The notes under the pieces were generated by a model, which saw only the letters and a list, made by a program, of their open reading frames with translations, did no database searches and was not told where the DNA came from. A stretch of 64,000 bases of DNA from a bacterium (GTDB lineage: Bacteria; Vulcanimicrobiota; Xenobia; Xenobiales; JADMJV01): the NCBI GenBank assembly GCA_018780265.1, contig JADMJV010000035.1, positions 10,491 through 74,490 of the forward strand. The letters run 5' to 3'. How positions within the stretch are numbered: position 1 is the first letter of the stretch; the number at the start of each line of letters is the position of its first letter. Positions 1 through 64,000 of the stretch are shown one piece after another. The position numbers were made by a program, and so were the translations under genes.

Positions 1-105
1 CACTCGCAATAGCAAAAGTTTGCCACGACAAACGTCGCGGGCGTAACTCAAAGCCTGTTCGGCCACGGCCGATCCGTCCAGCGGCACCAGTATATTGGCG
101 AACAT
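1..105 (-). CDS. universal stress protein, N-terminal part only (gene runs off the left edge)
   Basis: Minus-strand ATG at 105 translates to MFANILVPLDGSAVAEQALSYARDVCRGKLLLLRV. This is the same ILVPLDGS N-terminal signature as the Usp ORFs at 1332 and 1823. It is absent from the ORF track because it is truncated. Confidence 0.6.
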   Translation of the reverse strand, partial: MFANILVPLDGSAVAEQALSYARDVCRGKLLLLRV

Positions 106-152
106 CGTCGGCCCTCCACAGGTCAGAATACCACATGTTGGACCTCTGACTA

Positions 153-164
153 TGATCTTTATCA
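153..164. promoter_or_regulatory. FNR/CRP-type palindrome TGAT-cttt-ATCA in a divergent promoter region
   Basis: aTGATctttATCAg matches 8 of 10 positions of TTGAT-N4-ATCAA. It lies about 50 nt upstream of the minus-strand usp start and about 115 nt upstream of the Crp/Fnr gene. That regulator has an E-x-x-x-R recognition helix (PETVIR). Confidence 0.35.
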
Positions 165-273
165 GGTGGGGTCCGCCTAAAGGCGGACCCTGGACGGGAC
201 TCGGGGTGGAACCACAAACTCCCCTGCGGCTGTCGCGACCCGTACCAACCTCCGACTAAGATAGGCCCATCAG

Positions 274-969
274 ATGGCGAGGTCGCCGAATAGGAGTGAC
301 ATTATGGGAGCTCAACCCCTGGCGCTTTTGGAACAACCCATCGAAAAGCAACATGCTTTGGGCGTTACCGCCTGGAATCGCTCACTGCAGGCAGGCGAAA
401 CGCTTTTTCTGGAGGGCGAGACCCCCACGGCCCTTTACCAGGTGGAGCACGGCTGCGTGAAGCTCACGTGGAATAGTCCCGGAGGTCGCGAAACCATCTC
501 CGAACTGCTTCTCCCGGGAGATGTATTCGATCTCCCCAGTTGCCTGGACGGCTGTCCGTACCCGCTCACTTGCAAGGCGCCGACCAGCAGCCCGGCCGGG
601 CTGTGGGTCGCTTCGCGCGGGGCATTGTTGGAAGACCCCCAACTGGCCTGGCGCTGTCATGCCCGGCTGGCCAAGCAACTGCGCCAACAGCGCAGCCACC
701 CGGTGGCCGCGGCCGCCGAACGAGTGGAAGTCCGCTTAACTCGGGCTCTGCTCAGGCTGGCCGAGCGCCTGGGAACCTCTACATCTCAAGGACTGTCTTT
801 TCCCCTCTGGCTGACCCGTCAGGAACTGGCCGAATGGGTGGGCACGACGCCCGAGACGGTGATTCGTATCTGCAGCCACCTGCGTCGACGAGGCTTGATT
901 GAAATGGAGAAGGGCCTGTTAACTTTGATTCAACCAGGCCTACTGCTTGAGTTGACCGAGGCTGCCTGA
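274..969 (+). CDS. Crp/Fnr family transcriptional regulator
   Basis: N-terminal cNMP-binding fold (FLEGETPTALYQVEHGCVKL, GRETISELLLPGDVFD) and C-terminal HTH (LTRQELAEWVGTTPETVIRICSHLRRRGLI). There is no N-terminal Cys cluster, so it is not a classical O2-sensing FNR. Confidence 0.85.
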   Translation: MARSPNRSDIMGAQPLALLEQPIEKQHALGVTAWNRSLQAGETLFLEGETPTALYQVEHGCVKLTWNSPGGRETISELLLPGDVFDLPSCLDGCPYPLTCKAPTSSPAGLWVASRGALLEDPQLAWRCHARLAKQLRQQRSHPVAAAAERVEVRLTRALLRLAERLGTSTSQGLSFPLWLTRQELAEWVGTTPETVIRICSHLRRRGLIEMEKGLLTLIQPGLLLELTEAA

Positions 970-1322
970 TGGTTCCTAGTAAAACTGTGGGGGTGGTTGG
1001 TTTTGAGCCGGCCATCCAGGGACCGCTCGAGAGCTTGTTGAGTAGCGAGCCGCACCTGTCCGTGGTGCGTTTCCCGCACAACTGGTCCCCCGGAGTCAGT
1101 GCCGCGTTTGTGACGGAGCCGATCCACTTCCTGATCCTTTCGCCCCCTACCCCAGAATGGGTCGACCGCATTCATGCTCAGTTCCCCTCTGCATGTCTTC
1201 TAGCCATGGTAGAATGGCACCGCCGGGAGCAATTTCGCCTGGCCCCCATCCAAGACTATTTTGAGCGTTTTCAAAGCTACCAGGGTGTCCTCGAATTGCT
1301 GCGCAAACACTACCAGGACTGA
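969..1322 (+). CDS. hypothetical protein
   Basis: 117-aa ORF whose ATG overlaps the upstream TGA (TGATG). No motif recognised. Confidence 0.45.
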   Translation: MVPSKTVGVVGFEPAIQGPLESLLSSEPHLSVVRFPHNWSPGVSAAFVTEPIHFLILSPPTPEWVDRIHAQFPSACLLAMVEWHRREQFRLAPIQDYFERFQSYQGVLELLRKHYQD

Positions 1323-1331
1323 AGGAGTACT

Positions 1332-1826
1332 ATGTTTGAGAACATTCTGGTCCCATTGGACGGTTCTCCCGTCGCCGAAGCGGCGCTGGAATCGGCCCTC
1401 TACCTGGCCAAAGTTTCGCAGGGCCAACTCCATCTGGTTCGTGTCCCCAGCCACAAGCTAACTCTGGCAGATTATGACGAGGCCTCACCGGCAGATCTGG
1501 CCGAGGAGCAAGCGTGTCAGGATTATTTAGAGAAGGTGGCCACTCCACTGCGAGACGAAGGCGTGCGCGTGCGTTGTGAGGTCCTTGAGTCCGGTCCACC
1601 GGCCGAGCGAATCCTTGAAGTTGTCGAAGAGGACGAGCTGGATCTGGTGGTGCTTACATCCCACGGCCGCAGCGGACTCTCCCGCGTTTTGTTAGGCAGC
1701 GTGGCCGATACCGTTTCGCGGAACTGTCGCGCTCCCGTGCTCATTGTGGGGCGCCGCTCGGATGCGTTGGGCCGAGCCAAGGACCAGATTAAGGCAAAAC
1801 GCCGAAAACCTGAGGTGTCATCATGA
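1332..1826 (+). CDS. universal stress protein (UspA family)
   Basis: MFENILVPLDGSPVAE start and LVVLTSHGRSGLSRVLLGSVADTVSRNCRAPVLIV ATP-binding signature. Confidence 0.9.
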   Translation: MFENILVPLDGSPVAEAALESALYLAKVSQGQLHLVRVPSHKLTLADYDEASPADLAEEQACQDYLEKVATPLRDEGVRVRCEVLESGPPAERILEVVEEDELDLVVLTSHGRSGLSRVLLGSVADTVSRNCRAPVLIVGRRSDALGRAKDQIKAKRRKPEVSS

Positions 1827-2671
1827 AGATTCTGGTCCCCCTGGACGGTAGCGATCTGTCCGAATCGGTCCTCCCTTGTGCCCTGGATATGGCCAGGCGT
1901 CATCAGGCCGAATTGGTGTTGGTCAGAGCCACTGAGCACTTTGGCACCATCGCCCCTGGCTTGCCTCCCGATTTGGGTCTGCAGTTGCAAGAGCAGGCTC
2001 AAAAGAAATCGATCAACTATCTGGAGTCGATGCAGTCCCACCTCCCCGGTGTGGCGGTAAACGCACAGGCACCGCTTGGCCCTGCTCGCGATGAGATCTA
2101 CCATACTGCGGTGCGACAAAAGTGCGACCTGATCATCATGGCCTCGCGCGCCCGTGAGGGCCCGGCCCGCTGGCTGCTGGGCAGTGTAGCCGAGGCGGTG
2201 CTGCGACAATCTCCTTGCCCGGTCTTGCTGCTGCGACCTCCTGCGGGCCAGTCGTCCCTCTTTCAGCATATTCTGGTGCCCATAGACGGCTCCGAGGCCT
2301 CCCTGGCCGTTCTGCACAAAGTGCAGCCCTATCTGGCCCCAGGCGGCAAAGTGACGCTGCTGCAGAGCAGCGATCTTTCTCTCTATCCCTACGTTTTTGA
2401 CGTAAAGTCGGAGACCGTCCAGGAATACCTCAACCAGTTAGAAGCCGACCTTCGCAAAATCGAGGTGGAAGGTCTGACTCTCGAGGTCACCGTGCTGGAC
2501 GGCGACCCTATCGACGCAATCTTAACCTGGTCCCAAGAAAACGACTGCGATCTGATCGCCATGTCGACCCATGGTCGCACCGGCTTTCGCCGATTCTGGT
2601 TGGGCAGCGTCACAGAAAAGGTGGCCCGCCATTCGCATTGCCCCGTGCTGGCCTTCCCGGGCCGGGAGTAA
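1823..2671 (+). CDS. tandem-domain universal stress protein
   Basis: Two Usp domains (ILVPLDGSDLSE...LLGSVAEAVLRQSPCPVLLL and ILVPIDGSEAS...STHGRTGFRRFWLGSVTEKVARHSHCPVLAF). ATGA overlap with the upstream usp. Confidence 0.9.
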   Translation: MKILVPLDGSDLSESVLPCALDMARRHQAELVLVRATEHFGTIAPGLPPDLGLQLQEQAQKKSINYLESMQSHLPGVAVNAQAPLGPARDEIYHTAVRQKCDLIIMASRAREGPARWLLGSVAEAVLRQSPCPVLLLRPPAGQSSLFQHILVPIDGSEASLAVLHKVQPYLAPGGKVTLLQSSDLSLYPYVFDVKSETVQEYLNQLEADLRKIEVEGLTLEVTVLDGDPIDAILTWSQENDCDLIAMSTHGRTGFRRFWLGSVTEKVARHSHCPVLAFPGRE

Positions 2672-2692
2672 GCCAGGTCACCCCCTCCATCC

Positions 2693-3868
2693 ATGGAAGG
2701 CCAAGAATTGGACGAATGGCTTCGCTCTGCGGTCGCCCAGGGCAAACTGCATTCCCAAGGCTCGTTTTCCCTGGACACCGGGGCGGCGGCCCGCAAATTT
2801 GGCCAATACGCCCTCACCGATAGCTGGCAGATAGTAGCACGCCTGCTTCGTTCGGCCGTGCTGTGCGCCCCCTCTGTCCAACTCGAGGTGACCAAAACAC
2901 GGACGCAGGTGTCTATTCCTGGCTTTGTGTCGGGCGTCGCCAACTTGAAGTCTGTATTTGATCAGGTTCTCTCATCGGTGCCCGAGGAACGAGAGTTTTC
3001 CCTGGCTGTCAACAGCCTGGTGGCTGACCACTGCAAAGAACTGACCATCACCCGCGGCGAACCATCGCGCATCGCCCTTCTAAAGGTAGGGCAAGATCGT
3101 CGGGTTGAGGTGGCCGAAGCTTTCGATCTCATTCAAACAGAGAACTTCACCCGCATCGAATGGACCGAAGTCGGACGACGAACTCTGGATAAAGACCTGG
3201 AGCGTTTGCGCCAGGGGTTTCGCTACAGCCGGATCCCCATCAACTTGAACGGGGAGAAGCTCGACATCCCTTTTGGACGCCCTCGTGGACCGGGCCTGTG
3301 GAAACACCTGGGCGCCGCCCGGCAGATTCTTGTAAAGCCGTCCTGGTTTCAGCCCTCCACCTATTTCTGGGCCGATCACCACGCTGTCGAATTTCGCCTC
3401 TACCACCCTCAGGCCATCCGCAACGAAGTGGGTCTGGCCACGCCGGGGCTGGCCAGTTGCCGGCTCTGGGCTGGACAAAGCGGGCCGGAGCAGTCCTGTT
3501 TTCTGGCCCTGGCCTGCCGCTGCGACCCCGAACGGCCCGGACAGGTTGACTGGGTCTATCGAGGTCAGTGCGTTGACAGCCAGCCAGAGCGCTTCGCCCA
3601 GCCTGGACTGCAGGCCGTTGTCGCCTGCGAAGGTCTTCCCTTCGATGTAACCGGAGAGCGGCTCATAGAGGGGCCGGCCCGGGCAGCCCGCCTTCAATTG
3701 GTCCGCGACTGGGCTAACTGTCTGCATGATTTTTTGTGTGAGCGCTATCCTAACAGCGGAGACCTGGCCGCCCACCGCGCTCTCTACGACTCCAAACTGC
3801 GCGCCTACCCCCAGCTTTTGCCGCAAACTCGACGGGTCGTCGAGCTTTTGCAGCGGCTCTCGCCTTGA
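2693..3868 (+). CDS. hypothetical protein
   Basis: 391-aa ORF with normal amino-acid composition. The opposite-strand 352-aa ORF looks like a GC shadow. No motif recognised. Confidence 0.55.
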   Translation: MEGQELDEWLRSAVAQGKLHSQGSFSLDTGAAARKFGQYALTDSWQIVARLLRSAVLCAPSVQLEVTKTRTQVSIPGFVSGVANLKSVFDQVLSSVPEEREFSLAVNSLVADHCKELTITRGEPSRIALLKVGQDRRVEVAEAFDLIQTENFTRIEWTEVGRRTLDKDLERLRQGFRYSRIPINLNGEKLDIPFGRPRGPGLWKHLGAARQILVKPSWFQPSTYFWADHHAVEFRLYHPQAIRNEVGLATPGLASCRLWAGQSGPEQSCFLALACRCDPERPGQVDWVYRGQCVDSQPERFAQPGLQAVVACEGLPFDVTGERLIEGPARAARLQLVRDWANCLHDFLCERYPNSGDLAAHRALYDSKLRAYPQLLPQTRRVVELLQRLSP

Positions 3869-4065
3869 ATTCCCCGCCGCGAGTTTCGCCGGGGCGATTT
3901 CAGGCTGGCCGAATTTCTGCTGGCCACCGTGCAGGCAGGCGCTCTGACCGGTTTTGGAAGCGCTCTGGGATTGGCCTGCACTTCGCTGGTGATGATGCAA
4001 CTGGCTGTCGTCGCGGGAATCGCAGCCCCCTCTTTGATCGCGAGCCTGCCCGCCTCGAACCAGAA

Positions 4066-4500
4066 TCAAGGGGCGCCGCAGTGGCGGCAACTGAGGTGTC
4101 GTCCCGAGACGGGACGCGGCTGGTCGCAGTACGCACAAATCGGTGCCGCCACCAACAATCGCTCAAAAATATAGAGGTTGCCCTCCACCCGACATGCTCC
4201 CTGTTTGCACAACCTGAGAGTGACCGTTTCGGCCTCTCTGGTCTTGAATTGCAAGGCCGCTAACAATTGGGCATGGGTTAGAATGCCGTCGTGATCTTTG
4301 GCGCTGGCCAGCACGCGTTGTTCCAGTTCTACCCAGTATTGTCGACGCTTGTAACAGGCCCAGCCTACCTGAGTCCCAAATTTGAGAATCTCGACGCCCG
4401 TTTCCCAAGTGATCCAACGGGATTTGGGGGGAGGAGGGGCGGGGGGCTGTGGCTTGAGAGCCCGATGAATGGCTTCTGGAGAAAATCCACGTTGCAGCAT
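4066..4500 (-). CDS. hypothetical protein with C-terminal Cys4 zinc-ribbon-like motif
   Basis: C-terminus CAYCDQPRPVSGRHLSCRHCGAP (CxxC...CxxC). It is the last gene of the minus-strand pilus-like operon. Confidence 0.5.
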   Translation of the reverse strand: MLQRGFSPEAIHRALKPQPPAPPPPKSRWITWETGVEILKFGTQVGWACYKRRQYWVELEQRVLASAKDHDGILTHAQLLAALQFKTREAETVTLRLCKQGACRVEGNLYIFERLLVAAPICAYCDQPRPVSGRHLSCRHCGAP

Positions 4501-4550
4501 GGACCAAGTCTACCACACGGCCGGGCTCTAGAATGTAACCTGGGCCACTT

Positions 4551-5747
4551 CTAGACGACGCCCACGCTGCGGCGAACCTCGGCCAGGGACGTCTGGCCGG
4601 CATTTGCCCGAGCGCGGGCTGCCTCCGCAAGCGGTACCATCCCGTCGCTTTCGGCCATCTGGCGCAATTTGAAAAGAGGAGCGCGGTCAAGAATGCCCTG
4701 GCGTATGGACTCGCTCACCAGCAATATTTCGGCCACCGCGCTTCGACCACGGTATCCGCTTGAGTCGCATTGAGAACAGCCTACCGGTTGCCCCTCCTTT
4801 TGACAATGCGAACACAATAACCGGAGCAGGCGTTGATAAATCATGCCGCATAGGGCCGCCGAAAGCATATAGGATTCGACTCCCAACTCAAGCATGCGCG
4901 GGATTACCCCTACGCTGTCGCGGGCGTGCAGGGTAGACAGCACAAGGTGCCCGGTCAGGCTGCTTTGAACCGCCGCCGAAGCGGTTTCTCCGTCGCGAAT
5001 CTCCCCCACCAAAATCACGTCGGGATCTTGCCGCAACAAAGAGCGCAGGCCGCTGGCGAAAGTCATGCCAGCGGCCGGCTGCACCTGGGTCTGGGTGAAC
5101 TCGGGCACGATCAGTTCGACCGGGTCCTCCAGGGTGACCACATTCAGTCCTGCCCCTTGCTTGGGGCCAAGCCATTGCTGCTGGCGCTGCCACAACCAGC
5201 GCAAGGAGGCATAAAGGGTGGTGGTCTTTCCGCTGCCGGCCGGTCCGGTGGCCAGCAGCAGACCTTGCGGTTGGGTCAGCGCCTGCTGCCAGCGCTGCAA
5301 TTCGGAGGCGAGCAAGCCCAGGCTTTCCAGTTGAGGCAGTACGCCCCCCTGGCGAACCAGACGCATGATAATTTTTTCTCCAAAGTGGCTGGGCCCGGTG
5401 GCCAGTCGAACCTCACAGCCATCCACCGACAGCCGGCCATCCTGTGGCACAGACTTACGGAAAGAGGCTACTTTGGCCATGTTCTTCAAGCCCACCACCA
5501 GGCGTTCGAAGATGTCGAGTGGCAGGTCCAACTGGTGGCAGAGTACTCCGTCAATCCGGGTCAAGACCTCTACGCGCCCCTCGGTGGGACGCAGGTGCAG
5601 GTCGCTGGCGCCCACTCCGGAGGCCATCCGTACCAGCCATTCCACCACCAGACGGGCATCGTAGTCTTGAGGAGGGAGCAACAGGCGCGCCAACTCTGGC
5701 GGCGGCGCCTTCACCGCAGGGTGCAGGTCATTTCGTAAAAAGGCCAC
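4551..5747 (-). CDS. GspE/PilB family secretion ATPase (short form)
   Basis: Walker A ATGPAGSGKTTTL, LRQDPDVILVGEIRD, His box TGHLVLSTLHA and tetracysteine CSHCQK...CSQCDSSGYRGR. The start is uncertain: a GTG at 5714 would form a GTGA overlap with the upstream stop. Confidence 0.9.
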   Translation of the reverse strand: MAFLRNDLHPAVKAPPPELARLLLPPQDYDARLVVEWLVRMASGVGASDLHLRPTEGRVEVLTRIDGVLCHQLDLPLDIFERLVVGLKNMAKVASFRKSVPQDGRLSVDGCEVRLATGPSHFGEKIIMRLVRQGGVLPQLESLGLLASELQRWQQALTQPQGLLLATGPAGSGKTTTLYASLRWLWQRQQQWLGPKQGAGLNVVTLEDPVELIVPEFTQTQVQPAAGMTFASGLRSLLRQDPDVILVGEIRDGETASAAVQSSLTGHLVLSTLHARDSVGVIPRMLELGVESYMLSAALCGMIYQRLLRLLCSHCQKEGQPVGCSQCDSSGYRGRSAVAEILLVSESIRQGILDRAPLFKLRQMAESDGMVPLAEAARARANAGQTSLAEVRRSVGVV

Positions 5748-6688
5748 CAGAAGGCCAGCATGGCCAGGGTGCTGAGAATGCCGATCAAAATCAGTGCCCG
5801 CGGCGCCATTAAGCGCAATTGTTGCTCAGAGCGCAGCTCGATCTCCCGATCCAGTGCGTCAGCGCCTTCTAAGACCCGAGCGGCCACTTCTTCCCCTTCC
5901 AGGCTCCAGACAAGGTAGGACTCCAACAGAGTACATCGTCCCAAAGCCGTGGCCACCGGGGTTCCTCTGCGAGCCTCGGAGCTGGCCTGGGCCAGTTGCT
6001 TGTGCAAAGCAGACTCGGTAACGATAGCGCGAGCCTGCTCCAGTGCCTCGACCACCGGCACACCGGCGGCCAATAGGGCACCCAGCGCTCGGGCCCAGAG
6101 TGCCTGGCTGGCCAAACTGCCAATCCCACGAATTTCAGGAAAGACCCATAGCAACGGTGGCCAGGGCCGACCTTGCAGCAGCGACAGTCCCACCAGCAGC
6201 AACAGACCCAGTGGAATCAGAGCCAGCCAGGGCAAGGCCGCGGCCAGTTGGGGAAAGTGCAGGCCTCGGGTATCGGCCAACAAGGGCAGCACCATTTCGG
6301 GCACGACAAAAGTCACGAACAAAGCTACGAACGAGGCCAGCAAAGCCAGCAGCAACATCGGATAGAGTAGGATAGAGGAGACTTTGCGCTGGAGTGATTC
6401 GCTGCGCTCCAGCCAATGACTTAATTCTTCCAGAACCTTGTCGGGCTGTGGATTGGTGGCCGCGGCCTCGACCAGGCCGCGAAAGAGTGGGGAAAAAAGG
6501 CGAGGTTGGCGGGCCAGGGCGGAACTCAGGTCATCGCCTTGTTCCATATCTTCGGCCACCTTGGTGAGCCAGGGCGAAGCATCGCCGGCCATGTTCTTGA
6601 GCCCCTCGGCCAGAGGATAGCCCAGCCGAACGAGCACGGCCAGTTGGCGCACGGCACGGAGAAGCTCGCCTTTGGCTGGCTCTTTCAT
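5711..6688 (-). CDS. type II secretion system F (GspF/PilC) family platform protein, paralogue 3
   Basis: Two T2SSF-like halves (LVRLGYPLAEGLKNMAG...; LLAAGVPVVEALEQARAIV...), each followed by TM helices. Confidence 0.8.
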   Translation of the reverse strand: MKEPAKGELLRAVRQLAVLVRLGYPLAEGLKNMAGDASPWLTKVAEDMEQGDDLSSALARQPRLFSPLFRGLVEAAATNPQPDKVLEELSHWLERSESLQRKVSSILLYPMLLLALLASFVALFVTFVVPEMVLPLLADTRGLHFPQLAAALPWLALIPLGLLLLVGLSLLQGRPWPPLLWVFPEIRGIGSLASQALWARALGALLAAGVPVVEALEQARAIVTESALHKQLAQASSEARRGTPVATALGRCTLLESYLVWSLEGEEVAARVLEGADALDREIELRSEQQLRLMAPRALILIGILSTLAMLAFWWPFYEMTCTLR

Positions 6689-7686
6689 GCGATGTTCCCT
6701 ATCAACTGGTAGAGTGGCAAAAAGAAGCCGATGATGACCGGCGGGATCACCAGTAGCATGGCCAGCACCCCGGCCACCTCCAGAATGGCCAGCCCCCCCT
6801 CGGACTCGGTGTCCTGCTCTCGCTTGAGAACGGCGGCCACGCGGGCCAAATAGTGGGGGGGAAACTCCAACCCTTCGCCACGAGCGACCAGCAGCAGCCC
6901 CAACTCGGGCAGGGCCTTTTCGCGACCCAACGCCTTGCTTAACTCCTGGCCCCGATCGGCGGCGGCTGCAGCCGCTTCCATTTTGGCCCGAAAGGCCACA
7001 TCACCGCAGGCTGCGGCCGCCCGCCGCATCGACTCGGGTACACTCAGGCCCGTGGCCAGAAAGTAGTCTACCCAGCTCAGCCAGGTCACCGATTCGCTGC
7101 GCCGGATCCAGTCCCCCACCAGGGGCAGACGCAGGCGCAAAGCAGCCGTCCCGGCCGCGCCGGAAAGAAGCCAGTAAACAAAGGCAATCAGGGCAATCTC
7201 CAGGGTGATCACCCACGGATTGGAGGCCATCCGCACCAAAAGCAGAGTCATTTGCGTGAAAAAGGGCAATTTCAGGCTCATACCACCCAGCAGTTCGGTA
7301 AAAGTGGCCCCCAGCATCCCGTACACCAGCCACACCAGAGCCAATCCAGCCGCCAACAAGATCACGGGGTAGCTTAAAACCAAACGGATCTGCCCCTGTC
7401 TCCAATCCGATTCTTCAAGCAACTCGGAGATGCGAGCCAGTGGCTCGTGATCCGCGGCTGCCTCCATCCCCTCGACCAACAATTTGGGAAAGCTGCCGGC
7501 CGAGCGCAGTGCCTCCGCCAGCGAAGAGCCAGAGGCCGCTGCTTCCTGAGCCTTGCGCAAACCTGCGGCCCAACGCCCTGAAGCCTGGCTGCAAATACGC
7601 CCCAAAGCCTGGTCGACGGCAAGGCCGGTGCTCAGCAAAACGTGCAGATCGCGGGCCAATCGAGCGGATTCGCGCAAAGCACTCAA
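6685..7686 (-). CDS. GspF/PilC family platform protein, paralogue 2
   Basis: LSTGLAVDQALGRICSQ... and LATGLSVPESMRRAAAACGD... repeats with TM helices. 4-nt overlaps with both neighbours. Confidence 0.75.
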   Translation of the reverse strand: MSALRESARLARDLHVLLSTGLAVDQALGRICSQASGRWAAGLRKAQEAAASGSSLAEALRSAGSFPKLLVEGMEAAADHEPLARISELLEESDWRQGQIRLVLSYPVILLAAGLALVWLVYGMLGATFTELLGGMSLKLPFFTQMTLLLVRMASNPWVITLEIALIAFVYWLLSGAAGTAALRLRLPLVGDWIRRSESVTWLSWVDYFLATGLSVPESMRRAAAACGDVAFRAKMEAAAAAADRGQELSKALGREKALPELGLLLVARGEGLEFPPHYLARVAAVLKREQDTESEGGLAILEVAGVLAMLLVIPPVIIGFFLPLYQLIGNIA

Positions 7687-8990
7687 GGCAGCACCACCTG
7701 TTCCAACAAGCCCGAAATCATGAGTCCGAGCGGCATCATGGTGGCCAGGACCAAACCCAAGGTCAGAGCCCCAAAGCCGCAGGCTGCCAGGGTATCGAGC
7801 CAGACACTCCAGCGAACCTTCTTCTCTTCGGCCAGATCCAAAAGGTAGACGGCGGCACAGCTAAGAGCCTCCTCCAGATTGCCATGACGTTGGCCCTGCG
7901 CGGCCAACCAGCGCAAGGGTGGGGCAAAAAGTTCCGGGTGTCGGTCCAACGCCTCGTGGATACCGGCCTGGCCTCTCATAGCGCTGACGTAGGCGGGGTG
8001 CTGGGTGGACAGAGCGCCCACTTGAAGAGCCTCGCCTTCGGCCAGTCCCAATTGGAGGCAAGTGGCCAGGGTTGTGGCTACGGCGGCCTGGTCCTCGAGC
8101 GGTAGCACCAGGCTGAAGGGAGGCAGCCTGTAGAGAAAGGCACGCATCCGCCCGCCAAATTCAGGCTTGTAGTGGGCCCACAGCGCCACCGCAACGCATC
8201 CCAGGGGCACTCCGACAAAGATCAAGGTTCCTAGCGGTGAACGGGCAAATTTTACGCATGCTATAAAGACCCGCGTCGCCAGCGGCAGCGTTAAACTCAT
8301 GCCTTCGAAAAGGGCCACAAAGGTGGGCAGGATGTAGGTCACCAGGAAGAGGGCGATGGGGAAGCTGACCAGCCAGATGAACATCAACCGCAGTCCGAAC
8401 CAGATACTGAACCAGGCCTGGCGAGTGCGTCCGGTTTCGAGATCTTCCAACACTTCCACCAGCACTCCCCGGATTTCCGCCGCGTTGAGCAGGCCGGCCC
8501 AATGGGGCGGAAAGAAAGGGAATCGATCCATGGCCTGGCCCAGTCGGTCACCATGGGCCGTGGTCCGCGACATGAATTCGAGGGACTGGCAGCCATGCGA
8601 GAAACGACTGCGCCAACTGCTGCGCTGGTGGCGAGACAGCATTTCGAGAGCCTCCGGGACAGGCATCCCCAGGCGCAATAACTCGGCCAGTTGTCCGATA
8701 ATCAACAACTGATCCGCGCTATCGGTGCGACCGCGCACCCAGTTGTAGACCACGGGCGCAAAGAGACCGGCCCACATCAACAGGTCGGCCAGGGGGAAAA
8801 GCAGGCACACCAACTGATACAGGATCTGCATGGCAGGGTCTTCGCTATCCACGTTGACCAAAACAATGCCCAGGAAAAACAACATCAATTGGGCGATCAG
8901 GCAGTATTTTGCCAACTTGTAACCGCGACGGGCCAGGGCCAGCGGCGGAGAGTGATTGAGCAGGTTGGAGCCGATCAATTGGGTGTCCAT
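7683..8990 (-). CDS. GspF/PilC family platform protein, paralogue 1 (extra N-terminal TM region)
   Basis: LLRLGMPVPEALEMLSRH..., LPTFVALFEGMSLTLPLATRV and CLQLGLAEGEALQVGA... are typical T2SSF domain features. Confidence 0.8.
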   Translation of the reverse strand: MDTQLIGSNLLNHSPPLALARRGYKLAKYCLIAQLMLFFLGIVLVNVDSEDPAMQILYQLVCLLFPLADLLMWAGLFAPVVYNWVRGRTDSADQLLIIGQLAELLRLGMPVPEALEMLSRHQRSSWRSRFSHGCQSLEFMSRTTAHGDRLGQAMDRFPFFPPHWAGLLNAAEIRGVLVEVLEDLETGRTRQAWFSIWFGLRLMFIWLVSFPIALFLVTYILPTFVALFEGMSLTLPLATRVFIACVKFARSPLGTLIFVGVPLGCVAVALWAHYKPEFGGRMRAFLYRLPPFSLVLPLEDQAAVATTLATCLQLGLAEGEALQVGALSTQHPAYVSAMRGQAGIHEALDRHPELFAPPLRWLAAQGQRHGNLEEALSCAAVYLLDLAEEKKVRWSVWLDTLAACGFGALTLGLVLATMMPLGLMISGLLEQVVLP

Positions 8991-9319
8991 CAGAGGGCCC
9001 CCTCAAGTCGGTATTGAGAACGACCTGAGTATCCGGTGCTCAGCACGCGTCCGTTGGGCATCACTTCCAATACAAAGCGTCCCCCTTCAAAATCGGGAGA
9101 ATGAAAGCGGGTGCCCCTGGCCAGTTTGCCGCTGCGCTTCAGAGCCAGGGCATAGTCCTGGCCCGACAAAGCCATGGTCATGGCCTGCTGACTCTGTTTG
9201 TGTCCGATCAGGCGCTGCTGGACCGATTCCACGGTGGCGGCCGCGCAAAAAAACAGCACGCTCAGAAAAGAGATCAGCCACAGGGTCCCCAACAGCGACA
9301 TGCCACGGCCTCGGGTCAC
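8990..9319 (-). CDS. small membrane-anchored protein, possibly a GspK-like minor pseudopilin
   Basis: N-terminus RGMSLLGTLWLISFLSVLFF resembles the GspK/PilX anchor. Position is between the pseudopilins and the platform genes. Confidence 0.45.
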   Translation of the reverse strand: MTRGRGMSLLGTLWLISFLSVLFFCAAATVESVQQRLIGHKQSQQAMTMALSGQDYALALKRSGKLARGTRFHSPDFEGGRFVLEVMPNGRVLSTGYSGRSQYRLEGAL

Positions 9320-9765
9320 GGCAGTCCCACCCGAGGATAGTCATAGATTTCGTGAAGTCGAACGAGCGAGCCGTGAACCTGGCGTTTACCCTCAACCGTC
9401 AGGTTCAGGGTGAGGATGTCGTGGTGGCGAACGGCTGTGAAGTCTTTAACCGATTCCGTCAGCAGCGACCGGGTCACACCTCGGTGAGTCAGGTCCAGTC
9501 GATCCCCTTGCCAACGCACCCGAGAACCGTCACTAAAAGTCACCCCGTGATGGTCCTGGTCCACCTGGTAGCCGCCCTGGGCCGCGGCCAGTCGGAAGAG
9601 CGTTTCGGCCGCCCGCTGGCACTCGGCTTTGGTGGACGCCTGCATGCTCAAGGCCGTAAATGAATGATAGCCACCGATGGCCATATAACCCACCGGCACC
9701 AGAAGAATGGTCATGATAGCCAGCACGATAACCAGTTCGACCATGGTAAAGGCCCGGCGGCTCAT
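9316..9765 (-). CDS. prepilin-type N-terminal cleavage/methylation domain protein (pseudopilin)
   Basis: MSRRAFTMVELVIVLAIMTIL class III signal peptide. Confidence 0.8.
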   Translation of the reverse strand: MSRRAFTMVELVIVLAIMTILLVPVGYMAIGGYHSFTALSMQASTKAECQRAAETLFRLAAAQGGYQVDQDHHGVTFSDGSRVRWQGDRLDLTHRGVTRSLLTESVKDFTAVRHHDILTLNLTVEGKRQVHGSLVRLHEIYDYPRVGLP

Positions 9766-10502
9766 AGCTTGTCGGCCACCTTCACCAGGTTGAGGTCGAT
9801 TCGCCCCATGCCCTGAAACCCATAACTCTCCTGAATGCGCATCAATTTGCAGGGACCCGGCTGGAGTGTGGAATTGAGCCCGGCATCCAGGTAACTGCCC
9901 CCCACCTGATTGCGAATGCGAGCCCCGGCATAGTCGATCTCGACGACCTTGCCAGCCACCTTGGCCGTCAACTCCAATTTCTCACCCACCACCTGATACC
10001 CCGATGCAGGCACCACCTTACCGTCAGCCACTCTGACCTGGTCAACGTAAAGGACAGGGGTATTTCGCAGCACGATCTGGTAGGGCGCTGAGGTGGGCAC
10101 GGTGTGAGCCTCGCCGCGGTCTGGAAGATAGTAGCTATAGCTCAAGCAAACCCGGGTGCCCGCCGCGGCCGTCAAGAGCGCCCGACCTTTGGCATTGTCC
10201 ACCTGCTGCACGGGGATCTCGGCCCCTAACACCTGCAAACTCTCGGGAACCAGGTCTTTGTGAGCCAGTTGCACCCAGCCACCGGCGCCAACGGTCAGAG
10301 TTTGGGGAGGCAAACTGTCAAAGCGGGCAGTGCGCACGGCGGCGACCTGGTAGCGAGCGTTGCGCAAGGCGAAACGATAATCGGATTCGCGGTGAAGCCA
10401 GTGAAGCGAAGCGCCACCTAAACCGATGGCCAAAAAAATGGAAAAAATCGCGATCGAGATCATTATCTCGATCAGTGTAAAAGCGCTCTTCCTCCCCGAC
10501 AT
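9762..10502 (-). CDS. prepilin-type N-terminal cleavage/methylation domain protein (pseudopilin)
   Basis: MSGRKSAFTLIEIMISIAIFSIFLAI class III signal peptide. Confidence 0.8.
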   Translation of the reverse strand: MSGRKSAFTLIEIMISIAIFSIFLAIGLGGASLHWLHRESDYRFALRNARYQVAAVRTARFDSLPPQTLTVGAGGWVQLAHKDLVPESLQVLGAEIPVQQVDNAKGRALLTAAAGTRVCLSYSYYLPDRGEAHTVPTSAPYQIVLRNTPVLYVDQVRVADGKVVPASGYQVVGEKLELTAKVAGKVVEIDYAGARIRNQVGGSYLDAGLNSTLQPGPCKLMRIQESYGFQGMGRIDLNLVKVADKL

Positions 10503-10514
10503 TGGAAACGCGTT

Positions 10515-11051
10515 CTAGTTTGAGTTGGTGGCTCCTGCCGCCCCTTGACGAATCAGGGTGCGTTGAAAATTGACGCCCTGATTCCAGTCCCGCTCGCCCA
10601 TTTTCTTGCGGTCCACCTGGAGATCGCGTGCAGTGGCGTAACGGCCCACCGCAAAGCCCGTGCGATTGACCCCGTACATGCAGTGAAGGTAGACATCGCC
10701 CTGCTGCAAAGCGTCATCCAGCACGTTGATCAGGTTCTTGTCCAGGGCGCTGATCGAGCGATAGCGCAGGCCTAACTCTCGGGCCGCTTTCTCCTCGCCA
10801 GTCGGAGACAGGCGCCCGCCACCGCCGCGCAGGTCATCCGCGAAAGGGGGATGGCGCAAATCGATCAGGGTAATCGGTCGCCCGCTTTGCTGGGCGGCCG
10901 CCTGCAAAGCTTGCAGTGTATCGCGTCGGGGGCCTCCACCCCGCCACATGGTGGTGCCCTGTTCCCCCTTGAAGACCAGATGAACGTTGTGCCCCGGGGG
11001 GTCAGCTATGGCCAGACCCGTGAGCAAGAAGAGAAATAGAAAGAATTTCAT
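10515..11051 (-). CDS. secreted Cys-based (dual-specificity/tyrosine) phosphatase-like protein
   Basis: Signal peptide MKFFLFLFLLTGLAIA and HCX5R active-site loop HCMYGVNRTG. Confidence 0.7.
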   Translation of the reverse strand: MKFFLFLFLLTGLAIADPPGHNVHLVFKGEQGTTMWRGGGPRRDTLQALQAAAQQSGRPITLIDLRHPPFADDLRGGGGRLSPTGEEKAARELGLRYRSISALDKNLINVLDDALQQGDVYLHCMYGVNRTGFAVGRYATARDLQVDRKKMGERDWNQGVNFQRTLIRQGAAGATNSN

Positions 11052-11495
11052 CCACTTATTTTAGGCATCGCTGAGGATTTGCCTTTTCTTGGCAAAACGG
11101 TAAGACTCGTTGTGTGACCGACGTAAAATTGGCCGGCCCTGGCCCAGGCTGAGGCCGAACGCTTTGCCCGGGCCCTTGGAGACATTGACGTCGAACGTAA
11201 TACAACCGGAAGATTCCCAGGAGCCCTCCTGAATAAGGCCGCCGCAGGTAGAGTGTGTAGACGGATCCCAACACTCAAATCCTTGTCAGGACCACCCGTC
11301 TAAGCTACTCTTGTAGAATGAAAAACACGCAAGCCATGCTAACCACCCGGTGCCCCAACTCGGACCAGTTTCAACTGGTCAAGCTCCAGGTCAGCCAGAG
11401 CCACGAGCTTCAGATCGGCTCACCCAAGGTGAGCGAATGCTCGGTGTTGGCTGAAGATGCCGAACAATGCGGTCGCTGCCTGCATCCCCAAGAAA

Positions 11496-13088
11496 TCAGC
11501 GATTCAGGTCCTGCTTGATCTGGCGAACCACCTGCAGAGCCGGAATCCCCGTAACCCCGCCACCTCCATGGGTGGCCGAGGAGGCGTGGTAAAGGCCCTG
11601 AATGGGTGTGCGAAAATTGGACCATCCCGAGGCGGGACGCATGTGAAACATCTGGCTCAGCGATAATTCGCCATGAAAGATGTTGCCGCCGGGCAGTCCG
11701 TAGTCGCGCTCCATCTGATGGGGCCCGATCACCTGTCGGTGCAAAATGGAGGAGCGGAACCCGGGAGCCACCTCTTCGACTCGTTCAATAATCCGATCCG
11801 CATAAGCGTCTAGCTCGGCCTGATAAGGCGCCTGACTGTAAGCGTGCGGCACCCACTGGGTAAACATCGACATCACATGCTTGCCGGGCGGGGCCAGCGT
11901 GTCGTCGAAGACCGAAGGAATACACATGTCCACAAATGGCCTGGATGCGGGCCGACCGGCAGCAGCGTCTTGAAAAGCCCCTTCGAGGTCATCCAGGGAT
12001 TGAGCAAGCACCATGGTTCCACCGTGAACCTCCGGATCAAAGCCCGGCTTGCAGGTAAAGTCGGGCAGTCGGTCCAGGGCCAGATTGACTTTGACCGTCC
12101 CGCTGCGCGATTTCCAGCGCTCGATTCGGTCCACAAATTCCGAGGGAAGTTGGCCGCGCTCCAGGTGTTCCAAAAACGCGATCTTGGGGTGAACCGTGGT
12201 GATGACCAGCGGCGCCTGGATCTCGTTGCCATTTTGCAGCACCAATCCAGTCACTTTTCCGGCCCTGGTCGAGACCATACGCACGGGGGACTCCGTCACA
12301 ATGGTGGCCCCAAAAGCTTCGGCAGCCCGACGCATGGCCGCGGTGGCTCCTCCCATGCCTCCTTTGGGAAATCCCCACGATCCCATCTGTCCGTCGCCCA
12401 CATCACCGATTTTATGGTGGGCCATGACGTAGGCAGTCCCCGGCGAGCGAGGTCCGCCCCATGTTCCGATGATACCACTGACGGACATCACTCCCAGCAC
12501 CGCCGGTGAGCGGAAAAATTCCTCCAGCAAATCGGCCACGCTCATGGAAAAGAGGCGGGTAATATCACCCACTCGCTCCAAATCAAAACTGCGCACTTTC
12601 CAGGCCACCTTGAGCAGATCCCACAGGTCGCGGGGATGCTTGGAACCCAGGCGCGGCGGAACGACCGTCAAAAGAGGGCCCAGAGACTTGCCCAGGGCCG
12701 TCAACCAGGTGTCCCAGCTTTCCAGGGCGCGGGCGTCCTGCACACAGAACTTGGCCACCTGTTGACGCCGCAACTCCTTGTCCTCGGGCATCTGAAGATA
12801 GCGCCCATCGGGATGGGGGGAGAAATAGCCGTGTTGAGGATAGATTTTATAGCCGAAGCGGGCCAAATCCAGCTCCTTCATCACGGTGGGCGGCATCAGG
12901 CTAATCACATAGGAAAGAGTGGTCATTTTATAGTCGGGACCCCAGGGCTGTTCGGTAACGGCCGCCCCTCCAACCTGATGGCGCTTCTCCAGCACCACCA
13001 CCTGCAGGCCACGCTTCGCCAAAAGTCCGGCTGCGATCAGGCCATTGTGGCCAGCCCCCACGATTGCGACATCATAACAACTCTTCAT
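11496..13088 (-). CDS. FAD-dependent oxidoreductase, phytoene desaturase (CrtI) family
   Basis: N-terminal dinucleotide fold YDVAIVGAGHNGLIAAGLLAKRGLQVVVLEKRHQVGGAA. The length and C-terminal GGGVTG motif fit the CrtI-like family. Confidence 0.85.
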   Translation of the reverse strand: MKSCYDVAIVGAGHNGLIAAGLLAKRGLQVVVLEKRHQVGGAAVTEQPWGPDYKMTTLSYVISLMPPTVMKELDLARFGYKIYPQHGYFSPHPDGRYLQMPEDKELRRQQVAKFCVQDARALESWDTWLTALGKSLGPLLTVVPPRLGSKHPRDLWDLLKVAWKVRSFDLERVGDITRLFSMSVADLLEEFFRSPAVLGVMSVSGIIGTWGGPRSPGTAYVMAHHKIGDVGDGQMGSWGFPKGGMGGATAAMRRAAEAFGATIVTESPVRMVSTRAGKVTGLVLQNGNEIQAPLVITTVHPKIAFLEHLERGQLPSEFVDRIERWKSRSGTVKVNLALDRLPDFTCKPGFDPEVHGGTMVLAQSLDDLEGAFQDAAAGRPASRPFVDMCIPSVFDDTLAPPGKHVMSMFTQWVPHAYSQAPYQAELDAYADRIIERVEEVAPGFRSSILHRQVIGPHQMERDYGLPGGNIFHGELSLSQMFHMRPASGWSNFRTPIQGLYHASSATHGGGGVTGIPALQVVRQIKQDLNR

Positions 13089-13225
13089 CGCGGCAGACTA
13101 TCAACGCAGAACACCATAGTCCATGACATAGATCAAGGATGGGAATATCGGAGCTCTGTTGGCGACCGGAGGAATTCCTTGCCGCTAGGGGAAGCTGATT
13201 TTACAAGAATTGGGGAGTCACACAT

Positions 13226-14401
13226 ATGCGTAGATACATAGCCACGCTTAGCTTCAGCGTAATCTTGATGGGGATTTGCGTCGCCGACGAACCGGTGGCC
13301 CGAGTGCAGAGCATCAAGCCAGCCGACAACACAGGGCAGGCTGTTCTGACCCAAAAGCGTCCGGCTGACGCCAAGGGCTACCGCGTCTCCGTGAACAGCA
13401 CCGGCTATATCAAAGACCATTTTATTACCGACAAAAACACCATCGCCGCTCTGGAATTCCTCATCGGCGGCCGTGTCGGCATCAACAAAGACACCGATAT
13501 CGAGATCGTCAACGAGCGCTCGGTCGCCGACGGCAAAACCGACGTCAAGCGCATCATCCTCAAGAATGGCAGCCTGTGGGTGAAGGCAGATGCCAAAGCC
13601 CTGAAGCAACCCATTGAAATCCAAACCAACGGCGGAGTCATGGGCATTAAGGGCACTGAGTTCACGGTGGACCAACAACCCGACGGCAGCACCCGGGTCT
13701 GCTGCTTTGAGAGCAACAGCGATCAGGGCGGCGTCGAGGTTAGGGACAGCGCGGGTAAGGTGGTCGGCATAGCCAAACCGGGCGACGAGTATCGAGTGAG
13801 TCTCAAGAATGCCCCGGTGGTAAAACACAACGACGACGTGCCCAAGTTTCGCGAATCGATTCTCAACGACGATGTCTACCGAGGGATGTCCACGGCCACT
13901 TACTTCATTCATGCCTTTGGAGGCAGCACCTATATCCCCTACGTCGGCAACGTCTTTTACGCAGCCAGTATTTACGACAACCTGGAGCGCAATCCGGGCT
14001 ACGCGGCCGCTCAAATTCTCTCAGCTGCCAATGTTCCTTACGCCGGGACGATTGGCGGATTTCTCAGTTCGGCGCCCCGCCAGCCGGCCAAGCCGGACTT
14101 TCCCTCGGAACTCTCTCCAGACGGCTCCGACAAAAGCACCAAACCTAAGCAAAGCAATCCCTTTCCCTCGTTTTCGTGGGTTGGAGTCGAGGACGCCAAA
14201 GGCTACGTGGTGATGGTCTCCCAGGATGAAAACTGCGACAAAGTCGTGTTTACCGAGCGAGTCACCGGCACCTCGGTCAACTACCCCCCTGACATGCGGC
14301 CGCTCGATCCGGGCCAGTATTACTGGCGCGTGATCCCGGTCGACGAGGAAGACAAGCCGGTGGAAAAGGGCGCCCAGACCTTTTTTACGGTGGTAAAGTA
14401 G
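13226..14401 (+). CDS. secreted FecR-domain protein with C-terminal Ig/FN3-like domain
   Basis: Signal peptide, FecR-type motif IQTNGGVMGIKGTEFTV and C-terminal GYVVMVS...YYWRVIPVD. GGGGAG RBS 8 nt upstream of the ATG. Confidence 0.75.
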   Translation: MRRYIATLSFSVILMGICVADEPVARVQSIKPADNTGQAVLTQKRPADAKGYRVSVNSTGYIKDHFITDKNTIAALEFLIGGRVGINKDTDIEIVNERSVADGKTDVKRIILKNGSLWVKADAKALKQPIEIQTNGGVMGIKGTEFTVDQQPDGSTRVCCFESNSDQGGVEVRDSAGKVVGIAKPGDEYRVSLKNAPVVKHNDDVPKFRESILNDDVYRGMSTATYFIHAFGGSTYIPYVGNVFYAASIYDNLERNPGYAAAQILSAANVPYAGTIGGFLSSAPRQPAKPDFPSELSPDGSDKSTKPKQSNPFPSFSWVGVEDAKGYVVMVSQDENCDKVVFTERVTGTSVNYPPDMRPLDPGQYYWRVIPVDEEDKPVEKGAQTFFTVVK

Positions 14402-14408
14402 CTCGCCC

Positions 14409-15539
14409 GTGAAAACCGCCTGCCGGAACCTGCTCCTTGCCACGCTACTGTTGAGCACCACAGTGTGGGCAGACGAGCCCATACTGCGGGTGCTGGACTT
14501 GAAAACCCCCAGCGGAGCAACCGGCCAGATTCAGCACCGCACGGTCAAAGACAAACAGTGGTATCAAGCCTATGTGGGCACCACCGGCGTTTTGCGCGAT
14601 CACTTTAAGACGAGTCCTGAAACTGTGGCCGCCCTGGAGTTTTTCATCGGTGGCAGGGTAGGAGTCAACAAGGACACGGAAATCGAAGTGGTCAGCGAAC
14701 GTTCGGTCGCCGGTGTGGGCACTTCGGTGCAGCGCATCATCTTGGTGAATGGTGCCCTGTGGTTGAAAGCCAACCCTCTCAAACAGCCGCTGGAAATCCA
14801 GACCAACGGCGGCACCATGGCCATTCGAGGCACGGAATTCACCCTGGAAAAGAAATCCGACGTGACCACTTTTTCTCTCTTGGAGGGAGAAGTGGAGATG
14901 AAGGATGCCCAACAGAAGTTGTTGGGCATTGCCAAACCGGGAGATGTCTACTCCCTGGCACCCGGGCGCCCGCCGGTGGTCAAATACGTGGACCCCATCG
15001 AACTTCGACAGGCTTGCTTCGGAGGCGACTTTGGGACGGCCATGGCGCTGGTGAATGCTGAAATGCAGGCGATCGGAGCGGGCCTGGGGCAGGCTACCGA
15101 GCACCACGCGACTGTGCAAGAGAAGATGGAAGCCTTGCTTAACAAGGGCAAGATCAAGATCAATCTGGCCGCGCCCTATAAACAGGCCATCATGGAGATG
15201 CCCGTGGCGGCCGGCGGCGTACCCGGGGGCGGCTTTCAGGGCCAGTCGAGCGGGGTCCAGGGCATGCAACCCAGCACCTCGGTGACCAGTCTCAGCACCT
15301 TTCAGTGGCAACCCGTCAATCAGGCCGACGGCTACGTACTGTTTGTATCGGGCGACGATCAATTTGTAAACCAGATTGTCTTCAGCGCCCGCACCCGCGA
15401 CGCCCTGGCCGTCTACCCTGGCAGTGCCCGGCCGCTGGTTCCAGGCATGTACTACTGGCGAGTCATTCCCGTCGACTCCAACGACCAGCCCTTACCGGGT
15501 ACGGCCACCCAGGCCACTTTTCGAGTCAACCCCGGTTAA
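14409..15539 (+). CDS. secreted FecR-domain protein, paralogue of 13226..14401
   Basis: Same architecture: ALEFFIGGRVGVNKDTEIEVV, IQTNGGTMAIRGTEFTL and GYVLFVS...YYWRVIPVD. GTG start. Confidence 0.75.
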   Translation: MKTACRNLLLATLLLSTTVWADEPILRVLDLKTPSGATGQIQHRTVKDKQWYQAYVGTTGVLRDHFKTSPETVAALEFFIGGRVGVNKDTEIEVVSERSVAGVGTSVQRIILVNGALWLKANPLKQPLEIQTNGGTMAIRGTEFTLEKKSDVTTFSLLEGEVEMKDAQQKLLGIAKPGDVYSLAPGRPPVVKYVDPIELRQACFGGDFGTAMALVNAEMQAIGAGLGQATEHHATVQEKMEALLNKGKIKINLAAPYKQAIMEMPVAAGGVPGGGFQGQSSGVQGMQPSTSVTSLSTFQWQPVNQADGYVLFVSGDDQFVNQIVFSARTRDALAVYPGSARPLVPGMYYWRVIPVDSNDQPLPGTATQATFRVNPG

Positions 15540-15542
15540 GCG

Positions 15543-17369
15543 ATGAGGGCGTCCAGTAGCCTCAAGGACCTGGCCGCCAGGCTGGCCCAAGGTTGGTGTT
15601 TTGCGGGCCTGTCCTTGTTGTTGCTGCTCTTTTTCCCGCGCATTGAGTTGGAAGCCTACGACAATCTCATCCTTTCTTATCGGCGATTGCCTCGACTCTT
15701 CTACTGGCTCAACGAGAACTTTCGACGCTACTCCGGCTATAACGGCCTGCATCGCTCGATCACCTTGATGGGCGATCAGGACTTGCGCTCCGAAGACTCG
15801 ACGCAGGCCCACCTGGAGGCCATGCGCCACTTTCGTCGCGATCTGGCGGCCGCTTCAAGCTGGATCACGGACAGTGAATTCAAGCTGCCGGTGGACCTGC
15901 GCAATGAAACGTTGGAGCAGAGCCTGGTCTTTGCGGTGCCGGCCCAGACTCACTGGAATGTCAAAACCGGCAACCAGCCCCCCTTTGTTCTCAAAGCCAG
16001 TGACGCCGATGGGGTGGTGCGCGAACTTTACCTGGCCTTGAAAAGTGGCCAGGGATCGCTCACGCCCTGTCTGCCACTGGCGCTATATTCCCAATTTTTG
16101 GACCTTGGGGGCTCTTCTCCGCAAGTCAAAGACGGTTGGCTGCAGTTGGGCGACCACCAGATTCCCGTCAACGAGGACGACACTGGCTATTCTTTCCCTT
16201 TGATTCCCTATGAAAGTTCGGTGCGGGCACACCTCCAGATGGACGAAACTGTGACCACGGTTTCCGACTCGATGGTGCCCGTTCGCCTGGTCGACGCTCT
16301 CAAATTGCCCAACCTCTATTTTGGAGAAAGGGTTCACCGCAGATTTTACTTCCTGGGCAACTACTCCATGACCGCGGTCGGTGAACGGGCCACTCCCACC
16401 GGCTCCTTCCGCGATTTTCAAGTGGCCGCCATGGGATTGGACAATCTGATTCAGGGACCTTATCTACGTTGGGTTTCGGGCTGGAGATGCTGGCTCTACT
16501 ACCTGGTCGTCTCGAGTTTGCTGGCTCTGTGGCTGCTCAGTCCCACCTCGTTGCCCGGCAGATTTGTGCGCCTCGCCCAATTGACAGTCGCCTGGTACCT
16601 GTTTGGTCTGGCTCTGTGCGCCTGTGGCTACTATTTGCCGATTACCTGGTTGGCCTTTTACTCACTCCTGTTGACCGCCTGGATTGTGACTCGAATCTGG
16701 CTCGCCACCATGGGCCATCTGCGCCGCTATGGCGGCACCGCGGCCGCCCGCATGCTGGCCCTGGGTCAATCTCACCTGGACCACAGCGAAGCCGAAGAAC
16801 GTATCGCCACCATTGTGTTTGTGGGCCTGCCCGCTCATTTGCGCCAACAGGAACTTGACGACGACATCCATCTCCTTGAGCACCGCCAAATTTTTTCCCA
16901 GGTCGTGGCCGAGATCACTCACCGGTTCGAGGGCATTGTGCACGACTTTCAGGCCGACTACTTAATGCTGGGATTTGGCACCCATCCGGGCGAAACCGAC
17001 CCCCAGCATGCCCGGCGAGGTTTTTGGGCCGCCCAACAACTGATCGCCGCACGCGAAAAATTGCAGGTCGCCTGGCAGTCCAAGGTCGAAAATGGTGCCC
17101 GTGTGCAGGTCTCCGTCAACACCGGACTGGTGGCCGTAGGTTGGGTGGGAACGTCTAAATTCAAGCGAGCCTCGGCGGCCATCGGCGATACCACCAATGT
17201 GGCTGCCCGCCTGCTGGGCACGGCCAAGAAACTGGACCTGGACCTGGTGATCTCTCAATCCGCCTACGAATTATTGCAAGGGCAGGCCGAATTCGCAGCG
17301 TTGCCTCCGGTCATGTTGAAAGGCAAAACGGAGGCGGTAGGTATCTACAAGTTGGTCGAGTCGCCATGA
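15543..17369 (+). CDS. membrane protein with class III cyclase homology domain (first metal-binding Asp missing)
   Basis: C-terminal CHD: IATIVFVGLP (G where the first metal Asp is expected), then the canonical AAIGDTTNVAARLLG. TM helices lie between the periplasmic and CHD parts. Confidence 0.8.
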   Translation: MRASSSLKDLAARLAQGWCFAGLSLLLLLFFPRIELEAYDNLILSYRRLPRLFYWLNENFRRYSGYNGLHRSITLMGDQDLRSEDSTQAHLEAMRHFRRDLAAASSWITDSEFKLPVDLRNETLEQSLVFAVPAQTHWNVKTGNQPPFVLKASDADGVVRELYLALKSGQGSLTPCLPLALYSQFLDLGGSSPQVKDGWLQLGDHQIPVNEDDTGYSFPLIPYESSVRAHLQMDETVTTVSDSMVPVRLVDALKLPNLYFGERVHRRFYFLGNYSMTAVGERATPTGSFRDFQVAAMGLDNLIQGPYLRWVSGWRCWLYYLVVSSLLALWLLSPTSLPGRFVRLAQLTVAWYLFGLALCACGYYLPITWLAFYSLLLTAWIVTRIWLATMGHLRRYGGTAAARMLALGQSHLDHSEAEERIATIVFVGLPAHLRQQELDDDIHLLEHRQIFSQVVAEITHRFEGIVHDFQADYLMLGFGTHPGETDPQHARRGFWAAQQLIAAREKLQVAWQSKVENGARVQVSVNTGLVAVGWVGTSKFKRASAAIGDTTNVAARLLGTAKKLDLDLVISQSAYELLQGQAEFAALPPVMLKGKTEAVGIYKLVESP

Positions 17370-19213
17370 GGTTTTTTGGCTGGCTCTGGACTCTATTGCT
17401 GCTGGCCTGGATCTTTGCCAGTGCTGACGGCACTCGGGATATCGAAGATCGCCGCCTCAATGAGCGCCTGACCCATCGACCCGTGGACGCGCCCGACCCT
17501 TCGATTGTGATTGTCGGTGTGGACGACGAGGTCTTTCGTCTCAATCGATACAATCGCCTGGAGCATGCCCGGGTCATCGACAACCTGACCCAGGCCGGCG
17601 CCCGCCAGATTTTTCTAGACCTGATATTTGATGAACCCCGTGGGCCGCAATTCGACATCCCCCTGATCGAGGCCATCAAACGCTCACGGCGCGTGGTAGT
17701 GGCGGGAGTCTACCGCATCGACGAAGAGGACGCCAGGATGCGCCCCCTGCGGCCTCAATTTTTCCCCGAACTCAAGGAATTGATCAAGAAGGGTATCTGC
17801 CGGATGGGCATCATCAATACCAGTCGGGAGCGCAACAAAATCGACGCTTTGATGGCCGTAGACGACCACACTGGTGATGACTATTGGGAGCCGGCCGTTC
17901 GTCTCAGCGCTGCAGCCGCACTGGTGGCGGCCAGCAACCATCTGTCCATCAGCGACGTGGAAACCACGCCGGCCTCGCCATGGATCGGCGAGATCCTGCA
18001 TATCCCTCCCCTTCATTTGGAGGTTCAGACTCGTCCTCAAAACGAGATCGAGAGTTTGCTCTGCCCCATCCGCTATCATCCGGCGGCCACCGGTCCCAAA
18101 GGCCGGCCTGGACTACCCGGACGCTTCAAGGTGATTCCCTATCTCAAGGTTGCCGACGGGGACCCGGCCACCCTGGCCGATATGAAAAACAAGTTTGTTC
18201 TGATAGGCGAAAATACCACCAGTACCACCGACACGTACGAAACCCCGGTTGGACAGATCAAAGGGGTTGAGATCCATGCGCAGATATTGGACGCCCTGAT
18301 CCGTCGGCGAATTCCTGCCCTCCCCAGGCCGGCCAGCACTTTCCTACATCTCTCCGAGCTATTGATCGCCGTGCTCTGTCTGGCCATGTCTGGACTGCTC
18401 AAGCGTCAGCCCAGCCTGTGGAGGTGCGCCGGGCTGGTGGGCTCCGTGATGGTCTTGTGGGAGGGATTGGTGGTTTTGGGGGATTGTCACAACTCTTTTC
18501 TCCCCCAGACCCTGGGTGAACTGGCCATTTTTGCCACTGCCATGCTGGCCATGTTTTTGCGCTTTTGGTCCACCCAAAAAGTCCTGAGAACCTTTATTCC
18601 GGCCGCCATCGTTGACCAGCTCATCCGCGATGAAGCCATTCACCAGGGGGCGGTGCAGGCTACAGTAATGGTCACGGACATTCGCGGCTACACCACTTTG
18701 AGCGAAAGTCGGACTCCCACCCAGGTACTCGAACTTCTCAACGACTATCATAGCGAAACGGTTGCCCACTATGAACGCTTCGGGGGGCACGTACTCAATT
18801 ATCAGGGCGATGCCCAGATCATCCTGTTCGGTCACCCCAAGAAATTGAAAGATCCCGCTCTCCAGGCCATTCTGGCCGCTCAGGCCGCTTCGTCGGCGGT
18901 AGAAATCCTGCGCAAACGCTGGAATCTTCCCCTTGATCAGGCCTTTAACGTGGGGGCCGGCATCTGCACTGGCAAGGTCTACATCGCCGAACTGGGCGGG
19001 GACTACCGCGAGTATACCGTGATTGGTGAAATCGTACGCAAATGCCACAAACTTCAGAGCCAGTCGCAAATTCTGGGGGCCAACATCATCCTGGACGAAG
19101 AAACTTACGCCGTCTGTCGCGAAAAACCCACCGTGGAGAAGCGAGAAAATGTGGTTATCGATGGTTTGCCCGAGCCGGTCACGGTCTACATCACGGATAT
19201 CGTACCGACTTGA
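17366..19213 (+). CDS. CHASE2-domain class III adenylate/guanylate cyclase
   Basis: CHASE2-like N-terminus (IVIVGVDDEVFRLN...IFLDLIFDEP) and TM helices. The CHD has ATVMVTDIRGYTTLSE and YQGDAQIILFG, but VIGEIVRKCHKL replaces the usual GDxVNxAxR. ATGA overlap with the upstream gene. Confidence 0.85.
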   Translation: MRFFGWLWTLLLLAWIFASADGTRDIEDRRLNERLTHRPVDAPDPSIVIVGVDDEVFRLNRYNRLEHARVIDNLTQAGARQIFLDLIFDEPRGPQFDIPLIEAIKRSRRVVVAGVYRIDEEDARMRPLRPQFFPELKELIKKGICRMGIINTSRERNKIDALMAVDDHTGDDYWEPAVRLSAAAALVAASNHLSISDVETTPASPWIGEILHIPPLHLEVQTRPQNEIESLLCPIRYHPAATGPKGRPGLPGRFKVIPYLKVADGDPATLADMKNKFVLIGENTTSTTDTYETPVGQIKGVEIHAQILDALIRRRIPALPRPASTFLHLSELLIAVLCLAMSGLLKRQPSLWRCAGLVGSVMVLWEGLVVLGDCHNSFLPQTLGELAIFATAMLAMFLRFWSTQKVLRTFIPAAIVDQLIRDEAIHQGAVQATVMVTDIRGYTTLSESRTPTQVLELLNDYHSETVAHYERFGGHVLNYQGDAQIILFGHPKKLKDPALQAILAAQAASSAVEILRKRWNLPLDQAFNVGAGICTGKVYIAELGGDYREYTVIGEIVRKCHKLQSQSQILGANIILDEETYAVCREKPTVEKRENVVIDGLPEPVTVYITDIVPT

Positions 19214-19264
19214 GGCCAAGAGCGGAAGGGAAGGCTTACCCTAAAGCGAAGGCGGCCCCGCTTT

Positions 19265-21430
19265 ATGGAACTGCAAGGATCAGCGCTGTTCGCCAAATAC
19301 TTGCTAGGGTTGCCGCTACTGGCCAGCCTGCTGACGGCATTTCTGACGCGCCCGTGGCCCCTTGTATCGGCCCTGGTCAGTTGGGCCAGCACCTTCGGCT
19401 GCCTCTTGATTTCGGGGAAAATCCTGGTAGAGCGCATGGTGGCGGGCTCCAATCCTATCTCTTACTGGGCCAGACCCTGGTTGACGGTGGTGACTCCGGG
19501 GGGCTCCTCGGGTCTTAACGGACTCTCGCTGGGATTTATGATCGACAATCTGACCGCCGCCATGCTGGTGATGGTCTGCTTTATCGCTTTGCTCATTCAG
19601 ATTTATAGCTACAGCTATATCAGCACCGAAGTGCATCATTTCCCTACCCAAGGGCCCACCACGGTGTCCCGCTTTTTTGCCTGTCTCAACCTGTTCATCT
19701 TTGCGATGTTGGGACTGGTGCTGTCGGTCAGCACTGTCCAGATCTACATTTTTTGGGAACTGGTGGGGCTGTGCTCCTATCTGCTCATCGGCTTTTGGTT
19801 TTTCAAAACCTCGGCCGCGGTGGCCAGTCGAAAGGCCTTTGTGGTGACAAAGTTCGCCGACCTGGGCTTCTTGCTGGGCGTACTCTGCTTGGGCGCCTCG
19901 GCCAACACTTTCCTGTTCCCGACGCTGCTGACCAAAGACCTCTCCGATGTATCTCCGCTGTTGCTCAATCTGGGGCTGATTCTGCTGTTCTGTGGCGCTA
20001 TCGGAAAAAGCGCCCAATTCCCCCTGCACATCTGGTTGCCCGACGCCATGGAAGGCCCTACGCCGGTCTCGGCGCTTATCCACGCTGCCACCATGGTGGC
20101 AGCCGGCGTCTACCTGGTCGCCCGCACTGCCCCGCTCTTCGCCCAGGCCCCCTACGCCGCCATGGTGGTGGCCTGGATCGGTGCCATCACAGCCCTGGTG
20201 GCCGCCAGCCTGGCTCTGGTGCAAAACGACATCAAAAAAATTCTGGCCTATTCCACCGTTTCTCAGTTAGGTTTCATGGTCACAGCCCTGGGCGCTGGCG
20301 CCACCAACGCTGGCACCTTTCACCTGATCACTCACGCCTTCTTCAAAGCCTTGCTTTTCTTGGGCTCGGGTGCCGTGATTGTGGCCTGCCACAGCAACGA
20401 TATCTGGCGTATGGGCGGACTCAAGAAAGCCCTGCCCGCCACCCATCTGGCCTTCTGGCTGGGCTGTCTGGCCCTGGCTGGCATCCCCCCGTTGGCCGGT
20501 TTCTGGTCCAAGGACGAAATTTTGGGCGGTCTGACTCACCAGATTCCCTTGTTGGCGATTTTGGGTTTCACGGCCTTGCTCACCGCCTTCTATGTTGGCC
20601 GCCTTTATTTCGTGGCCTTTGCTGGCGAATATCGAGGCCAGCGCGAAGATTTGAGCCTGGGCGGTCCGATTCCGCCGGCCGATCTGCCGACCCCCATGTC
20701 GCCCGCCAAAGCCGCCTTTGAAATGCAGCCATTCTGGAGTGAAGAGCGGGTGGAACGGGACGGTCGCGCACTCCCTCCCGAATGCATGGGCTCTCTGAGC
20801 GAGCACGTTCCGCACCACAGCGGTCCTCCTCACGAAGTCTCGCCCATGATGTACATCCCACTCTTGATTTTATCTGTTTTTGCCGTCTTCTTGGGCTTGA
20901 TCGGGGTGCCCGACCATCTGCTGGGCTATCCCAACTACTTCGCCGACTTTGTCTTTCCCAACGCGGAGCATCACCCCGCCAATTGGGCCTTGATGATCAC
21001 CTCGGCGCTGATCGCGGCGGCGGGCTACCTGTTCGCCAAGGCGATGTATGAAAAGCAGCCCGAAGAAGGCGAACGCAAGTTACATTCCTGGCTGGGTCGA
21101 TTCCTGACGGTGCTTCAACAAAAATACTATATGGACCATTTCTGGGCCTGGTGCCTGACTCATCTGGTCTACCTGGACGCAAAAATCGTGGGTCGCTTTG
21201 ACGAAAACAGCGTCGACGGGGCGGTATACGGCGTGGGCAAAGCGACTTACAAATTGGGAAGTCTGGTGCGCCAGGAGCAGACGGGTCAACTGCAGCGCTA
21301 CGCTCTGACCCTGGTGGTCGGATTGATCTTGCTGGTCTTCGCCATAGCCTTGCTCGACCCTGAGTTTGTGCTGCGACACCTGATACCCGGCCTGAATAGC
21401 GGGCCTAAAGTGCCCGGGGGGCAACCATGA
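19265..21430 (+). CDS. nuoL: NADH-quinone oxidoreductase subunit L
   Basis: HIWLPDAMEGPTPVSALIHAATMVAAGVYL plus the long C-terminal extension typical of NuoL. Confidence 0.92.
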   Translation: MELQGSALFAKYLLGLPLLASLLTAFLTRPWPLVSALVSWASTFGCLLISGKILVERMVAGSNPISYWARPWLTVVTPGGSSGLNGLSLGFMIDNLTAAMLVMVCFIALLIQIYSYSYISTEVHHFPTQGPTTVSRFFACLNLFIFAMLGLVLSVSTVQIYIFWELVGLCSYLLIGFWFFKTSAAVASRKAFVVTKFADLGFLLGVLCLGASANTFLFPTLLTKDLSDVSPLLLNLGLILLFCGAIGKSAQFPLHIWLPDAMEGPTPVSALIHAATMVAAGVYLVARTAPLFAQAPYAAMVVAWIGAITALVAASLALVQNDIKKILAYSTVSQLGFMVTALGAGATNAGTFHLITHAFFKALLFLGSGAVIVACHSNDIWRMGGLKKALPATHLAFWLGCLALAGIPPLAGFWSKDEILGGLTHQIPLLAILGFTALLTAFYVGRLYFVAFAGEYRGQREDLSLGGPIPPADLPTPMSPAKAAFEMQPFWSEERVERDGRALPPECMGSLSEHVPHHSGPPHEVSPMMYIPLLILSVFAVFLGLIGVPDHLLGYPNYFADFVFPNAEHHPANWALMITSALIAAAGYLFAKAMYEKQPEEGERKLHSWLGRFLTVLQQKYYMDHFWAWCLTHLVYLDAKIVGRFDENSVDGAVYGVGKATYKLGSLVRQEQTGQLQRYALTLVVGLILLVFAIALLDPEFVLRHLIPGLNSGPKVPGGQP

Positions 21431-22935
21431 CCGTCTCTCCGCTCAGTGCCGCGATCTGGATTCCTGCCCTGATGGCCCTGGTTATCGCCCTGCTGCCTTC
21501 GCGCTGGGTACGCTCCATCCAGGCGCTGGCTATTCTGGGCGGGGGAGCCTCCCTGTTCATCAGCATTCAACTGTTTGCCACCTACTTTCAGCAAAACATG
21601 AGCAAGTTTCAGGAAGTACATAGTGTGCCCTGGCTGACCGACCTTGGGATTCAATATAAGGTGGGAATTGACGGACTGTCGTTGAGTATGATTTTGCTCA
21701 CCGGCCTGGTCAGTTGGGCCGCTCTCTGGATGTCGATCTCGATCGACAAGCGTCAAAAAGAATTCTTTGTGCTCACATTGCTGGCCATCACCGGCGTCTA
21801 CGGCGTATTTGCTTCGATCGATCTGTTCTTCTTCGTGATTTTTTACGAACTGGCTTCGATCCCGATGTATTTCCTGGTGGGCATCTGGGGGTCCGACAAG
21901 CCTGGTTCGGGCCGGCCCATCTACAAGGAGCAGGCTGCCACCAAACTGTTGATCTATCTGCAACTGGGCGGCGGCCTGGTGCTGCTGGGCATTCTGGCCC
22001 TCTATTTCGCCACCGGCGCTCACACCTTCGATTTCCAAGAACTCCAAAAGGTCACCCTGAGCGAGACCCACCAGAAGGTGCTCTTCGTCCTTTTCTTTGT
22101 GGGTTTCGGCATCGAGGCAGGTCTGGTTCCCCTGCATACCTGGCTGCCCGAAGGCCACTCTTCGGCTCCCACTCCCCTCTCAATGCTGCTGGCCGGCGTG
22201 TTGCTGAAAATGGGCGGCTACGGCATCCTGCGCTTCGGTCTGCAACTCACCCCGCTGGGTGCGGCCGCCTTTTTCCCAGCTTTGGCCGCCCTGGGCGGCA
22301 TCAATGTGCTTTACGGAGGGCTTTGCGCATTGCGTCAGAGCGACGTCAAAGTCATGATTGCCTACTCCAGCGTGGGCCACATGGGTATGTTCTTCCTGGG
22401 TATCGGCTGTTTTACGGCCAGCCAACCCTACGCCATGTATGGCCTGCTGGGGGCTCAATTCCAACTCTTTTCTCACGGCGTCATCACAGCCATGCTTTTT
22501 GCCGTGGCCGGGGCCGTTTACGGCCAGACTCACACCCGTGACTTGCGGGGCTGGGGCGGACTGGCCGCCAAAATGCCCGTTTTCACGTTTTTCTATGTGC
22601 TGGCTGCCATGGGCTCGCTGGGGTTGCCTGGCCTCACCGGCTTTTGGGCTGAATTTATGGTCCTCTTTGGCACCTGGGGCTGCATCACTCCGCTGGCGGT
22701 GGCCGCCGTTCCCGGGCTCTTATTAACCACCATGTTCCTGCTGCGCTCGGTGCAATATGGATTCTTTGGCCCGCTCAGTCCCGACCATCTCCACGTGCGC
22801 GACGCCGCCTGGTGGGAAGCTGTGCCCTTGATCACGCTGGCCATGGCCGCCCTCTTTTTTGGCTGTATGCCCATTCTTCTCACCACTCCGGCCGTATCCG
22901 TGCTTTCGACCCTTCTCCCAAGGGCGTTGCCATGA
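21427..22935 (+). CDS. nuoM: NADH-quinone oxidoreductase subunit M
   Basis: LHTWLPEGHSSAPTPLSMLLAGVLLKMGGYG. ATGA overlap with nuoL. Confidence 0.92.
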   Translation: MTVSPLSAAIWIPALMALVIALLPSRWVRSIQALAILGGGASLFISIQLFATYFQQNMSKFQEVHSVPWLTDLGIQYKVGIDGLSLSMILLTGLVSWAALWMSISIDKRQKEFFVLTLLAITGVYGVFASIDLFFFVIFYELASIPMYFLVGIWGSDKPGSGRPIYKEQAATKLLIYLQLGGGLVLLGILALYFATGAHTFDFQELQKVTLSETHQKVLFVLFFVGFGIEAGLVPLHTWLPEGHSSAPTPLSMLLAGVLLKMGGYGILRFGLQLTPLGAAAFFPALAALGGINVLYGGLCALRQSDVKVMIAYSSVGHMGMFFLGIGCFTASQPYAMYGLLGAQFQLFSHGVITAMLFAVAGAVYGQTHTRDLRGWGGLAAKMPVFTFFYVLAAMGSLGLPGLTGFWAEFMVLFGTWGCITPLAVAAVPGLLLTTMFLLRSVQYGFFGPLSPDHLHVRDAAWWEAVPLITLAMAALFFGCMPILLTTPAVSVLSTLLPRALP

Positions 22936-24437
22936 CCGCCAGTTGGCTGCGCACGTTCCACCAGATGACGCCGGAGGCGGCAGTTGTGCTCACCCTGGTC
23001 TGGGTGGTTCTGAGCGACCTCTTTCTGCCACGCAACCCGCGCCATTTGTGGATCCAGAGCTTCATAGGGCTATGCGGCGCCACCATCGCAGCCATCCTGC
23101 TCTTTCAGGTGGACACGCCCGCCCAGGCTTTGATGCCATCCATCCAATGGGTCTTTCTCAGTTCGCCCCTGACGAGCGCCGTCAAGGCAGTGATTTTGCT
23201 GTTGGCCACGCTATCGGTGGCCTTCGCCCATCGTAGCTTTGGGGAAGCCGAGCGAAATGCCGGTGAATTTTACGCCCTCATCCTTTTCTCCACCCTGGGT
23301 GCGCTGCTGTGCGTTTCCTCGCAGGACTTGCTGATGTTCTTTGTCAGCTTTGAACTGCTTTCGCTGCCCCTCTACATGCTGTGTGCCTTTCGCCGCTATC
23401 ATTCCCCGTCCGCCGAGGCGGGCTTGAAATATTTCATCAACGGTGCCCTCAGTTCGGCCATCCTGCTGTATGGGATCAGTTGGATGTACGGCAGCCTGGG
23501 GACCACCCATCTACCTACCATAGCCATGCGCTATGCCGAATTGGAGCACGCACCAGCCGGCCTCTACCTGGGCTGTCTGATGATTTTAGCAGGCCTGGCC
23601 TTCAAGGTGGCGGCGGCCCCCTTTCATAACTGGGCCCCCGATGTCTACTCCGGAGCCCCACCGGCCGTGTCTGTATTTCTCTCGACCGCGCCCAAGGTGG
23701 CCATGGTCGGTTTCATCGTGCGTCTGTTCTGGGGCTTCTTAGACGGCTCCGGCCTCTACTTCCAACTGGGCACCGACTGGGTCTTTATCTTCGTCATTCT
23801 CTCGGTGGTTTCCATGTTCGTTGGCAACCTGAGCGCCCTGCCCCAGACGGACGTGCGCAAGATCCTGGCCTATTCGGGCATCGCTCAAATCGGCTACCTC
23901 TTCCTGGGTCTGGCTGCCTGCTCGCAGGCCAATCCGCACCCGGACAAGGCCCTCGCGGCCGTGCTATTCTACGTGACCGTCTACGGTATCTCCAATTTGG
24001 GGGCCTGGGCCGTGCTGACGGTGGTAGGTCGCGAACGCGAAAACCTGGACTTCAGTAGCCTCAAAGGCCTGCACCAGCGCAACCCGCTGTTAGCGGCCTG
24101 CCTGGCCCTATGCCTGATGTCTCTGGCGGGCGTTCCGCCACTGTCAGGATTTACCGGTAAATTTTACCTTTTCCGAGCGATCTACGAGAGCAAACTCCCC
24201 TTTTTGGTGGTCTTGGGTATCCTGAATTCGGTCATTTCTCTCTTTTATTACTTTAAAGTGTTAAAGGCGGCCTATTTTGTGGAAGCAGAAGAGGGCGGCC
24301 CTGCTTTCCCGGTGTTGTCTGCTGCGCAACAACTGGCGGTTCAGGTGTGTCTCTGGTCCAACCTCGTGCTGGGCCTGTGGCCCGGTTTGATTCGCGAATT
24401 TGACCGGGTGGCCAGTACTTTGACCCAAGGAAACTAA
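22932..24437 (+). CDS. nuoN: NADH-quinone oxidoreductase subunit N
   Basis: PFHNWAPDVYSGAPPAVSVFLSTAPKVA. I place the start at ATG 22932 (ATGA overlap with the nuoM stop) rather than the track start 22812, which lies inside nuoM. Confidence 0.9.
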   Translation: MTASWLRTFHQMTPEAAVVLTLVWVVLSDLFLPRNPRHLWIQSFIGLCGATIAAILLFQVDTPAQALMPSIQWVFLSSPLTSAVKAVILLLATLSVAFAHRSFGEAERNAGEFYALILFSTLGALLCVSSQDLLMFFVSFELLSLPLYMLCAFRRYHSPSAEAGLKYFINGALSSAILLYGISWMYGSLGTTHLPTIAMRYAELEHAPAGLYLGCLMILAGLAFKVAAAPFHNWAPDVYSGAPPAVSVFLSTAPKVAMVGFIVRLFWGFLDGSGLYFQLGTDWVFIFVILSVVSMFVGNLSALPQTDVRKILAYSGIAQIGYLFLGLAACSQANPHPDKALAAVLFYVTVYGISNLGAWAVLTVVGRERENLDFSSLKGLHQRNPLLAACLALCLMSLAGVPPLSGFTGKFYLFRAIYESKLPFLVVLGILNSVISLFYYFKVLKAAYFVEAEEGGPAFPVLSAAQQLAVQVCLWSNLVLGLWPGLIREFDRVASTLTQGN

Positions 24438-24438
24438 T

Positions 24439-24846
24439 ATGCCCGAATCGCCTGCACCCGAGCTGGGAGAACAAGTCATTGCCAGGATTCTGCTGCGCCG
24501 GATGCACGACGAACAGAGCCTGATCGCCGGCGAACGGGAAGCCGTGTCCTATCGTGTGGCCGAACTGATGGTCAGCGCCAAAGATCTTTACTCCCAGTAT
24601 TTGCCTCGCCTGCTCAAAGAAGTCGAGTCTCAACACACTCTGGAAGATGAAATCTCTGGCCTGCGCATGGCCCTGCTTCACCTACGAGACCTGGTAACCG
24701 ACTTCGACAACGCCTTCCTGGAGGCCATGTACAGCGAACGCAAAGCCAATCCCGAAATGGTCTACGACCCGTGGAAAAACAGCGAGCAAGAAGACGAGTG
24801 GACCGCCGAAGATTTGGGTCTCAGCGAAGAGGAAATGGAAGAATAG
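24439..24846 (+). CDS. hypothetical acidic protein
   Basis: 135-aa ORF starting 2 nt after the nuoN stop, with an acidic C-terminus (EQEDEWTAEDLGLSEEEMEE). Confidence 0.5.
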   Translation: MPESPAPELGEQVIARILLRRMHDEQSLIAGEREAVSYRVAELMVSAKDLYSQYLPRLLKEVESQHTLEDEISGLRMALLHLRDLVTDFDNAFLEAMYSERKANPEMVYDPWKNSEQEDEWTAEDLGLSEEEMEE

Positions 24847-24852
24847 CCCTAC

Positions 24853-25551
24853 CTAGATCAATTCCTGGACGGTCTGGTTCTCGATGTCAAAGCTCATCGG
24901 TCCCACCTGCGGCTTGGTGCGCGTGGTCAATTCAAGCTTTATCAGGCACCCTTTGGCATTGTCAAACCACATCGTCCCATCGGAAGCCGTTTTGACATTG
25001 CTGGCGCCGCGGCCATCGGGCAGGGGCACCTGAAACTCGACCGGCTCCGAAGTAAAGCTGATGCGCACGCAATCGGTGCCTTTCATCTCTTCATCGCACT
25101 CGTAGGTATAAATATACTTCATGGTCACGGGCGTGGGCACGTTGGGCAACTGGGTTTGAGTCTGCCCCTCCCAGGTGGCGCCAGCGGTCACCTCAGCTTC
25201 TGGAAAAGCGAACGCGTTGCCCTGATTGGGGCCAGAAACTTCGTGCACTTCGCCGCGCGCCCCCAGATGCTGATAAATCACACTGCGAGCGCCGTCAGGA
25301 ATGCCGGGACCAGGCTTGGGCACGGTGACACTGACCACATGGGCGGTGCCATCATCCAGAGCGCGAATGACGTTTTGATCCAGCCGGGCCTCAAATCCGC
25401 CCTTTTCTTCTCCAACCGTTTTGCCTTCCTGACTGGCTGTCTGGCTCGATTTGCTAACCAATGCATAGTTGAGCACCTGATCGGTGGAAAACTTGAGACG
25501 TAAGACCTGACCCATAGCTGCTGAATCTCCTTTTTGGCAAGTGGCCAGCAC
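24853..25551 (-). CDS. hypothetical protein
   Basis: 232-aa ORF with beta-rich composition. The likely start is the internal MGQVLRL near 25515. Confidence 0.55.
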   Translation of the reverse strand: MLATCQKGDSAAMGQVLRLKFSTDQVLNYALVSKSSQTASQEGKTVGEEKGGFEARLDQNVIRALDDGTAHVVSVTVPKPGPGIPDGARSVIYQHLGARGEVHEVSGPNQGNAFAFPEAEVTAGATWEGQTQTQLPNVPTPVTMKYIYTYECDEEMKGTDCVRISFTSEPVEFQVPLPDGRGASNVKTASDGTMWFDNAKGCLIKLELTTRTKPQVGPMSFDIENQTVQELI

Positions 25552-25768
25552 CGTTCTTCCCCGGAGAAGATTCTACCTTCGGGTAGAGAATGAAAGAGAG
25601 GTGGGGGATGGGCCGGTGTGTGTGGGCCAGACCTCAAATGGACAGGCCCATGCTGCTGGGTATCTGGTTGTTGCTGGCGCCCTTTTGCTGGCACAAAAAA
25701 TTTGCTGGCGAGGGAACCCATCCTGCGACACGAACCCATGCACCGTGGCTCGTCGTAAAGAACCTTCC

Positions 25769-26257
25769 ATGGCCTGGGTTCCTCTGGGGATTTTGACTGT
25801 CTTGTTGGCGGCCACGCCCGTGGGTTATGTGCCCGTGCCAGGCACGGCGGCCTTTTTGACCCTGGCCCATGTGCCGGTCATTCTCGGGGGTATTCTGTGC
25901 GGGCCCATCATTGGCCTGATTCTCGGGCTGCTCTTCGGTATGGGCAACTATTTCCACATTCCACCCCATGATCCGGTTGTGCAGATCGTGCCCCGGGTGC
26001 TTTGCGGGTTTGTGGCCGCAGTGGTCTTTTGGGCGGCCCGTCGCCACGGCAATCCCGAATCGCAATTGACTGTCGGGTCCATTTCCGCTGCCCTGGCTGG
26101 TAGCCTGACCAACACTCTGGGAGTGACCCTACTGGCTGCCTTGAAGGGACTGATGCCCGGGGAGGAAGTGGTTGGCGTCGTCCTCTTTCACGGTGCTCCT
26201 GAAGCCCTGCTGGCCGTGATGGTGGCCCTACCTTTCGCCGTGTCTCGCCATCGCTAG
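25769..26257 (+). CDS. ECF-transporter S-component-like small membrane protein
   Basis: MAWVPLGILTVLLA...LTLAHVPVILGGILCGPIIGLILGLLFG, about 6 TM helices. I use the ATG at 25769 because the track start 25541 adds a non-membrane, low-quality N-terminus. Confidence 0.55.
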   Translation: MAWVPLGILTVLLAATPVGYVPVPGTAAFLTLAHVPVILGGILCGPIIGLILGLLFGMGNYFHIPPHDPVVQIVPRVLCGFVAAVVFWAARRHGNPESQLTVGSISAALAGSLTNTLGVTLLAALKGLMPGEEVVGVVLFHGAPEALLAVMVALPFAVSRHR

Positions 26258-26285
26258 CCCGCCCAGGAAGGGACCCCCCTTTGGC

Positions 26286-27563
26286 TTGGAAAACTCCCCG
26301 GGAATGGAAGTCAGCAATAGTGAATTGCACGAAGTAAGTCGCCTTTATCGGGAGCACATCAGTCCCGACCTGGGCCGCCTCATGAAGTTTGGCGGTCCCG
26401 GGAGCCTGGAAGTCAGCGCCCAGGATTGTCGAGTGGTCGACCATCTGGGCCGCAGTTATCTGGATTTGGCCGGCGGCTACGGGGTCTTCAGCCTGGGCCA
26501 TGCCCACCCCGAAGTGGTGGCGGCCGTGCAGGCCCAGCTTCAGCAGTTGCCTCTCTCCAGCCGAGTAATGCTCAGTCCTCCCCAGGCCTATCTGGCTCGC
26601 GACCTGGCAGCTACCGCACCGGGTCGGCTACAATACTGCTTTTTTTGCAACAGCGGCGCCGAAGCTGTAGAGGGTGCCCTCAAGTTGGCCCGTCTGGCCA
26701 CAGCCAGACCCGCCCTGGTGGCCTGCCACAACAGCTATCACGGCAAAACGATGGGGGCCCTCTCGGTGACCGGCCGCGAGGGCTACCGTCAACCCTTCGA
26801 GCCCCTGATCCCGCAAGTTCACTTTGTCGATTTTGGAGACGTCGGCCAACTCAAAGCGTCTCTCACCTCGCAGGTGGCCGCCTTCATTGTAGAGCCCATC
26901 CAGGGCGAGGGCGGCATTTACGTGGCCCCTCCCGGCTACCTGGAAACGGCCCGACAACTGTGCACGGAGAGGGGCGTGCTGCTGATCGCCGACGAGGTGC
27001 AATGTGGACTGGGGCGCAGCGGGCGAATGTTTGCCGTGGAACATTGGGGAGTGCAGCCTGACATACTGGTGCTGGCCAAGGCGCTCGGAGGCGGCGTGGT
27101 GCCAGCCGGTGCCATTGTTGGCACCCCCGAGGTGTGGAAGGCCCTGAAAGGTCGCCCCTTGCTGCACACCAGCACCTTTGGCGGCAACCCCCTGGCCTGC
27201 GTGGCCGGACGCAAGACTCTGGAAATATTGCAGCGCGACCAGCTGCCGGCCAAAGCCGAGCGCGATGGCAACTGGCTGATCGGCCAGCTCAGCAAGCTGG
27301 CCGCAGAATTTCCCCAACTCATCGCCCAGGTCAGAGGGTTGGGCCTGATGATCGGTGTAGAGATGGCCCGAGAGGAATTTGCCGGCTCGTTGATCAACGA
27401 GTTGCTCAAGCGACATCTGCTGGCCGTTTACACTCTCAATCAACCCAAGGTGATTCGACTGGAGCCCCCTCTGACCATATCGTCCGACGATCTTCAACAA
27501 GCCGTAGACTGCTGGCGCCAGGCCCTGGCGGCCACGGCTGAACGGTTTTTGGTGGTGCGCTGA
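26286..27563 (+). CDS. class III (omega-type) PLP aminotransferase, ArgD/PatA-like
   Basis: GGYGVFSLGHAHPEVV, FCNSGAEAVEGALKLAR, IADEVQCGLGRSGRMFA and PDILVLAKALGGG (PLP lysine). TTG at 26286 or ATG at 26304. Confidence 0.9.
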   Translation: MENSPGMEVSNSELHEVSRLYREHISPDLGRLMKFGGPGSLEVSAQDCRVVDHLGRSYLDLAGGYGVFSLGHAHPEVVAAVQAQLQQLPLSSRVMLSPPQAYLARDLAATAPGRLQYCFFCNSGAEAVEGALKLARLATARPALVACHNSYHGKTMGALSVTGREGYRQPFEPLIPQVHFVDFGDVGQLKASLTSQVAAFIVEPIQGEGGIYVAPPGYLETARQLCTERGVLLIADEVQCGLGRSGRMFAVEHWGVQPDILVLAKALGGGVVPAGAIVGTPEVWKALKGRPLLHTSTFGGNPLACVAGRKTLEILQRDQLPAKAERDGNWLIGQLSKLAAEFPQLIAQVRGLGLMIGVEMAREEFAGSLINELLKRHLLAVYTLNQPKVIRLEPPLTISSDDLQQAVDCWRQALAATAERFLVVR

Positions 27564-28000
27564 TGGTTTACATCGAGCGCTCGATCGTGATCCAGGGCCC
27601 CATTCAAGAGGTTTATGAGTTGGCGAAAGACATGGAGCGCTACCCGGAGTTCATGCCTGACGTGGAGAGCGTGAAGGTCATTGAGCGCGAGTCTCATCGC
27701 ACTGTCACCGAGTGGGAGACCAGCGTGGACGGCACCCCCATCCTGTGGACCGAGGAAGACCGCTTCTACGACGAAAAATTTGTCATCGAATACCAACTCA
27801 TCGAGGGCGACCTGGATAAGTTCGAAGGCGAGTGGCGCTTTGTGGAAAGGGAAGGGGGCACTCAAGTGACCCTCACGGTGGACTACGATTTCGGGATTCC
27901 CGAGCTCACCAACCTGATTGGCCCCACCCTCCAGCAAAAAGTTGGCGAGAACTCCGAAATGATGCTTGAGGGCATGAAACGAAGAATCGAAGGGACATGA
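27563..28000 (+). CDS. SRPBCC (START/RatA/cyclase-dehydrase) family protein
   Basis: IERSIVIQGPIQEVYELAKDMERYPEFMPDVESVKVIERE..., 145 aa. The start overlaps the upstream stop. Confidence 0.75.
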   Translation: MVYIERSIVIQGPIQEVYELAKDMERYPEFMPDVESVKVIERESHRTVTEWETSVDGTPILWTEEDRFYDEKFVIEYQLIEGDLDKFEGEWRFVEREGGTQVTLTVDYDFGIPELTNLIGPTLQQKVGENSEMMLEGMKRRIEGT

Positions 28001-29094
28001 ATCGATTCGGCTTTCTGATCCACCCGCTGGGTATGCAAGACGTGGTCCGCTACGCCCCCAATGCCCGAGGCAAGCGCGAGGCGCTGGTCAGCAAGATTTT
28101 AGAATGGATGCCGCCCTACCAGGCGTCGCTGGTGACGGGCGTTCGGTCCAAGGCGGTCGACACGCCTATCGAGGGCCATTTTATCACGGTGCCCATGTTG
28201 CCTCGCCAGTTTCTCGAGAAAGACCGCGACTGGGTTTTTGAAAAGGTGTTGCGAGGTGCCCTGCTGGCTCAGAGCTGTGGAGCCCAGATCGTGGGGCTGG
28301 GTGGCTACACCTCCATGGTAGGCGAGGCGGGCAAGGCCATTGCCGAGCGACTCGACGTGGGCGTCACCAGCGGCAACTCCTATACCGTGGTGGCGGCCAT
28401 GGAGGCCACCCTGGCCGCGGCTCGAGCCATGGATCTGGACCTGACGCGCAGCAATGTAGCCGTGGTGGGAGCGACCGGCGCCATCGGGGCAGTCTGTTCT
28501 CGGCTGCTCTCTCGTCAGGTGGCCCGCCTTTCGCTGGTGGCTCGCAGTCGTTCGCGCCTGCAGACCCTGGCTGAAAAAATTCACGCCGAAGGCCGCTGCG
28601 CCGTATCTATCGACAACGATCTGGAGCGCGGCATTCGCGAGGCGGATGTCATCGTGACCGCCACCGCTTCGGGAGGCAGCATCATCCGGGCCGACTCGCT
28701 CAAGCCCGGGGTGGTGATCTGCGATGTGGCTCTACCTCACGATGTCTGCCGGGAGGTCGCCCGCACGCGTCCCGACGTGCTGGTGGTAGAAGGCGGCGTG
28801 ATCGAGGTGCCTGGCGAAGTCGAGTTCAATTTTGACTTCGGCTACCCCGCGCGCCATTCGCTGGCCTGCATGGCCGAAACCATGATCCTCGCGCTAGAGG
28901 GCCGCTTTGAAGACTACAGTCTGGGTAGGGGCTTGTCGCTGGAAAAGGTTCAGGAGATCAGCCGGTTGGCGCAACGCCACGGCTTCCGCACGGCTGGACT
29001 GCGAGCCAACGACGAGGCCGTCACCAGCGACAAAATCGAAGAGGTTAAGTCACGTATTAAGGATCATCGGCGAGGCCTTAGCGTAATCCGATGA
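27997..29094 (+). CDS. acyl-ACP reductase (AAR)-family NAD(P)-dependent reductase homologue
   Basis: Colinear with the cyanobacterial AAR as I remember it. FGFLIHP matches FGLIGH, GLGGYTSMVGE matches ALGGFTSII, and VTSGNSYTVVAA matches FTTGNTHTAYVI. VAVVGATGAIGAVCSRLL matches VAVVGATGDIGSAVCRWL, and SLACMAETMILALEG matches MFACFAEAMLLEFEG, with the catalytic Cys conserved. Confidence 0.75.
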   Translation: MNRFGFLIHPLGMQDVVRYAPNARGKREALVSKILEWMPPYQASLVTGVRSKAVDTPIEGHFITVPMLPRQFLEKDRDWVFEKVLRGALLAQSCGAQIVGLGGYTSMVGEAGKAIAERLDVGVTSGNSYTVVAAMEATLAAARAMDLDLTRSNVAVVGATGAIGAVCSRLLSRQVARLSLVARSRSRLQTLAEKIHAEGRCAVSIDNDLERGIREADVIVTATASGGSIIRADSLKPGVVICDVALPHDVCREVARTRPDVLVVEGGVIEVPGEVEFNFDFGYPARHSLACMAETMILALEGRFEDYSLGRGLSLEKVQEISRLAQRHGFRTAGLRANDEAVTSDKIEEVKSRIKDHRRGLSVIR

Positions 29095-29999
29095 AGCGGG
29101 TGGTCAGCGTCAGTCTGGGCTCGTCCACGCGCGACCACCGGGCCGAAACCACCCTGTTAGGAGTTCCGTTCCAGGTGGAACGGCGGGGCGTGGACGGCCA
29201 GTTCAAGGCCGCCCAGGCCCTGTTGCGCGAGTTAGATGGGCAAGTCGACGCCATCGGTCTGGGCGGGGTGGACATCTACCTGCGCTGCCGCGACCGCCGC
29301 TACGCCCTGCGCGATGGGTTGCGCCTGCAGCAATGCGTGACCAAGACGCCCGTGGTCGACGGCAGCGGCCTGAAGGACACCCTGGAGGCCAGCGTGGTCC
29401 ACCAGTTGGCCAAGAATTTCCCGCTGGCCGGGGCCAAAGTATTGGTGGTTTCGGCCCTGGACCGCTTCGGCCTGGCCGAAGCACTGGTGCAGGTAGGCGC
29501 CCAATGCACCTTTGGGGACAAGATGTTTGCCCTCGACCTGGATCAGCCCATTTACAGCCTCGACGAACTGCAGGAACAGGCCGACAAACTGCTGCCCGAG
29601 CTGTGCAAACTGCCCATCAGCATGCTTTATCCGGTGGGTCCCAAGCAGATGACCATCGAGGCCAAACCATTGACCTCCGGCTACATGCAAGAGGCCGACT
29701 GGATTTGCGGCGATTTTCATTTGATCCGCCGACGTCTACCCGACCATCTTCCCGGCAAGGTGATTCTTACCAATACAGTTACTCTCGACGACATCGAGCA
29801 ACTTCGGTCGCGAGGGGCGGCCACTTTGATAACGACCACCCCGGAGTATCAAGGGCGCTCGTTTGGCACCAACGTGCTCGAGGCCATGCTGGTGGCCCTG
29901 CTGGAGAAACCGTGGCAAGCGGTGGACAGGCAGGATTATCTGCGACTATTGCGAGATCTTCAGTGGAAACCTCGCATTTTAACGCTGCAATCGGAGTAA
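29091..29999 (+). CDS. conserved hypothetical protein (function unknown)
   Basis: 302-aa ORF with ATGA overlap upstream. It starts MKRVVSVSLGSSTRDHRAE. I have a vague memory of quinate 5-dehydrogenase labels on similar proteins but cannot verify this. Confidence 0.6.
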   Translation: MKRVVSVSLGSSTRDHRAETTLLGVPFQVERRGVDGQFKAAQALLRELDGQVDAIGLGGVDIYLRCRDRRYALRDGLRLQQCVTKTPVVDGSGLKDTLEASVVHQLAKNFPLAGAKVLVVSALDRFGLAEALVQVGAQCTFGDKMFALDLDQPIYSLDELQEQADKLLPELCKLPISMLYPVGPKQMTIEAKPLTSGYMQEADWICGDFHLIRRRLPDHLPGKVILTNTVTLDDIEQLRSRGAATLITTTPEYQGRSFGTNVLEAMLVALLEKPWQAVDRQDYLRLLRDLQWKPRILTLQSE

Positions 30000-30002
30000 C
30001 GC

Positions 30003-31499
30003 ATGTCCAATCCCGAAGAAGAAGGCTCCAGCCTTGATGACCTGATCGCCTTTCGGCGCAAGCATCTGGAAAATTTCAAGGCGGCCGGCCTCAAACCGTG
30101 GGGGCAGCGCTATCATCGTGATCGCACCGCCGATTCGATCCACCAGGAGTTTGCCGAACTCACCTCCGAGCAGGAAGGCCCTCATGTCAGCGTGGCCGGT
30201 CGGGTCACTGCCCACCGCCATCAGGGCAAGGCCACCTTCATCGACGTGACCGACGTGAGCGGACGTATCCAGTGCTACTTTCGCCAGAACGACCTGGAAG
30301 AGAGCTATGCCCTGCTGAGCAATGTCGACATCGGCGACTTTCTGGGCATCAAAGGCAAGGTCTTTCGCACCCGCCGCGGTGAGTTGTCGCTGCACGTCAC
30401 CGAGTGGACGCCCCTGTCCAAGTCGCTGCGCCCCCCACCCGAGAAGTTTCACGGCCTGAAAGACCAGGAGACCAAGTATCGGCAACGCTACGTAGACCTG
30501 CTCTCGAGCAGCGAAGTGCGCCAGACCTTTATCTTGCGCAGCAAAATTCTGGCCGCCATGCGCAGCTACTTCGATGGACTGGGCTTTATCGAAGTGGAAA
30601 CGCCCACCATGACCTCGCTGGCCGGCGGCGCCTCGGCGCGGCCTTTCATCACCCATCACAACGCCCTGGATATGCAACTCTACCTGCGCATTGCCACCGA
30701 GCTTTACCTCAAGCGCTGCATTGTGGGCGGCCTGGAGAAAGTCTACGAGATCGGACGCATCTTCCGCAACGAGGGCATCTCCACGCGCCACAATCCGGAA
30801 TTCACCATGCTCGAACTCTACGAGGCCTACTCGGACTACGAAGGCATGATGGAACTGACGGAAGGGCTCTTCGCCCACCTCTGCGACAAGGTGTTGGGCA
30901 CGGAAACGGTGGTTTTCGACGGCAAAGAGGTCAATCTGCGTCCGCCCTTCCGGCGCGCCAGCATGGACTCTCTGCTGCGCGAGCATGCCGGGCTGGGTTT
31001 GCACGAACTGCGAGATTCGGACACCTGCTTTGCCAAGGCCCGCGAACTCAAGCTGGGATTGGATGCCAAAACGACCACGGTGGCTCACGCTATCGACAAG
31101 ATTGTCGACGAGACGGTGCTGCCCCACCTGGTGCAGCCGACCTTCATCACCGACTACCCCATCGAACTCTCGCCCCTGGCCAAGCGCAAAGACGACGACC
31201 CCAATCTGACCTACCGATTTGAACTGTTCGTGTGCGGATCGGAGATCGCCAACGCCTTCTCCGAACTCAACGACCCCGACGATCAGCGTGGTCGCTTTGA
31301 GTCGCAGCAGGCCCAAAAAGACATCGACGAAGAGGCCCACCCCCTAGACGAAGATTTCTTGCTGGCCCTGGAGCACGGCATGCCACCCACCGGCGGTATC
31401 GGTATCGGCGTTGACCGCCTGGTCATGCTGTTGACGGGCAAAACCTCTATCCGTGATGTAGTGCTCTTCCCGCTGCTCAGACCGCGAGCCGATGGCTGA
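30003..31499 (+). CDS. lysS: lysine--tRNA ligase (class II)
   Basis: OB-fold N-terminus and class II motifs FRNEGISTRHNPEFTMLELYEAYSDY and GGIGIGVDRLVMLLTG. Confidence 0.95.
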   Translation: MSNPEEEGSSLDDLIAFRRKHLENFKAAGLKPWGQRYHRDRTADSIHQEFAELTSEQEGPHVSVAGRVTAHRHQGKATFIDVTDVSGRIQCYFRQNDLEESYALLSNVDIGDFLGIKGKVFRTRRGELSLHVTEWTPLSKSLRPPPEKFHGLKDQETKYRQRYVDLLSSSEVRQTFILRSKILAAMRSYFDGLGFIEVETPTMTSLAGGASARPFITHHNALDMQLYLRIATELYLKRCIVGGLEKVYEIGRIFRNEGISTRHNPEFTMLELYEAYSDYEGMMELTEGLFAHLCDKVLGTETVVFDGKEVNLRPPFRRASMDSLLREHAGLGLHELRDSDTCFAKARELKLGLDAKTTTVAHAIDKIVDETVLPHLVQPTFITDYPIELSPLAKRKDDDPNLTYRFELFVCGSEIANAFSELNDPDDQRGRFESQQAQKDIDEEAHPLDEDFLLALEHGMPPTGGIGIGVDRLVMLLTGKTSIRDVVLFPLLRPRADG

Positions 31500-32679
31500 A
31501 ATGAGGGCCTGGGTCGAGGTCGACCTGGGAGCGCTGCGCAACAACGTGCGCCGGCTCTCCAAGTGGGTCGCCCCGGCCCGTTTTATCGCTGTAGTCAAGT
31601 CCGATGCCTACGGCCACGGCATGATCCCCGTGGCCCGCACGGCCCTGGAAGAAGGCGCCTGGGCCCTGGCCGTGGTCAACATCGACGAAGCTCTGCAACT
31701 GCGCCAGGCCGGCTTTACCTGTCCGGTGATCGTGGTGGGACCCATCTTCCCCGGCGAAATCACGGCCGCCGTGCAGGCCCAGATCAGCCTGCCGGTCTAC
31801 AGTCAGGAAACTCTGTCCGAAGTGGCAGCGGCGGCCGTCGAAACGGGCCAGACGGCCCGCATTCATGTGAAGTTTGACACGGGACTGGGTCGGTTAGCCC
31901 TGCCCTACGACCATGCTTACGAGTTTCTCAGTCTGGTCAAAGCCACTCCCGGTCTCAAAATGGAGGGCCTCTACAGTCATCTGGCCGACGCCGAAGGGCT
32001 GGACCAGCGCTATACCCTGCAGCAGTTCAATCGCTTTCAAGAGGTGCAGCAGGTGGCCGAGAGCCTGGGCATGCGCCCGGAAGTGGCCCACCTGTCGGCC
32101 AGCGCCGCCAGCATGCTGTTGCAGCCGGCCCGGCTCGACGCCGTGCGCGTAGGCATCGCCATGTATGGCTTGTGGCCGGCCGATGAAACCCGGCTGTTAC
32201 TGCTCTCGCGGGGCCACAATCTGTTTCAAGAACTCAATCTGCATTTCAGTTCAGGGCTCACCCCCGAGCTCGACGATCTGCTGCAGCCCGTCCTCAGCTA
32301 CAAAACCCGCATCGCCCAACTCAAGGAAGTGCCGGACCACAGCTCGATCGGCTACGGTTGCACCTTCCAAACCCAGCGTCCCACCCGGCTGGCCATTCTG
32401 CCTGTAGGCTATTATGAGGGCTATGACCGCCACCTTTCCAATTGCGGCGAAGTTCTGATTCGGGGACGGCGAGCGCGCGTGCTGGGCAGGGTGTGCATGA
32501 ATGTGCTCACCGTCGACGTGACCGATATCCCCGACGTCACCCTGGAGGATGAGGTGGTGCTGCTGGGCCGTCAGGGCGGCCAACGGGTGACCGCCGAGGA
32601 GTGGGCCCGCCGCATCGGCAGCATCAACTACGAGGTGGTCACCCGCATCCCGGCTCATATACCCCGGATCTACCCATGA
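31492..32679 (+). CDS. alr: alanine racemase
   Basis: AVVKSDAYGHG (PLP lysine), and C-terminal GYGCTF...ILPVGYYEGYDR...VCMNVLTVDV. Confidence 0.92.
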   Translation: MAEMRAWVEVDLGALRNNVRRLSKWVAPARFIAVVKSDAYGHGMIPVARTALEEGAWALAVVNIDEALQLRQAGFTCPVIVVGPIFPGEITAAVQAQISLPVYSQETLSEVAAAAVETGQTARIHVKFDTGLGRLALPYDHAYEFLSLVKATPGLKMEGLYSHLADAEGLDQRYTLQQFNRFQEVQQVAESLGMRPEVAHLSASAASMLLQPARLDAVRVGIAMYGLWPADETRLLLLSRGHNLFQELNLHFSSGLTPELDDLLQPVLSYKTRIAQLKEVPDHSSIGYGCTFQTQRPTRLAILPVGYYEGYDRHLSNCGEVLIRGRRARVLGRVCMNVLTVDVTDIPDVTLEDEVVLLGRQGGQRVTAEEWARRIGSINYEVVTRIPAHIPRIYP

Positions 32680-33410
32680 CTCGCGCCATGCGCAAGCGGC
32701 TGCAGCGCCTGATGGAGGCCAAACCGCCCCTGATTCGACGCGGCGATCCGCAACAAGAACGGGTGGACACTCTCTATGCCAACCAGGTTCGCCAGACTCT
32801 GGAGATTTTGGCCGGCCTGAGCGGAGACAACGCAGCGACGGTGGCCACCGCCCTCAGTCGCAGCCTGCACCATGCCTGCCAGCAAGCCTGGCAGGCCGCG
32901 GCCGAACAATTTCCTGAAGCGCCCCCCAAGATCCACTGTCGACAGGGCTGCAACTGGTGCTGCCATGAACCGCTTCAGGTACACATCCTGGACGCCATCG
33001 GAGTGGCCTCCGCCAACCTGCCTCCGTTAAACTATTCGCTACCCACGCGCCAGCGCGCCAGCCTGAAGAAGATCTTCAAGGCCTGCCCCATGCTGGTCGA
33101 CGGCCAGTGCTCCGTCTACGAACACCGCCCAGTGATCTGCCGCGCCTATCACTCCACCGACGTGGCGGCCTGTCAGCGGGTGGTGGAAATTCAGGTCGCG
33201 GGCCGTCAAATCCCCATGGATTTGCGCCTCTACGGCTACACCGGCCTACCCCAAGAAGCCACCATGAAAGTCTTGGAAGAACTGGGCATCGACCGCCGCC
33301 CGGTGGTGTTGGGCCTGGCCGTAGCCGCCCTGCAACAAGATTTTGCCGGCCTCACCGGCAACTGGCTCAGGGGCGGCGACGCCTTTGACCCCCACACCGT
33401 CCAAGAATAA
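32676..33410 (+). CDS. YkgJ-family (UPF0153) cysteine-cluster protein
   Basis: CRQGCNWCCHEP and CPMLVDGQCSVYEHRPVICRAY. The start is placed at ATG 32676 (ATGA overlap with the alr stop). Confidence 0.7.
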   Translation: MTRAMRKRLQRLMEAKPPLIRRGDPQQERVDTLYANQVRQTLEILAGLSGDNAATVATALSRSLHHACQQAWQAAAEQFPEAPPKIHCRQGCNWCCHEPLQVHILDAIGVASANLPPLNYSLPTRQRASLKKIFKACPMLVDGQCSVYEHRPVICRAYHSTDVAACQRVVEIQVAGRQIPMDLRLYGYTGLPQEATMKVLEELGIDRRPVVLGLAVAALQQDFAGLTGNWLRGGDAFDPHTVQE

Positions 33411-33458
33411 CCACCACGGGCAGGATGGCACACCGGGGTCGGTTAACCAGAAAACACT

Positions 33459-34709
33459 GTGTATCTCAATGCTATACGGCTGAAGAACTTCCGGTGTTTT
33501 GAAGACCTTGAGCTGAAGTTGAATCCGCGAATGACGGTGCTCATTGGCGATAACGCTTCGGGCAAAACCACCGTTTTAGAAGCCATTGCCATCGCGTTAA
33601 GCGGGTATCTTGGCTCTCTGCCTGGCATGGCGGGGCGGCATATTCACAAAGGCGATGTTCTGCAGTATGTCCACGAGCATGAGGGCCTCGTGACCTATGA
33701 GGCGGATTTTCCTGCGGAAATCCACGCGCAGGGCTTTTTTCAAGGGAATTCCGTGGAGTGGTCACGGGCCCTTACCCGCCCCGATGGTCGTACTACCCGA
33801 GGACCCCACTGGAACCGCTGGACAAAACCGCTGATCGAGGCAGTCACCAAGGGTTGGCCGTGGGAGTTGCCGGTCGTCGCATACTACGGCACCCGCCGGG
33901 TTTGGCTGCAGAAGCGGGCGACCCAGGCCAAACGGGGTGTCGGTTCGCGCTACGACGGCTATATCGATGTGCTCGAGCCTGAGTCGAACCAACGACTGAT
34001 GACTGAATGGATACTCCAGCAGACCATGATCGAGTTGCAGCAGCGACGCAAGAGTGTGCACCTTGCGGCCATCGAGGCGGCCGTCTGCCGCGGTGTACGA
34101 GCCCGCAGGTTCGTATTCAATCTCAAATACAACTGCCTGGAACTGCATTTGGGTGAAGGCGAGGTTGTTCCGTTCGAACAGCTCAGTGATGGTTACCGCA
34201 ACATGGTGGCTCTGGTGGCCGACATCGCCTGGCGCGCCTGCGTGCTGAACCCCCATCTTGGTGCCGAGGTCGCTGAAACCGTCTCGGGCACGGTGTTGAT
34301 CGACGAGATCGACCTGCATTTGCACCCCCGCTGGCAGCGGCGGGTGCTGGTGGACCTGAAGAGTGCCTTTCCTAACCTCCAGTTTGTCGTGACCACTCAT
34401 TCCCCTCAAGTATTGGCTACGGCGCTGAGAGCCGAGGTGCGCCTTCTGGCGGGCCGGGCCATCCAGGCAACGCCTTTTGTCGAGGGCCGGGATGCCAACG
34501 GGCTGCTGCGGGACGCCTTTGATGTCGAGGAACGCCCGGCGGAGACGGAGGCTGCGATTCAGGAACTGGCGGAGCTGATTGAGGGCGAGAGATACGAGCA
34601 GGCCCGAAGAAAGCTCAGTAGCCTGACCGCCACTTTGGGTCCAGATGACCCGGCCATTATTCGTGCCAATTTCGAACTCGAGTTGTCGCCCGACGATGCT
34701 TCGCTTTAG
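33459..34709 (+). CDS. AAA_15/AAA_21-type ABC-like ATPase (PtuA-like)
   Basis: IRLKNFRCFEDLEL...LIGDNASGKTTVLEAI (Walker A), LSDGYRNMVALVADI (signature-like), VLIDEIDLHLHPRWQ (Walker B) and VVTTHSPQVL (H-loop). GTG start. Confidence 0.85.
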   Translation: MYLNAIRLKNFRCFEDLELKLNPRMTVLIGDNASGKTTVLEAIAIALSGYLGSLPGMAGRHIHKGDVLQYVHEHEGLVTYEADFPAEIHAQGFFQGNSVEWSRALTRPDGRTTRGPHWNRWTKPLIEAVTKGWPWELPVVAYYGTRRVWLQKRATQAKRGVGSRYDGYIDVLEPESNQRLMTEWILQQTMIELQQRRKSVHLAAIEAAVCRGVRARRFVFNLKYNCLELHLGEGEVVPFEQLSDGYRNMVALVADIAWRACVLNPHLGAEVAETVSGTVLIDEIDLHLHPRWQRRVLVDLKSAFPNLQFVVTTHSPQVLATALRAEVRLLAGRAIQATPFVEGRDANGLLRDAFDVEERPAETEAAIQELAELIEGERYEQARRKLSSLTATLGPDDPAIIRANFELELSPDDASL

Positions 34710-35370
34710 GAAACAAAAGCAGCCGGAGACGCTGACTCAACTTCAAGCCACTCCTGACAGCGATTGGCGAAGCAGTCGGGAAATACGAGAGCAGTTGCTT
34801 GCGGATCAGGGGTTTCTATGTGCCTACTGTCAGCGGCGGATTCCCTGTGCGATGGCGGAGTCGTACTACCCGGGCATGCACGTTGAACACTGGCTTGCGC
34901 AGTCCACTGACACGACAGCCTCAATGCAATGGTCCAACCTGCTGGGGGTGTGCCCGGGGGAGCCGCCGCTTGAGGCTGGCACCCCTCACGGTCCTAACCA
35001 TTGCGACCGATCTCGCGGACATCGGGAACTGTTCCTCCATCCCATCGAAGGTCGCGGCGCCGATCCGCGGACACATATAACGTATAACCACGAAGGCCGG
35101 ATTGGCCCCAGCGCTGGCGGGAACGCGGACGCCGTGCGCCGCGACATTGCCAGCCTCAACCTGAATCACTGGCGGCTACGACTGATCCGACGAGAGCTTC
35201 GCGATTTCTTGCGGGAGCGCCTCACGCGGCGGGGGTTCTCACTGGCTACTCTTCGCGAACATTACCGCGAGTATTCTCCGCGACAGGACCAGCATAGCCA
35301 CCCGTTGTGCGAAGTGGCACGCTGCTACTTGCGAAGCTGGGCGCGCAAGAAGGGGGCCTCACTTGAGTGA
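34696..35370 (+). CDS. HNH-type nuclease, TIGR02646-like (PtuB-like)
   Basis: CAYCQRRI...MHVEHWLAQS...WSNLLGVCPG...NHCDRSRG (CxxC, H-x-E-H, N, HC). The ATG at 34696 overlaps the ATPase gene by 14 nt. Confidence 0.75.
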   Translation: MLRFRKQKQPETLTQLQATPDSDWRSSREIREQLLADQGFLCAYCQRRIPCAMAESYYPGMHVEHWLAQSTDTTASMQWSNLLGVCPGEPPLEAGTPHGPNHCDRSRGHRELFLHPIEGRGADPRTHITYNHEGRIGPSAGGNADAVRRDIASLNLNHWRLRLIRRELRDFLRERLTRRGFSLATLREHYREYSPRQDQHSHPLCEVARCYLRSWARKKGASLE

Positions 35371-35703
35371 TGGGCCGACGGCCTGCGGGCCCGTCTACGC
35401 CCTACCATCAGTTGTAGTTGCCGGGGTGAAAGTTTAGAAGAAATTGGTTTGGGCGTTTGGGGGAAGGCTCGGGGATGACCTGTGCGTCGTAGCGAATGAG
35501 AGGGTAGCGGGAATAGACTCGCCTGCACAATTCCAGCACTTCCTGATCGGTCATCTGGTGCTGGGGTTGCGTTTTTCGTTGATGATGGTGGCCGTGCCCT
35601 GCGGGCTGAGGAGGCTCTTCAGGAGACGTGATTCTCTCTCAACGCCCGCATGCCGGCGGGTGGAATGAACTCTTCCAACTTGTAGATTCGATAGAGCTGC
35701 CCG

Positions 35704-35766
35704 GAATTTATGAACGAACGCCCTATGAATCGACTTCCACTGGAACGGGATCTCTTCGAGGGCTGA
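35704..35766 (+). pseudogene. C-terminal remnant of an AbrB/VapB-type antitoxin
   Basis: Translates to EFMNERPMNRLPLERDLFEG*, typical of a VapB tail. In-frame stops lie immediately upstream, so only the last ~20 codons remain. Confidence 0.35.
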
Positions 35767-35777
35767 CCTTGCTCTTC

Positions 35778-36008
35778 ATGCTCGACACCGATACCGCCAG
35801 CTACGCCGTCAAAGGCAGCTCGGAACCTTTGAGGCAAAAACTTTCTGCCGTGCCGCCCTCTCCATCAAGCTGTAACGACCTTCCACAAGCTGGTCCTCGT
35901 GCTGCCGTGGGATGCAAAAATCGGCGGACCACTATGCGGATATCCGACACCACCTGATCAGCTCGGGTCAACCCATAGGGGAACTGGATATGATGATTGC
36001 CGCCCGCG
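35778..36008 (+). pseudogene. decayed PIN-domain toxin (VapC)
   Basis: MLDTDTASYAVKGSSEPLRQKL (frame a), VLPWDAK (frame b) and SADHYADIRHHLISSGQPIGELDMMIAARA (frame c) are colinear VapC segments in three frames. A 5-A run at ~35916 marks one frameshift. The middle and C-terminus are missing. Confidence 0.55.
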
Positions 36009-36209
36009 CGTCTGTCCTTCTGCCATCACCCGACCCCAGCGCACAGATAAGCTGGCCCCGGAGGGACAGACTGAGTAGTGCTGGAGATAACGTTGCATCC
36101 GTGTTCGCTGGGCTTCGCCCCAGTCTCGGCTCTCGGCCCAAAACCAGAGTTCGGTTGGTGGGCGTAGGCCTTCGCTCGCGTTGGTATCCACCACCACGGC
36201 TTCATTCAA
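35958..36209 (-). pseudogene. possible truncated FitB/VapC-like PIN remnant downstream of the XRE gene
   Basis: A TTG at 36209 gives LNEAVVVDTNASEGLRPPTELWFW..., resembling the PIN N-terminus LLDTNVxSExLRPxP. The rest is too short and divergent for a full PIN domain. Confidence 0.3.
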
Positions 36210-36594
36210 GGTGGTGTTGCTCCATTTGGCGTTGTTCCTCCCGGTAATCTTGCCAAAAAGCGTCATCGTCTGGGCCCAAGCCTCCGGCTGAGCCTTCCAT
36301 CAACTGGTCCCAGTCCGCCGGGAGAGCTGTCAACAGACCGGCGACGCGGCTACTCAAACCGCCCTCCTGCGATTCTTCCAGGAGATCCGACAGACTGACT
36401 TCCCGTCCTGTGAGTTGCCGAAGCCCTCCCAAAACTCCAGCCAAAGTGTGAAGATCCAACCGTTTCACTTCGTCAGCACGACACCAGGCGTAGACTGTGG
36501 TCTGCGAGACCTGGCCGCGGAGAGTCCGGGCCAGGCGATGGGCACTTAAAGAGTTCTCCGCCAAGAAGCGGTCCAGGCGAACCTTGATCTGCAT
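36202..36594 (-). CDS. XRE-family helix-turn-helix protein (probable antitoxin/regulator)
   Basis: LDRFLAENSLSAHRLARTLRGQVSQTTVYAWCRADEVKRLDLHTLAGVL is a Cro/C1-type HTH. Confidence 0.7.
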   Translation of the reverse strand: MQIKVRLDRFLAENSLSAHRLARTLRGQVSQTTVYAWCRADEVKRLDLHTLAGVLGGLRQLTGREVSLSDLLEESQEGGLSSRVAGLLTALPADWDQLMEGSAGGLGPDDDAFWQDYREEQRQMEQHHLE

Positions 36595-36684
36595 TTCTTC
36601 ATGGTAGCATTTCCGACATATTGGTCAATGGCTGCGGCTAACTGGTAAGAAAAAGCCTGATCCACCAAAGTCAGTGGTGCCCCT

Positions 36685-37944
36685 TTAGCTGTGTTTGCGG
36701 ATCATGGCCTCGAGGGCATCCATACCGCGCACCAGGCTGGCCATCTCGGGGCCAAAGCTGATGCGGCAGTAGTGCTGATAGCGCGCCCTGGGGCGGCGGC
36801 GGCCAGGATTGACATCAAAGAACACGCCCGGCACGGTGATCACCTTGTGCTCTAAGCCGGCTCGGAAAAACTCCAGGCCGTCGTTGAGAGGGGCCGGCAA
36901 CTTGGACAGGTTGGCCCACACATAGAAGGCTCCCTCCGGGTCGGACTCCACCTCCACGCCCATGGCGTTGATGCGCTCCAAAACATAGTCGCGCTTGAGC
37001 CGGAAAGCCGCCTGAATGGCTCGCGTTTCCTGACGAGTCACCTCGGGGTCTAGCAGTTTGATAGCCTCGTGCTGAAACGGATGGTTTGCGCCACCGTCCA
37101 GAAAGGAGCCGGCGCTGGCAATCGCCTCGATCACCGACTTGGGGCCCAAGGTCCAGGAGACGCGCCAGCCCGGATAGCGCCAATTCTTGGTAAGCCCATC
37201 GACGATGATGATGGGATCAGCATTGACATCGTCCACATAGGCGGCCGCCGAAACCATTTTGCAGTCGCTGGGGGAACCGGTGTAGATGTAATGCGAATAA
37301 AATTCATCCAGAATCAGGGTGCAGCGCAACTCGCGGGCAGTCTTCACCCAGGCTTTCAGTTCGTTCCCCTCGGCCAACTGGCCGGTGGGGTTGGCTGGAT
37401 TGCTCATCAGCAGGGCGTTAAAGCCGTGGCCCAAGATTTCGTGGCGCAGAGCGGCCAGACTGATCTTGTAGCCAGCCCCTGCATCCAGCAAAATAGGAAT
37501 GGGAATGAAGGTCTTAAAGCCCGAGAGCAGCTCTTCGTAGGCTGTATAGTCGGGAATGAAGTGGCCCAGATTGATGTTGTCCAGGGCCGCCACCACGCGC
37601 GTCAAAGCCAGTCGCCCTCCGCCTGCGATGGACACGTTTTCATAGCTATACTGGGACTCTTTATCCTTGCGGTAGAGCGAATTGTAAAGATCAGCCACTT
37701 TTTGGCGCAGGACCCGGTCTCCCTCGATGGGGCCGTAGGCGTGGCTGCCGGCGGCGATGTCGAGATGGTCGACACGAGGCGGCGCACCCTCCAAGGGACC
37801 GGTTTCAGGACTGCCCTGGCCAAGATTGGCCCACTCAGGATGGCCGTAGCGAAAGCCCAGTTGGGCCGCCTCGTGCATCACATAAATCACACCCGTGCGT
37901 GGCACCTGTCGAAAGCCGGGAATCACCTGATCCATTGTATCCAT
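36685..37944 (-). CDS. class I/II PLP-dependent aminotransferase
   Basis: GVIYVMHEA..., ANLGQGSPE, NPANPTG and SKNWRYPGWRVSW-like motifs. The track ORF start 38301 overlaps mmsA; likely starts are 37968, 37944 or 37935. Confidence 0.85.
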   Translation of the reverse strand: MDTMDQVIPGFRQVPRTGVIYVMHEAAQLGFRYGHPEWANLGQGSPETGPLEGAPPRVDHLDIAAGSHAYGPIEGDRVLRQKVADLYNSLYRKDKESQYSYENVSIAGGGRLALTRVVAALDNINLGHFIPDYTAYEELLSGFKTFIPIPILLDAGAGYKISLAALRHEILGHGFNALLMSNPANPTGQLAEGNELKAWVKTARELRCTLILDEFYSHYIYTGSPSDCKMVSAAAYVDDVNADPIIIVDGLTKNWRYPGWRVSWTLGPKSVIEAIASAGSFLDGGANHPFQHEAIKLLDPEVTRQETRAIQAAFRLKRDYVLERINAMGVEVESDPEGAFYVWANLSKLPAPLNDGLEFFRAGLEHKVITVPGVFFDVNPGRRRPRARYQHYCRISFGPEMASLVRGMDALEAMIRKHS

Positions 37945-38008
37945 GGTGCGGCCGTTCCCGCACCCCATGGGACAACCCTCTTGGATAGGCGCGAAGCGGT
38001 CCGGGTCG

Positions 38009-39466
38009 TTAAAATTTGCGCGACCATTCCTTGGGCCAGCGTTCCACCACCACTTTGGTCTGGGTGTAGAACTCAATACCGTGGCGGCCCTGAGCATGCA
38101 GGTCACCGAAGAAGCTATCCTTCCAACCGCTAAAGGGGAAGAATGCCATGGGAGCGGCCACGCCGATGTTGATGCCGAGATTGCCCACCTCGGTTTCGTG
38201 CCGGAATTTGCGCGCGGCCGCTCCACTGCTGGTGAAGAGACAGGCCTGATTACCGTATTTGCCCGAATTGACAAAGTCGATGACCTTGTCCATGTCGTCA
38301 AAATGGATCACTCCCAGCACCGGTCCAAAGATCTCGGTGGTGAGTAGTTCGCTCTGCATCGGCATGGACATCACCGTGGGACGCAGAAAGCTGCCCTGAG
38401 CCACAGGGTTGTCGCGCCCATCCACAATGATCTGAGCCCCTTGTTGGACGCCGATATCAATGAGACCACGCACCCGATCACGACTGGCCTTGTTGATCAG
38501 CGGCCCCATCTGGACCCCGTCGTCCAGTCCGTTGCCCACTGTGCGACTCTGACTGGCCTCGCGCATGGCCTCCAGGAAGCTGTCTTTGACCTCGCCCACC
38601 GTAATGGCCAGCGAGGAGGCCAGGCAGCGCTGTCCCGCGCAACCAAAGGCGCTGTCGGCCACGATTTTGGTAGTCATGTCCAGGTCGGCGTCGGGCATGA
38701 CGATGATGGGGTTTTTGGCGCCGCCCTGAGCCTGCACCCGTTTGCCGTGCTGGGAGGCCTTGCTGTAGATATAGCGAGCCACCTGGGTGGAACCCACAAA
38801 GCTGACGGCTTTGACCAGGGGATGCTCGAGCAATGCATCCACCGCTTCGCGGCTGCCGTGAACCAGATTGGCCACCCCGGCCGGCAAACCGGCCTGATTG
38901 AGAAGTTCGAGCAGCTTGACCAGCGTTTGCGGAACTTTCTCGGAGGGCTTCAAGACCACCGTGTTACCGCACACCAGCGCGTAAGGCAAAAACCAGAGTG
39001 GAATCATGGCCGGGAAATTGAAGGGAGTAATGATGGCGCACACGCCCACCGGCTGACGAATCATCAACTCGTCGATACCTGGAGCGATGTCTTCGTTGTG
39101 GTAACCCTGGATTAAAATGGGGGCGCCGCAGGCTACCTCCACGTTTTCTACTCCGCGGCGCAATTCGCCCCGGGCTTCGTCGAGGGTCTTGCCGCATTCC
39201 AGCGTGATCTGACGAGCCACGGCTTCGAAGTTCTCTTCGAGTAACTGCTTATAGCGAAACATCACCTGGATGCGCTCGGTCACAGCCGTGTTGCGCCAGC
39301 CCTTGAGAGCCTTTTGAGCGCACTGGACGGCCCGGTCCACGTCACCGGCCGTAGACAGGGGAACTTCGGTCAGAACCTCGTCTGTGGCGGGGTTGAGCAC
39401 GGGTAGCGAAGCCGTGCTGGAGGCCTCCTCCCAACGATGGTCGATCCAATTGGCTAAGCGTGACAT
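38009..39466 (-). CDS. mmsA: CoA-acylating methylmalonate-semialdehyde dehydrogenase
   Basis: Aldehyde dehydrogenase fold with catalytic FGCAGQRCLA, GKRVQAQGGAKNP and C-terminal FFGDLHAQGRHGIEFYT. The start is placed at MSRLANWIDH (39466). Confidence 0.9.
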   Translation of the reverse strand: MSRLANWIDHRWEEASSTASLPVLNPATDEVLTEVPLSTAGDVDRAVQCAQKALKGWRNTAVTERIQVMFRYKQLLEENFEAVARQITLECGKTLDEARGELRRGVENVEVACGAPILIQGYHNEDIAPGIDELMIRQPVGVCAIITPFNFPAMIPLWFLPYALVCGNTVVLKPSEKVPQTLVKLLELLNQAGLPAGVANLVHGSREAVDALLEHPLVKAVSFVGSTQVARYIYSKASQHGKRVQAQGGAKNPIIVMPDADLDMTTKIVADSAFGCAGQRCLASSLAITVGEVKDSFLEAMREASQSRTVGNGLDDGVQMGPLINKASRDRVRGLIDIGVQQGAQIIVDGRDNPVAQGSFLRPTVMSMPMQSELLTTEIFGPVLGVIHFDDMDKVIDFVNSGKYGNQACLFTSSGAAARKFRHETEVGNLGINIGVAAPMAFFPFSGWKDSFFGDLHAQGRHGIEFYTQTKVVVERWPKEWSRKF

Positions 39467-39537
39467 GAAGCGTCCTCCTAAGTTGGTCGGCTTCTTCGCC
39501 CTCGGGCTTGCCAGTCCATTCCCCATCCACTAGACTG

Positions 39538-39918
39538 CAGAGCAAGTCAGCTGGACGGTCGCGGGTCGGTGTATCACCGGCTTGAGGAAAGTCCGGGCTC
39601 CCAAGGGCAGGATGCTGGATAACGTCCAGTGAGGGCGACCTCGAGGATAGTGCCACAGAAATGGTGACCGCCGTTCTTCGGAACGGTAAGGGTGCAACGG
39701 TGGGGTAAGAGCCCACCAGCAGTGCGGTGACGCACTGGCTAGGTAAACCCCGTTCGGGAGCAAGACTCATTTGGAGACGAAGGCCTGGCCTTCCTCGGCG
39801 GCCCGTCGAGCGTTCTTCGAGTATGTTGCATCAGGAAAACGGTAACGTTTTTCGCAGAGAGATGGCCGTCGGCGGCTTCGGCCGTGACAGAACCCGGCTT
39901 ACAGGCTGACTTGCAGAG
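39538..39918 (+). ncRNA. rnpB: RNase P RNA, bacterial type A
   Basis: Universal GAGGAAAGTCCGGGCTC, GGTAAGAGCCCACCAGC and ACAGAACCCGGCTTAC boxes. The P1 helix GCAAGTCAGCT (39542-39552) pairs with GGCTGACTTGC (39904-39914). Confidence 0.95.
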
Positions 39919-39944
39919 GGACCTCGTGTCCCTCTGTTTTTTTT
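39914..39944 (+). terminator. intrinsic terminator after rnpB
   Basis: CAGAGGGA-cctcgtg-TCCCTCTG stem followed by TTTTTTTT. Confidence 0.8.
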
Positions 39945-40100
39945 AGGCGTCGCCGTCCTCAAACCAACGACTGGCCTGGAGGCGAGTGAGGGAATGGAAA
40001 GTCTCGATGTAGCCCCCACCTGCACGGAAGAGATTTCGAGCCAAAGACCGTCATTCCTATTGGGAGGGGGAGGGGTTGGTCTGACGCGAAACTACCCACC

Positions 40101-40496
40101 GTGACAGCAATGACGGAGCGGTTTGCCAACCTGGGCGTGAAATTTGCCTACATTTTTGGTTCCCGCGCTCGCGGCCAGGATCGACCCGACAGTGACCTGG
40201 ATGTGGCCGTCTGGTACGCCCCCGAATTGGACTGCATGGAACGCTTTCAGCGCAATTGCCAGTTGCAGGAGAGTCTGGAGCAGGAGTTTGGCGGTGCCGT
40301 AGACTTGATCATTTTAAACGACGCCAAACCGACTCTGCAAAACGAAGCCGTTCTGCGGGGCAAGGCCATCTATCCAGTAGACGATCCAGCAGCCATTATT
40401 CGCTTCGAAGCTCGCATACGCCAGCGCCACGAAGACTACGCCTACAGCCAGCGATTCTTCACCAAGGCTCGCCGGGCCCGAATGGCTCACGAATGA
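40101..40496 (+). CDS. mntA: MntA-type nucleotidyltransferase antitoxin (type VII TA)
   Basis: IFGSRARGQDRPDSDLDVAV is the minimal nucleotidyltransferase GS...DxD motif. GTG start. Confidence 0.85.
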   Translation: MTAMTERFANLGVKFAYIFGSRARGQDRPDSDLDVAVWYAPELDCMERFQRNCQLQESLEQEFGGAVDLIILNDAKPTLQNEAVLRGKAIYPVDDPAAIIRFEARIRQRHEDYAYSQRFFTKARRARMAHE

Positions 40497-40900
40497 CTCT
40501 ACACCGCGATCTACTCGAAGAATTAGAGAAGAATCTAAGGCTGCTTGAGGACCTGAAGACGCTTGATTGTGAAGAGTTTCTGGCCAATCCCAGACACTAC
40601 CTTCTGGCGGAGCGGTGCTTCCAACTGGCGATACAATGCGTGCTGGACATGGGTTACACGCTCGCTTCGTTGAGGCAATGGCAACGACCCGGCGATGGAC
40701 GCGACGCCATTCGCCTGATGGGACGTCAGGGTGTCATCCCCACCGACTTCGCGGAACGAATTGCGCCTATGGCCAACTTCAGAAACATCCTGGTGCACGC
40801 CTATCTGGGCATCAACCGCGAACTGGTCTATCGGTATTTGAGCCAAACCGATGACTTCCGGGCATTTATCGGCTATCTGGAAACCTACCTGGCCGACTAG
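40493..40900 (+). CDS. hepT: HepT-type HEPN (DUF86) toxin
   Basis: ATGA overlap with mntA. RNILVHAY matches the R-x4-H-x-Y HEPN motif. Confidence 0.85.
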   Translation: MTLHRDLLEELEKNLRLLEDLKTLDCEEFLANPRHYLLAERCFQLAIQCVLDMGYTLASLRQWQRPGDGRDAIRLMGRQGVIPTDFAERIAPMANFRNILVHAYLGINRELVYRYLSQTDDFRAFIGYLETYLAD

Positions 40901-41997
40901 GTTCCATAAAAGTGGCGCAGACGCCAGGCCAGCCAACTGGCCACAGCACTGCTGGAGATGCGTCCACTGATGATGCAGGCGTCCGAAATCAGTTGCAAGT
41001 GAGCGCCGCGGGCCGATTGGCGCACCCAGATCTCTTCTAGCTGGTCCGCCGGGATGGCGGCCGACCACACGGGGATGCCCCAGAGTCGGTCCTGAGCCGC
41101 CAGGCGCTTGGGGCAAACCCTTAACTCTTTGCGATAGCCGAAGAGAAAGAAGGCCGTCAGGCCTACCATGCCCCCGGTCACGTAAAAGTAGGTAAAGTGA
41201 TGATTGTTGCGGGCGATATCTAAAAAGGAGAGCTGAAAGCGGTCAGGCACCTCCTGCCCGGGTGCCAGCCTGGGAAAGATAGGCACGATGGCCAGCAACA
41301 GGACAAAGCAGACCAGCGTAAAGAACTCATTGAGCATGGCCGGACTGAGCAGTCGCCAGGTGTAGAATTGTTCGTCAGCGCTCTCGCTGACCTCGATCGA
41401 GCAGGGTTCGGGTTTGCTTACTTCGGAACCCAGCAGCTCGGGCTGGCGACGGACCCGCTCGCGGAAAGGCAGGTCCAGATCCTCCCGAGGAATCGTGATT
41501 TCGCCCGCCTCGGCCTTTTCCAGCACCGGGCAGTTGATGGTTTTGGCCAGCGCCTCGGCCAGCGAACGACTCTCGATCTGGTGGCCCTGGCGCCGGTCCA
41601 GGACATACTGGCGCTTGCCATCGACCAGATTGACCAGCCAGTATTCCAAGGCACTGGAGCCCCGCTCTTCTTCCTGCGAGCGCAACCGAATCATGGGGGG
41701 CTCCTGCCAGTTGTAGCGCAAACTGCGCCCAAACCACCCATCCTTGACACGCACGCTTTGACCTTCTACCCAGAAGCGCTTGCGTGTGTAGCGCATCAGC
41801 AGAAATCCCAGGATGACCAGCACAAAGCCGGCCGGAGCCGCATAGTGGACCCCGTTGTTGTCAGGGTAAACGGTTGCCAACAGGGCTCGGGCTGGAAAGC
41901 TCAAGGCCAACCCGCAGAACACCAAAAAAAGGCCGAGGTCGTTGTTACTCTCTGATGGTATCGAGATCACTCCCGAGGCGCTACGCACCACAGACAT
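40897..41997 (-). CDS. hypothetical membrane protein
   Basis: 366-aa ORF with two pairs of TM helices separated by soluble segments. It lies 15 nt downstream of the FlhB_C-FlhA_C fusion gene on the same strand. Confidence 0.55.
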   Translation of the reverse strand: MSVVRSASGVISIPSESNNDLGLFLVFCGLALSFPARALLATVYPDNNGVHYAAPAGFVLVILGFLLMRYTRKRFWVEGQSVRVKDGWFGRSLRYNWQEPPMIRLRSQEEERGSSALEYWLVNLVDGKRQYVLDRRQGHQIESRSLAEALAKTINCPVLEKAEAGEITIPREDLDLPFRERVRRQPELLGSEVSKPEPCSIEVSESADEQFYTWRLLSPAMLNEFFTLVCFVLLLAIVPIFPRLAPGQEVPDRFQLSFLDIARNNHHFTYFYVTGGMVGLTAFFLFGYRKELRVCPKRLAAQDRLWGIPVWSAAIPADQLEEIWVRQSARGAHLQLISDACIISGRISSSAVASWLAWRLRHFYGT

Positions 41998-42011
41998 ATT
42001 GCTACGACCTC

Positions 42012-43244
42012 CTACAGCCTTATGGTGGTGTAGACGCGCACATCAGCGTCGGCGGCTACCTCAGGATATGACAAAACCGGTAAGAGTGGGAAGGAAGGCT
42101 CGACCAGACGGCGCAAAAACCGGCGGGGACGGGGACTGCATAGCAATACCGGACGGACCCCTCTGCTCTCTGCTTTTTCCACCCCTTTGGCCACGCTGGT
42201 CAACAGTTTGAGACTGACGTCCACGTCCAGGTCAAACCAAATCGCCATAGAGGCGGGCCGCACATCTTTGAGAATGCTGCTCTCCATTTCAGGCGACACC
42301 AGCATGGCGTGAACGATCCCTTGAGCATCGGCATATTCACGGCACAGTTGAAAGTTGAGGGAAGCGCGCACAAATTCGGTCAACTGGTCCGGGTCCTGCG
42401 AGCGCAGTTTGTGACTTTCGACTGCCTCCAAGACGGCCGTCAGGTCGCGAATTTTAATCCCCTCGCGCAGCAGGTTGCGCAAAATTTGGCGCAATCCAGA
42501 GACAGTAAGATGGTCAGGAAAGAGCGCCTTGTAGAGACCCGCATGGGTCTTGCGGACTGCTTCCACCAACCTCTCTGTCTCGCGAAAACCCAGCAACCGG
42601 TGGGCATTGCGGGAGATCACCTGATACAGGCCCAGCATCAGGTCCCCAAAGTCAGGCGGTTGAGCGGCACTCCAAATAAACTCACAAGAGCCCTGCACCA
42701 AAATGCGACCGGCGCAGTCCAGGTCCGGGCAATGGCGCACCTCCAGACTGAGCAATGGGAGGCCCGTTTCAACCTGCAATTTTTGGCGGTGCAAAGTCGT
42801 GAGGGAAACCACCGGCTGAACCCATTCCGCCTGACTCAACTCGATCCAGATGCGGGATACTTCAAGTTGCGCCCTTAACTCTGAAAGGCCGCCTTTCCAG
42901 CGCTTGGGCACCTGACCCAGCCCCTTGACCAACTTGACCGGAGTAGGACCTGGACGACTGCGCTGCACCAGTGCAATGGCCTGAGCAGCGGACCGAAATA
43001 GACCTTCGGGAATTTCCTGGCCCGGATCTAACCCCACCAGATGCTCCGAGGTCATTTCACAGCACTCGACGATGGGCACCCCCATTTCCTGGGCCGACCA
43101 AAGCAGTTCGGGCACCTGATTTCCGGTGACGCAGGCAACAACCGACGGCGTTTCCCCTGGCGAGTAAGCCAGGGCTAAAGCCGCAGACTCGGGGGCCAGC
43201 AGCACCACTTCAGTCCGGCTTAATTGAGTCGGGTCCACGGCCAC
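42012..43244 (-). CDS. soluble FlhB_C-like + FlhA_C-like fusion protein (no membrane domain)
   Basis: Residues ~10-95 resemble the post-cleavage FlhB/YscU C-domain: ALALAYSPGETPSVVACVTGNQVPELLWSAQEMGVPIVECCEMTSEHLVGLDPGQEIPEGLFRSAAQAIALV. The rest is colinear with FlhA_C: LRQILRNLLREGIKIRDLTAVLEAVES and RPVLLCSPRPRRFLRRLVEPSFPLLPVLSYPEV. A GTG start at 43244 or 43238 sits after GTGAGG. Confidence 0.75.
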   Translation of the reverse strand: MAVDPTQLSRTEVVLLAPESAALALAYSPGETPSVVACVTGNQVPELLWSAQEMGVPIVECCEMTSEHLVGLDPGQEIPEGLFRSAAQAIALVQRSRPGPTPVKLVKGLGQVPKRWKGGLSELRAQLEVSRIWIELSQAEWVQPVVSLTTLHRQKLQVETGLPLLSLEVRHCPDLDCAGRILVQGSCEFIWSAAQPPDFGDLMLGLYQVISRNAHRLLGFRETERLVEAVRKTHAGLYKALFPDHLTVSGLRQILRNLLREGIKIRDLTAVLEAVESHKLRSQDPDQLTEFVRASLNFQLCREYADAQGIVHAMLVSPEMESSILKDVRPASMAIWFDLDVDVSLKLLTSVAKGVEKAESRGVRPVLLCSPRPRRFLRRLVEPSFPLLPVLSYPEVAADADVRVYTTIRL

Positions 43245-43472
43245 CTCACTTGCCGATTGACCGGCAAAGTCCTCTGCTTATCGAACAGTTGAATAGGGCT
43301 TGCAAGGGCCTTTTCGCCAGGGCAAGCCGATTCCTGGATTGTCTGTGGATCTATTCGGGGGAACAAGTTGATAACTAATTGTAAACGAAACACCAGGTCT
43401 ATTGAATCGGGTTCTATTTTTGCCAACTATAGCCATTTGCCGAAAGGCTAAAGTCGGCTTGTCGAGGGGGCG

Positions 43473-43501
43473 TTGACAGAGATGCGCCGCCGGAATAAGA
43501 T
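43473..43501 (+). promoter_or_regulatory. candidate sigma70-type promoter for the RNA array
   Basis: TTGACA (43473-43478), a 17-nt spacer, then TAAGAT (43496-43501). It follows the most AT-rich part of the intergenic region. Confidence 0.4.
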
Positions 43502-43530
43502 GCAGACCTCAGCCGCGGAAACGCGGACGA

Positions 43531-43610
43531 CGCCTCAACAAGCGATAGAGTTGACGCCCTGCTGAGCGAAATAGGCAGGGGTAGCTTGCAGACCTCAGCA
43601 AGCCGAAGCG
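43531..43610 (+). repeat. RNA module copy 1 (divergent P1/P2, canonical P3)
   Basis: TCAAC/GTTGA, CCTGC/GCAGG, GGTAGC, then GCTTGC-agacctca-GCAAGC (43584-43603). Confidence 0.6.
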
Positions 43611-43699
43611 CTGAGGCTTCGTTAACAATCCTTAGCGAGGCCCGAGACGAATCGGAGAGTCTGGTCGTAGTGACCGCGCCCTCTGGCTCGAGTAGTCGG

Positions 43700-43782
43700 G
43701 GTCCCAATGCTGGAACGGCGGGCGGTTGGGAGGTTCTGTTTCACCTTAGAAGCAGGGGTAGCTTGCATACCTGAGCAGGCCG
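43700..43782 (+). repeat. RNA module copy 2
   Basis: P1 CCCAA/TTGGG (43703-43707 / 43726-43730) with loop TGCTGGAACGGCGGGCGG, then GGTAGCTTGC-atacctga-GCAGGC. Confidence 0.65.
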
Positions 43783-43913
43783 CGCAAAGACGGAGCGAGC
43801 CCCGTCGTGGCCCAAGTCCTCTTCGGACCCGTGAGGAGAATCGACTTGTCCGGGAATCACATTCTAGGGTGTGAGGAAAGGCAAGAAGACCGAAGGAAAA
43901 TTCATGGATGCGG

Positions 43914-44002
43914 GAGCCTGGTGCTGGATAGGTGGCGGCCAGGGGGCGCTGACTCAGCCTGAATGAGTCAGGGGTAGCGTGCAGACCCGGTTACGCAGTC
44001 GG
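43914..44002 (+). repeat. RNA module copy 3
   Basis: P1 CCTGG/CCAGG, P2 CTGACTCA-gcctgaa-TGAGTCAG, and GGTAGCGT...ACGC. Confidence 0.75.
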
Positions 44003-44163
44003 ACAACATCGACTTGAGCGCATCAGCGTGGTGTAGTGTGGTCTTCGTTATGGTTGTGGAGCCGTGAGGCGAGACGACTCGAGCGGGAAGCGAAAGCGGA
44101 AAGTGCGAGTGGAACGTAACCACCAAAAGAAGTGCCCGGTGACGGGAGGCTTCGATGAGCGAG

Positions 44164-44250
44164 GATACCTGGCGTTGGAGGTCGGCAGCCAGGGGGCACT
44201 GATTCAGCCTGAATGAATCAGAGGTAGCTTGCATACTTGAGCAAGTCGCC
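44164..44250 (+). repeat. RNA module copy 4
   Basis: P1 CCTGG/CCAGG, P2 CTGATTCA-gcctgaa-TGAATCAG, and P3 GCTTGC-atacttga-GCAAGT. Confidence 0.75.
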
Positions 44251-44385
44251 CGGTCCAGAGGGCGTGAGTGAATCGAAAGCAATTGGACGAGGCTCATTGA
44301 CGAGTTCAGGGTGCCGTGAGGCAAGTAAAAGGGCCGGACAGAAAGCGCAAGCGGAAAGTTCGGTTTGACCTGGATTACGATGTGG

Positions 44386-44470
44386 GAGCCTGGCGTTGGA
44401 GGTCGGCAGCCAGGGGGCCCTGATACAGCCCGGATGTTTCAGAGGTAACTTGCAGACTTCAGCAAGCCGC
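44386..44470 (+). repeat. RNA module copy 5
   Basis: P1 CCTGG/CCAGG, P2 CTGATACA-gcccgga-TGTTTCAG, and P3 CTTGC-agacttca-GCAAG. Confidence 0.75.
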
Positions 44471-44634
44471 TGCGCTCATTCAGCGAGAGTCAAACCTTGG
44501 ACAAGTGAGAGAGGCCTCGGGCCTGATAGGGAACCGCAAGGAGAATGCTCTGGTCGGGAAATCGCCGCAAGGCGAGGAAACGGCCAGACACCCTGTCTAC
44601 AGTATCTTACTGGAGATGCTGGAATTGGCTTGAG

Positions 44635-44722
44635 GAGCCCGGTGCAGGTGGGTAAGGCGACCGGGGGGCACTGTCCTGGCCCGACGCAGGACAGGGGTAG
44701 CGTGCAGACCTGAGCACGTCGG
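44635..44722 (+). repeat. RNA module copy 6
   Basis: P1 CCCGG/CCGGG, P2 CTGTCCTG-gcccgacg-CAGGACAG, and P3 GCGTGC-agacctga-GCACGT. Confidence 0.75.
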
Positions 44723-44858
44723 TGAGTTACAGCACCGAAAGCGAAGTGAAGCGCTGTAAAGAGGCTGCAGAAGAGGCCGGGGACCGTGAGGTTCAAGTTC
44801 TTGTCGCGGGGAAGCCGTAAGGCGGAAAGCGAGAAGACCCCAGGAATCTCTTTCTGCA

Positions 44859-44898
44859 GGGCCTGGTGTTGGTGGGGCAGGCAGCCAGGCTGAACGAA
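44859..44898 (+). repeat. RNA module copy 7, truncated (P1 only, then terminator)
   Basis: GCCTGG-tgttggtggggcaggcag-CCAGGC is followed directly by the terminator hairpin. Confidence 0.55.
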
Positions 44899-44932
44899 GC
44901 CGTCTGAGAGATCAGACGGCTTTTGTTGTTTT
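44899..44932 (+). terminator. intrinsic terminator closing the RNA array (also abuts the convergent minus-strand gene)
   Basis: GCCGTCTGA-gaga-TCAGACGGC followed by TTTTGTTGTTTT. Confidence 0.75.
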
Positions 44933-45534
44933 CAGGGCTTCCAGCGCACCACCAGGGCGATGCCGCGGTCCTCGCGGTGCTGGTAGGGCTCGAAGCGTGG
45001 CTGCAACTTGCGGTCCTTACACTCCTGAAAAAGCTGGGTGAGGGCTTCCGGCAATTTAGGACGGCCCAAGGCCCAACGGGTGAACCGCGAGGCCTTTGCA
45101 TGCTTGGGAATCCAGCTTTCCAGTTCGACCAACCAGGGAAGCGGACATTGCTGCCACTCTTTGACCTTCAGGTCTTGCTGCAGCCAACCCTCGATATGCC
45201 GAAAAGAGGGCGGACCCAAACTCCGCAGCTTGGGATAAGGGTCTGGCGTGCGCTGCTGACTGGCGTGAAGCTCTTCCTGGAGCAAGTGCCTCAAGTCGAC
45301 CGGCTGAAAGCTCATCCGCAAGAGGGTGACTTCGTCTTTTCCTTGATCGGCGGCGGCTACAGCAGAAGACTGCAGTTGCTCTCGAGCCAGGCTGATCTTC
45401 TGCAAAATTTTGTCGAGCGAGTCCCCTTGCTGGGCCCCCCAGGCCCTGGCCAGCAGTTGATGCTTTTCGCGAGAACTCTGGTCGCGAGCTCGGCGGGCCC
45501 GCGCCTGCAAACTGGCCACGTCTACCTGTGTCAT
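44932..45534 (-). CDS. hypothetical protein
   Basis: 200-aa ORF with plausible composition. The overlapping + strand 250-aa ORF looks like a shadow frame. No motif recognised. Confidence 0.55.
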   Translation of the reverse strand: MTQVDVASLQARARRARDQSSREKHQLLARAWGAQQGDSLDKILQKISLAREQLQSSAVAAADQGKDEVTLLRMSFQPVDLRHLLQEELHASQQRTPDPYPKLRSLGPPSFRHIEGWLQQDLKVKEWQQCPLPWLVELESWIPKHAKASRFTRWALGRPKLPEALTQLFQECKDRKLQPRFEPYQHREDRGIALVVRWKP

Positions 45535-45572
45535 GGGGATACTTTAGACAGGCCTGCAGACATCGTCAAGAA

Positions 45573-45668
45573 TCAAAACAAGTGCGAGGCAGCCATAAAT
45601 CCCAGGATCAGGATTAACATAAAAAAGCCCATCCCGGCGTCAAACTGGACTAAGGTATCGTTTCTCAT
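45573..45668 (-). CDS. possible 31-aa hydrophobic peptide
   Basis: MRNDTLVQFDAGMGFFMLILILGFMAASHLF lies between two same-strand genes. No clear RBS, so the call is weak. Confidence 0.2.
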   Translation of the reverse strand: MRNDTLVQFDAGMGFFMLILILGFMAASHLF

Positions 45669-45736
45669 GGACTGAGTATAATGGAAACGTGCCGGCTGAG
45701 ACCTGACAACTTGTGACAAGATCGCCGAATTCGCGA

Positions 45737-46795
45737 TCAAACGGAATTTTCCCAACGCAGCCGAGGCCACGAAGGGGCCAGCGGGTGAAGGCGGGATCCC
45801 ACAACCGAAGCGGCCAGCATCTCGACATCGGGCGGAATTTCATCGAAGGCCAACACTGGAGTGCGCCTCAAGTCGAAGGGAAGCAGTTCAAAGAGGTCAC
45901 GGCGCAAGTTGCCGGCCACTACCAGGACAGCCTCTCCATGTTCATGCTGAGACCAATGCAACTCGGCCTGCAACTGGCCCAGCGCCATGCCAAGAAACCA
46001 GGACTCTGGCCCATCGGGCCGGGCCAATTCGCGGCGAAGCCTTTTGGAGGTTGATTCGCTCAGGGTGACATGCACCAACTGGCCCTGCTCATTGAGCCAG
46101 GGCGTGGTCAGGCGCGGTCCCAGGGCCAGGCGCATGGCGCGCAGGCGGCGCCCGGCATCGCGAGGGACCGACTGATAGGCGTCGACCAGGTCGGCCAGGG
46201 GGCCGATGCTCACACGCTCCTCCAGCATGCAGCGCAGGGCCTGAGCGAAGCCGACCCCCGGCGAGGTCAGGCCCAGGTGGGTGAGTCGCTGCTTGAGCCA
46301 GTCGACAGAGAGGCACCAGTGGAGACGATTCTCCAGGCGATCGCAGACATGCCCAACCAAGAGCGCCTCTGGACCCAACAGGTGACAGCCCAGTTGACGA
46401 GCTCCTTCGGCTCGGGAATCGGGAATCCAGCGGCCTTCCAGCCCGTAGACGGGTTCTTGGGCCCATTCTCCCATTAAAAGCGACACCGAGTCAGAATTTC
46501 CGGTGGCAAACCAGCGCCCCGGGTAAAGCAAGCCTTGTTCCCAGGGGCCTCCGGCCAGCCGAAAACGATAGGCACATGAGTCCAGCGAGCGGTCGCAGTC
46601 CAGTCGTAGCGAGGGGAGAGGTAGGCCGTAGGCGACCAGCAGTTGCTGGTTGACCCCTTGCAGTCGGCTCCACCAGGCATTGCCGGGTTGTAGCAGCTCT
46701 TGCCAGAGGCGTTCGCCCATGGCCAGCTCCAGGTGAGGGCACCCATCCAAAGATGGGGGGAGATCCCCCGAGCCTTTCTTGAAGCGCCCGCTCAT
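45737..46795 (-). CDS. soluble FlhA_C (FHIPEP cytoplasmic domain)-like protein, no membrane domain
   Basis: Colinear with the FlhA C-terminal domain as I remember it. YPGRWFATGN matches YPGRWLAINPG, EPVYGLEGRWI matches DPAFGLDAIWI, LLVGHVCDRL matches VVATHLNHLI, and ALRCMLEERVSIGPLADLVDAYQS matches VLQNLLDEKVPIRDMRTILETLAE. The start is uncertain (46795 or 46720). Confidence 0.8.
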   Translation of the reverse strand: MSGRFKKGSGDLPPSLDGCPHLELAMGERLWQELLQPGNAWWSRLQGVNQQLLVAYGLPLPSLRLDCDRSLDSCAYRFRLAGGPWEQGLLYPGRWFATGNSDSVSLLMGEWAQEPVYGLEGRWIPDSRAEGARQLGCHLLGPEALLVGHVCDRLENRLHWCLSVDWLKQRLTHLGLTSPGVGFAQALRCMLEERVSIGPLADLVDAYQSVPRDAGRRLRAMRLALGPRLTTPWLNEQGQLVHVTLSESTSKRLRRELARPDGPESWFLGMALGQLQAELHWSQHEHGEAVLVVAGNLRRDLFELLPFDLRRTPVLAFDEIPPDVEMLAASVVGSRLHPLAPSWPRLRWENSV

Positions 46796-47864
46796 GCCGT
46801 TTTCCTTTCCCCTCCAGGATCTGGCCGATTGGTTACACCAAAACGGCTACTACCAGGCCTGTAACGTCCCCGCTTTTACCACCCAGCGGGTCTGTCCTGT
46901 GCAGAATGTACGCTTTGAGCGTCGCCTGCAGAGCGGCCTACCTTTGCCATTGGGTGCCCATTCCCATCCCAGCCGATTTTTGGGGCAACTGTCGCCCGAC
47001 TGCCAAAATCTGTATCGAGTGTTCTATCTTCATGAGCCAGGGGACCTGGATCGGACTTGGCCAGGGCTCGCCGATAGCCAGTACGCCTTGTGGCAGATTT
47101 CGCCGCTCTGGACCATGGCGGGCACGCGATACATTGTGAGTTCGATTCCCCAGCGATCGCCGGGCGAGTTTGTCTATCTTGGAGACGACTCCGGTTTGTT
47201 GATCGAAGCTTCCTGGCGGTGGTTGGGTGGGCGTGGTCAGGGCCGGGTGGCCGACCTGTGTTGTGGCTGTGGAGTGGTGGGACTGTCCTTGCCCGAAGGT
47301 TTTACCGAGGTCGTTGGCCTGGACGCCAATCCGACCGCGCTGCGATTGGCCGAGGTCAATCACCAACTGAACCATCCTGGCCTGCCCTGTTCCTTTGTGC
47401 TCAGCGATATGTGGCAGGCGGGCCGGGGGTTGTTTGACTATGTGGTCGGCAATCCACCTGCTCTGCCGGTCGGTAGTGACCTGCTCTACGCTTACGGTGG
47501 AGAGGACCCCGCCTCACTGACATTGCGGGCCATCGAGGGGTTGGGAGACATGCTGGCCCCTGGCGGCAAGTGTCTGCTGCTCTCCTTTTCGGTGCGCGAC
47601 CGGCTCTGGCAACAACTCCAGCAGAGGCTGAGCGCAGATTTCTCGCTGGAGTACGAACCCCGGAAACGGCTGATCATGACCGACCCTCAATTGGGCTGGA
47701 TGGAGCATGTCTGGATCCGAATCGTCCGTGACCATCGCGGTCGGCGGATTCGCAAGCCCATGTCGTGGCTCAACTGGGCTTCGCAGTGGTCGCTCCCCTG
47801 GCTTCAGGCCGAGCCTCCCCCTCAGCGCTGCTACGCCGGCAGCCAGCGGTCATCACAACCTTGA
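46779..47864 (+). CDS. class I SAM-dependent methyltransferase (N5-glutamine/N6-adenine NPPY-type)
   Basis: VADLCCGCGVVGLSL (SAM motif I) and DYVVGNPPALP (motif IV). The start is uncertain (TTG 46779 or ATG 46794). Confidence 0.7.
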   Translation: MKRPLMPFSFPLQDLADWLHQNGYYQACNVPAFTTQRVCPVQNVRFERRLQSGLPLPLGAHSHPSRFLGQLSPDCQNLYRVFYLHEPGDLDRTWPGLADSQYALWQISPLWTMAGTRYIVSSIPQRSPGEFVYLGDDSGLLIEASWRWLGGRGQGRVADLCCGCGVVGLSLPEGFTEVVGLDANPTALRLAEVNHQLNHPGLPCSFVLSDMWQAGRGLFDYVVGNPPALPVGSDLLYAYGGEDPASLTLRAIEGLGDMLAPGGKCLLLSFSVRDRLWQQLQQRLSADFSLEYEPRKRLIMTDPQLGWMEHVWIRIVRDHRGRRIRKPMSWLNWASQWSLPWLQAEPPPQRCYAGSQRSSQP

Positions 47865-49180
47865 GCGAGCCCTTCTCGCTTGAGTTTTTGCAAATGGGCC
47901 AGCAGCGAGATGCTGGCCAGTTTTAAGGCCGGACCGCTCACGTCGGCGTAGGCCTTCCTCAAGATCTGGGCGAACGTCCCACCCAGAGCGGCCAAGACTT
48001 TGCTTTCACGGTCCAGGCGATGCTGTAAGGTTTGGCCCAACAGGTCGCTGCCCGGTCCAAAGGGGCCCCCGTGACTGGGCATCACCAGCCGGGGCCGGAG
48101 TTGCTGGCAGCGGCGCAGACTGGCGAAATAGTCTCCCATATCGCCATCCGGCGGAGGGATCAGGATGGTGCTGATGCCACTGACCAGGTCGCCGCACAGT
48201 AAAATTTGCGTATCTGGCTCCCACAAGGCTAAATGTCCCGAGGCGTGTCCGGGAGTGTGCAGCACCTGCCAGCCCTGGACCTGGTCGCCATCGTGGAGCT
48301 GCCGGTCCAGAGCCTCCAGGCCCAACTGGCTTGCGGTCCGAGGGTGGGCCCAGATGGGCCACTCGCGTTGCAGGCACCAGTCCAGTCCGCCCACATGGTC
48401 GGTGTGATGGTGGGTGAACAGCACGGCTTCCACCGGGCGATCCTGCAGCACCCATTCGATGCGTTCCAACTGGTGGGAGTCGGGGGCTCCCGGGTCCACG
48501 ATAATCACCTTTTCGGTTCCCAGCAGAAAGCACAGAGTGTGCTGAGCTGGGGGAAGGGTGGGGGTTATCAAGGGCAGGTAGACCAGGCCTGGGCGTACCC
48601 GTATGGGGTCGGGCGTGTCCTCGGGAAAAGCGCACAGGCTTTGCAGAGCCCCTTCCCACTCCTGGGCCTCGATCAGCGTGTGCAGACTGTCTTGGGTGGG
48701 GGCGGCCAGAAAGATCTGACCCGAGCGCCACGCCTCAAGGGCTTCGCCCACGTTCCACCAAGCCCCGTTTTCCAGTTCGCCGGGCCAAATTTCAGCCTCC
48801 TGTTCTGGAGGGCACGACCAGGCATAGAACTGGGCACGAAAGCGAATCAGGGCGTAGTCGGGGGTGGTGCGCACTCCGGCCGGCCGCAGTTGGGTTAGAT
48901 CCACGGGATACTCGGCCAGCAAATCGTTCCAGGCCAGCCCTTGCTTGCGCAGTTCGGGCGGTGGTTGGCGAGGGCCCACCCAGAGGCCGGTTTCTTCCCA
49001 TAATTCGCGAGCGGCGCAGGTCGGGTGATCGCCGTCCTGTTCGTCCATGGCTCCCCCCGGAAAGGCATGAAAGCCTGGAAAGAAGCGGCCTTTTCGGCCG
49101 CGTTGCACCAACAGGACAGACCAACCGTCGGGGCCGAGGCGCAGGGGCAGAATGCCGGCGGCGGGGCGAACTTTAGACAT
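47831..49180 (-). CDS. NUDIX hydrolase fused to MBL-fold metallo-hydrolase
   Basis: NUDIX box GGAMDEQDGDHPTCAARELWEETGL, then the MBL motif LFTHHHTDHVGG and downstream HTPGHASGH. Confidence 0.8.
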   Translation of the reverse strand: MSKVRPAAGILPLRLGPDGWSVLLVQRGRKGRFFPGFHAFPGGAMDEQDGDHPTCAARELWEETGLWVGPRQPPPELRKQGLAWNDLLAEYPVDLTQLRPAGVRTTPDYALIRFRAQFYAWSCPPEQEAEIWPGELENGAWWNVGEALEAWRSGQIFLAAPTQDSLHTLIEAQEWEGALQSLCAFPEDTPDPIRVRPGLVYLPLITPTLPPAQHTLCFLLGTEKVIIVDPGAPDSHQLERIEWVLQDRPVEAVLFTHHHTDHVGGLDWCLQREWPIWAHPRTASQLGLEALDRQLHDGDQVQGWQVLHTPGHASGHLALWEPDTQILLCGDLVSGISTILIPPPDGDMGDYFASLRRCQQLRPRLVMPSHGGPFGPGSDLLGQTLQHRLDRESKVLAALGGTFAQILRKAYADVSGPALKLASISLLAHLQKLKREGLAQGCDDRWLPA

Positions 49181-49222
49181 GGCGGCAGGTTGACCGCGGG
49201 CCGGTCAAAAACCTTGCGGGTA

Positions 49223-50527
49223 ATGAGACGCCCTGCCAAACTATTGTCCGCCCACGTCAGCGGCCTGTCCGCCAAAGGGCTGGCTCGACTGCAGATCGAC
49301 AGTCACCCTCGTCAGGGGCTTGAGCTATGGGGTCCTTTGCCGGGCGAAGAGGTGCTGGTTCAGTTGGGCACGCGCCGAAACGTCTGGCTGCAACAGGTGA
49401 TTCAACCGCATCTTCAGCGGCGCGAGCCCCGGTGTAGCCACTGTGGGCCGTGCGGTGGCTGCTCCTTGCAGCATCTGAGCGACGAAGGTCAACTGGCCTG
49501 GAAGAGCGACAGGCTTTACCGCCGCTTGCGCGAGGTGGCCCCGGAGGCCGAGTTGTTGCCAGCGCTGGCCTCTCCTCAAAGCTTTCACTATCGCACCAAG
49601 GTGGAATTTAGCTTTCATAGGCAGTGGGTCGGATTTCATCGGCGCGGCTGTTTTGACCGAGTTGTCGACGTAGACCATTGCTGGATCGCGCCACCAGCCC
49701 ATCGAGAGGCGCTGCGTCAAACCCGCCAGTGGATGCTCGATCATCAGTTAGAAGGTTGGGACCCGCGCTCGTTTGGCGGCGACCTTCGCTATCTGCTACT
49801 GCGTCAGGCCAATCCGGGGGATGACTGGCTGGCGCTTCTGGTCACTCGCTGCAACCTTCCCGTAGCCTGCCTGGAGGATTGGCGCGATCGACTGGCCGGG
49901 CTGGGGCCACGCGGTTTGATCTGGGTGGAGCAGAGTTCCACCGGCGGGGCCATCGTGCCTGAACGGGAGCACTTGCTGTTGGGCCACAACGCCATCGAGC
50001 AGAGGCTGGGAGATCTGACCTTTCGGTTGGGCTGGCGTTCTTTTTTCCAGAGCAATCCCCCCGCCTACCGGCTCCTGCTGGATCAACTCAAGGCCTGGCT
50101 GGGGAAGCCGCGGCGCCTGCTGGACCTGTATTGCGGCATCGGGAGTCTGGGTTTGTACGTGGCCGACTCTGAGACCGAGTTGGTGGGGGTGGAGAATGTG
50201 CCGCAAGCCATCGAGGATGCTCGGCGTTGTGCTCAGGAACTGGGCAGGCCTGCGGATTTTCACGCTATGGCTGCGGAGCAATGGGAGGATTGGAATGCCG
50301 AGGTCGCTATCGTTGACCCGCCCCGTGGCGGCTGCCATCCAACCCTGGTCGACAAGTTGGCAGAACACGGCCCTGCCCAGATCTTTTATGTCTCATGCAA
50401 TCCCGAGCGCTTTCTGACCGAGTGGACCCGGCTACGCAACAACTATCGGTTGGAGAAGGCGGTGGCCTGCGACTTTTTTCCGCAAACTGCCCACATCGAG
50501 CTACTTGCCTGGCTTCGCCGTCTTTGA
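49223..50527 (+). CDS. 23S rRNA (uracil-C5)-methyltransferase, RlmD/TrmA family
   Basis: TRAM-like N-terminus, Fe-S cysteines CSHCGPCGGCSLQH, LLDLYCGIGSLGL, IVDPPRGG and FYVSCNP. The start is placed at ATG 49223, since the track start 49025 lies in the neighbouring gene. Confidence 0.85.
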   Translation: MRRPAKLLSAHVSGLSAKGLARLQIDSHPRQGLELWGPLPGEEVLVQLGTRRNVWLQQVIQPHLQRREPRCSHCGPCGGCSLQHLSDEGQLAWKSDRLYRRLREVAPEAELLPALASPQSFHYRTKVEFSFHRQWVGFHRRGCFDRVVDVDHCWIAPPAHREALRQTRQWMLDHQLEGWDPRSFGGDLRYLLLRQANPGDDWLALLVTRCNLPVACLEDWRDRLAGLGPRGLIWVEQSSTGGAIVPEREHLLLGHNAIEQRLGDLTFRLGWRSFFQSNPPAYRLLLDQLKAWLGKPRRLLDLYCGIGSLGLYVADSETELVGVENVPQAIEDARRCAQELGRPADFHAMAAEQWEDWNAEVAIVDPPRGGCHPTLVDKLAEHGPAQIFYVSCNPERFLTEWTRLRNNYRLEKAVACDFFPQTAHIELLAWLRRL

Positions 50528-51301
50528 GGCCCTGCGTTGGGCTGCCTTGGCTTCCAGGTAGGCGATGATATCCTGGATGGCCTGCTTGCGGTTGGGCAGC
50601 GAGCGGTCGAGTCCGGGCATAGTGGCCCGGTTGCGCAGTTTTTGCGGGTTGTCGATCAGTTTGTAGAGATACGGCTTCTGAAAATATTCGGTGACACTGT
50701 AGGGGCTGTTGAGATCGACCCCCATGTTGCCGCCCTGGCTGTTGATCTGGTGGCAGCTCAAGCAATGTTTCCGAAAGAGCGCAAAGCCGTGGGTCACCGC
50801 CGCCGAACTTTTGGGCGGAGGCAGCGTCGCGGCGTAGGCTTGCGAGAAAGAGGCCCGGTCGATGGCCACCACCTGGAAGGGCCAATTTCCGCCCACTTTG
50901 CGCTCCGGGTAACGCTCGCTGTCCCAGATTAAGTAGAACGGCCCCAGCGGCTTGCTCTCCAGCACAAACGGCTTGCTGTCTGAGGATGCGAAAGCCAGAT
51001 AGGCGGGCAGCCTCTTGAGTTCTTCCGCCTTGACGGGGGAGCGATAGCCGTCGCGGCACACGAACACAAAGGTGATGTCTTCGCCGTAGGCGGCTTTGCC
51101 ATAGACTTTTTCGAGCAGGGGTTGAATGGGAATGGCCCAGTAATTGTGGAGACCGCCATCCAGTCGGAGGGCCTGGGGAGTGGAGATGGCTTTGACTTGC
51201 TGCAAAGAAAAATGCGCCACAGCTTTACCGCTCTGACGCAGTTCCAGGTCGTCGGCCCGGGCCGCCAGGGTCAGGCACAACACCAGTCCGAGAATTCTCA
51301 T
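50501..51301 (-). CDS. secreted c-type cytochrome domain protein
   Basis: Signal peptide MRILGLVLCLTLAARA and heme site CLSCHQ in the C-terminal domain. Confidence 0.7.
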   Translation of the reverse strand: MRILGLVLCLTLAARADDLELRQSGKAVAHFSLQQVKAISTPQALRLDGGLHNYWAIPIQPLLEKVYGKAAYGEDITFVFVCRDGYRSPVKAEELKRLPAYLAFASSDSKPFVLESKPLGPFYLIWDSERYPERKVGGNWPFQVVAIDRASFSQAYAATLPPPKSSAAVTHGFALFRKHCLSCHQINSQGGNMGVDLNSPYSVTEYFQKPYLYKLIDNPQKLRNRATMPGLDRSLPNRKQAIQDIIAYLEAKAAQRRASKTAKPGK

Positions 51302-51750
51302 GACCAGGCGTTTCCACGGGTCCGGTCGCCACCCTCTTAGCGGTCGTTGCTTCTGGCTATCGATTCCACGGGTCGCAGTTCAGCGCGCTACGTCGGCCTG
51401 GTTGGATGAAGTGCAGGCAGAACCGGCAATGCCCGCTGAGATCCGCGCACCACCTCGCCAACCCGATTCCCGATGCCGCCCCACTGCACCCTCGCCCCAA
51501 CCAGAGAATGCAAAGTTTCCAACTGGCTGGAAACAATTTCCAGTGAACTGGCCAGCCTGGGTTATGAAATCCAGGTGCGCGATCTCGAAGCAATTGGCCT
51601 CGAAGCCGCCCAGACTGGAGTTTGGCTTTACCTGCTATCCGCCGCCGCGAACGGGGTTGAGGCTAGGCAATGAGGCGCCCTCTCATTAGCCCTCCTACGG
51701 CGTCAGCGTCTGGCCGTTTCCGGCTGCATGGGCTGGACCGGGTCGGAGAG

Positions 51751-52146
51751 CTACCAGAAGGCGCTCGAGTAGTGGTCCTGAATCTTGCGGTCACGGGAGA
51801 GCAACGGGCAGGCGGCCATCCGTGCCTGGGCTACGATGGTTCGGTCGAATGGGTCTCGGGTCCAGTCCTCCTGGCAGGCGGCCCGCGTAACTTCCAAATG
51901 ACTGGAGGTGCATACTTCGAGACCTATCTGTTGGCGCAAATCAGCCAGGATCGCGTCCTCGCAGATTGCGATGCGGCCTATCTCAAAGAGATATCTCAGT
52001 TCTAACAGGACAATGGGGGAGTAAACGAGCGGGTGCTTTTCAATCGCCTGCGCCCCTCGCTCACTAAACTTTTCCAGGTCTCCCTGGTGCAGCCACACGA
52101 CAACGTGCGTGTCTAAATGGAGCCGGGTTGCCAAGCTTGCTCCCAA
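51751..52146 (-). CDS. vapC: PIN-domain toxin (VapC family)
   Basis: LHLDTHVVVWL and DPFDRTIVAQA acidic PIN signatures. Overlaps the upstream antitoxin gene. Confidence 0.8.
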   Translation of the reverse strand: MGASLATRLHLDTHVVVWLHQGDLEKFSERGAQAIEKHPLVYSPIVLLELRYLFEIGRIAICEDAILADLRQQIGLEVCTSSHLEVTRAACQEDWTRDPFDRTIVAQARMAACPLLSRDRKIQDHYSSAFW

Positions 52147-52346
52147 CTAATTTCGGGTAGCATGCCAGAGTCTCCCACCACTGTTTGGCGCTTAATCAAG
52201 CGGCTCAGCTTGGACGCTTTCCTCTGAGGCACCAGCACAACAGTCCCCCCGGCGCGCTCGATTTCCACTCCTTCTCCGGTTTCAAGCATGTCGTCGAGAA
52301 TGTGGTATAAATCCTTACGTAGCTCCGTGGGAGTCATCTTCCTCAT
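52113..52346 (-). CDS. Phd/YefM-type antitoxin
   Basis: MRKMTPTELRKDLYHILDDMLETGEGVEIERAGGTVVLVP. The start is placed at the internal ATG 52346. Confidence 0.65.
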   Translation of the reverse strand: MRKMTPTELRKDLYHILDDMLETGEGVEIERAGGTVVLVPQRKASKLSRLIKRQTVVGDSGMLPEISWEQAWQPGSI

Positions 52347-52484
52347 CTCCCGATTGTAGGTCGTCACTGGAACGTACGTCAAGCAGGCTTGGCGTACGTT
52401 GTTCGTGTAGGTAGGACGCCAGGACGCCTGCTTCCAGAATGAGGCTACAAGGAGCCGACCGCCTGAAGGAGAAGGCGCAACCTG

Positions 52485-52835
52485 ATGAGTGTTCATGCTT
52501 TACCGCCGCGCGACCATTATAAGCTGCGCAATGATACCAGCGTCACCTTTCAGCTGCGTTCCAGCGCCAGCGGGCAGGGCGCCGAGGGATGCGTGGTGCG
52601 AGCGGCGGTGACTCGCCACGATGGCCTTAACTTTCGCTACGAAGTGGTCTTCACGGGTGAATACGCTGCTAGCAAGTCGAGTTTTAGCGAGGATATGTAT
52701 CACGAGACCGCTTTATCGGTGGTGCGAAGCCAGTTGGAGTCGCGCGTACACCAGGACACTCGCATCACGTTGTCGGTAAACTCGGGCTTGCCCCGCAGCC
52801 AGGTCGGCGTCAGTTTCGACTGGGTGGATCCATAG
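52485..52835 (+). CDS. hypothetical protein
   Basis: 116-aa ORF with no motif. Divergent from the TA pair. Confidence 0.4.
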   Translation: MSVHALPPRDHYKLRNDTSVTFQLRSSASGQGAEGCVVRAAVTRHDGLNFRYEVVFTGEYAASKSSFSEDMYHETALSVVRSQLESRVHQDTRITLSVNSGLPRSQVGVSFDWVDP

Positions 52836-52849
52836 GAAAGGTTAGACCC

Positions 52850-54181
52850 GTGAATTTGAAAGAGACCTTCTTTTTTCTCAGCCAACTGTCGAAGGGATTC
52901 GACCATATTGGGGCGGTGATGCCCACTTCGCGGGAGGCCGCCCGAGCTATGGCGGCCGAGGCGATGCGCCAGAAGAAGCCCAAACAGATTTTGGAGGTGG
53001 GTCCCGGCACCGGGCCCATCACCACCGAGCTGGTGCGCCACCTCAAGGCCGATGATCGCCTGGTTTTGTGCGAGGTTGACGACACTTTTGTGGACTACCT
53101 GCGCCAACGTTTCGAGACGGAGCCCGAACTGCAACGGGTGCGCCATCAGGTGGAGATCATCCATAACAGCGTCACCGAAGTGGGCGGAGAGCACTGTTTT
53201 GACTACATCATTTCCGCTGTGCCGCTGACTCGACTGCCGGCCGATGTCGCCGAGAACATCTTCGAGTCTTTTCGCCGCTTGCTCAAGCCCGGTGGCACGT
53301 TGACCTTCCTTGAGTATAAGTTCTTGCGCAATTTGCGCAAACTCACCAAGCAGCAAGAAACGGCCGATTTTGTTAAGGTCGACCAGATGATGAAGGAGTT
53401 CATCAACCGTTACCAGTTTCGCAGCGATTCGGTGATGTTCAATGTGCCTCCGGCCAACATTCGCAGTTTGCGTTTTTCGGAGCCGACCGTGGACGCCGCC
53501 AGCGATGTGCAACCGCGCTCCAATTACAAGCGTATTGGACCCTCGTGGTCTAACCTGGGCGTTTCCAGCGAAGCTCTTGACCTGGTGGCTGGATTGGGGG
53601 CGGTCTCTTTCTTGCTGGCTCGGAAGGGCAGTCGATGGTGGCCCGTTCCGGCTTTGCTGGGGGCGGCTGCCGCGTGGTTTCACCGAGATCCACATCGGGA
53701 GGTTTTGTCTACCGACAAAGCCGCCTATGCGGCCAGTGATGGGCAGGTGATGAAGGTGGATACCGTGCGCCATCCACGCCTGGGTGACCGCGAGTGGGTC
53801 CGTGTTTGCGTGTTTCTCTCTCCCCTGGATGTGCATATCAATCGTTCCCCGGTGGCTGGCAAGGTGATCGACTGCTGGGATGAGCCAGGCGGTTTTTTGC
53901 CCGCTTACCAGGATGCATCCGAAGCCAATGCATCGCGTTACGTAGTCATCGAAGGTGTCAACGGACCGGTGGCGGTGGCTCAGCGGGCAGGGTTTTTGGC
54001 CCGACGTATCATCACCTGGCCCAAGCGCGGCGAATTGCTGGCTCAAGGTGAGCGCTACGGCTTGATTCGCTTTGGCTCGCGCACCGATGTGCTGTTTCCC
54101 GTGGATAAGGTGGAGATTCTTGTGCGTGCCGGCGACAAGTTGGCGGCCGGGCAGACTATCGTGGCCCGCTATCTAGGCTAA
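52850..54181 (+). CDS. fusion: COG3963-type (phospholipid N-)methyltransferase + phosphatidylserine decarboxylase proenzyme
   Basis: The N-terminal half has GAVMPTSREAARAMA and ILEVGPGTGPITTEL. The C-terminal half has PLDVHINRSPVAG and the self-cleavage region LIRFGSRTDV typical of short Psd. Confidence 0.8.
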   Translation: MNLKETFFFLSQLSKGFDHIGAVMPTSREAARAMAAEAMRQKKPKQILEVGPGTGPITTELVRHLKADDRLVLCEVDDTFVDYLRQRFETEPELQRVRHQVEIIHNSVTEVGGEHCFDYIISAVPLTRLPADVAENIFESFRRLLKPGGTLTFLEYKFLRNLRKLTKQQETADFVKVDQMMKEFINRYQFRSDSVMFNVPPANIRSLRFSEPTVDAASDVQPRSNYKRIGPSWSNLGVSSEALDLVAGLGAVSFLLARKGSRWWPVPALLGAAAAWFHRDPHREVLSTDKAAYAASDGQVMKVDTVRHPRLGDREWVRVCVFLSPLDVHINRSPVAGKVIDCWDEPGGFLPAYQDASEANASRYVVIEGVNGPVAVAQRAGFLARRIITWPKRGELLAQGERYGLIRFGSRTDVLFPVDKVEILVRAGDKLAAGQTIVARYLG

Positions 54182-54244
54182 GCCCTTAGGATATTCGCCC
54201 TCGCCGCTGCTTGCTGGAGGGCGCCTCGACGACCGGACGGGCCC

Positions 54245-54973
54245 TTAGTGGGCGGCCACGCCCGGGAATTCATCCATTTCGGAGCTGCGACGCCGCAGCC
54301 AGAGATAGGGGCCCGACATCAGGTAGAGGGAAGAGCAAGTCCACACGGTCAAGTCCAGGTGGAAAAGGCCGGCCACGGGCAATAGAATCATCAACCAGGG
54401 AGGTAGTTCCCCGACTCGGGTGAACTTGGGGTAGGGCAAGGGGCTGACCATGAGGCCTGCCAGGACGGCTGCCAGCAAGGCGCCGGGCCAGCAGCAGGCC
54501 AGCTTGGGGCAGGTGAGATAGGTCACCGCCACCAGCGTGGCCACGGCCGTGGTTGGCAATCCGTAAAACTCGCCCGCCAATTTGGGGCCCACATTAAAAC
54601 GCGCCAGCCTCCAGGCTCCCGTGAGGCCAAACCAGCACGACAGGGGCACAACCACCCAGAGGGGCATGTGACCTTGGAACCAACCGTAGACGAAAGCCCC
54701 CCCGCCCACGGCGAAAGAAGTCATGTCTGCCAGTGAATCCAGTTGGGCACCAAACTCGGAGGCCACTTGCCAGCGCCGAGCCAGGAACCCGTCAGCGGCA
54801 TCCCAGATCACGCTGCCCAGCAGGCACAGCGAAGCCCAACCGAGCATTCCGTGGCAAGAGAGCATGACGGTGGCCATGCCGAGTACCAGGTTAAAGGAAG
54901 TGCATCCGTTGACGATCCACGAGCGAATTTTTCTGGAGAAGTTAGGTCTCGGCAAGCTGGGCTCCCTGGTCAA
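54245..54973 (-). CDS. pssA: CDP-diacylglycerol--serine O-phosphatidyltransferase
   Basis: CDP-alcohol phosphatidyltransferase motif DAADGFLARRWQVASEFGAQLDSLADM, multiple TM helices. Confidence 0.85.
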   Translation of the reverse strand: MTREPSLPRPNFSRKIRSWIVNGCTSFNLVLGMATVMLSCHGMLGWASLCLLGSVIWDAADGFLARRWQVASEFGAQLDSLADMTSFAVGGGAFVYGWFQGHMPLWVVVPLSCWFGLTGAWRLARFNVGPKLAGEFYGLPTTAVATLVAVTYLTCPKLACCWPGALLAAVLAGLMVSPLPYPKFTRVGELPPWLMILLPVAGLFHLDLTVWTCSSLYLMSGPYLWLRRRSSEMDEFPGVAAH

Positions 54974-55130
54974 TCTCGATTACGGATCCTTGGAGCCAGT
55001 TGGCTGGCACTTCGGGGAGTCCTCCTGCGGGCGCTCAGCCCCCATCGAGGACTTCACTTCTCGGTGGGTGGGCCTTTTTCCCTGGAAGCGCCAGGAACCT
55101 TGACGCCGGCTTGGAAGGGGGCTGCGCACT

Positions 55131-55880
55131 ATGATGTGGAGTCGAGCCCTGCTGACCATGCTGGCCTGCACCCAGCTTAGCCTGGTGGCCTTACAGCGTT
55201 ACCGGGCCCCCCTTGTTGTAGGCAGTCCCAAGCCGCATCCGGAGGGCATTTCTCGCGTTGTTGATCGAATTGCCAACTCTAATTACGGGCTGCTCGGTCG
55301 GCTGCCGCACGCTCAATCCGCACCCACTGCCGCGCCAACCGGCACTCCCCTGAGCGATGTACTGATCATTTTGCCTGAGACTCCTCAGAGTTTGCCCCCC
55401 TCGGACCAGGCTCCCACGTGGCTGTGGCCTATTATTGAGGGCGAATCGCGAAGTCGTGGTCTCGACCCCTACTTGATCGAGTCTGTAATTCGGGTCGAGT
55501 CGGACTTTCAGCCGGAGGCTGTCTCCCCGGTGGGCGCTCAGGGGTTGATGCAATTGATGCCAGACACCGCTCGTCTGGTAGGTGTGGAAGATGCCTTTAA
55601 TCCGCAGCAGAACGTGGCAGGCGGGAGTCAGTACCTGGCCTGGCAGGTGCAAGATTTTGGCGGCGATTTAAGCCTGGCGCTGGCTGCATACAACGCCGGG
55701 CCGGCGGCCGTGCGGCGTTGGGGGGGGATTCCCCCGTACGGAGAAACCAATCAGTACGTGCGGAATGTGCTGGAGGACTATCGGCGCAAAGTGCAAACCG
55801 GCACTCCGCAAAGCTCCGAGGGCGAATTGCAGAATCTGGGTGGGGCAGGTCCGTCTGCTTCCCAGGATTATCCGCGCTAA
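55131..55880 (+). CDS. lytic transglycosylase (SLT domain) protein
   Basis: VIRVESDFQPEAVSPVGAQGLMQLMP (catalytic E-S motif) and AAYNAGPAAV. Confidence 0.85.
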   Translation: MMWSRALLTMLACTQLSLVALQRYRAPLVVGSPKPHPEGISRVVDRIANSNYGLLGRLPHAQSAPTAAPTGTPLSDVLIILPETPQSLPPSDQAPTWLWPIIEGESRSRGLDPYLIESVIRVESDFQPEAVSPVGAQGLMQLMPDTARLVGVEDAFNPQQNVAGGSQYLAWQVQDFGGDLSLALAAYNAGPAAVRRWGGIPPYGETNQYVRNVLEDYRRKVQTGTPQSSEGELQNLGGAGPSASQDYPR

Positions 55881-55933
55881 AATCAGGGTATGCACCCTGC
55901 CCGAAGGACCAAGAGAAAAAGTGAGGTTGACTG

Positions 55934-56416
55934 ATGTCTGAAGCCGTCATTCCCATGACCGAAGAAGGTCACAAAATGTACCAGGATAAGCTGGAGCGGT
56001 TGCGTACTGTGGTGCGCTCCGAAGTAGCCGAGCGAATCCGGCAAGCCAAAGAATTTGGTGATATTTCCGACAACGCTGAGTACGAGTCGGCCAAGTCCGA
56101 TCAGGCCTTCGTCGAGGGCGAGATTATTCAGTTGGAGCGATTGTTATCGCGAGCCAAGATCATCGACCGCAACGAGTTGCCCACCGACGAGGTCAATCTG
56201 GGTAGCACCATCGAGTTGCAAGAGATCAATACCAAGCGTAAGCACACCGTCACAATCGTAGGCACGAATGAGGCTGATATCGAGAAAGGCCGTATTTCTA
56301 ACGAGTCTCCTATCGGTCGTGCCATTCTGAATCAGAAGAAGGGCGAAACGGTGGAGGTGAAGACTCCCGCTGGCCTCTTTAAATACAAGATTGTCAAGAT
56401 TCGGACGACCCTCTAA
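55934..56416 (+). CDS. greA: transcription elongation factor GreA
   Basis: PMTEEGHKMYQDKLERL...AKEFGDISDNAEYESAK coiled-coil finger and a C-terminal globular domain. Confidence 0.93.
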   Translation: MSEAVIPMTEEGHKMYQDKLERLRTVVRSEVAERIRQAKEFGDISDNAEYESAKSDQAFVEGEIIQLERLLSRAKIIDRNELPTDEVNLGSTIELQEINTKRKHTVTIVGTNEADIEKGRISNESPIGRAILNQKKGETVEVKTPAGLFKYKIVKIRTTL

Positions 56417-56418
56417 GG

Positions 56419-56754
56419 TTGGATCTACAGCAAGCTCATTGTGAGGCCTGTCGGGCCGGCGCTCCTCGGGTCACCCCCGAGGAGCGAGCCGAGTGGATGG
56501 ACCAACTACCTCATTGGAGCGTAGTCGAGGTTCATGGAGTGGAGAAACTGGAGCGGGTCTACACCTTCGCCAATTTTACCCAGGCCCTGGACTTCACGGT
56601 CCAGATTGGTCGCATGGCCGATGAGCAGGACCATCATCCGGCACTGCTCACCGAGTGGGGCAAGGTTACGGTGAGTTGGTGGACTCACAAAATCGGTGGC
56701 TTGCACCGCAATGACTTTGTTTGCGCTGCTCGCTCCGACCAGCTCTACACCTGA
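56419..56754 (+). CDS. phhB: 4a-hydroxytetrahydrobiopterin dehydratase
   Basis: DHHPALLTEWGKVTVSWWTHKIGGLHRNDF. TTG start. Confidence 0.85.
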   Translation: MDLQQAHCEACRAGAPRVTPEERAEWMDQLPHWSVVEVHGVEKLERVYTFANFTQALDFTVQIGRMADEQDHHPALLTEWGKVTVSWWTHKIGGLHRNDFVCAARSDQLYT

Positions 56755-56761
56755 TCGGTTT

Positions 56762-58456
56762 CTAGAGTGGTCCGTCACCGCTGCCAAGCGAGCCCCCCGG
56801 GCCGCCGGCTCGACTGCGACGCAGCCAAAAAACGTCACGAGTTTTGCCTTCGGGGCCGACTTCGAAGCGAAACTCGTCGCCCTCCCAGCGCACCGGCATG
56901 ATTTTTGCTTCACTCTCGAAAACATAGTCGGGCTCGGCTTTGAGGGTCAGGGAGCCTAAGGAGCTGTGCAGTCGGCAGTGGGGTTGACCCTGCCCGTTGC
57001 AGATCAGGTATTGCCCCAAGAGGGCGGACAGCGTAAATTCCTCTTCAATGCCGGGACCTTCCAGTCGCAGGCTTATTTTCCAGAGCAGCACCGCGCCGGC
57101 TGCTGCCACGGCCACGATAGCGCCGACTGCCAACAGGATTCCCACCACGATGGCTGAGCTGGGGTCAGCCTTGACGCGAATCACCAGCTTGCGTTGAAAA
57201 AGGATGTCGCGTTGAGCGCCTTCATTTTGGCTCAGATCTTGTTGCTGCAGCATGTACTGCTCAACTTCGTTGAGTCGGGGCACGGCATCCAGGCGCTCTT
57301 GCATTTCTGTGGGGACCTCGTGAGTCAGGTTTCCCTGGTCAACGTGCAACACCGCCTTCATGCGCACGTCGCCCTGAACTTCCGGCAACCAGCTCGCAAA
57401 GAGATGGGTCAACATCTGCGAGGTGCGACGTTGGAGTACAATCGGTTTGCCCTCCGGGCCCGCCAATTGCAGCGAGAACATCGTCATGGAGTCCTGTTCG
57501 GGGGCCACTTCCAGCGTTTTGGGAGTGACCTGCCAACTGAGCTTGGTTTTGCTGCCTCCCTCGTAGATTGGCGGGACACGAAGTTCCACGTCGGCATCTT
57601 CCAAAGATGCGCCCTGAACCTTCCAGCCTTTCAGGCGGGAGCGAATGCGGAATCGCAAATTTCCCTGTAACTTGTCGCCCTCGTTAAAGTAGAGAACGGT
57701 CTGGCCGCCCTCTTGTTCCATTTTATGTTTGCCGGGGGCCTCAAAAGTGAGTTCCTTAGAAAAGTCTAAGGTTGTGGAATCGGTTTCGTTGTAGAGAGGC
57801 CGAAACAACATTCCCCCAAAATGAGTTCGCTTCTCGACCTCCTTGGCCAACTCGGCCACCTCCCGGGTTTCCAGCACACGAGGGGGGACCAGCAGGTACA
57901 TCACCAGGCAGTCGTTGGGACGCTTTTTGGGATCCCCCAGGGGAAACAGGTACACGTAGCTGTAGTCGGGGCTATCGCGCAGACTCTGATAGAAGGAGTG
58001 GTCCGATTGGTTGGTGCTGAAATTGTTTTCGTTGTCGGTAATCAGCCACACTACCCCGGGGTGGGAACTGGCCTGAAGCATCAATTGGGCAATGGCCAGA
58101 GCGCGTGACATGTCGGTGGCACCACCGCCGGGGGGGGTTACCTCTTCCCAGCGGGTGGCAAAGTCGGCCAGGGGGGCCGGGCCTAACGCGATACGAGATT
58201 CCTTCTTGTCGGTGGCCTCGTCAGAGAAAGGACGCAGGGTGAACTGGCTGGCCTCGGAAAAAAACTTTCCTTCGGGCTGAACCAGCGCTTTAAGAAGGTC
58301 GGGCAGGTCAGGGGCCCAGCTTTGGCGATCTGAGTAACCGTGCTGGCGCATACTGCCCGAAACGTCGACGAGGATGACGTGGTCTAAGGTTGGAGGAGCG
58401 GCCAAAACCGCTCGCACCAGAGCTCCACCCAGCAACCCTATCAGACACCGTTTCAC
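56762..58456 (-). CDS. VWA-domain membrane protein
   Basis: Signal peptide, MIDAS motif ILVDVSGSM and VVWLITDNENN, one TM helix (AIVVGILLAVGAIVAVAAAGAVLLW), and a ~110-aa cytoplasmic tail. Confidence 0.75.
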   Translation of the reverse strand: MKRCLIGLLGGALVRAVLAAPPTLDHVILVDVSGSMRQHGYSDRQSWAPDLPDLLKALVQPEGKFFSEASQFTLRPFSDEATDKKESRIALGPAPLADFATRWEEVTPPGGGATDMSRALAIAQLMLQASSHPGVVWLITDNENNFSTNQSDHSFYQSLRDSPDYSYVYLFPLGDPKKRPNDCLVMYLLVPPRVLETREVAELAKEVEKRTHFGGMLFRPLYNETDSTTLDFSKELTFEAPGKHKMEQEGGQTVLYFNEGDKLQGNLRFRIRSRLKGWKVQGASLEDADVELRVPPIYEGGSKTKLSWQVTPKTLEVAPEQDSMTMFSLQLAGPEGKPIVLQRRTSQMLTHLFASWLPEVQGDVRMKAVLHVDQGNLTHEVPTEMQERLDAVPRLNEVEQYMLQQQDLSQNEGAQRDILFQRKLVIRVKADPSSAIVVGILLAVGAIVAVAAAGAVLLWKISLRLEGPGIEEEFTLSALLGQYLICNGQGQPHCRLHSSLGSLTLKAEPDYVFESEAKIMPVRWEGDEFRFEVGPEGKTRDVFWLRRSRAGGPGGSLGSGDGPL

Positions 58457-58504
58457 CCCGCCACGTTCGAGGTTTCAGGTCGGTTCCTTCTAGAGAAGGC
58501 AAGG

Positions 58505-61500
58505 CTAGAGCGGAGGCTGTTGGGCGCGTTCCAAGGCGGCCAACTGTTCGTTGAGTTCGGCGTTGGCTTCTTCAAGTTCCCTGGTGTATGCTTGGGATTC
58601 AGCCAATTTGCGGGTCGACTCAGCGTCCTTCTGTCGTTCCTGTTTGAGGGCAGCCACAGCCTGAGTCAGTTTGGCGCGGTACTCTTCCAGCTTGCGGGCG
58701 GTTTCCTGGCCTCCCCCCGGTTTCAGCTGGCGTAACAGTTCTTGCTTTTCTCGCTCCAGCCGGGCGATTTGTTCGCGGCTGCGTTCCCGCTCCTGGTTGA
58801 CGAAGGTTTCCAGTTCGGACATCTGCTGTTCAGCCTCGCCCAGGATGTTGGAGGAAAGGTCGAGTTGTTCTTGTAATTCGGCCGCCTGCTCGCTCTGCGC
58901 CTTAAGTTGCTGCTCCTGTTCGAGAATTCGCTGGCGCAAGGCCTCTGCTTCGATCTTCGATTGAATCTGCTGCAGGTCGACTTGCTGTTTGAGGGCTTCA
59001 CGCTCCAGCCTGGCTTGCTGCAACTCGCTCTCCTGCAATTGGACTTTGAGCGCCTGCTGGCGCGCTACTTCCCGAAGTTGCTCGGCGTGCTCGCTTTCCT
59101 CGTGGAGGCCGGACTCCAGTGATTCTCGCTCGTCTCGGAGGTGGCGAAAGTCCCGTTCCAGTTGTTGGATTTTTTGGCGCTGCTGCTCGATGTGCGCCTC
59201 GAGCGCCTCTTTTTGCTGGATTTCGCTCTCCAGCTCTTCCATCACCGCCTGGGCGTCCGCCTGGGCCTGTTGCAGTCTGTTCTGAGCCTGGTTTCGTTCT
59301 GCCTGGCCTTCTTTGAGACGACTGGCAAAAGTGGTGACGGCTTTCTCCAGTTTGGCGACCCGTTGAGCGCGCGTCTCTAACTCGATGCCCTGGGTGATCG
59401 TCTCCTGGCGTAGTTTGGCCAGTTCCTCGCGCGCCGACGCGTGGTTCTGTTGGCTCTCTTCCAGCTCGAGTTGAGTCCCGCTGTGGGCCTCTACTTCTCG
59501 CTCATGACGCTGCTGTAGGGTTCGCAACTCCTCTTCAACGTGGCTCAGGCGATCCAGTTCTTCCGCCAATTCCTGAACTTCCAGGTCGCGGGTGGCCAGT
59601 TCTTTGCGACTAACCGTCAATTGCGCCAGCAGTTCCTGCTGTTGGTGGTGAAGCTGGTCCACTTGTTGCTGGACTTGGGCAAGTTGCTGGCAGCGAACTT
59701 GGGCCAACTGCTCGGACTGGACCAGCCAGATTTCCTGTTGACCACTGGCCTGTTGAGCCAGCACCATCACCTGCTCGACTTCTCCCAAGCGCCGCTTCAA
59801 GAGGTCTCGCTGACTTTCTGTTTTCTCCAGGGTCGACAGCAGTTCTTGAAGGGTGCCCCGGGCCGCCACGAATTCTTGTTCCACCTCTTGCTTGCTGGCG
59901 TGTTGTTTCTTGTACGCCTCCTTGAGCTCGTTGTAGCGGGAGTGGACCATCTGAAGTTTCTGGCGAGTGTTGCCGAGTTCGCCCTCAAGCTGCCCTAGTT
60001 GTTCAACCAGCCGCTGCTGCAGTAGTTGGTTTGACTCTTGGGTTTTGCCGAGCTGCAATTGCAAGGATTGCTGATGGGCCTGAGAGAGTCCCAGGTCCTG
60101 CTGGGACTGTTGCAGGTCTTGCCTGGACTGCTCAAGAGCCTGATTGGACTGAAGTACAGCATGCTGCTCTTGCTGGACCCGCAGGTTGGCCTGGTCAAGC
60201 TCGGCCTGGACGGTGCTGATCTCTTCAAGCAAGGCTTCGCGCTCATCTTGAAGATCGCCGATTTCTTGTTGCAGCTTGTCGACGTGCTGTAGCTTGTCCG
60301 TCAGGGCTCGCTCGGTCTCGGCTCGGTTGGTCTGCTCGCCCTCCAAGGATTGCTGCAGATGCAGGCGGTCCTCCTGGAGCAGTTGGATGGCCTCTTTCTG
60401 TTGGCGAATGCCTTCCTTGGCGCGGACCATTTTAGCCTGGTGAAGTTCCAGATTTTTTTGCAGTCGGACTACCTCTTGCTCAGCCTCAAGACGCCCGGCG
60501 GATTCGGCGGCCAGTCGCTCTTCCAGTTCCACCAAGCCTCGCTGGTTCTGATCCAGCTGACTCTGCTGTTGGGCCAGGCGAGCTTCAAAGTGCAGGGTCT
60601 GTTGGGCCAGCAGTTGCAGTTCGGAAAGCAGGTCTCGTCCCCGCTGGTCTGCCAGAAGGTGACCGTAAGTCGCTGCCTGCAAAGCCCCTTCCAGATGCTC
60701 AAAGGCCGGCTGATAGGTCGCCTCAAGTGCGCTTAATGGCTCCAGCTCTTTGAGTTGGCTTGAGTGAAGGCGAGCCTCCAGTGCCTCCAGCGCGTCCAGC
60801 AAAATCTGTTTTTCACTCAGTAGCCGGTTCAGGCCGTCCTGATGATGGTCGAGCGCTTCTTTCGCTTCGGCCAGCTTGCATCGATGTTGCTGCAGGGATT
60901 GGTGGAGTTGACCGGTTTCTTGGAGGGACTGCTGGCTGTGATCTTGCAGTTGTTGCTGCAACTCGACCAGTTGTCTCTGAACCCCCATCTGGGAACGTTG
61001 CTCCTGGTTGAGCTGCGATTCCAACTCCTCCAGGCGGGCGACGCTTACCGTCAACTCCTCTTCCAGGGTCTGCACATATTCCTGCGCCTGGGCCCGCGTT
61101 TGCCGCTCCCGATCGAGCTGGTTCTGTAAATCGCCAAGTTTGTGCTGATACAGTCGCAGTTGCTCTTGCTGCTGCCCCAATTGGGTTTCCAGTTGGGCGG
61201 TTTGTTGGCCCAGATGGGTCACGACCTGAGTCAGTTTGCCTTCGCGCTGGTGCGAATGATGGGCTTGCTCCTCGGTTAGGGCCAGGTCTTGTTCCAATTT
61301 GGATAGCGCCTGCACCAGCCAGAGCTGAGAGTGAATTCGTTCGCGCTCCAGGTCCTGACGAGCTTGCTCCAGTTGTTCCTGTTGCTGATGAGTCAGGGCC
61401 TCTTGATTGCGGAGCCGCTGTTCCAAATCTCGGCGGACCTGCTGTTGGTCCTTTTCGTGCTGGAGTTGTTCCTCCAGGTCAGCGGCGTAGCGGCCGATCT

Positions 61501-63085
61501 GGAGCAGTTCTCCATCTCGGTCCGTGCCGGAACGAGTGGCCAGATGGACTGCTTGCTCCAGTCCCCAACTGGCTTGTTGGCTCCACTCTATTACCAGTTG
61601 TAAACTGGCTCGCTCTGCCTCGATCTGGTCGATATGCAGCTGGGCCTCGCGAAGTTGGTCACGCAGTTGTTCTAGCTGTGTGTGCTCAAACTCTACCCGC
61701 CGCTCTGATTGCTCGAGTTGCTGTTCTAAGATCCAGCCGGCCTGTTGGACCACCTGTCCTTCGTTGAGCAGGGTGATGCGGCGCTGCTGCTCCTGTTCCA
61801 GTTGCTCGCGGGTGTGGCGAAGTTCGCTTCCAGATTGCTCCAGGCGCGAGCTGAGTTGGGCAATTTCGCCCTGGTGGCCTTGGTCTTGCTGGGAGACTTG
61901 CTCCAGTTGTCGAGCCAGTGAGACCCTCTGTTGTTCCGATTGGGCCAGGGCCGACTCCAGGCTGGCCAGAGCCTGCCAGGATACCTGATTGAGGCTTTGC
62001 TGTTGGCCGGCGAGTGCTGTAAGTTGCTGCTGAACCTGCAGTTGATGGAGCAACCGCTCTTCCAGAGCGGCCACGGCCTGCTGGGACCAACGGTTGCGCA
62101 GAGCGTAGTCTTGCAGCAGGCTATCCCAGCGCTGTTGCCATTCACGCAACTTGCCCTCAGCCTGGCGTAAACCGCCCACCAGTTGGGAACGTTCGCTATC
62201 GTTGCTGCCCAACCATAGCTCGAGGGCGTCGATGGAGCTCTGCATCCAGTGACTGAGGTTGGCCGTCTCAGCCCGCTCGGCTTCCAGTTCCATTACCCAA
62301 TCGGCGCGTTCCTGTTGCCAATGATTCTCGGCTTCACGAGCTTGGGATTGAGACGTTTGCAGATCTATTTGGAGACGTTCCAGTTCGGCTTGCATCTGAG
62401 AGAGCATCGCCTGCTGACGGACTCGTTCTCCCTCCAGCTCCCCCAGGCCACTGGCAGCCTGCTTGTGCTGGCTGCGCAACTGAGCGATGTCTGCTTCGCG
62501 CTGGTTGAGGAGCAGCTCGTACTCGGAAATCAGTTCTTGATTCTCCAGCAGGGCTTTTTCCAGATCGTTGAGCTCTCCGCGCTGGGGACGGTCGCGTAGC
62601 TCTTGTTGTAGACTCCCTAACCGCTGTTCAAGATGAAATCCGCGTTGCTCGGCCTGCTCAAGTTGTAGACGCAGTTCGGTGACCGGCTGCAAATCCTCCC
62701 GAGGGGAGGCTTCGTGTAGTTGCAGGCGCAGTTGTGCGAGCTGGCTCTCGTAGTAGTCTGCCTGCTGGCGGGCCGACTGGCCGGTCTCCTCCAGTTGAGC
62801 CTGGGCTGCTTCCAGGCGTAGCTTCTGGTCCAGGTAATCCTGTCGAAGGGCTCCGTCTCCCCGGGATGCCTGCTCCAGTTTGACCTGCAGGATTTTGGCC
62901 TGCTTGGATCTTTGCAGGGCCAATTGTTGCAGTTGCACGGCCGACTTTTTGTATTTGAGCGCCAGCGCCTGAGTCTGAGCCAGTCTCGTCTTCAGTTGGG
63001 CCAAAACGGTCCGGACGTCGGCGGCCCCAGTGGTTCCTGCCGCCCCCGCCTGACGACTGGTCACCGTGCGTGTGGGCTGGCTCAA
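58505..63085 (-). CDS. giant coiled-coil protein (1526 aa)
   Basis: Almost entirely Q/E/L/R-rich heptad-like sequence with no ATPase motifs. The TTG start overlaps the stop of the upstream coiled-coil gene (TTGA). Confidence 0.8.
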   Translation of the reverse strand: MSQPTRTVTSRQAGAAGTTGAADVRTVLAQLKTRLAQTQALALKYKKSAVQLQQLALQRSKQAKILQVKLEQASRGDGALRQDYLDQKLRLEAAQAQLEETGQSARQQADYYESQLAQLRLQLHEASPREDLQPVTELRLQLEQAEQRGFHLEQRLGSLQQELRDRPQRGELNDLEKALLENQELISEYELLLNQREADIAQLRSQHKQAASGLGELEGERVRQQAMLSQMQAELERLQIDLQTSQSQAREAENHWQQERADWVMELEAERAETANLSHWMQSSIDALELWLGSNDSERSQLVGGLRQAEGKLREWQQRWDSLLQDYALRNRWSQQAVAALEERLLHQLQVQQQLTALAGQQQSLNQVSWQALASLESALAQSEQQRVSLARQLEQVSQQDQGHQGEIAQLSSRLEQSGSELRHTREQLEQEQQRRITLLNEGQVVQQAGWILEQQLEQSERRVEFEHTQLEQLRDQLREAQLHIDQIEAERASLQLVIEWSQQASWGLEQAVHLATRSGTDRDGELLQIGRYAADLEEQLQHEKDQQQVRRDLEQRLRNQEALTHQQQEQLEQARQDLERERIHSQLWLVQALSKLEQDLALTEEQAHHSHQREGKLTQVVTHLGQQTAQLETQLGQQQEQLRLYQHKLGDLQNQLDRERQTRAQAQEYVQTLEEELTVSVARLEELESQLNQEQRSQMGVQRQLVELQQQLQDHSQQSLQETGQLHQSLQQHRCKLAEAKEALDHHQDGLNRLLSEKQILLDALEALEARLHSSQLKELEPLSALEATYQPAFEHLEGALQAATYGHLLADQRGRDLLSELQLLAQQTLHFEARLAQQQSQLDQNQRGLVELEERLAAESAGRLEAEQEVVRLQKNLELHQAKMVRAKEGIRQQKEAIQLLQEDRLHLQQSLEGEQTNRAETERALTDKLQHVDKLQQEIGDLQDEREALLEEISTVQAELDQANLRVQQEQHAVLQSNQALEQSRQDLQQSQQDLGLSQAHQQSLQLQLGKTQESNQLLQQRLVEQLGQLEGELGNTRQKLQMVHSRYNELKEAYKKQHASKQEVEQEFVAARGTLQELLSTLEKTESQRDLLKRRLGEVEQVMVLAQQASGQQEIWLVQSEQLAQVRCQQLAQVQQQVDQLHHQQQELLAQLTVSRKELATRDLEVQELAEELDRLSHVEEELRTLQQRHEREVEAHSGTQLELEESQQNHASAREELAKLRQETITQGIELETRAQRVAKLEKAVTTFASRLKEGQAERNQAQNRLQQAQADAQAVMEELESEIQQKEALEAHIEQQRQKIQQLERDFRHLRDERESLESGLHEESEHAEQLREVARQQALKVQLQESELQQARLEREALKQQVDLQQIQSKIEAEALRQRILEQEQQLKAQSEQAAELQEQLDLSSNILGEAEQQMSELETFVNQERERSREQIARLEREKQELLRQLKPGGGQETARKLEEYRAKLTQAVAALKQERQKDAESTRKLAESQAYTRELEEANAELNEQLAALERAQQPPL

Positions 63086-64000
63086 GGCTTGCCCTTCTTC
63101 CCTTTGCGAGGCGGATCTGAGTCAGAATCGGCGTCCCTCAGGCGTTGCTCAAGCTGAGCCACCTGAGCCAGCGCGTCGGCCAGTTCGCGCTGCAAAATGG
63201 CGGCTTTGGCTTCAGCGCGGGCGCGTTTGTTGTCGAGAGGTTCGAGTTGATTGTGCGCTTCCAGGAGCCGAGTGCGAGTGTCAACCAGGTCTTTTTCGGT
63301 CTGGGCGGACTTTTTTTCGAGTCGGGCGAACTTCTTTTGCAATTCCTCCGACATCTCGCCCGCGCCGGCCTGGCTGTCTTGGATCTGTTGGCGAGTTTCT
63401 TTTAAGTCGTTCTCATGCTGACGCAGCTTGATTTTGAGTTGATCCATGGCCGCTACTGTAGACTCGAGCTGTTCGGTTTGTTGCTGCATCAACTGGTCTT
63501 TGACTTCCAGGCGTTCTTCCAGCTCCCGTGACCTGCCCACAAAGCTTTCCAGCTTGCGCAGTTTTTCCATCTCAGCGCGAGCCTCGTCAAGGTTCGTTTG
63601 CAATTGGACGGCTATTTCTTCCCGCTTCTCCAACTGCTCTAGCAGGCTGGCGTTCTCTTCTTCCCGTTCTTGCAGCGTCCGCTGAATCTGGGCCAGTTCG
63701 TCGCGCACTTCGTCGTCAGCAGAGTCGCCCGCGCTCAACTCCAACTCGTGCATCTTGAGTTCGATTTCCATTTTTTCGGATTGAAGTTGCTCCAACTGCC
63801 CTTGCAGACTGGTGATCAGCTTGCTGTCCGACTCCGCGTCCTCCCGCAGCAGACGCAATTCTTCCAGTTCAAGTTGCTGCTCGCTGTGGTTCTCCAGATG
63901 CTCTTCACTCTTGTTCTTGTGTCGCAGTACCTCCTCTTGCAGCATTTCGATGCGCTCGTCGCGGGCATGCAGATCGATTTCTAATTCGACCAGCAAAGCG
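63082..64000 (-). CDS. coiled-coil protein, C-terminal part (gene runs off the right edge)
   Basis: The open frame reaches the window edge. E/L/Q/K-rich coiled coil ending in the basic tail PPRKGKKGKP. Confidence 0.7.
   Translation of the reverse strand, partial: ALLVELEIDLHARDERIEMLQEEVLRHKNKSEEHLENHSEQQLELEELRLLREDAESDSKLITSLQGQLEQLQSEKMEIELKMHELELSAGDSADDEVRDELAQIQRTLQEREEENASLLEQLEKREEIAVQLQTNLDEARAEMEKLRKLESFVGRSRELEERLEVKDQLMQQQTEQLESTVAAMDQLKIKLRQHENDLKETRQQIQDSQAGAGEMSEELQKKFARLEKKSAQTEKDLVDTRTRLLEAHNQLEPLDNKRARAEAKAAILQRELADALAQVAQLEQRLRDADSDSDPPRKGKKGKP

What the first reader, a model, noticed from the sequence alone, without database searches (positions are those of the whole stretch)
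26286..29999. Acyl-ACP-reductase-family gene coupled to an omega-aminotransferase and a lipid-binding-fold protein instead of an aldehyde-deformylating oxygenase
ORF 27997..29094 is colinear with the cyanobacterial alkane-pathway acyl-ACP reductase, including the nucleotide-binding VAVVGATGAIGAVC and the catalytic-Cys region SLACMAETMILALEG. In cyanobacteria AAR is paired with ADO. Here it is translationally coupled by 1-4 nt overlaps to three other genes: a class III aminotransferase upstream, an SRPBCC (hydrophobic-ligand pocket) protein, and a conserved 302-aa unknown downstream. Reductase plus transaminase is the chemistry needed to turn an activated acyl group into an aldehyde and then a primary amine. 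This suggests an uncharacterised fatty-amine or amino-lipid-type pathway. The operon continues without a break into lysS and alr.
Basis: partly seen in the sequence, partly recalled or inferred. Interest (0 to 1): 0.55.

Follow-up and report, generated by a model that had tools for sequence, protein, structure and literature searches.

The report
Candidate alkylamine membrane-lipid gene set
Four tightly packed housekeeping genes probably turn an activated fatty acid into a long-chain amine, and their relatives are good candidates for the still unidentified genes behind the unusual three-tailed membrane lipids of Deinococcus, Thermus and some anaerobes.

Summary
The four overlapping genes encode a class III aminotransferase, an SRPBCC protein, an AAR-fold thioester reductase (Cys291 and GxxGxxG intact) and an unnamed 302-aa protein. 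No ADO was found in the genome.

The enzyme pair is the unfused equivalent of PigE/TamH, so thioester-to-aldehyde-to-amine chemistry is known. The distribution is not ordinary. The reductase is mostly single-copy, in 150/151 Vulcanimicrobiota genomes. All 61 Deinococcota genomes sampled carry the reductase, the 302-aa protein and one aminotransferase of the same clade. In six Deinococcota copies examined the reductase is fused to a PlsY-family membrane domain. Neomoorella thermoacetica carries reductase plus the 302-aa gene.

Thermus, D. radiodurans and Moorella make N-glyceroyl-alkylamine phospholipids, whose third-chain enzymes are unidentified. Best reading (about 0.6): this is the alkylamine supply for those lipids. 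The 302-aa protein is a Cys-less AAR-fold paralogue of unknown activity. No lipid or enzyme data exist for this genome.

The scan found this operon before in at least five other genomes; one note has the same lipid idea. New variant of a known kind; interest 0.62.

The parts
26304..27563 (+). Class III PLP omega-aminotransferase (AT); an upstream TTG at 26286 is the alternative start. Proposed: fatty aldehyde to alkylamine.
   Evidence: PF00202 E 1e-107. PatA model 452 bits, below cut-off 612; PigE C-terminal half 414 bits. The genome's PatA above cut-off lies on another contig (624.6 bits). Tree: clade with Thermus-type, Bacillota and AT-reductase-fusion ATs, which also holds PatA.
27563..28000 (+). 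SRPBCC/START-fold protein (SRP). Proposed carrier for the hydrophobic aldehyde or amine.
   Evidence: PF03364 E 1.8e-23. Best PDB match is Thermus TTHA0849, 2d4r, E 3.7e-24. Present in 150/151 phylum genomes. Fused to the reductase in several relatives.
27997..29094 (+). AAR-fold NAD(P)H thioester reductase (RED) with Cys291. Proposed: acyl-ACP or acyl-CoA to aldehyde.
   Evidence: phmmer: PigE 4ppm E 2.5e-42, AAR 6jzq E 4e-28. AF2 pLDDT 95.7; Foldseek 6jzy TM 0.78, E 1e-25. Single copy in this genome; 150/151 phylum genomes.
29091..29999 (+). Conserved 302-aa protein (UNK; databases call it 'quinate 5-dehydrogenase'). Probable AAR-fold paralogue with Asn261 where the reductase has Cys; activity unknown.
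   Evidence: No Pfam, NCBIfam or PDB sequence hit. AF2 pLDDT 93. Best structural match AAR 6jzq Z 13.2, rmsd 4.2, 245 aligned; then TAD Z 11.7. Motif order matches RED, but the profile match is not significant. No conserved Cys and many invariant polar residues. Often fused to RED.
30003..32679 (+). lysS and alr. Probably co-transcribed, but not part of the pathway.
   Evidence: Pfam. lysS adjacency is the usual phylum context, normally with greA in between; alr follows in only a few close relatives.

Best explanation
The genes form a housekeeping pathway that makes a long-chain primary alkylamine for membrane lipids, most likely the N-glyceroyl-alkylamine phospho(glyco)lipids known from Deinococcus, Thermus and Moorella. 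Step 1 (inferred from fold, motifs and homology): RED takes an acyl chain from acyl-ACP or acyl-CoA onto Cys291 and reduces it with NAD(P)H to a fatty aldehyde. Step 2 (inferred, weaker): SRP shields or hands on the hydrophobic intermediate. Step 3 (inferred from homology to PigE and TamH): the PLP aminotransferase converts the aldehyde to the amine. Step 4 (speculative): UNK, an AAR-fold protein without the catalytic Cys, acts at a linked later step, such as attaching the amine to a glyceroyl unit or a redox step on that head group. Shown here: anatomy, conservation, fusions, fold and distribution. Not shown: any activity, substrate or product. I put the amine-forming chemistry alone at about 0.8 and the lipid destination at about 0.6.
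For: (1) Both enzymes match the two halves of PigE. TamH does this chemistry on C12-ACP (PMC9594044). (2) Fusions link all four genes: UNK-RED, SRP-RED and AT-RED. (3) Housekeeping pattern: RED and SRP in 150/151 phylum genomes, including 1.9-2.5 Mb ones. (4) Among 14 named control genomes the AAR family rings only in Synechococcus, Thermus thermophilus and Deinococcus radiodurans. The latter two make alkylamine phosphoglycolipids (PMC3398001), and the Thermus enzymes for the third chain are unidentified (PMC9636437). (5) Deinococcota: RED 61/61 and UNK 61/61. The operon-type AT is in 28 genomes; a diverged AT of the same tree clade, whose best NCBIfam hit is PigE, is in exactly the other 33. 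(6) Six Deinococcota REDs examined are fused to an N-terminal PlsY-like membrane domain (PF02660 above cut-off in the four scanned), with the Cys kept. (7) Neomoorella thermoacetica has adjacent UNK-RED, and the species makes N-glyceroyl alkylamines (PMC13274423). (8) In a 121-genome sample centred on Thermanaeromonas, 84 of 85 RED-positive genomes have UNK. (9) Lipid-binding or acyl-handling neighbours recur: SCP2 beside UNK or RED and an acyl-CoA thioesterase beside the Thermus-type AT.
Against: There is no lipid evidence for this phylum. The only isolate has unidentified polar lipids, and no phosphoglycolipid was named (PMC9758169). The closest solved relative of AT is putrescine aminotransferase, and PatA falls in the same broad clade. 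Apo TTHA0849 has a cavity of only about 18 cubic angstroms (PMC13525633), and SRP was not found in 33/61 Deinococcota. In Deinococcota the genes are scattered, so their linkage rests on co-occurrence among kin. The Deinococcus AT lies on a long branch in a FastTree tree. Ten genomes keep UNK without a recognisable RED. The gene set is much wider than the taxa with published alkylamine lipids. The AT was not searched in the Moorella genome, which is not held, and the strain match to the lipid paper was not checked.
Confidence: 0.6

Rival explanations
1. Same fatty aldehyde or amine chemistry, but feeding another envelope lipid (long-chain 1,2-diols, ether or other amide lipids), possibly different in each phylum.
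For: PlsY fusion and SRPBCC/SCP2 partners point to lipid but not to a head group. Thermus also has long-chain diols (reference title in PMC3398001). UNK-RED fusions are common in Chloroflexota.
Against: An AT accompanies RED in this operon, in all 61 Deinococcota genomes and in most RED-positive Bacillota (59 separate, plus about 14 with long ORFs of the AT-RED fusion type, of 85). Diol or ether synthesis would not need nitrogen.
Confidence: 0.17
2. The pair acts on a short polar thioester (diamine, amino-acid or cofactor precursor) rather than a fatty acyl chain.
For: AT is most like putrescine aminotransferase PatA. UNK has many invariant polar residues. An amino-acid-permease gene follows UNK in some Bacillota loci.
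Against: A PatA above cut-off exists elsewhere in this genome. The characterised relatives of RED cited here (AAR, TamH) act on long acyl chains. The lipid-binding partners and the PlsY fusion are unexplained by this reading.
Confidence: 0.12
3. The pathway runs the other way: it degrades or recycles alkylamines (amine to aldehyde to acyl-thioester).
For: Transamination is reversible (established chemistry). UNK sits with SCP2 and a permease in some loci.
Against: Near-universal single-copy retention, even in reduced genomes, does not look like a catabolic option. The characterised family members work reductively (PMC9594044).
Confidence: 0.06
4. A secondary-metabolite module like the prodigiosin or tambjamine branches.
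For: Best matches are to PigE.
Against: No biosynthetic cluster in the flanking ORFs examined; neighbours are lysS, alr and elsewhere dusB and greA. Present in 150/151 genomes.
Confidence: 0.03
5. A cyanobacterial-type alkane pathway with an unlinked or alternative aldehyde-cleaving enzyme.
For: The RED fold is closest to AAR.
Against: No ADO in the genome. The TIGR04058 score is 125 against a cut-off of 450. An aminotransferase is coupled instead.
Confidence: 0.02

Closest known systems
PigE (Serratia prodigiosin MAP branch; NF053554; PDB 4ppm)
   Same: RED matches its N-terminal thioester-reductase domain and AT matches its C-terminal aminotransferase.
   Different: Here there are two separate genes, in AT-RED order, with SRP and UNK added. 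No pig cluster nearby; housekeeping distribution; family cut-off not met.
TamH (Pseudoalteromonas tunicata; PMC9594044) and TabE/TabA (Streptomyces; 10.1101/2025.08.11.669332)
   Same: Acyl-ACP to aldehyde to fatty amine. TamH uses an AAR-like domain with GxxGxxG and Cys plus a class III transaminase.
   Different: TamH is a fusion in a secondary-metabolite cluster with its own ACP. TabE is described as lacking the usual AAR signatures. There is no ACP or ligase gene in this operon. Direct sequence comparison with TamH was not run.
Cyanobacterial acyl-ACP reductase AAR (TIGR04058; PDB 6jzy/6jzq)
   Same: Same fold (TM 0.78), catalytic Cys position and Rossmann motif.
   Different: About 28% identity, cut-off not met, no ADO partner, and coupled to an aminotransferase.
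Terminal amidation domain TAD (CarI; 10.1101/2024.10.28.620694)
   Same: An AAR-fold relative proposed to form amides; second-best structural match of UNK (Z 11.7, rmsd 4.8, 253 aligned).
   Different: TAD has an invariant Cys and mostly ends NRPS modules. UNK has no conserved Cys and stands alone or is fused to RED.
N-glyceroyl-alkylamine phosphoglycolipids of Thermus, Deinococcus and Moorella (PMC3398001, PMC9636437, PMC13274423)
   Same: They need a long-chain primary amine. T. thermophilus and D. radiodurans carry an AAR-family match, N. thermoacetica carries UNK-RED, and all 61 Deinococcota sampled carry RED, UNK and a clade AT.
   Different: No genes are assigned in the papers found, and the lipids are not reported from Vulcanimicrobiota.

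Membership tests
Cyanobacterial AAR (TIGR04058) | Score above curated cut-off | tested here: not met
   125.5 against 449.7 bits
Cyanobacterial AAR (TIGR04058) | AAR fold, GxxGxxG and catalytic Cys | tested here: met
   TM 0.78 to 6jzy; G158/G161/G164 and C291, with Cys in 59/63 homologues
Cyanobacterial AAR (TIGR04058) | ADO partner in the genome | tested here: not met
   TIGR04059: no match in a 97%-complete genome; the Synechococcus control rings
Cyanobacterial AAR (TIGR04058) | Reduces long-chain acyl-ACP to aldehyde | not testable with these tools
   Needs an assay
PigE (NF053554) | Reductase and aminotransferase in one polypeptide, above cut-off | tested here: not met
   Separate ORFs; 236 and 414 bits against 850
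PigE (NF053554) | Homology of both domains | tested here: met
   Profile positions 50-359 (RED) and 374-740 (AT)
TamH-type AT-TR fusion | Single AT-TR polypeptide in a tambjamine cluster | tested here: not met
   Separate genes in a housekeeping context; such fusions occur only among relatives
Putrescine aminotransferase PatA (NF008570) | Score above cut-off | tested here: not met
   452 against 612 bits; another gene on contig C110 scores 624.6
Shikimate/quinate dehydrogenase (database name of RED) | Full-length AroE match and fold | tested here: not met
   TIGR00507 27.5 against 200 bits, Rossmann part only; TM 0.39 or less to shikimate dehydrogenases
Quinate 5-dehydrogenase (database name of UNK) | Sequence-family match or closest fold | tested here: inconclusive
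   No Pfam or NCBIfam hit; shikimate DH Z 9.3 ranks below AAR Z 13.2; activity untested
Terminal amidation domain (for UNK) | Invariant active-site Cys | tested here: not met
   Invariant Asn261 at the aligned position; several homologues have no Cys at all
SRPBCC/START | Pfam match above gathering score | tested here: met
   PF03364 83.6 against 23.4 bits
SRPBCC/START | Binds a hydrophobic ligand | not testable with these tools
   The Thermus relative has a tiny apo cavity (PMC13525633)
N-glyceroyl-alkylamine lipid pathway | Genes present in known producers | tested here: met
   T. thermophilus and D. radiodurans ring for the AAR family; 61/61 Deinococcota have RED, UNK and a clade AT; N. thermoacetica has UNK-RED
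N-glyceroyl-alkylamine lipid pathway | The organism makes the lipid, and the genes are required for it | not testable with these tools
   V. alpinus polar lipids are unidentified; no genetics found

The most novel reading that the evidence does not exclude
These genes are the widespread, still unassigned biosynthetic core of N-glyceroyl-alkylamine membrane lipids. UNK is a new enzyme family on the AAR fold that lost the catalytic Cys and performs the glyceramide-forming or a linked step. The whole Vulcanimicrobiota phylum and many Bacillota and other lineages build three-tailed alkylamine lipids so far described mainly from Deinococcota.
Probability: 0.35. Interest if true: 0.8.

Novelty: new variant of a known kind. 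Interest (0 to 1): 0.62.

Why it matters
The alkylamine phosphoglycolipids of Deinococcus have been known since 1985 (reference in PMC3398001). A 2022 paper still states that the Thermus enzymes for the third chain are unidentified (PMC9636437). This analysis names three concrete, testable candidates in two genetically tractable, harmless organisms: the PlsY-reductase fusion (annotatable only as a glycerol-3-phosphate acyltransferase), a PigE-like aminotransferase and the misnamed 'quinate 5-dehydrogenase'. If right, it gives a genomic marker for these lipids across uncultured phyla, which matters for lipid biomarkers. It would also suggest that the fatty-amine chemistry of prodigiosin and tambjamine enzymes has a primary-metabolism counterpart, and supply stand-alone enzymes for making fatty amines. 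The chemistry itself is known, which caps the novelty.

Tried and rejected
1. Complex prediction of RED with UNK gave no verdict (score 0.00). It is not used as evidence either way.
2. The profile-profile comparison of UNK with RED is not significant (probability under 1%, E 0.07-0.15). The paralogy rests on the structure search and motif order.
3. Foldseek on the UNK model gave only weak, mixed hits, with TAD on top.
4. The promoter and terminator scan was at chance level.
5. Plasmid and viral collections held no UNK. The plasmid RED hits were distant and, where annotated, PigE/TamH-type aminotransferase genes.
7. Three papers were not held: Bale 2025, Nakabayashi 2005 and Huang & Anderson 1991. 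The full list of Bacillota producers could therefore not be matched to genomes.
8. Five searches bearing on gene assignment found no paper assigning genes to alkylamine lipids. The library lacks most subscription papers.
Closeness to them rests on HMM and fold scores.
10. Rejected: functional coupling to lysS/alr, identity of AT with PatA, and the 'shikimate dehydrogenase' name for RED.
11. The apparent absence of an AT in Deinococcus was resolved.
Full report
Abbreviations: AT, aminotransferase; SRP, SRPBCC protein; RED, reductase; UNK, the 302-aa protein.

OBSERVATION. The four ORFs, their overlaps (1, 4 and 4 nt) and both quoted motifs are in the sequence. lysS follows after 3 nt and alr overlaps lysS. 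The closest loci come from Vulcanimicrobiota (Eremiobacterota) records at 73-88% identity, so the window belongs to that phylum. RED, SRP and UNK are single-copy in the genome. The ADO family is not found in this 97%-complete assembly.

WHAT THE PROTEINS ARE. AT is a class III PLP aminotransferase. It scores below the PatA cut-off, and a separate gene in the genome passes that cut-off, so AT is not the putrescine enzyme. SRP is an SRPBCC protein whose best solved relative is Thermus TTHA0849. RED matches the PigE reductase domain best by sequence (148 bits, against 102 for AAR). Its model superposes on AAR with TM 0.78, against 0.42 or less for shikimate and amino-acid dehydrogenases. Cys291 is kept in 59 of 63 homologues. 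AT and RED cover the two halves of the PigE profile.

THE UNKNOWN PROTEIN. UNK has no family or PDB sequence match. Its confident model (pLDDT 93) matches AAR best of 48,161 chains (Z 13.2, rmsd 4.2, 245 aligned), then the terminal amidation domain (Z 11.7). Its motifs line up in order with those of RED, with invariant Asn261 where RED has Cys291 and an altered nucleotide-binding loop. That profile alignment is not statistically significant. UNK has no conserved Cys but many invariant polar residues, including S6, S8, R14, D90, K95, D124, R125, D143, D208 and R256. This suggests an active site of its own (inference).

CONSERVATION IN THE PHYLUM. RED and SRP each occur in 150 of 151 phylum genomes, and the same single genome lacks both. 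These tallies include the unpublished genome G116; no claim depends on it (149/150 without it). The order AT-SRP-RED-UNK holds in all 30 closest loci and in 18 of 20 phylum-wide loci, usually between dusB and greA-lysS. The link to lysS is therefore inherited position, and alr follows only in a few close relatives. Among 150 diverse RED relatives there are many UNK-RED fusions and several SRP-RED and AT-RED fusions. These fusions tie all four genes to one process.

OUTSIDE THE PHYLUM: DEINOCOCCOTA. In 14 named control genomes the AAR family rings only in Synechococcus, T. thermophilus and D. radiodurans. In 61 Deinococcota genomes, centred on Deinococcus hopiensis, RED and UNK are found in all; two UNK matches are partial. 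SRP and the operon-type AT occur in the same 28 genomes. I take these to be Thermus relatives, from genome size and the TTHA0849-like SRP. The other 33 carry a diverged AT that falls in the same tree clade, has PigE as best NCBIfam hit, and is exactly complementary in distribution. In the six Deinococcota copies examined, RED is the C-terminal part of a 553-560 aa protein. Its N-terminus is a PlsY-like membrane domain (PF02660 above cut-off in the four scanned), and the Cys is intact. From my own knowledge of PlsY, its catalytic motifs look degenerate, so the domain may be an anchor. The open frames around the best RED match in the other Deinococcota genomes are similarly long. In Deinococcota the genes are not clustered.

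OUTSIDE THE PHYLUM: BACILLOTA. Neomoorella thermoacetica has dusB-HTH-UNK-RED-greA-lysS. In a 121-genome sample centred on Thermanaeromonas, 84 genomes have RED and UNK, 10 have UNK only, 1 has RED only and 26 have neither. Of 63 genomes with a high-scoring AT, 59 have RED. About 14 more have RED in roughly 900-aa ORFs, two of which were confirmed as AT-RED fusions. AT-SRP pairs lie elsewhere in some genomes. Kin are not independent, so no statistic is claimed.

MECHANISM. TamH converts C12-ACP to the aldehyde with an AAR-like domain and then to the amine with a class III transaminase (PMC9594044), and TabE/TabA do the same as separate proteins. By homology RED and AT should do likewise (inferred, about 0.8). 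The destination is inferred from distribution. Thermus and D. radiodurans build phosphoglycolipids in which an alkylamine is amide-linked to glycerate (PMC3398001). M. thermoacetica has N-glyceroyl alkylamines (PMC13274423). The Thermus enzymes for this third chain are stated to be unidentified (PMC9636437). A near-universal, single-copy amine-making pair, fused to a phospholipid-synthesis domain in these producers, is the natural candidate (about 0.6). SRP as a carrier is plausible but weakened by the tiny cavity of TTHA0849 and its absence from 33 genomes. UNK persists where RED is lost or degenerate, and it sometimes sits with an SCP2 protein and a permease. That fits a step downstream of, or independent from, amine synthesis. 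Amide formation or a head-group redox step are guesses.

LIMITS. No activity, product or mutant is known. The only cultured member of the phylum has unidentified polar lipids (PMC9758169).

COMPARISON AND NOVELTY. It works like PigE/TamH but is not a member of either family (unfused, cut-offs not met). It is not a cyanobacterial AAR, and RED is not a shikimate dehydrogenase. I found no paper describing the four-gene set or assigning genes to alkylamine lipids. Earlier notes of this scan describe the same operon in at least five other genomes, one with the same lipid idea and one with the PlsY fusion. I had stated the lipid hypothesis before the first look-up, and tested it here rather than relying on those notes.

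VERDICT. A real, conserved operon and a new variant of a known kind. Interest is 0.62, because it makes a long-open question in lipid biosynthesis directly testable in Thermus and Deinococcus.

Noticed in passing
L204, L205, L208, L212, L216, L219 (Deinococcota): The reductase is fused to an N-terminal PlsY-family membrane domain whose catalytic motifs look degenerate; such proteins are likely to be annotated simply as glycerol-3-phosphate acyltransferases.
   Followed up: yes
L071-L073, L075, L083, L085, L101, L120, L126, L138 (metagenome loci, apparently Bacillota): UNK is followed by a 117-aa SCP2-like gene and an amino-acid-permease gene, with no reductase nearby. Desulfofundulus luciae (L154) has the reductase without UNK at dusB-greA.
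   Followed up: partly
L160-L169: Ten genomes keep UNK without a recognisable reductase. In L163 and L167 the next gene looks like a degenerate reductase by position and N-terminus; in others it is absent.
   Followed up: partly
L004-L011 and L144-L148 (UBP7-type genomes): These genomes have both a well-conserved stand-alone UNK and a separate fusion of a diverged UNK-like domain with the reductase.
   Followed up: partly
P0132, P0137, P0238, P0245: Unusual reductase fusions: PilZ-SRPBCC-reductase (possible c-di-GMP control), adenylation-carrier-AT-reductase, and GNAT-AT-reductase.
   Followed up: no
L133:5457-6023, L152, L153, L155, L177: A conserved HTH gene of about 175-190 aa precedes UNK, the reductase or the AT-reductase fusion in Bacillota; it may regulate the pathway.
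   Followed up: no
L210, L214, L218; L209, L217: The Thermus-type AT lies between an acyl-CoA thioesterase gene and an RNase R-like gene. The Thermus-type UNK directly precedes what read as efp-accB-accC (named from N-terminal sequence only).
   Followed up: partly
L221 (G324) and five other Deinococcota genomes: A second, more diverged reductase copy is present.
   Followed up: no
window 25769-26257 (+) and 24853-25551 (-): An ECF S-component-like membrane gene lies 46 nt upstream of the AT start, with a divergent 232-aa unknown gene beyond it. Both are adjacent only in close relatives.
   Followed up: partly
window 31492-32679: The alanine racemase has about 40 extra residues between its Pfam N- and C-terminal domains (residues 228-266).
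   Followed up: no
window 33459-35370: An ATPase plus HNH-like gene pair, possibly a Septu-like defence cassette; also noted earlier in the scan.
   Followed up: no
window 19265-24437: Three nuoL/M/N-like genes stand without the rest of the nuo operon; also noted earlier in the scan.
   Followed up: no

What the first reader, a model, noticed from the sequence alone, without database searches (positions are those of the whole stretch)
42012..46795. The RNA array is bracketed by two membrane-less paralogues of the flagellar/T3SS export-gate cytoplasmic domains, one an FlhB_C-FlhA_C fusion
ORF 45737..46795 (352 aa) and the C-terminal ~315 aa of ORF 42012..43244 are each colinear with the FlhA/SctV cytoplasmic domain. 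Shared segments include YPGRWFA, EPVYGLEGRWI, LRNLLREGIKIRDLTAVLEAVES and RPVLLCSP...LPVLSYPEV. Both lack the N-terminal FHIPEP transmembrane region entirely. The 42012 protein also carries an N-terminal segment resembling the FlhB/SctU C-terminal domain, with GVPIVE...GQEIPEGLF...A.A.ALV but LAPES in place of the NPTH autocleavage site. I see no other flagellar or injectisome gene anywhere in the 64 kb. The fusion gene is transcribed divergently from the RNA array promoter region. The other paralogue's operon converges on the array terminator. Characterised FlhA_C forms a ring that docks chaperone-substrate complexes. A soluble FlhA_C/FlhB_C module next to a multi-module RNA suggests a repurposed, possibly RNA-associated or regulatory, system rather than a secretion gate. 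This link is inference.
Basis: partly seen in the sequence, partly recalled or inferred. Interest (0 to 1): 0.7.

Follow-up and report, generated by a model that had tools for sequence, protein, structure and literature searches.

The report
Soluble FlhA/FlhB-like proteins, not RNA-linked
Two conserved genes in an uncultured soil bacterium (Eremiobacterota, class Xenobia) encode membrane-less copies of the cytoplasmic parts of the flagellar export gate, one fused to an FlhB-like domain and always paired with an unknown membrane protein, and their position either side of a large repeated RNA is a local rearrangement, not a functional link.

Summary
ORF 42012..43244(-) is an FlhB_C-like domain fused to an FlhA_C-like domain. 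ORF 45737..46795(-) is a stand-alone, complete FlhA_C. Pfam hits pass gathering scores. AlphaFold models (pLDDT 86-87) match solved FlhA_C/SctV_C structures (Foldseek E about 1e-22). Neither protein has a TM segment, and the window holds no TM remnant and no other flagellar/T3SS gene.

New details:
- The fusion lacks subdomain SD2, the chaperone-binding part. The stand-alone protein keeps it.
- NPTH is replaced by APES, so no cleavage Asn remains. The FlhB substrate-pocket residues are conserved.
- Both are conserved families (35-95% and 50-95% identity) found in Xenobia MAGs, so they are not gene fragments.

The RNA-linked interpretation fails.
- The constant partner of the fusion is the downstream 366-aa membrane protein (40897..41997), adjacent in 18/18 loci.
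- The RNA array lies next to the fusion only in one subclade.
- The stand-alone FlhA_C sits elsewhere in all 13 related places examined, in a fixed MTase / FlhA_C / 63-aa / FemAB context.
- The RNA array occurs widely in metagenome contigs without these genes.

Best reading: an exapted, membrane-tethered docking module of unknown cargo. It is a new variant of a known kind. Whether these genomes also have a flagellum was not testable.

The parts
42012..43244 (-). FlhB_C-like / FlhA_C-like fusion gene (410 aa)
   Evidence: Pfam FHIPEP 3.9e-44 and Bac_export_2 1.7e-6. AF2 pLDDT 87. Foldseek FlhA_C/SctV_C, E 1e-17 to 4e-22. Family of at least 36 proteins at 35-95% identity and about 22 representatives at 50% identity.
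42945..43244 (-). Residues 1-100: FlhB_C-like domain, with APES in place of NPTH and the substrate pocket retained
   Evidence: Alignments to EscU and FlhB. Pocket residues A286/P287/A341/L344 (PMC9307174) map to T32, P33 (invariant), A87 (invariant) and I90. Strand/helix order in the model fits an FlhB_C fold (my reading).
42630..42944 (-). Residues 101-205: linker plus an SD1-like subdomain; SD2 is absent
   Evidence: 48-column gap against full-length FlhAs at the SD2 position. No sequence-level Pfam match here. Covered by the structural alignment to FlhA_C.
42012..42629 (-). Residues 206-410: FlhA_C subdomains SD3-SD4, the best-conserved part
   Evidence: phmmer against B. subtilis FlhA_C 3mix, E 1.1e-29, residues 207-403. 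Contains most of the family's invariant columns.
40897..41997 (-). Conserved partner gene: 366-aa membrane protein with 3-4 TM helices and two soluble segments. Orphan family.
   Evidence: Directly downstream and co-oriented in 18/18 loci. The gap runs from -4 to 15 nt. 29-95% identity, tracking the fusion. TM segments at 23-41, 50-68 and 224-242. No Pfam or PDB match.
45737..46795 (-). Stand-alone complete FlhA_C (SD1-SD4), 352 aa
   Evidence: Pfam FHIPEP 1e-23. AF2 pLDDT 86. Foldseek Salmonella FlhA_C, TM-scores 0.79/0.84. Family of 26 proteins at 48-95% identity. Dimple residues D456->E114, F459->Y117, T490->G148.

Best explanation
These are two functional, soluble descendants of the flagellar-type export-gate cytoplasmic domains, kept in the Xenobia lineage of Eremiobacterota outside any flagellar or injectisome gene cluster.

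Shown:
- Gene 42012..43244 encodes a non-cleaving FlhB_C-like domain fused, through a linker, to an FlhA_C that has lost SD2.
- It is co-transcribed, probably translationally coupled, with a lineage-specific membrane protein (40897..41997).
- Gene 45737..46795 encodes a complete FlhA_C. It retains conservative versions of two of the three chaperone-docking dimple residues.
- The neighbouring RNA array is an independent, widespread element. A rearrangement placed it between the two genes.

Inferred:
- The membrane protein replaces the lost FlhA/FlhB transmembrane domains as an anchor.
- The fusion then forms a membrane-tethered cytoplasmic platform, possibly ring-shaped like FlhA_C.
- This platform binds partner proteins or peptides through the retained FlhB_C hydrophobic pocket and the SD3/SD4 surfaces.
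- The stand-alone FlhA_C acts as a soluble docking or adaptor protein, alone or as part of the same assembly.

The cargo and output (sorting, export-related or regulatory) are unknown.
For: Homology and fold.

Functional genes rather than fragments:
- Intact ORFs of constant length in 12 GTDB species and many metagenomes.
- 46 and 68 invariant columns in the two family alignments.
- No TM remnants in the window.

Obligate pairing with the membrane protein:
- Adjacent in 18/18 loci, across rearrangements that move every other neighbour.
- Basic residues follow TM2 and TM4 ('RYTRKRF', 'GYRKELR'). By the positive-inside rule this puts the soluble segments in the cytoplasm.

Retained binding sites:
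- FlhB pocket: P33 and A87 are invariant, residue 90 is I or L.
- FlhA dimple: E114 is invariant, Y117 nearly so.

Loss of autocleavage: no Asn at the NPTH position in the alignment.

A related architecture fuses the same FlhB_C-FlhA_C unit to an AAA+ ATPase (P0185). This fits a protein-handling role.

Independence from the RNA.
Against: - No oligomer or complex prediction could be run, so ring formation and binding to the membrane protein are untested.
- The membrane protein has no detectable homologue of known function.
- It is not known whether these genomes encode a flagellum or T3SS elsewhere.
- T490 of the dimple is Gly in the stand-alone protein, and the GYXLI motif reads GERLW, so canonical chaperone binding may be altered.
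- The RNA-fusion adjacency is conserved across about five lineages. Shared regulation within that subclade cannot be excluded.
Confidence: 0.5

Rival explanations
1. Accessory parts of a true flagellum or injectisome encoded elsewhere in the genome. The soluble FlhA_C and FlhB_C-FlhA_C proteins would modulate or compete at a canonical export gate. Stand-alone FlhB_C-like proteins of the TIGR00789 class may be a precedent for a soluble gate-domain homologue.
For: - The N-terminal domain's best NCBIfam hit is TIGR00789 flhB_rel (E 4.4e-7).
- Other TM-less FlhA_C proteins in metagenomes are fused to FliG_N, a flagellar rotor domain.
- Both proteins score higher on the FlhA model than on the SctV model.
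- The closest full-length FlhA (34% identity) lies in a normal flagellar operon.
Against: - No flagellar or T3SS gene in the 64-kb window.
- None is listed in the gene tables for +/-10 kb around the family in four lineages. The only exception is one weak Flg_bb_rod hit on a 108-aa gene called on the strand opposite its neighbours.
- The only cultured member of the phylum, from another class, has no flagella or flagellin gene (PMC9758169).
- The fusion has its own dedicated membrane partner.
- The window carries a type IV pilus/T2SS-like cluster instead.
Confidence: 0.2
2. One reading: an RNA-associated or RNA-regulated system in which the FlhA_C/FlhB_C proteins bind or act on the adjacent multi-module RNA.
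For: - In the window the two genes flank the array.
- The fusion is divergent from the array in L001/2/7, L008, L009, L010 and L006.
Against: - Adjacency is absent in 11 of 18 fusion loci and in 13 of 13 loci of the stand-alone FlhA_C.
- The array is abundant in metagenome contigs and sits next to unrelated genes in L039 and L078.
- Pfam detects only the FHIPEP and Bac_export_2 domains in these proteins.
- The bracketing is explained by a breakpoint right after 45737.
Confidence: 0.05
3. Decaying remnants (pseudogene fragments) of a lost flagellar system, with no current function.
For: - The TM domains are missing, SD2 is lost from the fusion and the NPTH site is lost.
- The genes are isolated from any gate genes.
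Against: - Full-length intact ORFs in every lineage down to 35% identity, with many invariant residues.
- Confident compact predicted folds.
- Tight coupling to a co-evolving partner gene.
- No frameshifted TM remnants.
Confidence: 0.03

Closest known systems
FlhA / SctV cytoplasmic domain (FlhA_C; PDB 3mix, 3a5i, 6ch1, 7alw, 7qij)
   Same: - Same fold. The stand-alone protein covers SD1-SD4 (TM-scores 0.79-0.84) and the fusion covers SD1, SD3 and SD4.
- The conserved SD3 motif is kept (LRNLLREGIxIRDL against VLQNLLAEKVPIRDM).
- Both score higher on the flagellar FlhA model than on the SctV model.
   Different: - No 8-TM FHIPEP membrane domain.
- Not in a gate operon.
- The fusion lacks SD2 and the GYXLI motif.
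- In the stand-alone protein GYXLI reads GERLW and T490 is Gly.
- The oligomeric state is unknown.
FlhB / SctU C-terminal domain (FlhB_C; EscU 3bzp, FlhB 6z0w, 3b1s)
   Same: - Pfam Bac_export_2 matches the C-terminal part above the gathering score.
- The order of strands and helices agrees with FlhB_C.
- The hydrophobic substrate-pocket residues P287, A341 and L344 are conserved as P33, A87 and I90.
   Different: - No 4-TM domain.
- NPTH is replaced by APES or other non-Asn loops across the family, so no autocleavage and no cleavage-dependent switch.
- Covalently fused to an FlhA_C.
Stand-alone FlhB_C-like proteins (NCBIfam TIGR00789 flhB_rel; B. subtilis YlqH is my recollection of an example)
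   Same: A soluble FlhB_C-like module without a membrane domain. This is the best-scoring NCBIfam model for residues 21-94.
   Different: - Scores 30 bits against a cutoff of 117, so it is not a member.
- Here the module is the N-terminal domain of a 410-aa fusion.
- The function of that family is, to my knowledge, also uncharacterised.
Other gate-component fusions (FliR-FlhB fusion, NCBIfam NF009411)
   Same: A precedent for covalent fusion of export-apparatus components that interact in the canonical machine.
   Different: That fusion keeps all membrane domains and works inside a real flagellar T3SS. This one joins only the two cytoplasmic domains.

Membership tests
FHIPEP (FlhA/SctV export-gate protein) | N-terminal polytopic membrane domain (about 330 aa, 8 TM) | tested here: not met
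   Pfam matches start at profile position 332 (stand-alone) and 460 (fusion) of 657. No hydrophobic segment. No TM remnant by tblastn.
FHIPEP (FlhA/SctV export-gate protein) | C-terminal cytoplasmic domain with subdomains SD1-SD4 | tested here: met
   Stand-alone protein: full SD1-SD4. Fusion: SD1, SD3 and SD4 only, SD2 deleted.
FHIPEP (FlhA/SctV export-gate protein) | Encoded with FliP/Q/R, FlhB and the ATPase complex genes | tested here: not met
   None in the 64-kb window. None in the gene tables of L001-L006 and L019-L021. The rest of the genome was not examined.
FHIPEP (FlhA/SctV export-gate protein) | Homo-nonameric ring of the cytoplasmic domain | not testable with these tools
   No multimer prediction is available. 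Only monomer models were made.
FlhB/SctU (Bac_export_2) | N-terminal 4-TM domain that wraps FliPQR | tested here: not met
   The match covers profile positions 248-335 of 335 only. tblastn with a full FlhB hits only residues 257-348.
FlhB/SctU (Bac_export_2) | NPTH autocleavage loop | tested here: not met
   The window protein has APES. No member of the alignment has Asn-Pro at this position.
FlhB/SctU (Bac_export_2) | C-terminal domain fold with the hydrophobic substrate pocket (A286, P287, A341, L344) | tested here: met
   28.0 bits against a cutoff of 24.4. Secondary structure consistent with the fold. The pocket maps to T32, P33, A87 and I90, with P33 and A87 invariant. Binding itself was not tested.
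TIGR00789 flhB_rel (stand-alone FlhB_C-like) | Stand-alone protein of about 85-100 aa that reaches the model's cutoff | tested here: not met
   30 bits against a cutoff of 117.35, and it is part of a 410-aa fusion.

The most novel reading that the evidence does not exclude
In a lineage without flagella, the cytoplasmic docking domains of the flagellar export gate have been rebuilt into a new machine. An FlhB_C-FlhA_C ring is anchored by a novel 4-TM protein, works with a free FlhA_C, and in some relatives is fused to an AAA+ ATPase. The machine selects and hands over protein cargo for a non-flagellar export, sorting or signalling process.
Probability: 0.2. Interest if true: 0.75.

Novelty: new variant of a known kind. 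Interest (0 to 1): 0.5.

Why it matters
FlhA_C and FlhB_C are studied almost only as parts of the T3SS gate. A conserved soluble FlhB_C-FlhA_C fusion is a natural 'Rosetta-stone' argument that these two domains work in direct contact. It also offers a simple single-chain, non-cleaving, SD2-less object for structural work on that contact.

If the host lineage truly lacks flagella, this would be a clear case of export-gate domains being reused for something else, with a new membrane partner to characterise.

The check also removes a tempting but wrong link to the neighbouring RNA. It shows that the RNA is a widespread element in its own right.

Tried and rejected
1. RNA association, tested from both sides.
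- From the protein side, loci of both families were searched with nhmmer for RNA modules.
- From the RNA side, a metagenome pattern scan was followed by tblastn for all four neighbouring proteins.
- Both gave no general link.

2. Gene-fragment idea: tblastn with the TM halves of FlhA and FlhB found nothing.

3. The BsuPI-adjacent proteins of 327-350 aa near the fusion in L001, L003 and L005 were tested as possible diverged stand-alone FlhA_C copies. An HMM search was negative. From their N-terminal sequences they look like secreted proteins.

4. Defence-system idea: PADLOC gave no hit for the fusion, the stand-alone FlhA_C, the 366-aa protein or the 200-aa ORF. Only the neighbouring methyltransferase matched, generically, to 'mad2'.

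5. A bacterial PH-like (bPH) repeat was suspected in the 366-aa membrane protein from its pattern of two TM helices followed by a soluble segment, twice. Pfam on 18 members and a PDB profile search gave nothing, so this remains a guess.

6. Literature searches for a described soluble FlhA_C or FlhB-FlhA fusion, or for flagella in Xenobia, found nothing relevant.

7. The window's own fusion protein is not on record in the contig index.

8. The context of the AAA+-fused relative P0185 could not be read. Its contig is only 2.6 kb.

Full report
**1. What is at the coordinates**

The 410-aa protein matches two Pfam families above their gathering scores:
- FHIPEP: residues 205-399 on profile positions 460-655 of 657, E 3.9e-44.
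- Bac_export_2: residues 8-93 on profile positions 248-335 of 335, 28.0 bits against a cutoff of 24.4.

The 352-aa protein matches FHIPEP positions 332-656 (E 1e-23).

NCBIfam ranks flagellar FlhA above SctV for both proteins: 140.6 against 125.5 bits, and 85.8 against 20.2 bits. It gives TIGR00789 flhB_rel as the best model for the N-terminal domain, far below that model's cutoff.

Sequence searches of the PDB return FlhA_C, SctV_C, EscU and FlhB chains.

AlphaFold models built on family alignments are confident: pLDDT 87.0 and 86.2, pTM 0.82 for both. Foldseek places them on solved structures:
- The fusion on B. subtilis FlhA_C (3mix, E 4.4e-22, TM-score 0.82 to the target, 306 columns) and on YscV, SsaV, CdsV and MxiA.
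- The stand-alone protein on Salmonella FlhA_C (6ch1, E 2e-22, TM-scores 0.79/0.84, 328 columns).

**2. Anatomy**

*Stand-alone protein.* It is a complete FlhA_C with SD1-SD4. In the alignment to Salmonella FlhA 328-692, the chaperone-docking dimple residues map as follows:
- D456 to E114, invariant in the family.
- F459 to Y117, nearly invariant.
- T490 to G148.
- The GYXLI motif reads GERLW.

*Fusion.* It differs from a full FlhA_C. Against full-length FlhAs it has a 48-column gap exactly where SD2 lies, and it lacks the GYXLI stretch. Its layout is FlhB_C-like (1 to about 100), linker plus SD1-like (about 101-205), then SD3-SD4 (206-410).

*Autocleavage loop.* In the FlhB_C-like part, NPTH is APES (A17-P18-E19-S20). 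No member of the alignment has Asn-Pro at this position. The top PDB sequence match is the non-cleaving EscU mutant chain that reads 'KAPTH'.

*FlhB hydrophobic pocket.* Residues A286, P287, A341 and L344 dock early substrates (PMC9307174). They map to T32, P33, A87 and I90. P33 and A87 are invariant in the family. The Salmonella numbering rests on my recollection of the FlhB sequence. It reproduces the residue identities given in the paper and agrees with the printed alignments to two other FlhBs.

*No membrane segments.* Neither protein has a hydrophobic segment.

*Relationship between the two.* They are only 23% identical over 160 aa. They are old paralogues, not a recent duplication.

**3. 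Real genes, and whose**

The fusion has at least 36 relatives of 400-440 aa at 35-95% identity. It has 46 invariant columns and about 22 full-length representatives at 50% identity in a 1.8-billion-protein library.

The stand-alone protein has 26 relatives at 48-95% identity, with 68 invariant columns.

A scan of one genome per GTDB species found the fusion in 12 species. Most records are titled Vulcanimicrobiota, Eremiobacteraeota or 'Ca. Xenobia'. A few MAGs are titled Burkholderiales or Armatimonadetes, which I take to be mislabelled.

Sources name these proteins only automatically, for example 'FHIPEP family type III secretion protein'. My literature searches found no description of them.

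No TM-domain remnant of FlhA or FlhB exists in the window. For the stand-alone gene there is no room for one: the divergent methyltransferase gene overlaps its start.

**4. Neighbourhood**

*The constant neighbour of the fusion.* It is the 366-aa protein encoded at 40897..41997(-).
- It is directly downstream and co-oriented in 18 of 18 loci.
- Its identity tracks that of the fusion: 95/94.5% down to 36/29%.
- The gap or overlap runs from -4 to 15 nt.
- It has three clear TM helices and probably a fourth, in a pattern of two TM helices followed by a soluble segment, twice. Basic residues follow TM2 and TM4. By the positive-inside rule the soluble parts face the cytoplasm.
- It is an orphan family. 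There is no Pfam hit in 18 members and no PDB match.

All other neighbours of the fusion change between clades.

*The RNA array and the 200-aa ORF.* The array and ORF 44932..45534 lie upstream of the fusion only in the clade at 66% identity or more: L001/2/7, L008, L009, L010 and L006. In the clades at 36-46% identity an SBP gene sits 120 nt upstream, or other genes do, and no RNA module is found within 10 kb.

*The stand-alone FlhA_C.* It is never within 10 kb of the fusion elsewhere. In 13 other places its context is constant: RlmD-like / NUDIX-MBL / MTS methyltransferase (divergent) / FlhA_C / 63-aa protein / FemAB-like / epimerase.

*The breakpoint.* The window's right flank (46.8-56.7 kb) shares that context. 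The 63-aa, FemAB-like and epimerase genes are absent. A rearrangement breakpoint therefore lies between 45534 and 45737, and it created the 'bracketing'.

**5. The RNA seen from its own side**

The array runs from about 43508 to 44930 on the + strand. A promoter-like site lies at 43473-43501 and a terminator at 44896-44923. It holds about six modules whose hairpins covary between copies and species. There is no Rfam match.

- 103 of them contain 1-13 modules.
- Most contigs are 1.0-3.9 kb and consist almost wholly of the array, as assembled transcripts would.
- None encodes any of the four neighbouring proteins.
- Where flanks exist, the neighbours are unrelated. In L039 they are a clostripain-like peptidase and a DinB-type polymerase. 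In L078 they are a group II intron reverse transcriptase and a subtilase.

The RNA is therefore an independent and widespread element.

**6. No gate context**

Pfam on about 50 window ORFs finds no other flagellar or injectisome family. It does find a type IV pilus/T2SS-like cluster at 4551-10502.

tblastn with FliP/Q/R/M/N, FlhF and FlgE from a genuine flagellar operon (L022) is negative.

Whether the rest of the genome encodes a flagellum could not be tested. The one cultured member of the phylum, from another class, has no flagella (PMC9758169).

**7. Wider family**

The profile search also surfaced other TM-less FlhA_C architectures:
- FlhB_C-FlhA_C fused to an AAA+ ATPase (P0185).
- FlhA_C fused to FliG_N (P0145, P0154, P0211).
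- FlhA_C fused to HEAT or TPR repeats (P0137, P0146).

Soluble FlhA_C is therefore a recurring module. The AAA+ fusion hints at a protein-handling role for the FlhB_C-FlhA_C unit.

**8. Interpretation**

Shown:
- The homology, the folds and the solubility.
- The loss of SD2 from the fusion and the loss of the cleavage Asn.
- Conservation of the pocket and dimple residues.
- Obligate pairing of the fusion with a membrane protein.
- Independence from the RNA.

Inferred:
- The membrane protein anchors the fusion as a cytoplasmic platform, possibly ring-shaped, that binds protein ligands.
- The stand-alone FlhA_C is a soluble docking or adaptor protein.

Rivals:
- Accessory factors of a flagellum or T3SS encoded elsewhere: about 0.2.
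- An RNA-linked system: about 0.05.
- Decaying remnants: about 0.03.

**9. Verdict**

'Repurposed soluble module' is plausible. 'RNA-associated' is not supported.
- Novelty: a new architectural variant of known domains, apparently undescribed.
- Interest is moderate. It would rise if the lineage proves to lack flagella and a complex with the membrane partner is demonstrated.

Noticed in passing
window 43473-44930 (+); loci L023-L142: The multi-module RNA has about 6 modules here. Arrays have 4-13 modules with a period of about 220-290 nt. Many contigs are 1-3.9 kb and made almost wholly of the array, like assembled transcripts. The hairpins covary. There is no Rfam family. In L039 and L078 it lies among unrelated genes.
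   Followed up: partly
window 44932-45534 (-): A 200-aa ORF with no Pfam, NCBIfam, PADLOC or PDB match. It is conserved at about 51% identity at the 3' end of the RNA array in the clade at 66% identity or more (L001/2/7, L008-L010), but is absent from L039 and L078. It is a possible lineage-specific companion of the RNA.
   Followed up: partly
window 46779-47864 (+): An MTS-type (HemK/PrmC-like) methyltransferase lies divergent from the stand-alone FlhA_C, with overlapping starts. The pairing is conserved in all related loci. Its methyltransferase domain matches PADLOC 'mad2' (E 6e-17), probably a generic match.
   Followed up: partly
L019 11132-11323, L020, L021, L143-L151: A conserved 63-64-aa protein (…DLLMGDTGTLVWCERPPSLKEFLQATSNF…) always follows the stand-alone FlhA_C in other genomes, after a gap of roughly 60-75 nt. 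It is missing from the window. It is a candidate partner of that protein.
   Followed up: partly
proteins P0185, P0145, P0154, P0211, P0137, P0146: Other TM-less FlhA_C architectures exist in metagenomes: FlhB_C-FlhA_C-AAA+ (AAA_lid_6), FlhA_C + FliG_N, HEAT + FlhA_C, and TPR + FlhA_C + HEAT. Their taxa and contexts are unknown. The P0185 contig is only 2.6 kb.
   Followed up: partly
window 39543-39917 (+): Bacterial RNase P RNA, class A (280.8 bits, E 1.2e-90).
   Followed up: yes
window 40101-40900 (+): A nucleotidyltransferase / HepT-like (HEPN) gene pair lies between the membrane-protein gene and RNase P. It is also present in L006. The Pfam names come from the L006 gene table.
   Followed up: partly
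L001 12322-13563; L006 3781-5130: A 413-449-aa protein with no Pfam hit follows the membrane-protein gene in relatives. It is absent from the window (tblastn negative).
   Followed up: partly
window 4551-10502 (-): A type IV pilus/T2SS-like cluster: a T2SSE ATPase, three T2SSF-domain proteins and an N_methyl pseudopilin.
   Followed up: no
window 58505-63085 (-): A 1526-aa ORF with no Pfam match and skewed codon-position composition (GC at position 1 is 0.77, at position 2 is 0.33). It is followed by another ORF of the same kind running off the window end at 63082-63996.
   Followed up: no
L019 19671-21056; L020 19352-21053: A protein of more than 1000 aa near the stand-alone FlhA_C locus in relatives carries both Pkinase and T2SSE domains, and in L019 also a faint MshEN hit. 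This is an unusual kinase-secretion ATPase fusion.
   Followed up: no

What the first reader, a model, noticed from the sequence alone, without database searches (positions are those of the whole stretch)
43505..44932. Tandem array of at least six covarying structured-RNA modules forming a ~1.4 kb non-coding transcript
The 1.7 kb between the CDSs ending at 43244 and 44932 has only short ORFs on both strands and in different frames. It nevertheless contains an ~85-90 nt block repeated at 43531, 43700, 43914, 44164, 44386 and 44635, plus a truncated copy at 44859 (period ~180-250 nt). Each block consists of hairpin P1 with a conserved purine-rich loop (YGYTGGAnnGGnGGCRG), hairpin P2, the sequence GGTAGC, and hairpin P3 with an AGACCTGA-like loop. 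Pairing is maintained while the sequence changes. P1 is CCTGG/CCAGG in copies 3, 4, 5 and 7, CCCGG/CCGGG in copy 6 (44638/44661) and CCCAA/TTGGG in copy 2 (43703/43726). P2 is CTGACTCA/TGAGTCAG, CTGATTCA/TGAATCAG or CTGTCCTG/CAGGACAG. P3 is GCTTGC/GCAAGC or GCGTGC/GCACGT. The imperfect pairs (GCTTGC/GCAGGC, GCTTGC/GCAAGT, GCGTGC/GCACGT) are G-U wobbles on the + strand but A-C mismatches on the - strand, which orients the RNA on +. The linkers between blocks share two boxes, CCGTGAGG and AAGCGGAAAG, and are GGA-rich; I count about eight GGA in 43783-43913. They therefore resemble Shine-Dalgarno or CsrA-type binding motifs. A TTGACA-N17-TAAGAT promoter (43473-43501) and a strong intrinsic terminator (44899-44932) frame the array. 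I do not recognise this as any RNA family I know. Possible roles, all inference: a multivalent protein-titrating sponge, a scaffold for an oligomeric partner, or a precursor processed into ~200-nt sRNAs.
Basis: seen in the sequence. Interest (0 to 1): 0.9.

Follow-up and report, generated by a model that had tools for sequence, protein, structure and literature searches.

The report
Giant tandem-module non-coding RNA gene
The 1.4 kb gap holds a gene for a long non-coding RNA made of six and a half copies of an intricately folded module; it matches no described RNA family, is confined to the uncultured soil phylum Eremiobacterota, reaches 13 modules (3.5 kb) in relatives, and its function is unknown.

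Summary
Window 43505-44932 carries six full copies and one truncated copy of a roughly 95-nt three-hairpin core. A conserved sigma-70 promoter and an intrinsic terminator frame the array. No Rfam 15 family matches. Covariance models built from the copies find more than 800 further modules. All lie in Eremiobacterota (Vulcanimicrobiota/Xenobia) genomes or in environmental contigs, always in tandem arrays. Base pairing is 92-93% against 69-78% in shuffles, and 22 of 23 pairs show double changes. The whole 180-250-nt unit is structured, not only the core: P1-P3 with a pseudoknot, a second pseudoknot (P4), and a GYGA-capped hairpin. Orthologous arrays sit in the same gene neighbourhood in four other genomes. 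Each genome has at least 4-5 arrays at unrelated loci. Many environmental contigs consist only of array, begin at the predicted start and end in the terminator, so they look like assembled transcripts. Indels rule out coding. GGA is not enriched, so the CsrA idea has no support. I read it as a new class of giant modular RNA whose autonomous modules give multivalent binding. The partner is unknown.

The parts
43473..43501 (+). Sigma-70-type promoter: -35 TTGACA (43473-43478), 17-nt spacer, -10 TAAGAT (43496-43501)
   Evidence: Promoter scan, 10 of 12 matches. TTGACAG-N17-TAGGAT or TAGTAT is conserved at the same place in orthologous loci L097, L023, L045 and L049.
43509..44932 (+). Predicted primary transcript, about 1.42 kb of non-coding RNA (start is approximate, 43508-43516)
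   Evidence: Environmental contig L139 (1441 nt, 97% identical) spans window 43516-44956. Seventy of 120 environmental contigs start 40-80 nt before the first-module anchor. The + strand MFE is -598 against -484 kcal/mol for the - strand. GC skew is +0.14 to +0.30 across the region.
43519..43612 (+). Module 1 core, 'first-type': P1 with an AAGCGAUAGAG loop, P2 CCUGC/GCAGG, P3 GCUUGC/GCAAGC. Absent from the four genomic orthologs.
   Evidence: R1 63 bits and R2 59 bits. The same first-type module opens most environmental contigs.
43696..43789 (+). Module 2 core (P1 CCCAA/UUGGG, P2 CUGUUUC/GAAGCAG, P3 GCUUGC/GCAGGC)
   Evidence: R1 80 bits. Ortholog alignment.
43910..44005 (+). Module 3 core (P1 CCUGG/CCAGG, P2 CUGACUCA/UGAGUCAG, P3 GCGU/ACGC)
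   Evidence: R1 92 bits.
44161..44255 (+). Module 4 core. Pseudoknot PK1 pairs A44222-U44237 and G44223-C44236.
   Evidence: R1 97 bits. PK1 covaries: A-U in modules 4 and 5, G-C in modules 1, 2, 3 and 6.
44382..44476 (+). Module 5 core. PK1 pairs A44443-U44458 and G44444-C44457.
   Evidence: R1 96 bits. PK1 support.
44631..44728 (+). Module 6 core (P1 CCCGG/CCGGG, P2 CUGUCCUG/CAGGACAG, P3 GCGUGC/GCACGU)
   Evidence: R1 95 bits.
43998..44037 (+). Unit 3 second pseudoknot. P4 is 43998-44001 with 44010-44013. Its loop 44003-44008 pairs with 44032-44037 (one A-A mismatch in the window).
   Evidence: Read from the sequence and the ortholog alignment. Orthologs have ACAACA/UGUUGU.
44247..44288 (+). 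Unit 4 second pseudoknot. P4 is 44247-44251 with 44260-44264. Loop 44253-44257 (GUCCA) pairs with 44284-44288 (UGGAC).
   Evidence: Covaries in orthologs L023, L045 and L049 as AUCCA/UGGAU.
44468..44509 (+). Unit 5 second pseudoknot. P4 is 44468-44472 with 44481-44485 (CGCUG/CAGCG). Loop 44475-44479 (CUCAU) pairs with 44505-44509 (GUGAG).
   Evidence: P4 covaries as CGUUG/CAACG in L023, L045 and L049. The loop is CUCAC/GUGAG in L097.
44720..44759 (+). Unit 6 second pseudoknot. P4 is 44720-44724 with 44733-44737. Loop 44727-44732 (UUACAG) pairs with 44754-44759 (CUGUAA).
   Evidence: Covaries in L097 as CUGCG/CGCAG.
44061..44070 (+). P6 hairpin GCC-GUGA-GGC of unit 3. Equivalent hairpins: 44313-44322 (unit 4), 44783-44792 (unit 6, ACC-GUGA-GGU), CC-GUGA-GG near 43830 (unit 2) and CC-GCAA-GG near 44538 (unit 5).
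   Evidence: CCGTGAGG occurs 4 times against 0.1 expected. GNRA-capped hairpins number 11 against 4.4 +/- 2.1. The loop is GYGA in 83% of 591 units from all sources.
44861..44890 (+). Terminal P1-type hairpin (GCCUGG ... CCAGGC), the 'truncated seventh copy'
   Evidence: R1 partial match 44855-44903. Conserved with covariation (GUCCGG/CCGGAC) in orthologs. The same hairpin ends the 13-module environmental RNAs.
44896..44932 (+). Intrinsic terminator: 12-bp stem, 4-nt loop, T-rich tail
   Evidence: Terminator scan. The stem covaries in orthologs, GCCGUCUGA/UCAGACGGC against GCCGCUUGA/UCAGGCGGC.

Best explanation
SHOWN. Window 43473-44932 is a stand-alone gene for a structured non-coding RNA of about 1.42 kb on the + strand. 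It has its own conserved promoter and terminator. The RNA is a head-to-tail chain of six full units of 180-250 nt plus a terminal hairpin. Each unit folds into the same conserved architecture, in this order: P1; J1/2 (GGGGC); P2 with a GCCYGAA loop; J2/3 (GGGUA); P3 with an AGACY loop, which forms a 2-bp pseudoknot with J2/3; P4, whose 8-nt loop pairs downstream as a second pseudoknot; an AGAGGC box; P5; a CC-GYGA-GG hairpin; and variable hairpins. The family is restricted to Eremiobacterota (Vulcanimicrobiota, mainly class Xenobia). It occurs as several paralogous arrays per genome, and arrays range from 1 to 13 modules (0.3 to 3.5 kb). It appears to be abundantly transcribed as a full-length molecule. 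INFERRED. Each unit is an autonomous folding and recognition module, and stringing them together gives multivalency. The RNA therefore works as a high-capacity binding platform (a sponge or scaffold) for many copies of one partner. That partner is most likely a protein that recognises the invariant pocket formed by CUG/CAG, GGGUAGC and AGACC. Module number and paralogue number would set the capacity. The partner and the physiological output are unknown.
For: Repeat, promoter and terminator are present. No Rfam family matches, either at gathering score over the whole window or at E<=10 over 43200-45000. Covariation on 98 modules from genomes: 92.1% of cells paired against 68.9% in shuffles, 22 of 23 pairs with double changes, and slid controls at 23-53%. 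An independent set of 150 environmental modules gives 93.1% against 78.3%, with slid controls at 20-50%. PK1 was found blind by mutual information (G-C 72, A-U 18, G-U 1) and is 100% paired in the independent set. The second pseudoknot and P4 covary between orthologs. Orthology and synteny: the order ALDH, RNase P RNA, 366-aa membrane protein, array, convergent 200-aa gene is kept in L023, L045, L049 and L097, with promoter, 5' end and terminator conserved. Not coding: only 1-2 of 20-31 indels between the window and each of the four syntenic genomic orthologs are multiples of three (6 of 20 for the environmental contig L160). Transcription: L139 matches window 43516-44956 at 97%; 70 of 120 environmental contigs begin 40-80 nt upstream of the first-module anchor, and many end in the terminal hairpin or terminator. 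For modular, additive function: module number varies between orthologs (4 in L049, 5 in L097, L023 and L045, 6 in the window, 13 in L125, L147 and L176). There are at least 4-5 arrays per genome, with unrelated neighbours. A one-module version with its own terminator is conserved between two genomes.
Against: No partner has been identified. Neighbouring genes differ between arrays. The only conserved downstream gene has just 12 homologues, so it is lineage-specific. GGA and ANGGA are not enriched, so the one known bacterial sponge paradigm (CsrA/RsmA) is not supported. Each module position keeps its own sequence between orthologs and the first and last elements are specialised, which would also fit a single integrated three-dimensional architecture. 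A unit of about 250 nt with two pseudoknots is far more elaborate than known protein-titration sites. Transcript evidence is indirect: it rests on contig boundaries and JGI contig numbering, not on sample metadata or strand-specific reads. The MFE z-score of a single unit is unremarkable (-1.55).
Confidence: 0.4

Rival explanations
1. RNA-only architecture. The tandem modules pack against one another through GNRA tetraloops, pseudoknots and the sequence-conserved CCUGG/CCAGG helix. They form one large rod-, ring- or cage-like RNA body. This would be a cis-linked counterpart of the homo-oligomeric assemblies of ROOL, GOLLD and OLE, with the superstructure itself as the functional entity.
For: GNRA-capped hairpins are enriched (11 against 4.4 +/- 2.1), and the P6 loop is GYGA in 83% of 591 units. 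The P1 helix is conserved in sequence rather than only in pairing: C8-G40 in 145 of 145 modules and G11-C37 in 138 of 145. Each module position is individually conserved between orthologs, and the first and last elements are specialised. Cryo-EM of ROOL, GOLLD and OLE shows that large bacterial RNAs do form RNA-only quaternary assemblies (PMC12286853, abstract seen).
Against: Module number is not fixed. It ranges from 1 to 13, orthologs differ by one or two modules, and a single-module RNA exists. I found no covariation between the P6 tetraloop type and the P1 base pair 10:38 of the neighbouring module.
Confidence: 0.2
2. Array of ligand-binding aptamers. Each pseudoknotted core binds a small molecule or ion, and the RNA senses, buffers or stores that ligand. 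Single modules could then act as riboswitches.
For: The invariant unpaired nucleotides cluster at junctions and loops around a pseudoknot, as in riboswitch aptamers. In L057, L238 and L239, one module followed by a terminator lies upstream of an ECF-transporter S-component gene on the same strand.
Against: About 100 nt separate that module from its terminator, and I see no evident anti-terminator. More distant homologues of the transporter (55-58% identity) lack the module. Arrays have no consistent downstream gene, and most are followed by a terminator and a convergent gene.
Confidence: 0.12
3. Precursor RNA. The long transcript is cut into unit-length RNAs of about 200-250 nt that are the active species. 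Cutting would be by a host RNase or by self-cleavage of a new ribozyme within each module.
For: The repeat is regular, the core has about 25 invariant nucleotides and a pseudoknot, and known self-cleaving ribozymes often occur in tandem. A single-module RNA of about 300 nt exists as a separate gene.
Against: Environmental contigs span whole arrays of up to 13 modules. Their 5' ends pile up at the first module rather than at each module. No hammerhead, twister, pistol, hatchet or HDV-like match is found. I cannot identify a conserved cleavage-site-like junction.
Confidence: 0.1
4. CsrB/RsmZ-type sponge that titrates a CsrA-family protein through GGA motifs.
For: The RNA is purine-rich. Some P1 loops read GGAGGUC or GGAGGAC. 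It is multi-copy and apparently abundant, as CsrB is.
Against: GGA occurs 42 times against 42.7 expected, ANGGA 5 against 9.6, and AGGA 9 against 12.7. The universally conserved core contains no GGA, and the GGA-bearing P1 loops are absent from many modules.
Confidence: 0.03
5. Not an RNA gene. Alternatives are a DNA-level repeat (REP- or MITE-like element, protein-binding iterons, CRISPR-like array) or a repetitive protein-coding region.
For: Many copies per genome lie in intergenic regions.
Against: Compensatory changes preserve RNA helices and pseudoknots. G-U pairs are tolerated only on the + strand. Arrays are orthologous and syntenic rather than mobile. There are no terminal inverted repeats and no spacer-like unique inserts. 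Indels are frame-breaking and there is no conserved ORF. Promoter and terminator are conserved.
Confidence: 0.02

Closest known systems
CsrB/CsrC and RsmX/Y/Z (also CrcZ): multivalent protein-titrating sRNAs of Proteobacteria
   Same: A stand-alone non-coding gene with its own promoter and terminator. One motif is repeated many times in a single transcript. There are several paralogues per genome, and repeat number varies between species.
   Different: Csr/Rsm repeats are simple GGA-loop hairpins of 10-20 nt in RNAs of 100-400 nt. Here each repeat is a double-pseudoknot unit of 180-300 nt in RNAs of 1.4-3.5 kb. GGA is not enriched, there is no Rfam match, and no partner protein is known.
OLE, GOLLD, ROOL, HEARO and raiA: large 'ornate' bacterial non-coding RNAs
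   Same: Very large, highly structured, rich in pseudoknots and GNRA loops, supported by covariation, apparently abundant, and of unknown function at discovery.
   Different: Those RNAs are single non-repetitive folds of 200-800 nt, some of which form homo-oligomers (PMC12286853). This one is an internal tandem polymer of 1-13 paralogous modules and is longer. It is chromosomal and not found on phage contigs. There is no sequence or model similarity.
ToxI, CptI and TenpI antitoxin RNAs of type III toxin-antitoxin systems
   Same: A tandem direct-repeat non-coding RNA ended by a terminator.
   Different: ToxI-type repeats are near-identical units of 34-40 nt placed directly upstream of their endoribonuclease toxin gene, which cuts them into monomers. 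Here the units are 5-8 times longer and diverged, no adjacent toxin gene recurs, and the full-length RNA seems to persist.
tmRNA pseudoknot string (PK1-PK4) and tandem xrRNA or dumbbell elements of flavivirus 3' UTRs
   Same: Several pseudoknotted domains are arranged in series within one RNA.
   Different: There is no homology. Those RNAs have 2-4 elements, not up to 13, and they work in different contexts (trans-translation, exonuclease stalling). The resemblance is an analogy recalled from general knowledge and was not tested.

Membership tests
Any Rfam 15 family | Covariance-model score at or above the family's gathering threshold | tested here: not met
   The only hit in the window is RNase P at 39543-39917. 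In 43200-45000 at E<=10 there are six chance-level hits, all far below threshold; the best is RcsR1 at 21.5 bits against 60, and it lies on the terminator. Twelve related loci yield only a tmRNA in L178.
CsrB/RsmZ-type CsrA sponge | Many GGA (A(N)GGA) motifs, enriched and presented in hairpin loops | tested here: not met
   GGA 42 against 42.7 expected and ANGGA 5 against 9.6 in 300 dinucleotide shuffles. The invariant core lacks GGA.
CsrB/RsmZ-type CsrA sponge | A csrA/rsmA gene in the same genome and binding to its product | not testable with these tools
   Whole genomes of the carriers could not be searched, and no binding assay was possible.
Type III toxin-antitoxin antitoxin RNA (ToxI-like) | Short (about 34-40 nt) near-identical tandem repeats immediately upstream of a ToxN/AbiQ-type endoribonuclease gene | tested here: not met
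   Units are 180-250 nt and 62-86% identical. The gene after the terminator is convergent and has no Pfam match. Neighbours of other arrays are unrelated.
CRISPR array | Short identical repeats of 24-48 nt separated by unique spacers of similar size, usually near cas genes | tested here: not met
   Repeats are about 95 nt and diverged. The stretches between them are conserved and structured across orthologs. No cas-like neighbours were seen in the Pfam scans of the flanking genes.
Riboswitch (single or tandem aptamers) | Position in the 5' leader of a recurrent class of downstream genes, with an expression platform overlapping the aptamer | tested here: not met
   The array ends in a terminator facing a convergent gene. 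Downstream genes differ between arrays. The single ECF-transporter case is not kept in more distant homologues.
Riboswitch (single or tandem aptamers) | Specific ligand binding by the conserved core | not testable with these tools
   This needs in-line probing, ITC or a similar assay.
Large ornate RNAs (OLE, GOLLD, ROOL, HEARO, raiA) | Homology to the family consensus (Rfam models RF01071, RF01998 and others) | tested here: not met
   No match at gathering score or at E<=10.
Large ornate RNAs (as a loose functional class) | Several hundred nucleotides or more, many conserved helices and pseudoknots supported by covariation, no coding capacity | tested here: met
Known self-cleaving ribozyme classes occurring in tandem (hammerhead, twister, twister-sister, pistol, hatchet, HDV-like) | Match to the class consensus | tested here: not met
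   No such Rfam hit in the window or in related loci.
Repetitive extragenic DNA elements (REP, BIME, MITE, Correia-like) | Dispersed near-identical copies with terminal inverted repeats or palindromes, variable presence at orthologous sites, and no RNA-specific covariation | tested here: not met
   Copies form ordered arrays that are orthologous module by module in four genomes. Helices keep pairing through G-U pairs on one strand only.
tRNA or tmRNA gene array | Cloverleaf detected by ARAGORN | tested here: not met
   No tRNA or tmRNA anywhere in the window.

The most novel reading that the evidence does not exclude
This is the founding member of a previously unrecognised class of bacterial giant RNAs. 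It is a cis-polymer of 1-13 autonomous double-pseudoknot modules, up to about 3.5 kb and so longer than 23S rRNA. It is encoded several times per genome throughout an uncultured, globally abundant soil phylum, and it ranks among the longest assembled (so probably most abundant) non-ribosomal transcripts there. It would build a new kind of ribonucleoprotein or RNA-only superstructure with a function not represented among known RNA classes.
Probability: 0.35. Interest if true: 0.92.

Novelty: categorically new. Interest (0 to 1): 0.86.

Why it matters
Bacterial non-coding RNAs longer than 1 kb, other than rRNA, are extremely rare. The few known large 'ornate' RNAs have each opened new biology, such as RNA nanocages and membrane ribonucleoproteins. 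This RNA adds a different design principle: a long chain of complex, individually folding modules whose number varies from 1 to 13. The covariation evidence is as strong as for accepted RNA families. The RNA seems to be highly expressed in many soil and peat samples. It belongs to Eremiobacterota, a phylum with almost no experimental genetics. It therefore offers three things: a concrete, testable object for RNA structural biology, since a single unit of about 250 nt is tractable; a probable major regulatory or structural component of an ecologically important uncultured lineage; and a specific marker for that lineage in metatranscriptomes.

Tried and rejected
1. Rfam at gathering score and at E<=10 gave nothing relevant.
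2. CsrA/GGA enrichment is absent.
3. Gene-neighbourhood inference failed. Flanking ORFs of about 40 arrays were clustered, and only synteny groups of the same orthologous locus recur. Pfam finds unrelated functions: FHIPEP, metallophosphoesterase, clostripain and an ECF S component. By eye from the translations only, other neighbours look like an RND pump, an ABC transporter, a DinB-type polymerase and a subtilase.
4. The conserved convergent 200-aa gene is not a plausible partner. It has only 12 homologues, so it is a lineage-specific hypothetical protein.
5. The FHIPEP/FlhB fusion gene is not a plausible partner either, because it is absent from ortholog L097.
6. The riboswitch lead from the single module upstream of an ECF S-component gene did not hold. 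The arrangement is kept in a 72%-identical homologue but not in 55-58% homologues.
7. Tetraloop-receptor covariation between the P6 loop type and the neighbouring P1 pair 10:38 gave no signal.
8. Phage association was rejected. The six viral-contig pattern hits are chance matches of 22-48 model positions.
9. The MFE z-score of a single unit is uninformative: -1.55 on + and +0.37 on -.
10. Tandem Repeats Finder misses the array because the copies are too diverged.
11. Six literature searches on Eremiobacterota, Xenobia or WPS-2 with ncRNA terms, and on new large RNAs, found no description of this RNA.
12. Resemblances that I noticed by eye to 5S rRNA helix I, tRNA D-loop GGUAG and the 23S GTPase-centre sequence were dropped as coincidental, since no model supports them.
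Full report

Yes. Reading 43100-45100 shows the repeated blocks at the stated places.

- The repeat finder recovers a six-member family of the CAGRGGUARC-P3 segment, with spacings of 177, 216, 250, 221 and 252 nt. It also recovers the linker boxes.
- The 18-nt core pattern occurs six times, all on the + strand and all inside the region, against 0.00 in shuffles.
- Tandem Repeats Finder does not see the array because the copies are too diverged.
- The promoter-like TTGACA-N17-TAAGAT (43473-43501) and a 12-bp terminator (44896-44923 plus T-run) are the only strong sites of their kind in the region.
- ORFs inside are short and lie in mixed frames.
- The + strand is G-rich, with GC skew +0.14 to +0.30 over 43400-44999 and values near zero or negative in the flanking genes.
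- The + strand folds 115 kcal/mol better than its complement.

**2. Is it a known RNA?**

No. cmscan of the whole window against Rfam 15 finds only RNase P RNA at 39543-39917. A permissive scan of 43200-45000 gives six chance-level hits, and the best sits on the terminator.

**3. Structure and covariation**

The six copies align with a common three-hairpin structure, and 11 of 25 predicted pairs already show compensatory changes within the window.

A covariance model built from them (R1) was run on 117 loci fetched by a pattern scan of one genome per species.

- It hit 87 modules at E<=0.01 in the first 100 loci. Every one lay in a locus labelled Vulcanimicrobiota, Eremiobacterota, Xenobia or unnamed 'Bacterium', or in MAGs labelled 'uncultured Burkholderiales' from study SRP329715.
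- One of those MAGs (CAZYPN01, L097) shares 85% identical proteins and gene order with the window, so the label or the binning is probably wrong.
- The R1 model gave no hit in the roughly 75 chance pattern hits from other phyla. A later nhmmer profile gave three partial matches there at E about 3e-4 to 8e-4, covering 39-57 model positions around the pattern (L046, L047, L092).

On 98 modules, 92.1% of cells are paired against 68.9% in shuffles. Twenty-two of 23 pairs have double changes, and partner-slid controls fall to 23-53%.

A blind mutual-information scan found one extra pair outside the helices. It joins the R of CAG-R-GGUAGC with the Y of the P3 loop AGAC-Y (G-C 72, A-U 18, G-U 1). This defines a pseudoknot, PK1, which covaries inside the window itself: A-U in modules 4 and 5, G-C in the others.

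A refined model (R2) raised the count to 126 modules.

An independent set of 150 modules from environmental contigs gives 93.1% paired against 78.3% in shuffles.

- PK1 is 100% paired in this set.
- A candidate third contact, J1/2 GGY with P2-loop RCC, is 89% paired with some covariation.
- G-U pairs are frequent (40 of 145 at one P3 pair), which fixes the functional strand as +.

**4. The 'linkers' are structure too**

I aligned the window with its orthologs. After P3, each unit has the following elements:

- A 4-5-bp P4 with an 8-nt loop.
- A downstream segment that pairs with that loop, forming a second pseudoknot. It covaries: GUCCA/UGGAC against AUCCA/UGGAU, UUACAG/CUGUAA against CUGCG/CGCAG, and CGCUG/CAGCG against CGUUG/CAACG.
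- An AGAGGC box.
- A P5 hairpin.
- Variable hairpins, often GNRA-capped.

GNRA-capped hairpins number 11 against 4.4 +/- 2.1 expected, and CCGTGAGG occurs 4 times against 0.1. The P6 loop is GYGA in 83% of 591 units. The true repeat is therefore the whole 180-250-nt unit.

**5. Orthology, paralogy and copy number**

Loci L023, L045, L049 and L097 carry the same neighbourhood as the window: aldehyde dehydrogenase, RNase P RNA, a 366-aa membrane protein, the array, and a convergent 200-aa gene. Flanking proteins are 51-85% identical.

Modules correspond one to one. The promoter (TTGACAG-N17-TAGGAT or TAAGAT), the 5' sequence and the terminator are conserved, and the terminator stem covaries.

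Module number differs between orthologs. The window has an extra first module, and L049 has lost some.

The same genomes hold further arrays at other loci, at least 4-5 per MAG, with unrelated neighbours.

Indels between the window and each of the four syntenic genomic orthologs are almost never multiples of three: 1 of 25, 2 of 28, 1 of 31 and 2 of 20 (6 of 20 for the environmental contig L160). This excludes a coding function.

**6. Evidence for transcription**

A profile of the module finds 706 modules in them, and every locus has at least one.

Most of these loci are contigs of 1.0-3.9 kb that consist of array from end to end, with up to 13 modules in about 3.5 kb (L125, L147, L175, L176, L226).

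- Seventy of the 120 contigs begin 40-80 nt before the anchor of a characteristic 'first-type' module, with ends staggered by a few nucleotides.
- Many stop inside the terminal P1-type hairpin or the terminator.
- L139 is 97% identical to the window and spans 43516-44956. It starts 15 nt after the -10 box and ends 24 nt past the T-run.

JGI numbers contigs by decreasing length, and these contigs carry low numbers; for example, a 3.5 kb contig is number 54 in its assembly. I infer from that convention that these assemblies are metatranscriptomes in which this RNA is among the longest, and therefore abundant, transcripts. I could not check the sample metadata.

One contig (L178) joins the array to a tmRNA within the terminal hairpin. 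This is probably a chimera of two abundant RNAs.

Because 5' ends pile up at the first module rather than at every module, wholesale processing into unit RNAs is unlikely.

**7. What does it do?**

Context gives no partner.

- Neighbours vary between arrays.
- The FHIPEP/FlhB-domain gene upstream is missing in ortholog L097.
- The convergent 200-aa gene has only 12 homologues.
- GGA and ANGGA are not enriched, and the invariant core has no GGA, so the CsrA analogy fails at the motif level.
- A single module with its own terminator lies upstream of an ECF-transporter S-component gene in L057. It is conserved in a 72%-identical homologue but is absent from 55-58% homologues, and about 100 nt separate it from its terminator. 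I read it as an autonomous one-module RNA gene rather than a riboswitch.
- The family is not on viral contigs.

Three facts bear on the mechanism. A module can stand alone. Module number is evolutionarily flexible, from 1 to 13, and differs even between orthologs. Genomes keep several paralogous arrays. Together these favour additive, multivalent action of independent modules (a binding platform or sponge) over a single closed architecture.

On the other side, the sequence-conserved P1 helix, the GYGA loops and the position-specific conservation keep an RNA-only superstructure in play.

I put the multivalent platform at about 0.4, RNA-only architecture at 0.2, an aptamer array at 0.12, a precursor or ribozyme at 0.1, a CsrA sponge at 0.03, and a non-RNA explanation at 0.02. 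That this is a genuine, new, structured non-coding RNA gene I hold at better than 0.95.

**8. Novelty**

There is no Rfam family, and six full-text literature searches found no description.

The closest analogues are functional or architectural only: Csr/Rsm sponges (simple motifs, small RNAs), the ornate large RNAs OLE, GOLLD and ROOL (single folds that oligomerise in trans), and ToxI-type repeat antitoxins (short repeats next to a toxin gene). The defining features of each were tested and not met, apart from the loose class description 'large, covariation-supported, non-coding'.

To my knowledge, a cis-polymer of up to 13 double-pseudoknot modules has no precedent in bacteria.

Noticed in passing
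window 42012-43244 (-) and 45737-46795 (-): Two genes flanking the RNA encode only cytoplasmic pieces of the flagellar/type III export gate. One is a 410-aa fusion of an FlhB C-terminal domain (PF01312, residues 8-93) with the C-terminal part of FHIPEP/FlhA (residues 205-399). The other is a 352-aa protein matching only FHIPEP profile positions 332-656. Neither matches the N-terminal (membrane) part of the FHIPEP profile, which is unusual. The fusion gene is absent from ortholog L097.
   Followed up: partly
window 40101-40496 (+) and about 40500-40900 (+): A nucleotidyltransferase (Polbeta/MNT) and HepT ribonuclease toxin-antitoxin pair sits between RNase P RNA and the 366-aa membrane-protein gene. 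In ortholog L045 these two features are only about 160 nt apart, so the pair looks like an insertion specific to the window's lineage.
   Followed up: partly
window 39543-39917 (+): Bacterial RNase P RNA class A (280.8 bits) lies 3.6 kb upstream of the array on the same strand. The adjacency is kept in orthologous loci.
   Followed up: no
L130, L156, L158, L193, L201, L214 (environmental contigs of 1.0-1.5 kb): A second kind of ORF-poor contig. It carries one divergent core (GGACAACCGCGACC...GGAGCAGGGGUAGCGUGCAGACC) about 900-1000 nt from the oriented start, followed by a P1-type hairpin. About 900 nt of conserved sequence upstream has no Rfam match. This may be another large RNA that shares the module.
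   Followed up: partly
L057 4155-4385; L238 about 1744-1980: A one-module version of the RNA with its own strong terminator, about 50 nt upstream of an ECF-transporter S-component gene (PF12822, FmnP/RibU-like). Rfam found no FMN riboswitch in L057 (L238 was not scanned). The arrangement is conserved in a 72%-identical homologue and absent from more distant ones.
   Followed up: yes
L178 3300-3888: A 13-module array contig runs into a complete tmRNA (RF00023, 143.6 bits). The junction lies inside the terminal P1-type hairpin at a shared GGCGAGGA. This is probably a chimeric assembly of two abundant RNAs, though true adjacency is not excluded.
   Followed up: partly
L125, L147, L175, L176, L226 (13-module contigs): Module spacing alternates at about 260 and 295 nt from the fourth module onward. 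This suggests that the long arrays grew by duplicating a two-module block.
   Followed up: no
L006, L026, L029, L097 (CAZYPN01); L011, L031 (CAZWUN01); L051, L063, L101 (CAYYHB01): MAGs deposited as 'uncultured Burkholderiales bacterium' (study SRP329715) carry these arrays. In L097 the gene order matches the window, with proteins up to 85% identical, at about the same level as a Vulcanimicrobiota MAG. The taxonomic label or the binning is probably wrong.
   Followed up: partly
window 43502-43513: The sequence just after the -10 box, GCAGACCUCAGC, copies the loop and 3' arm of a P3 hairpin and is conserved in all orthologs. It is unclear whether it is part of the transcript or a promoter-proximal element.
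   Followed up: no
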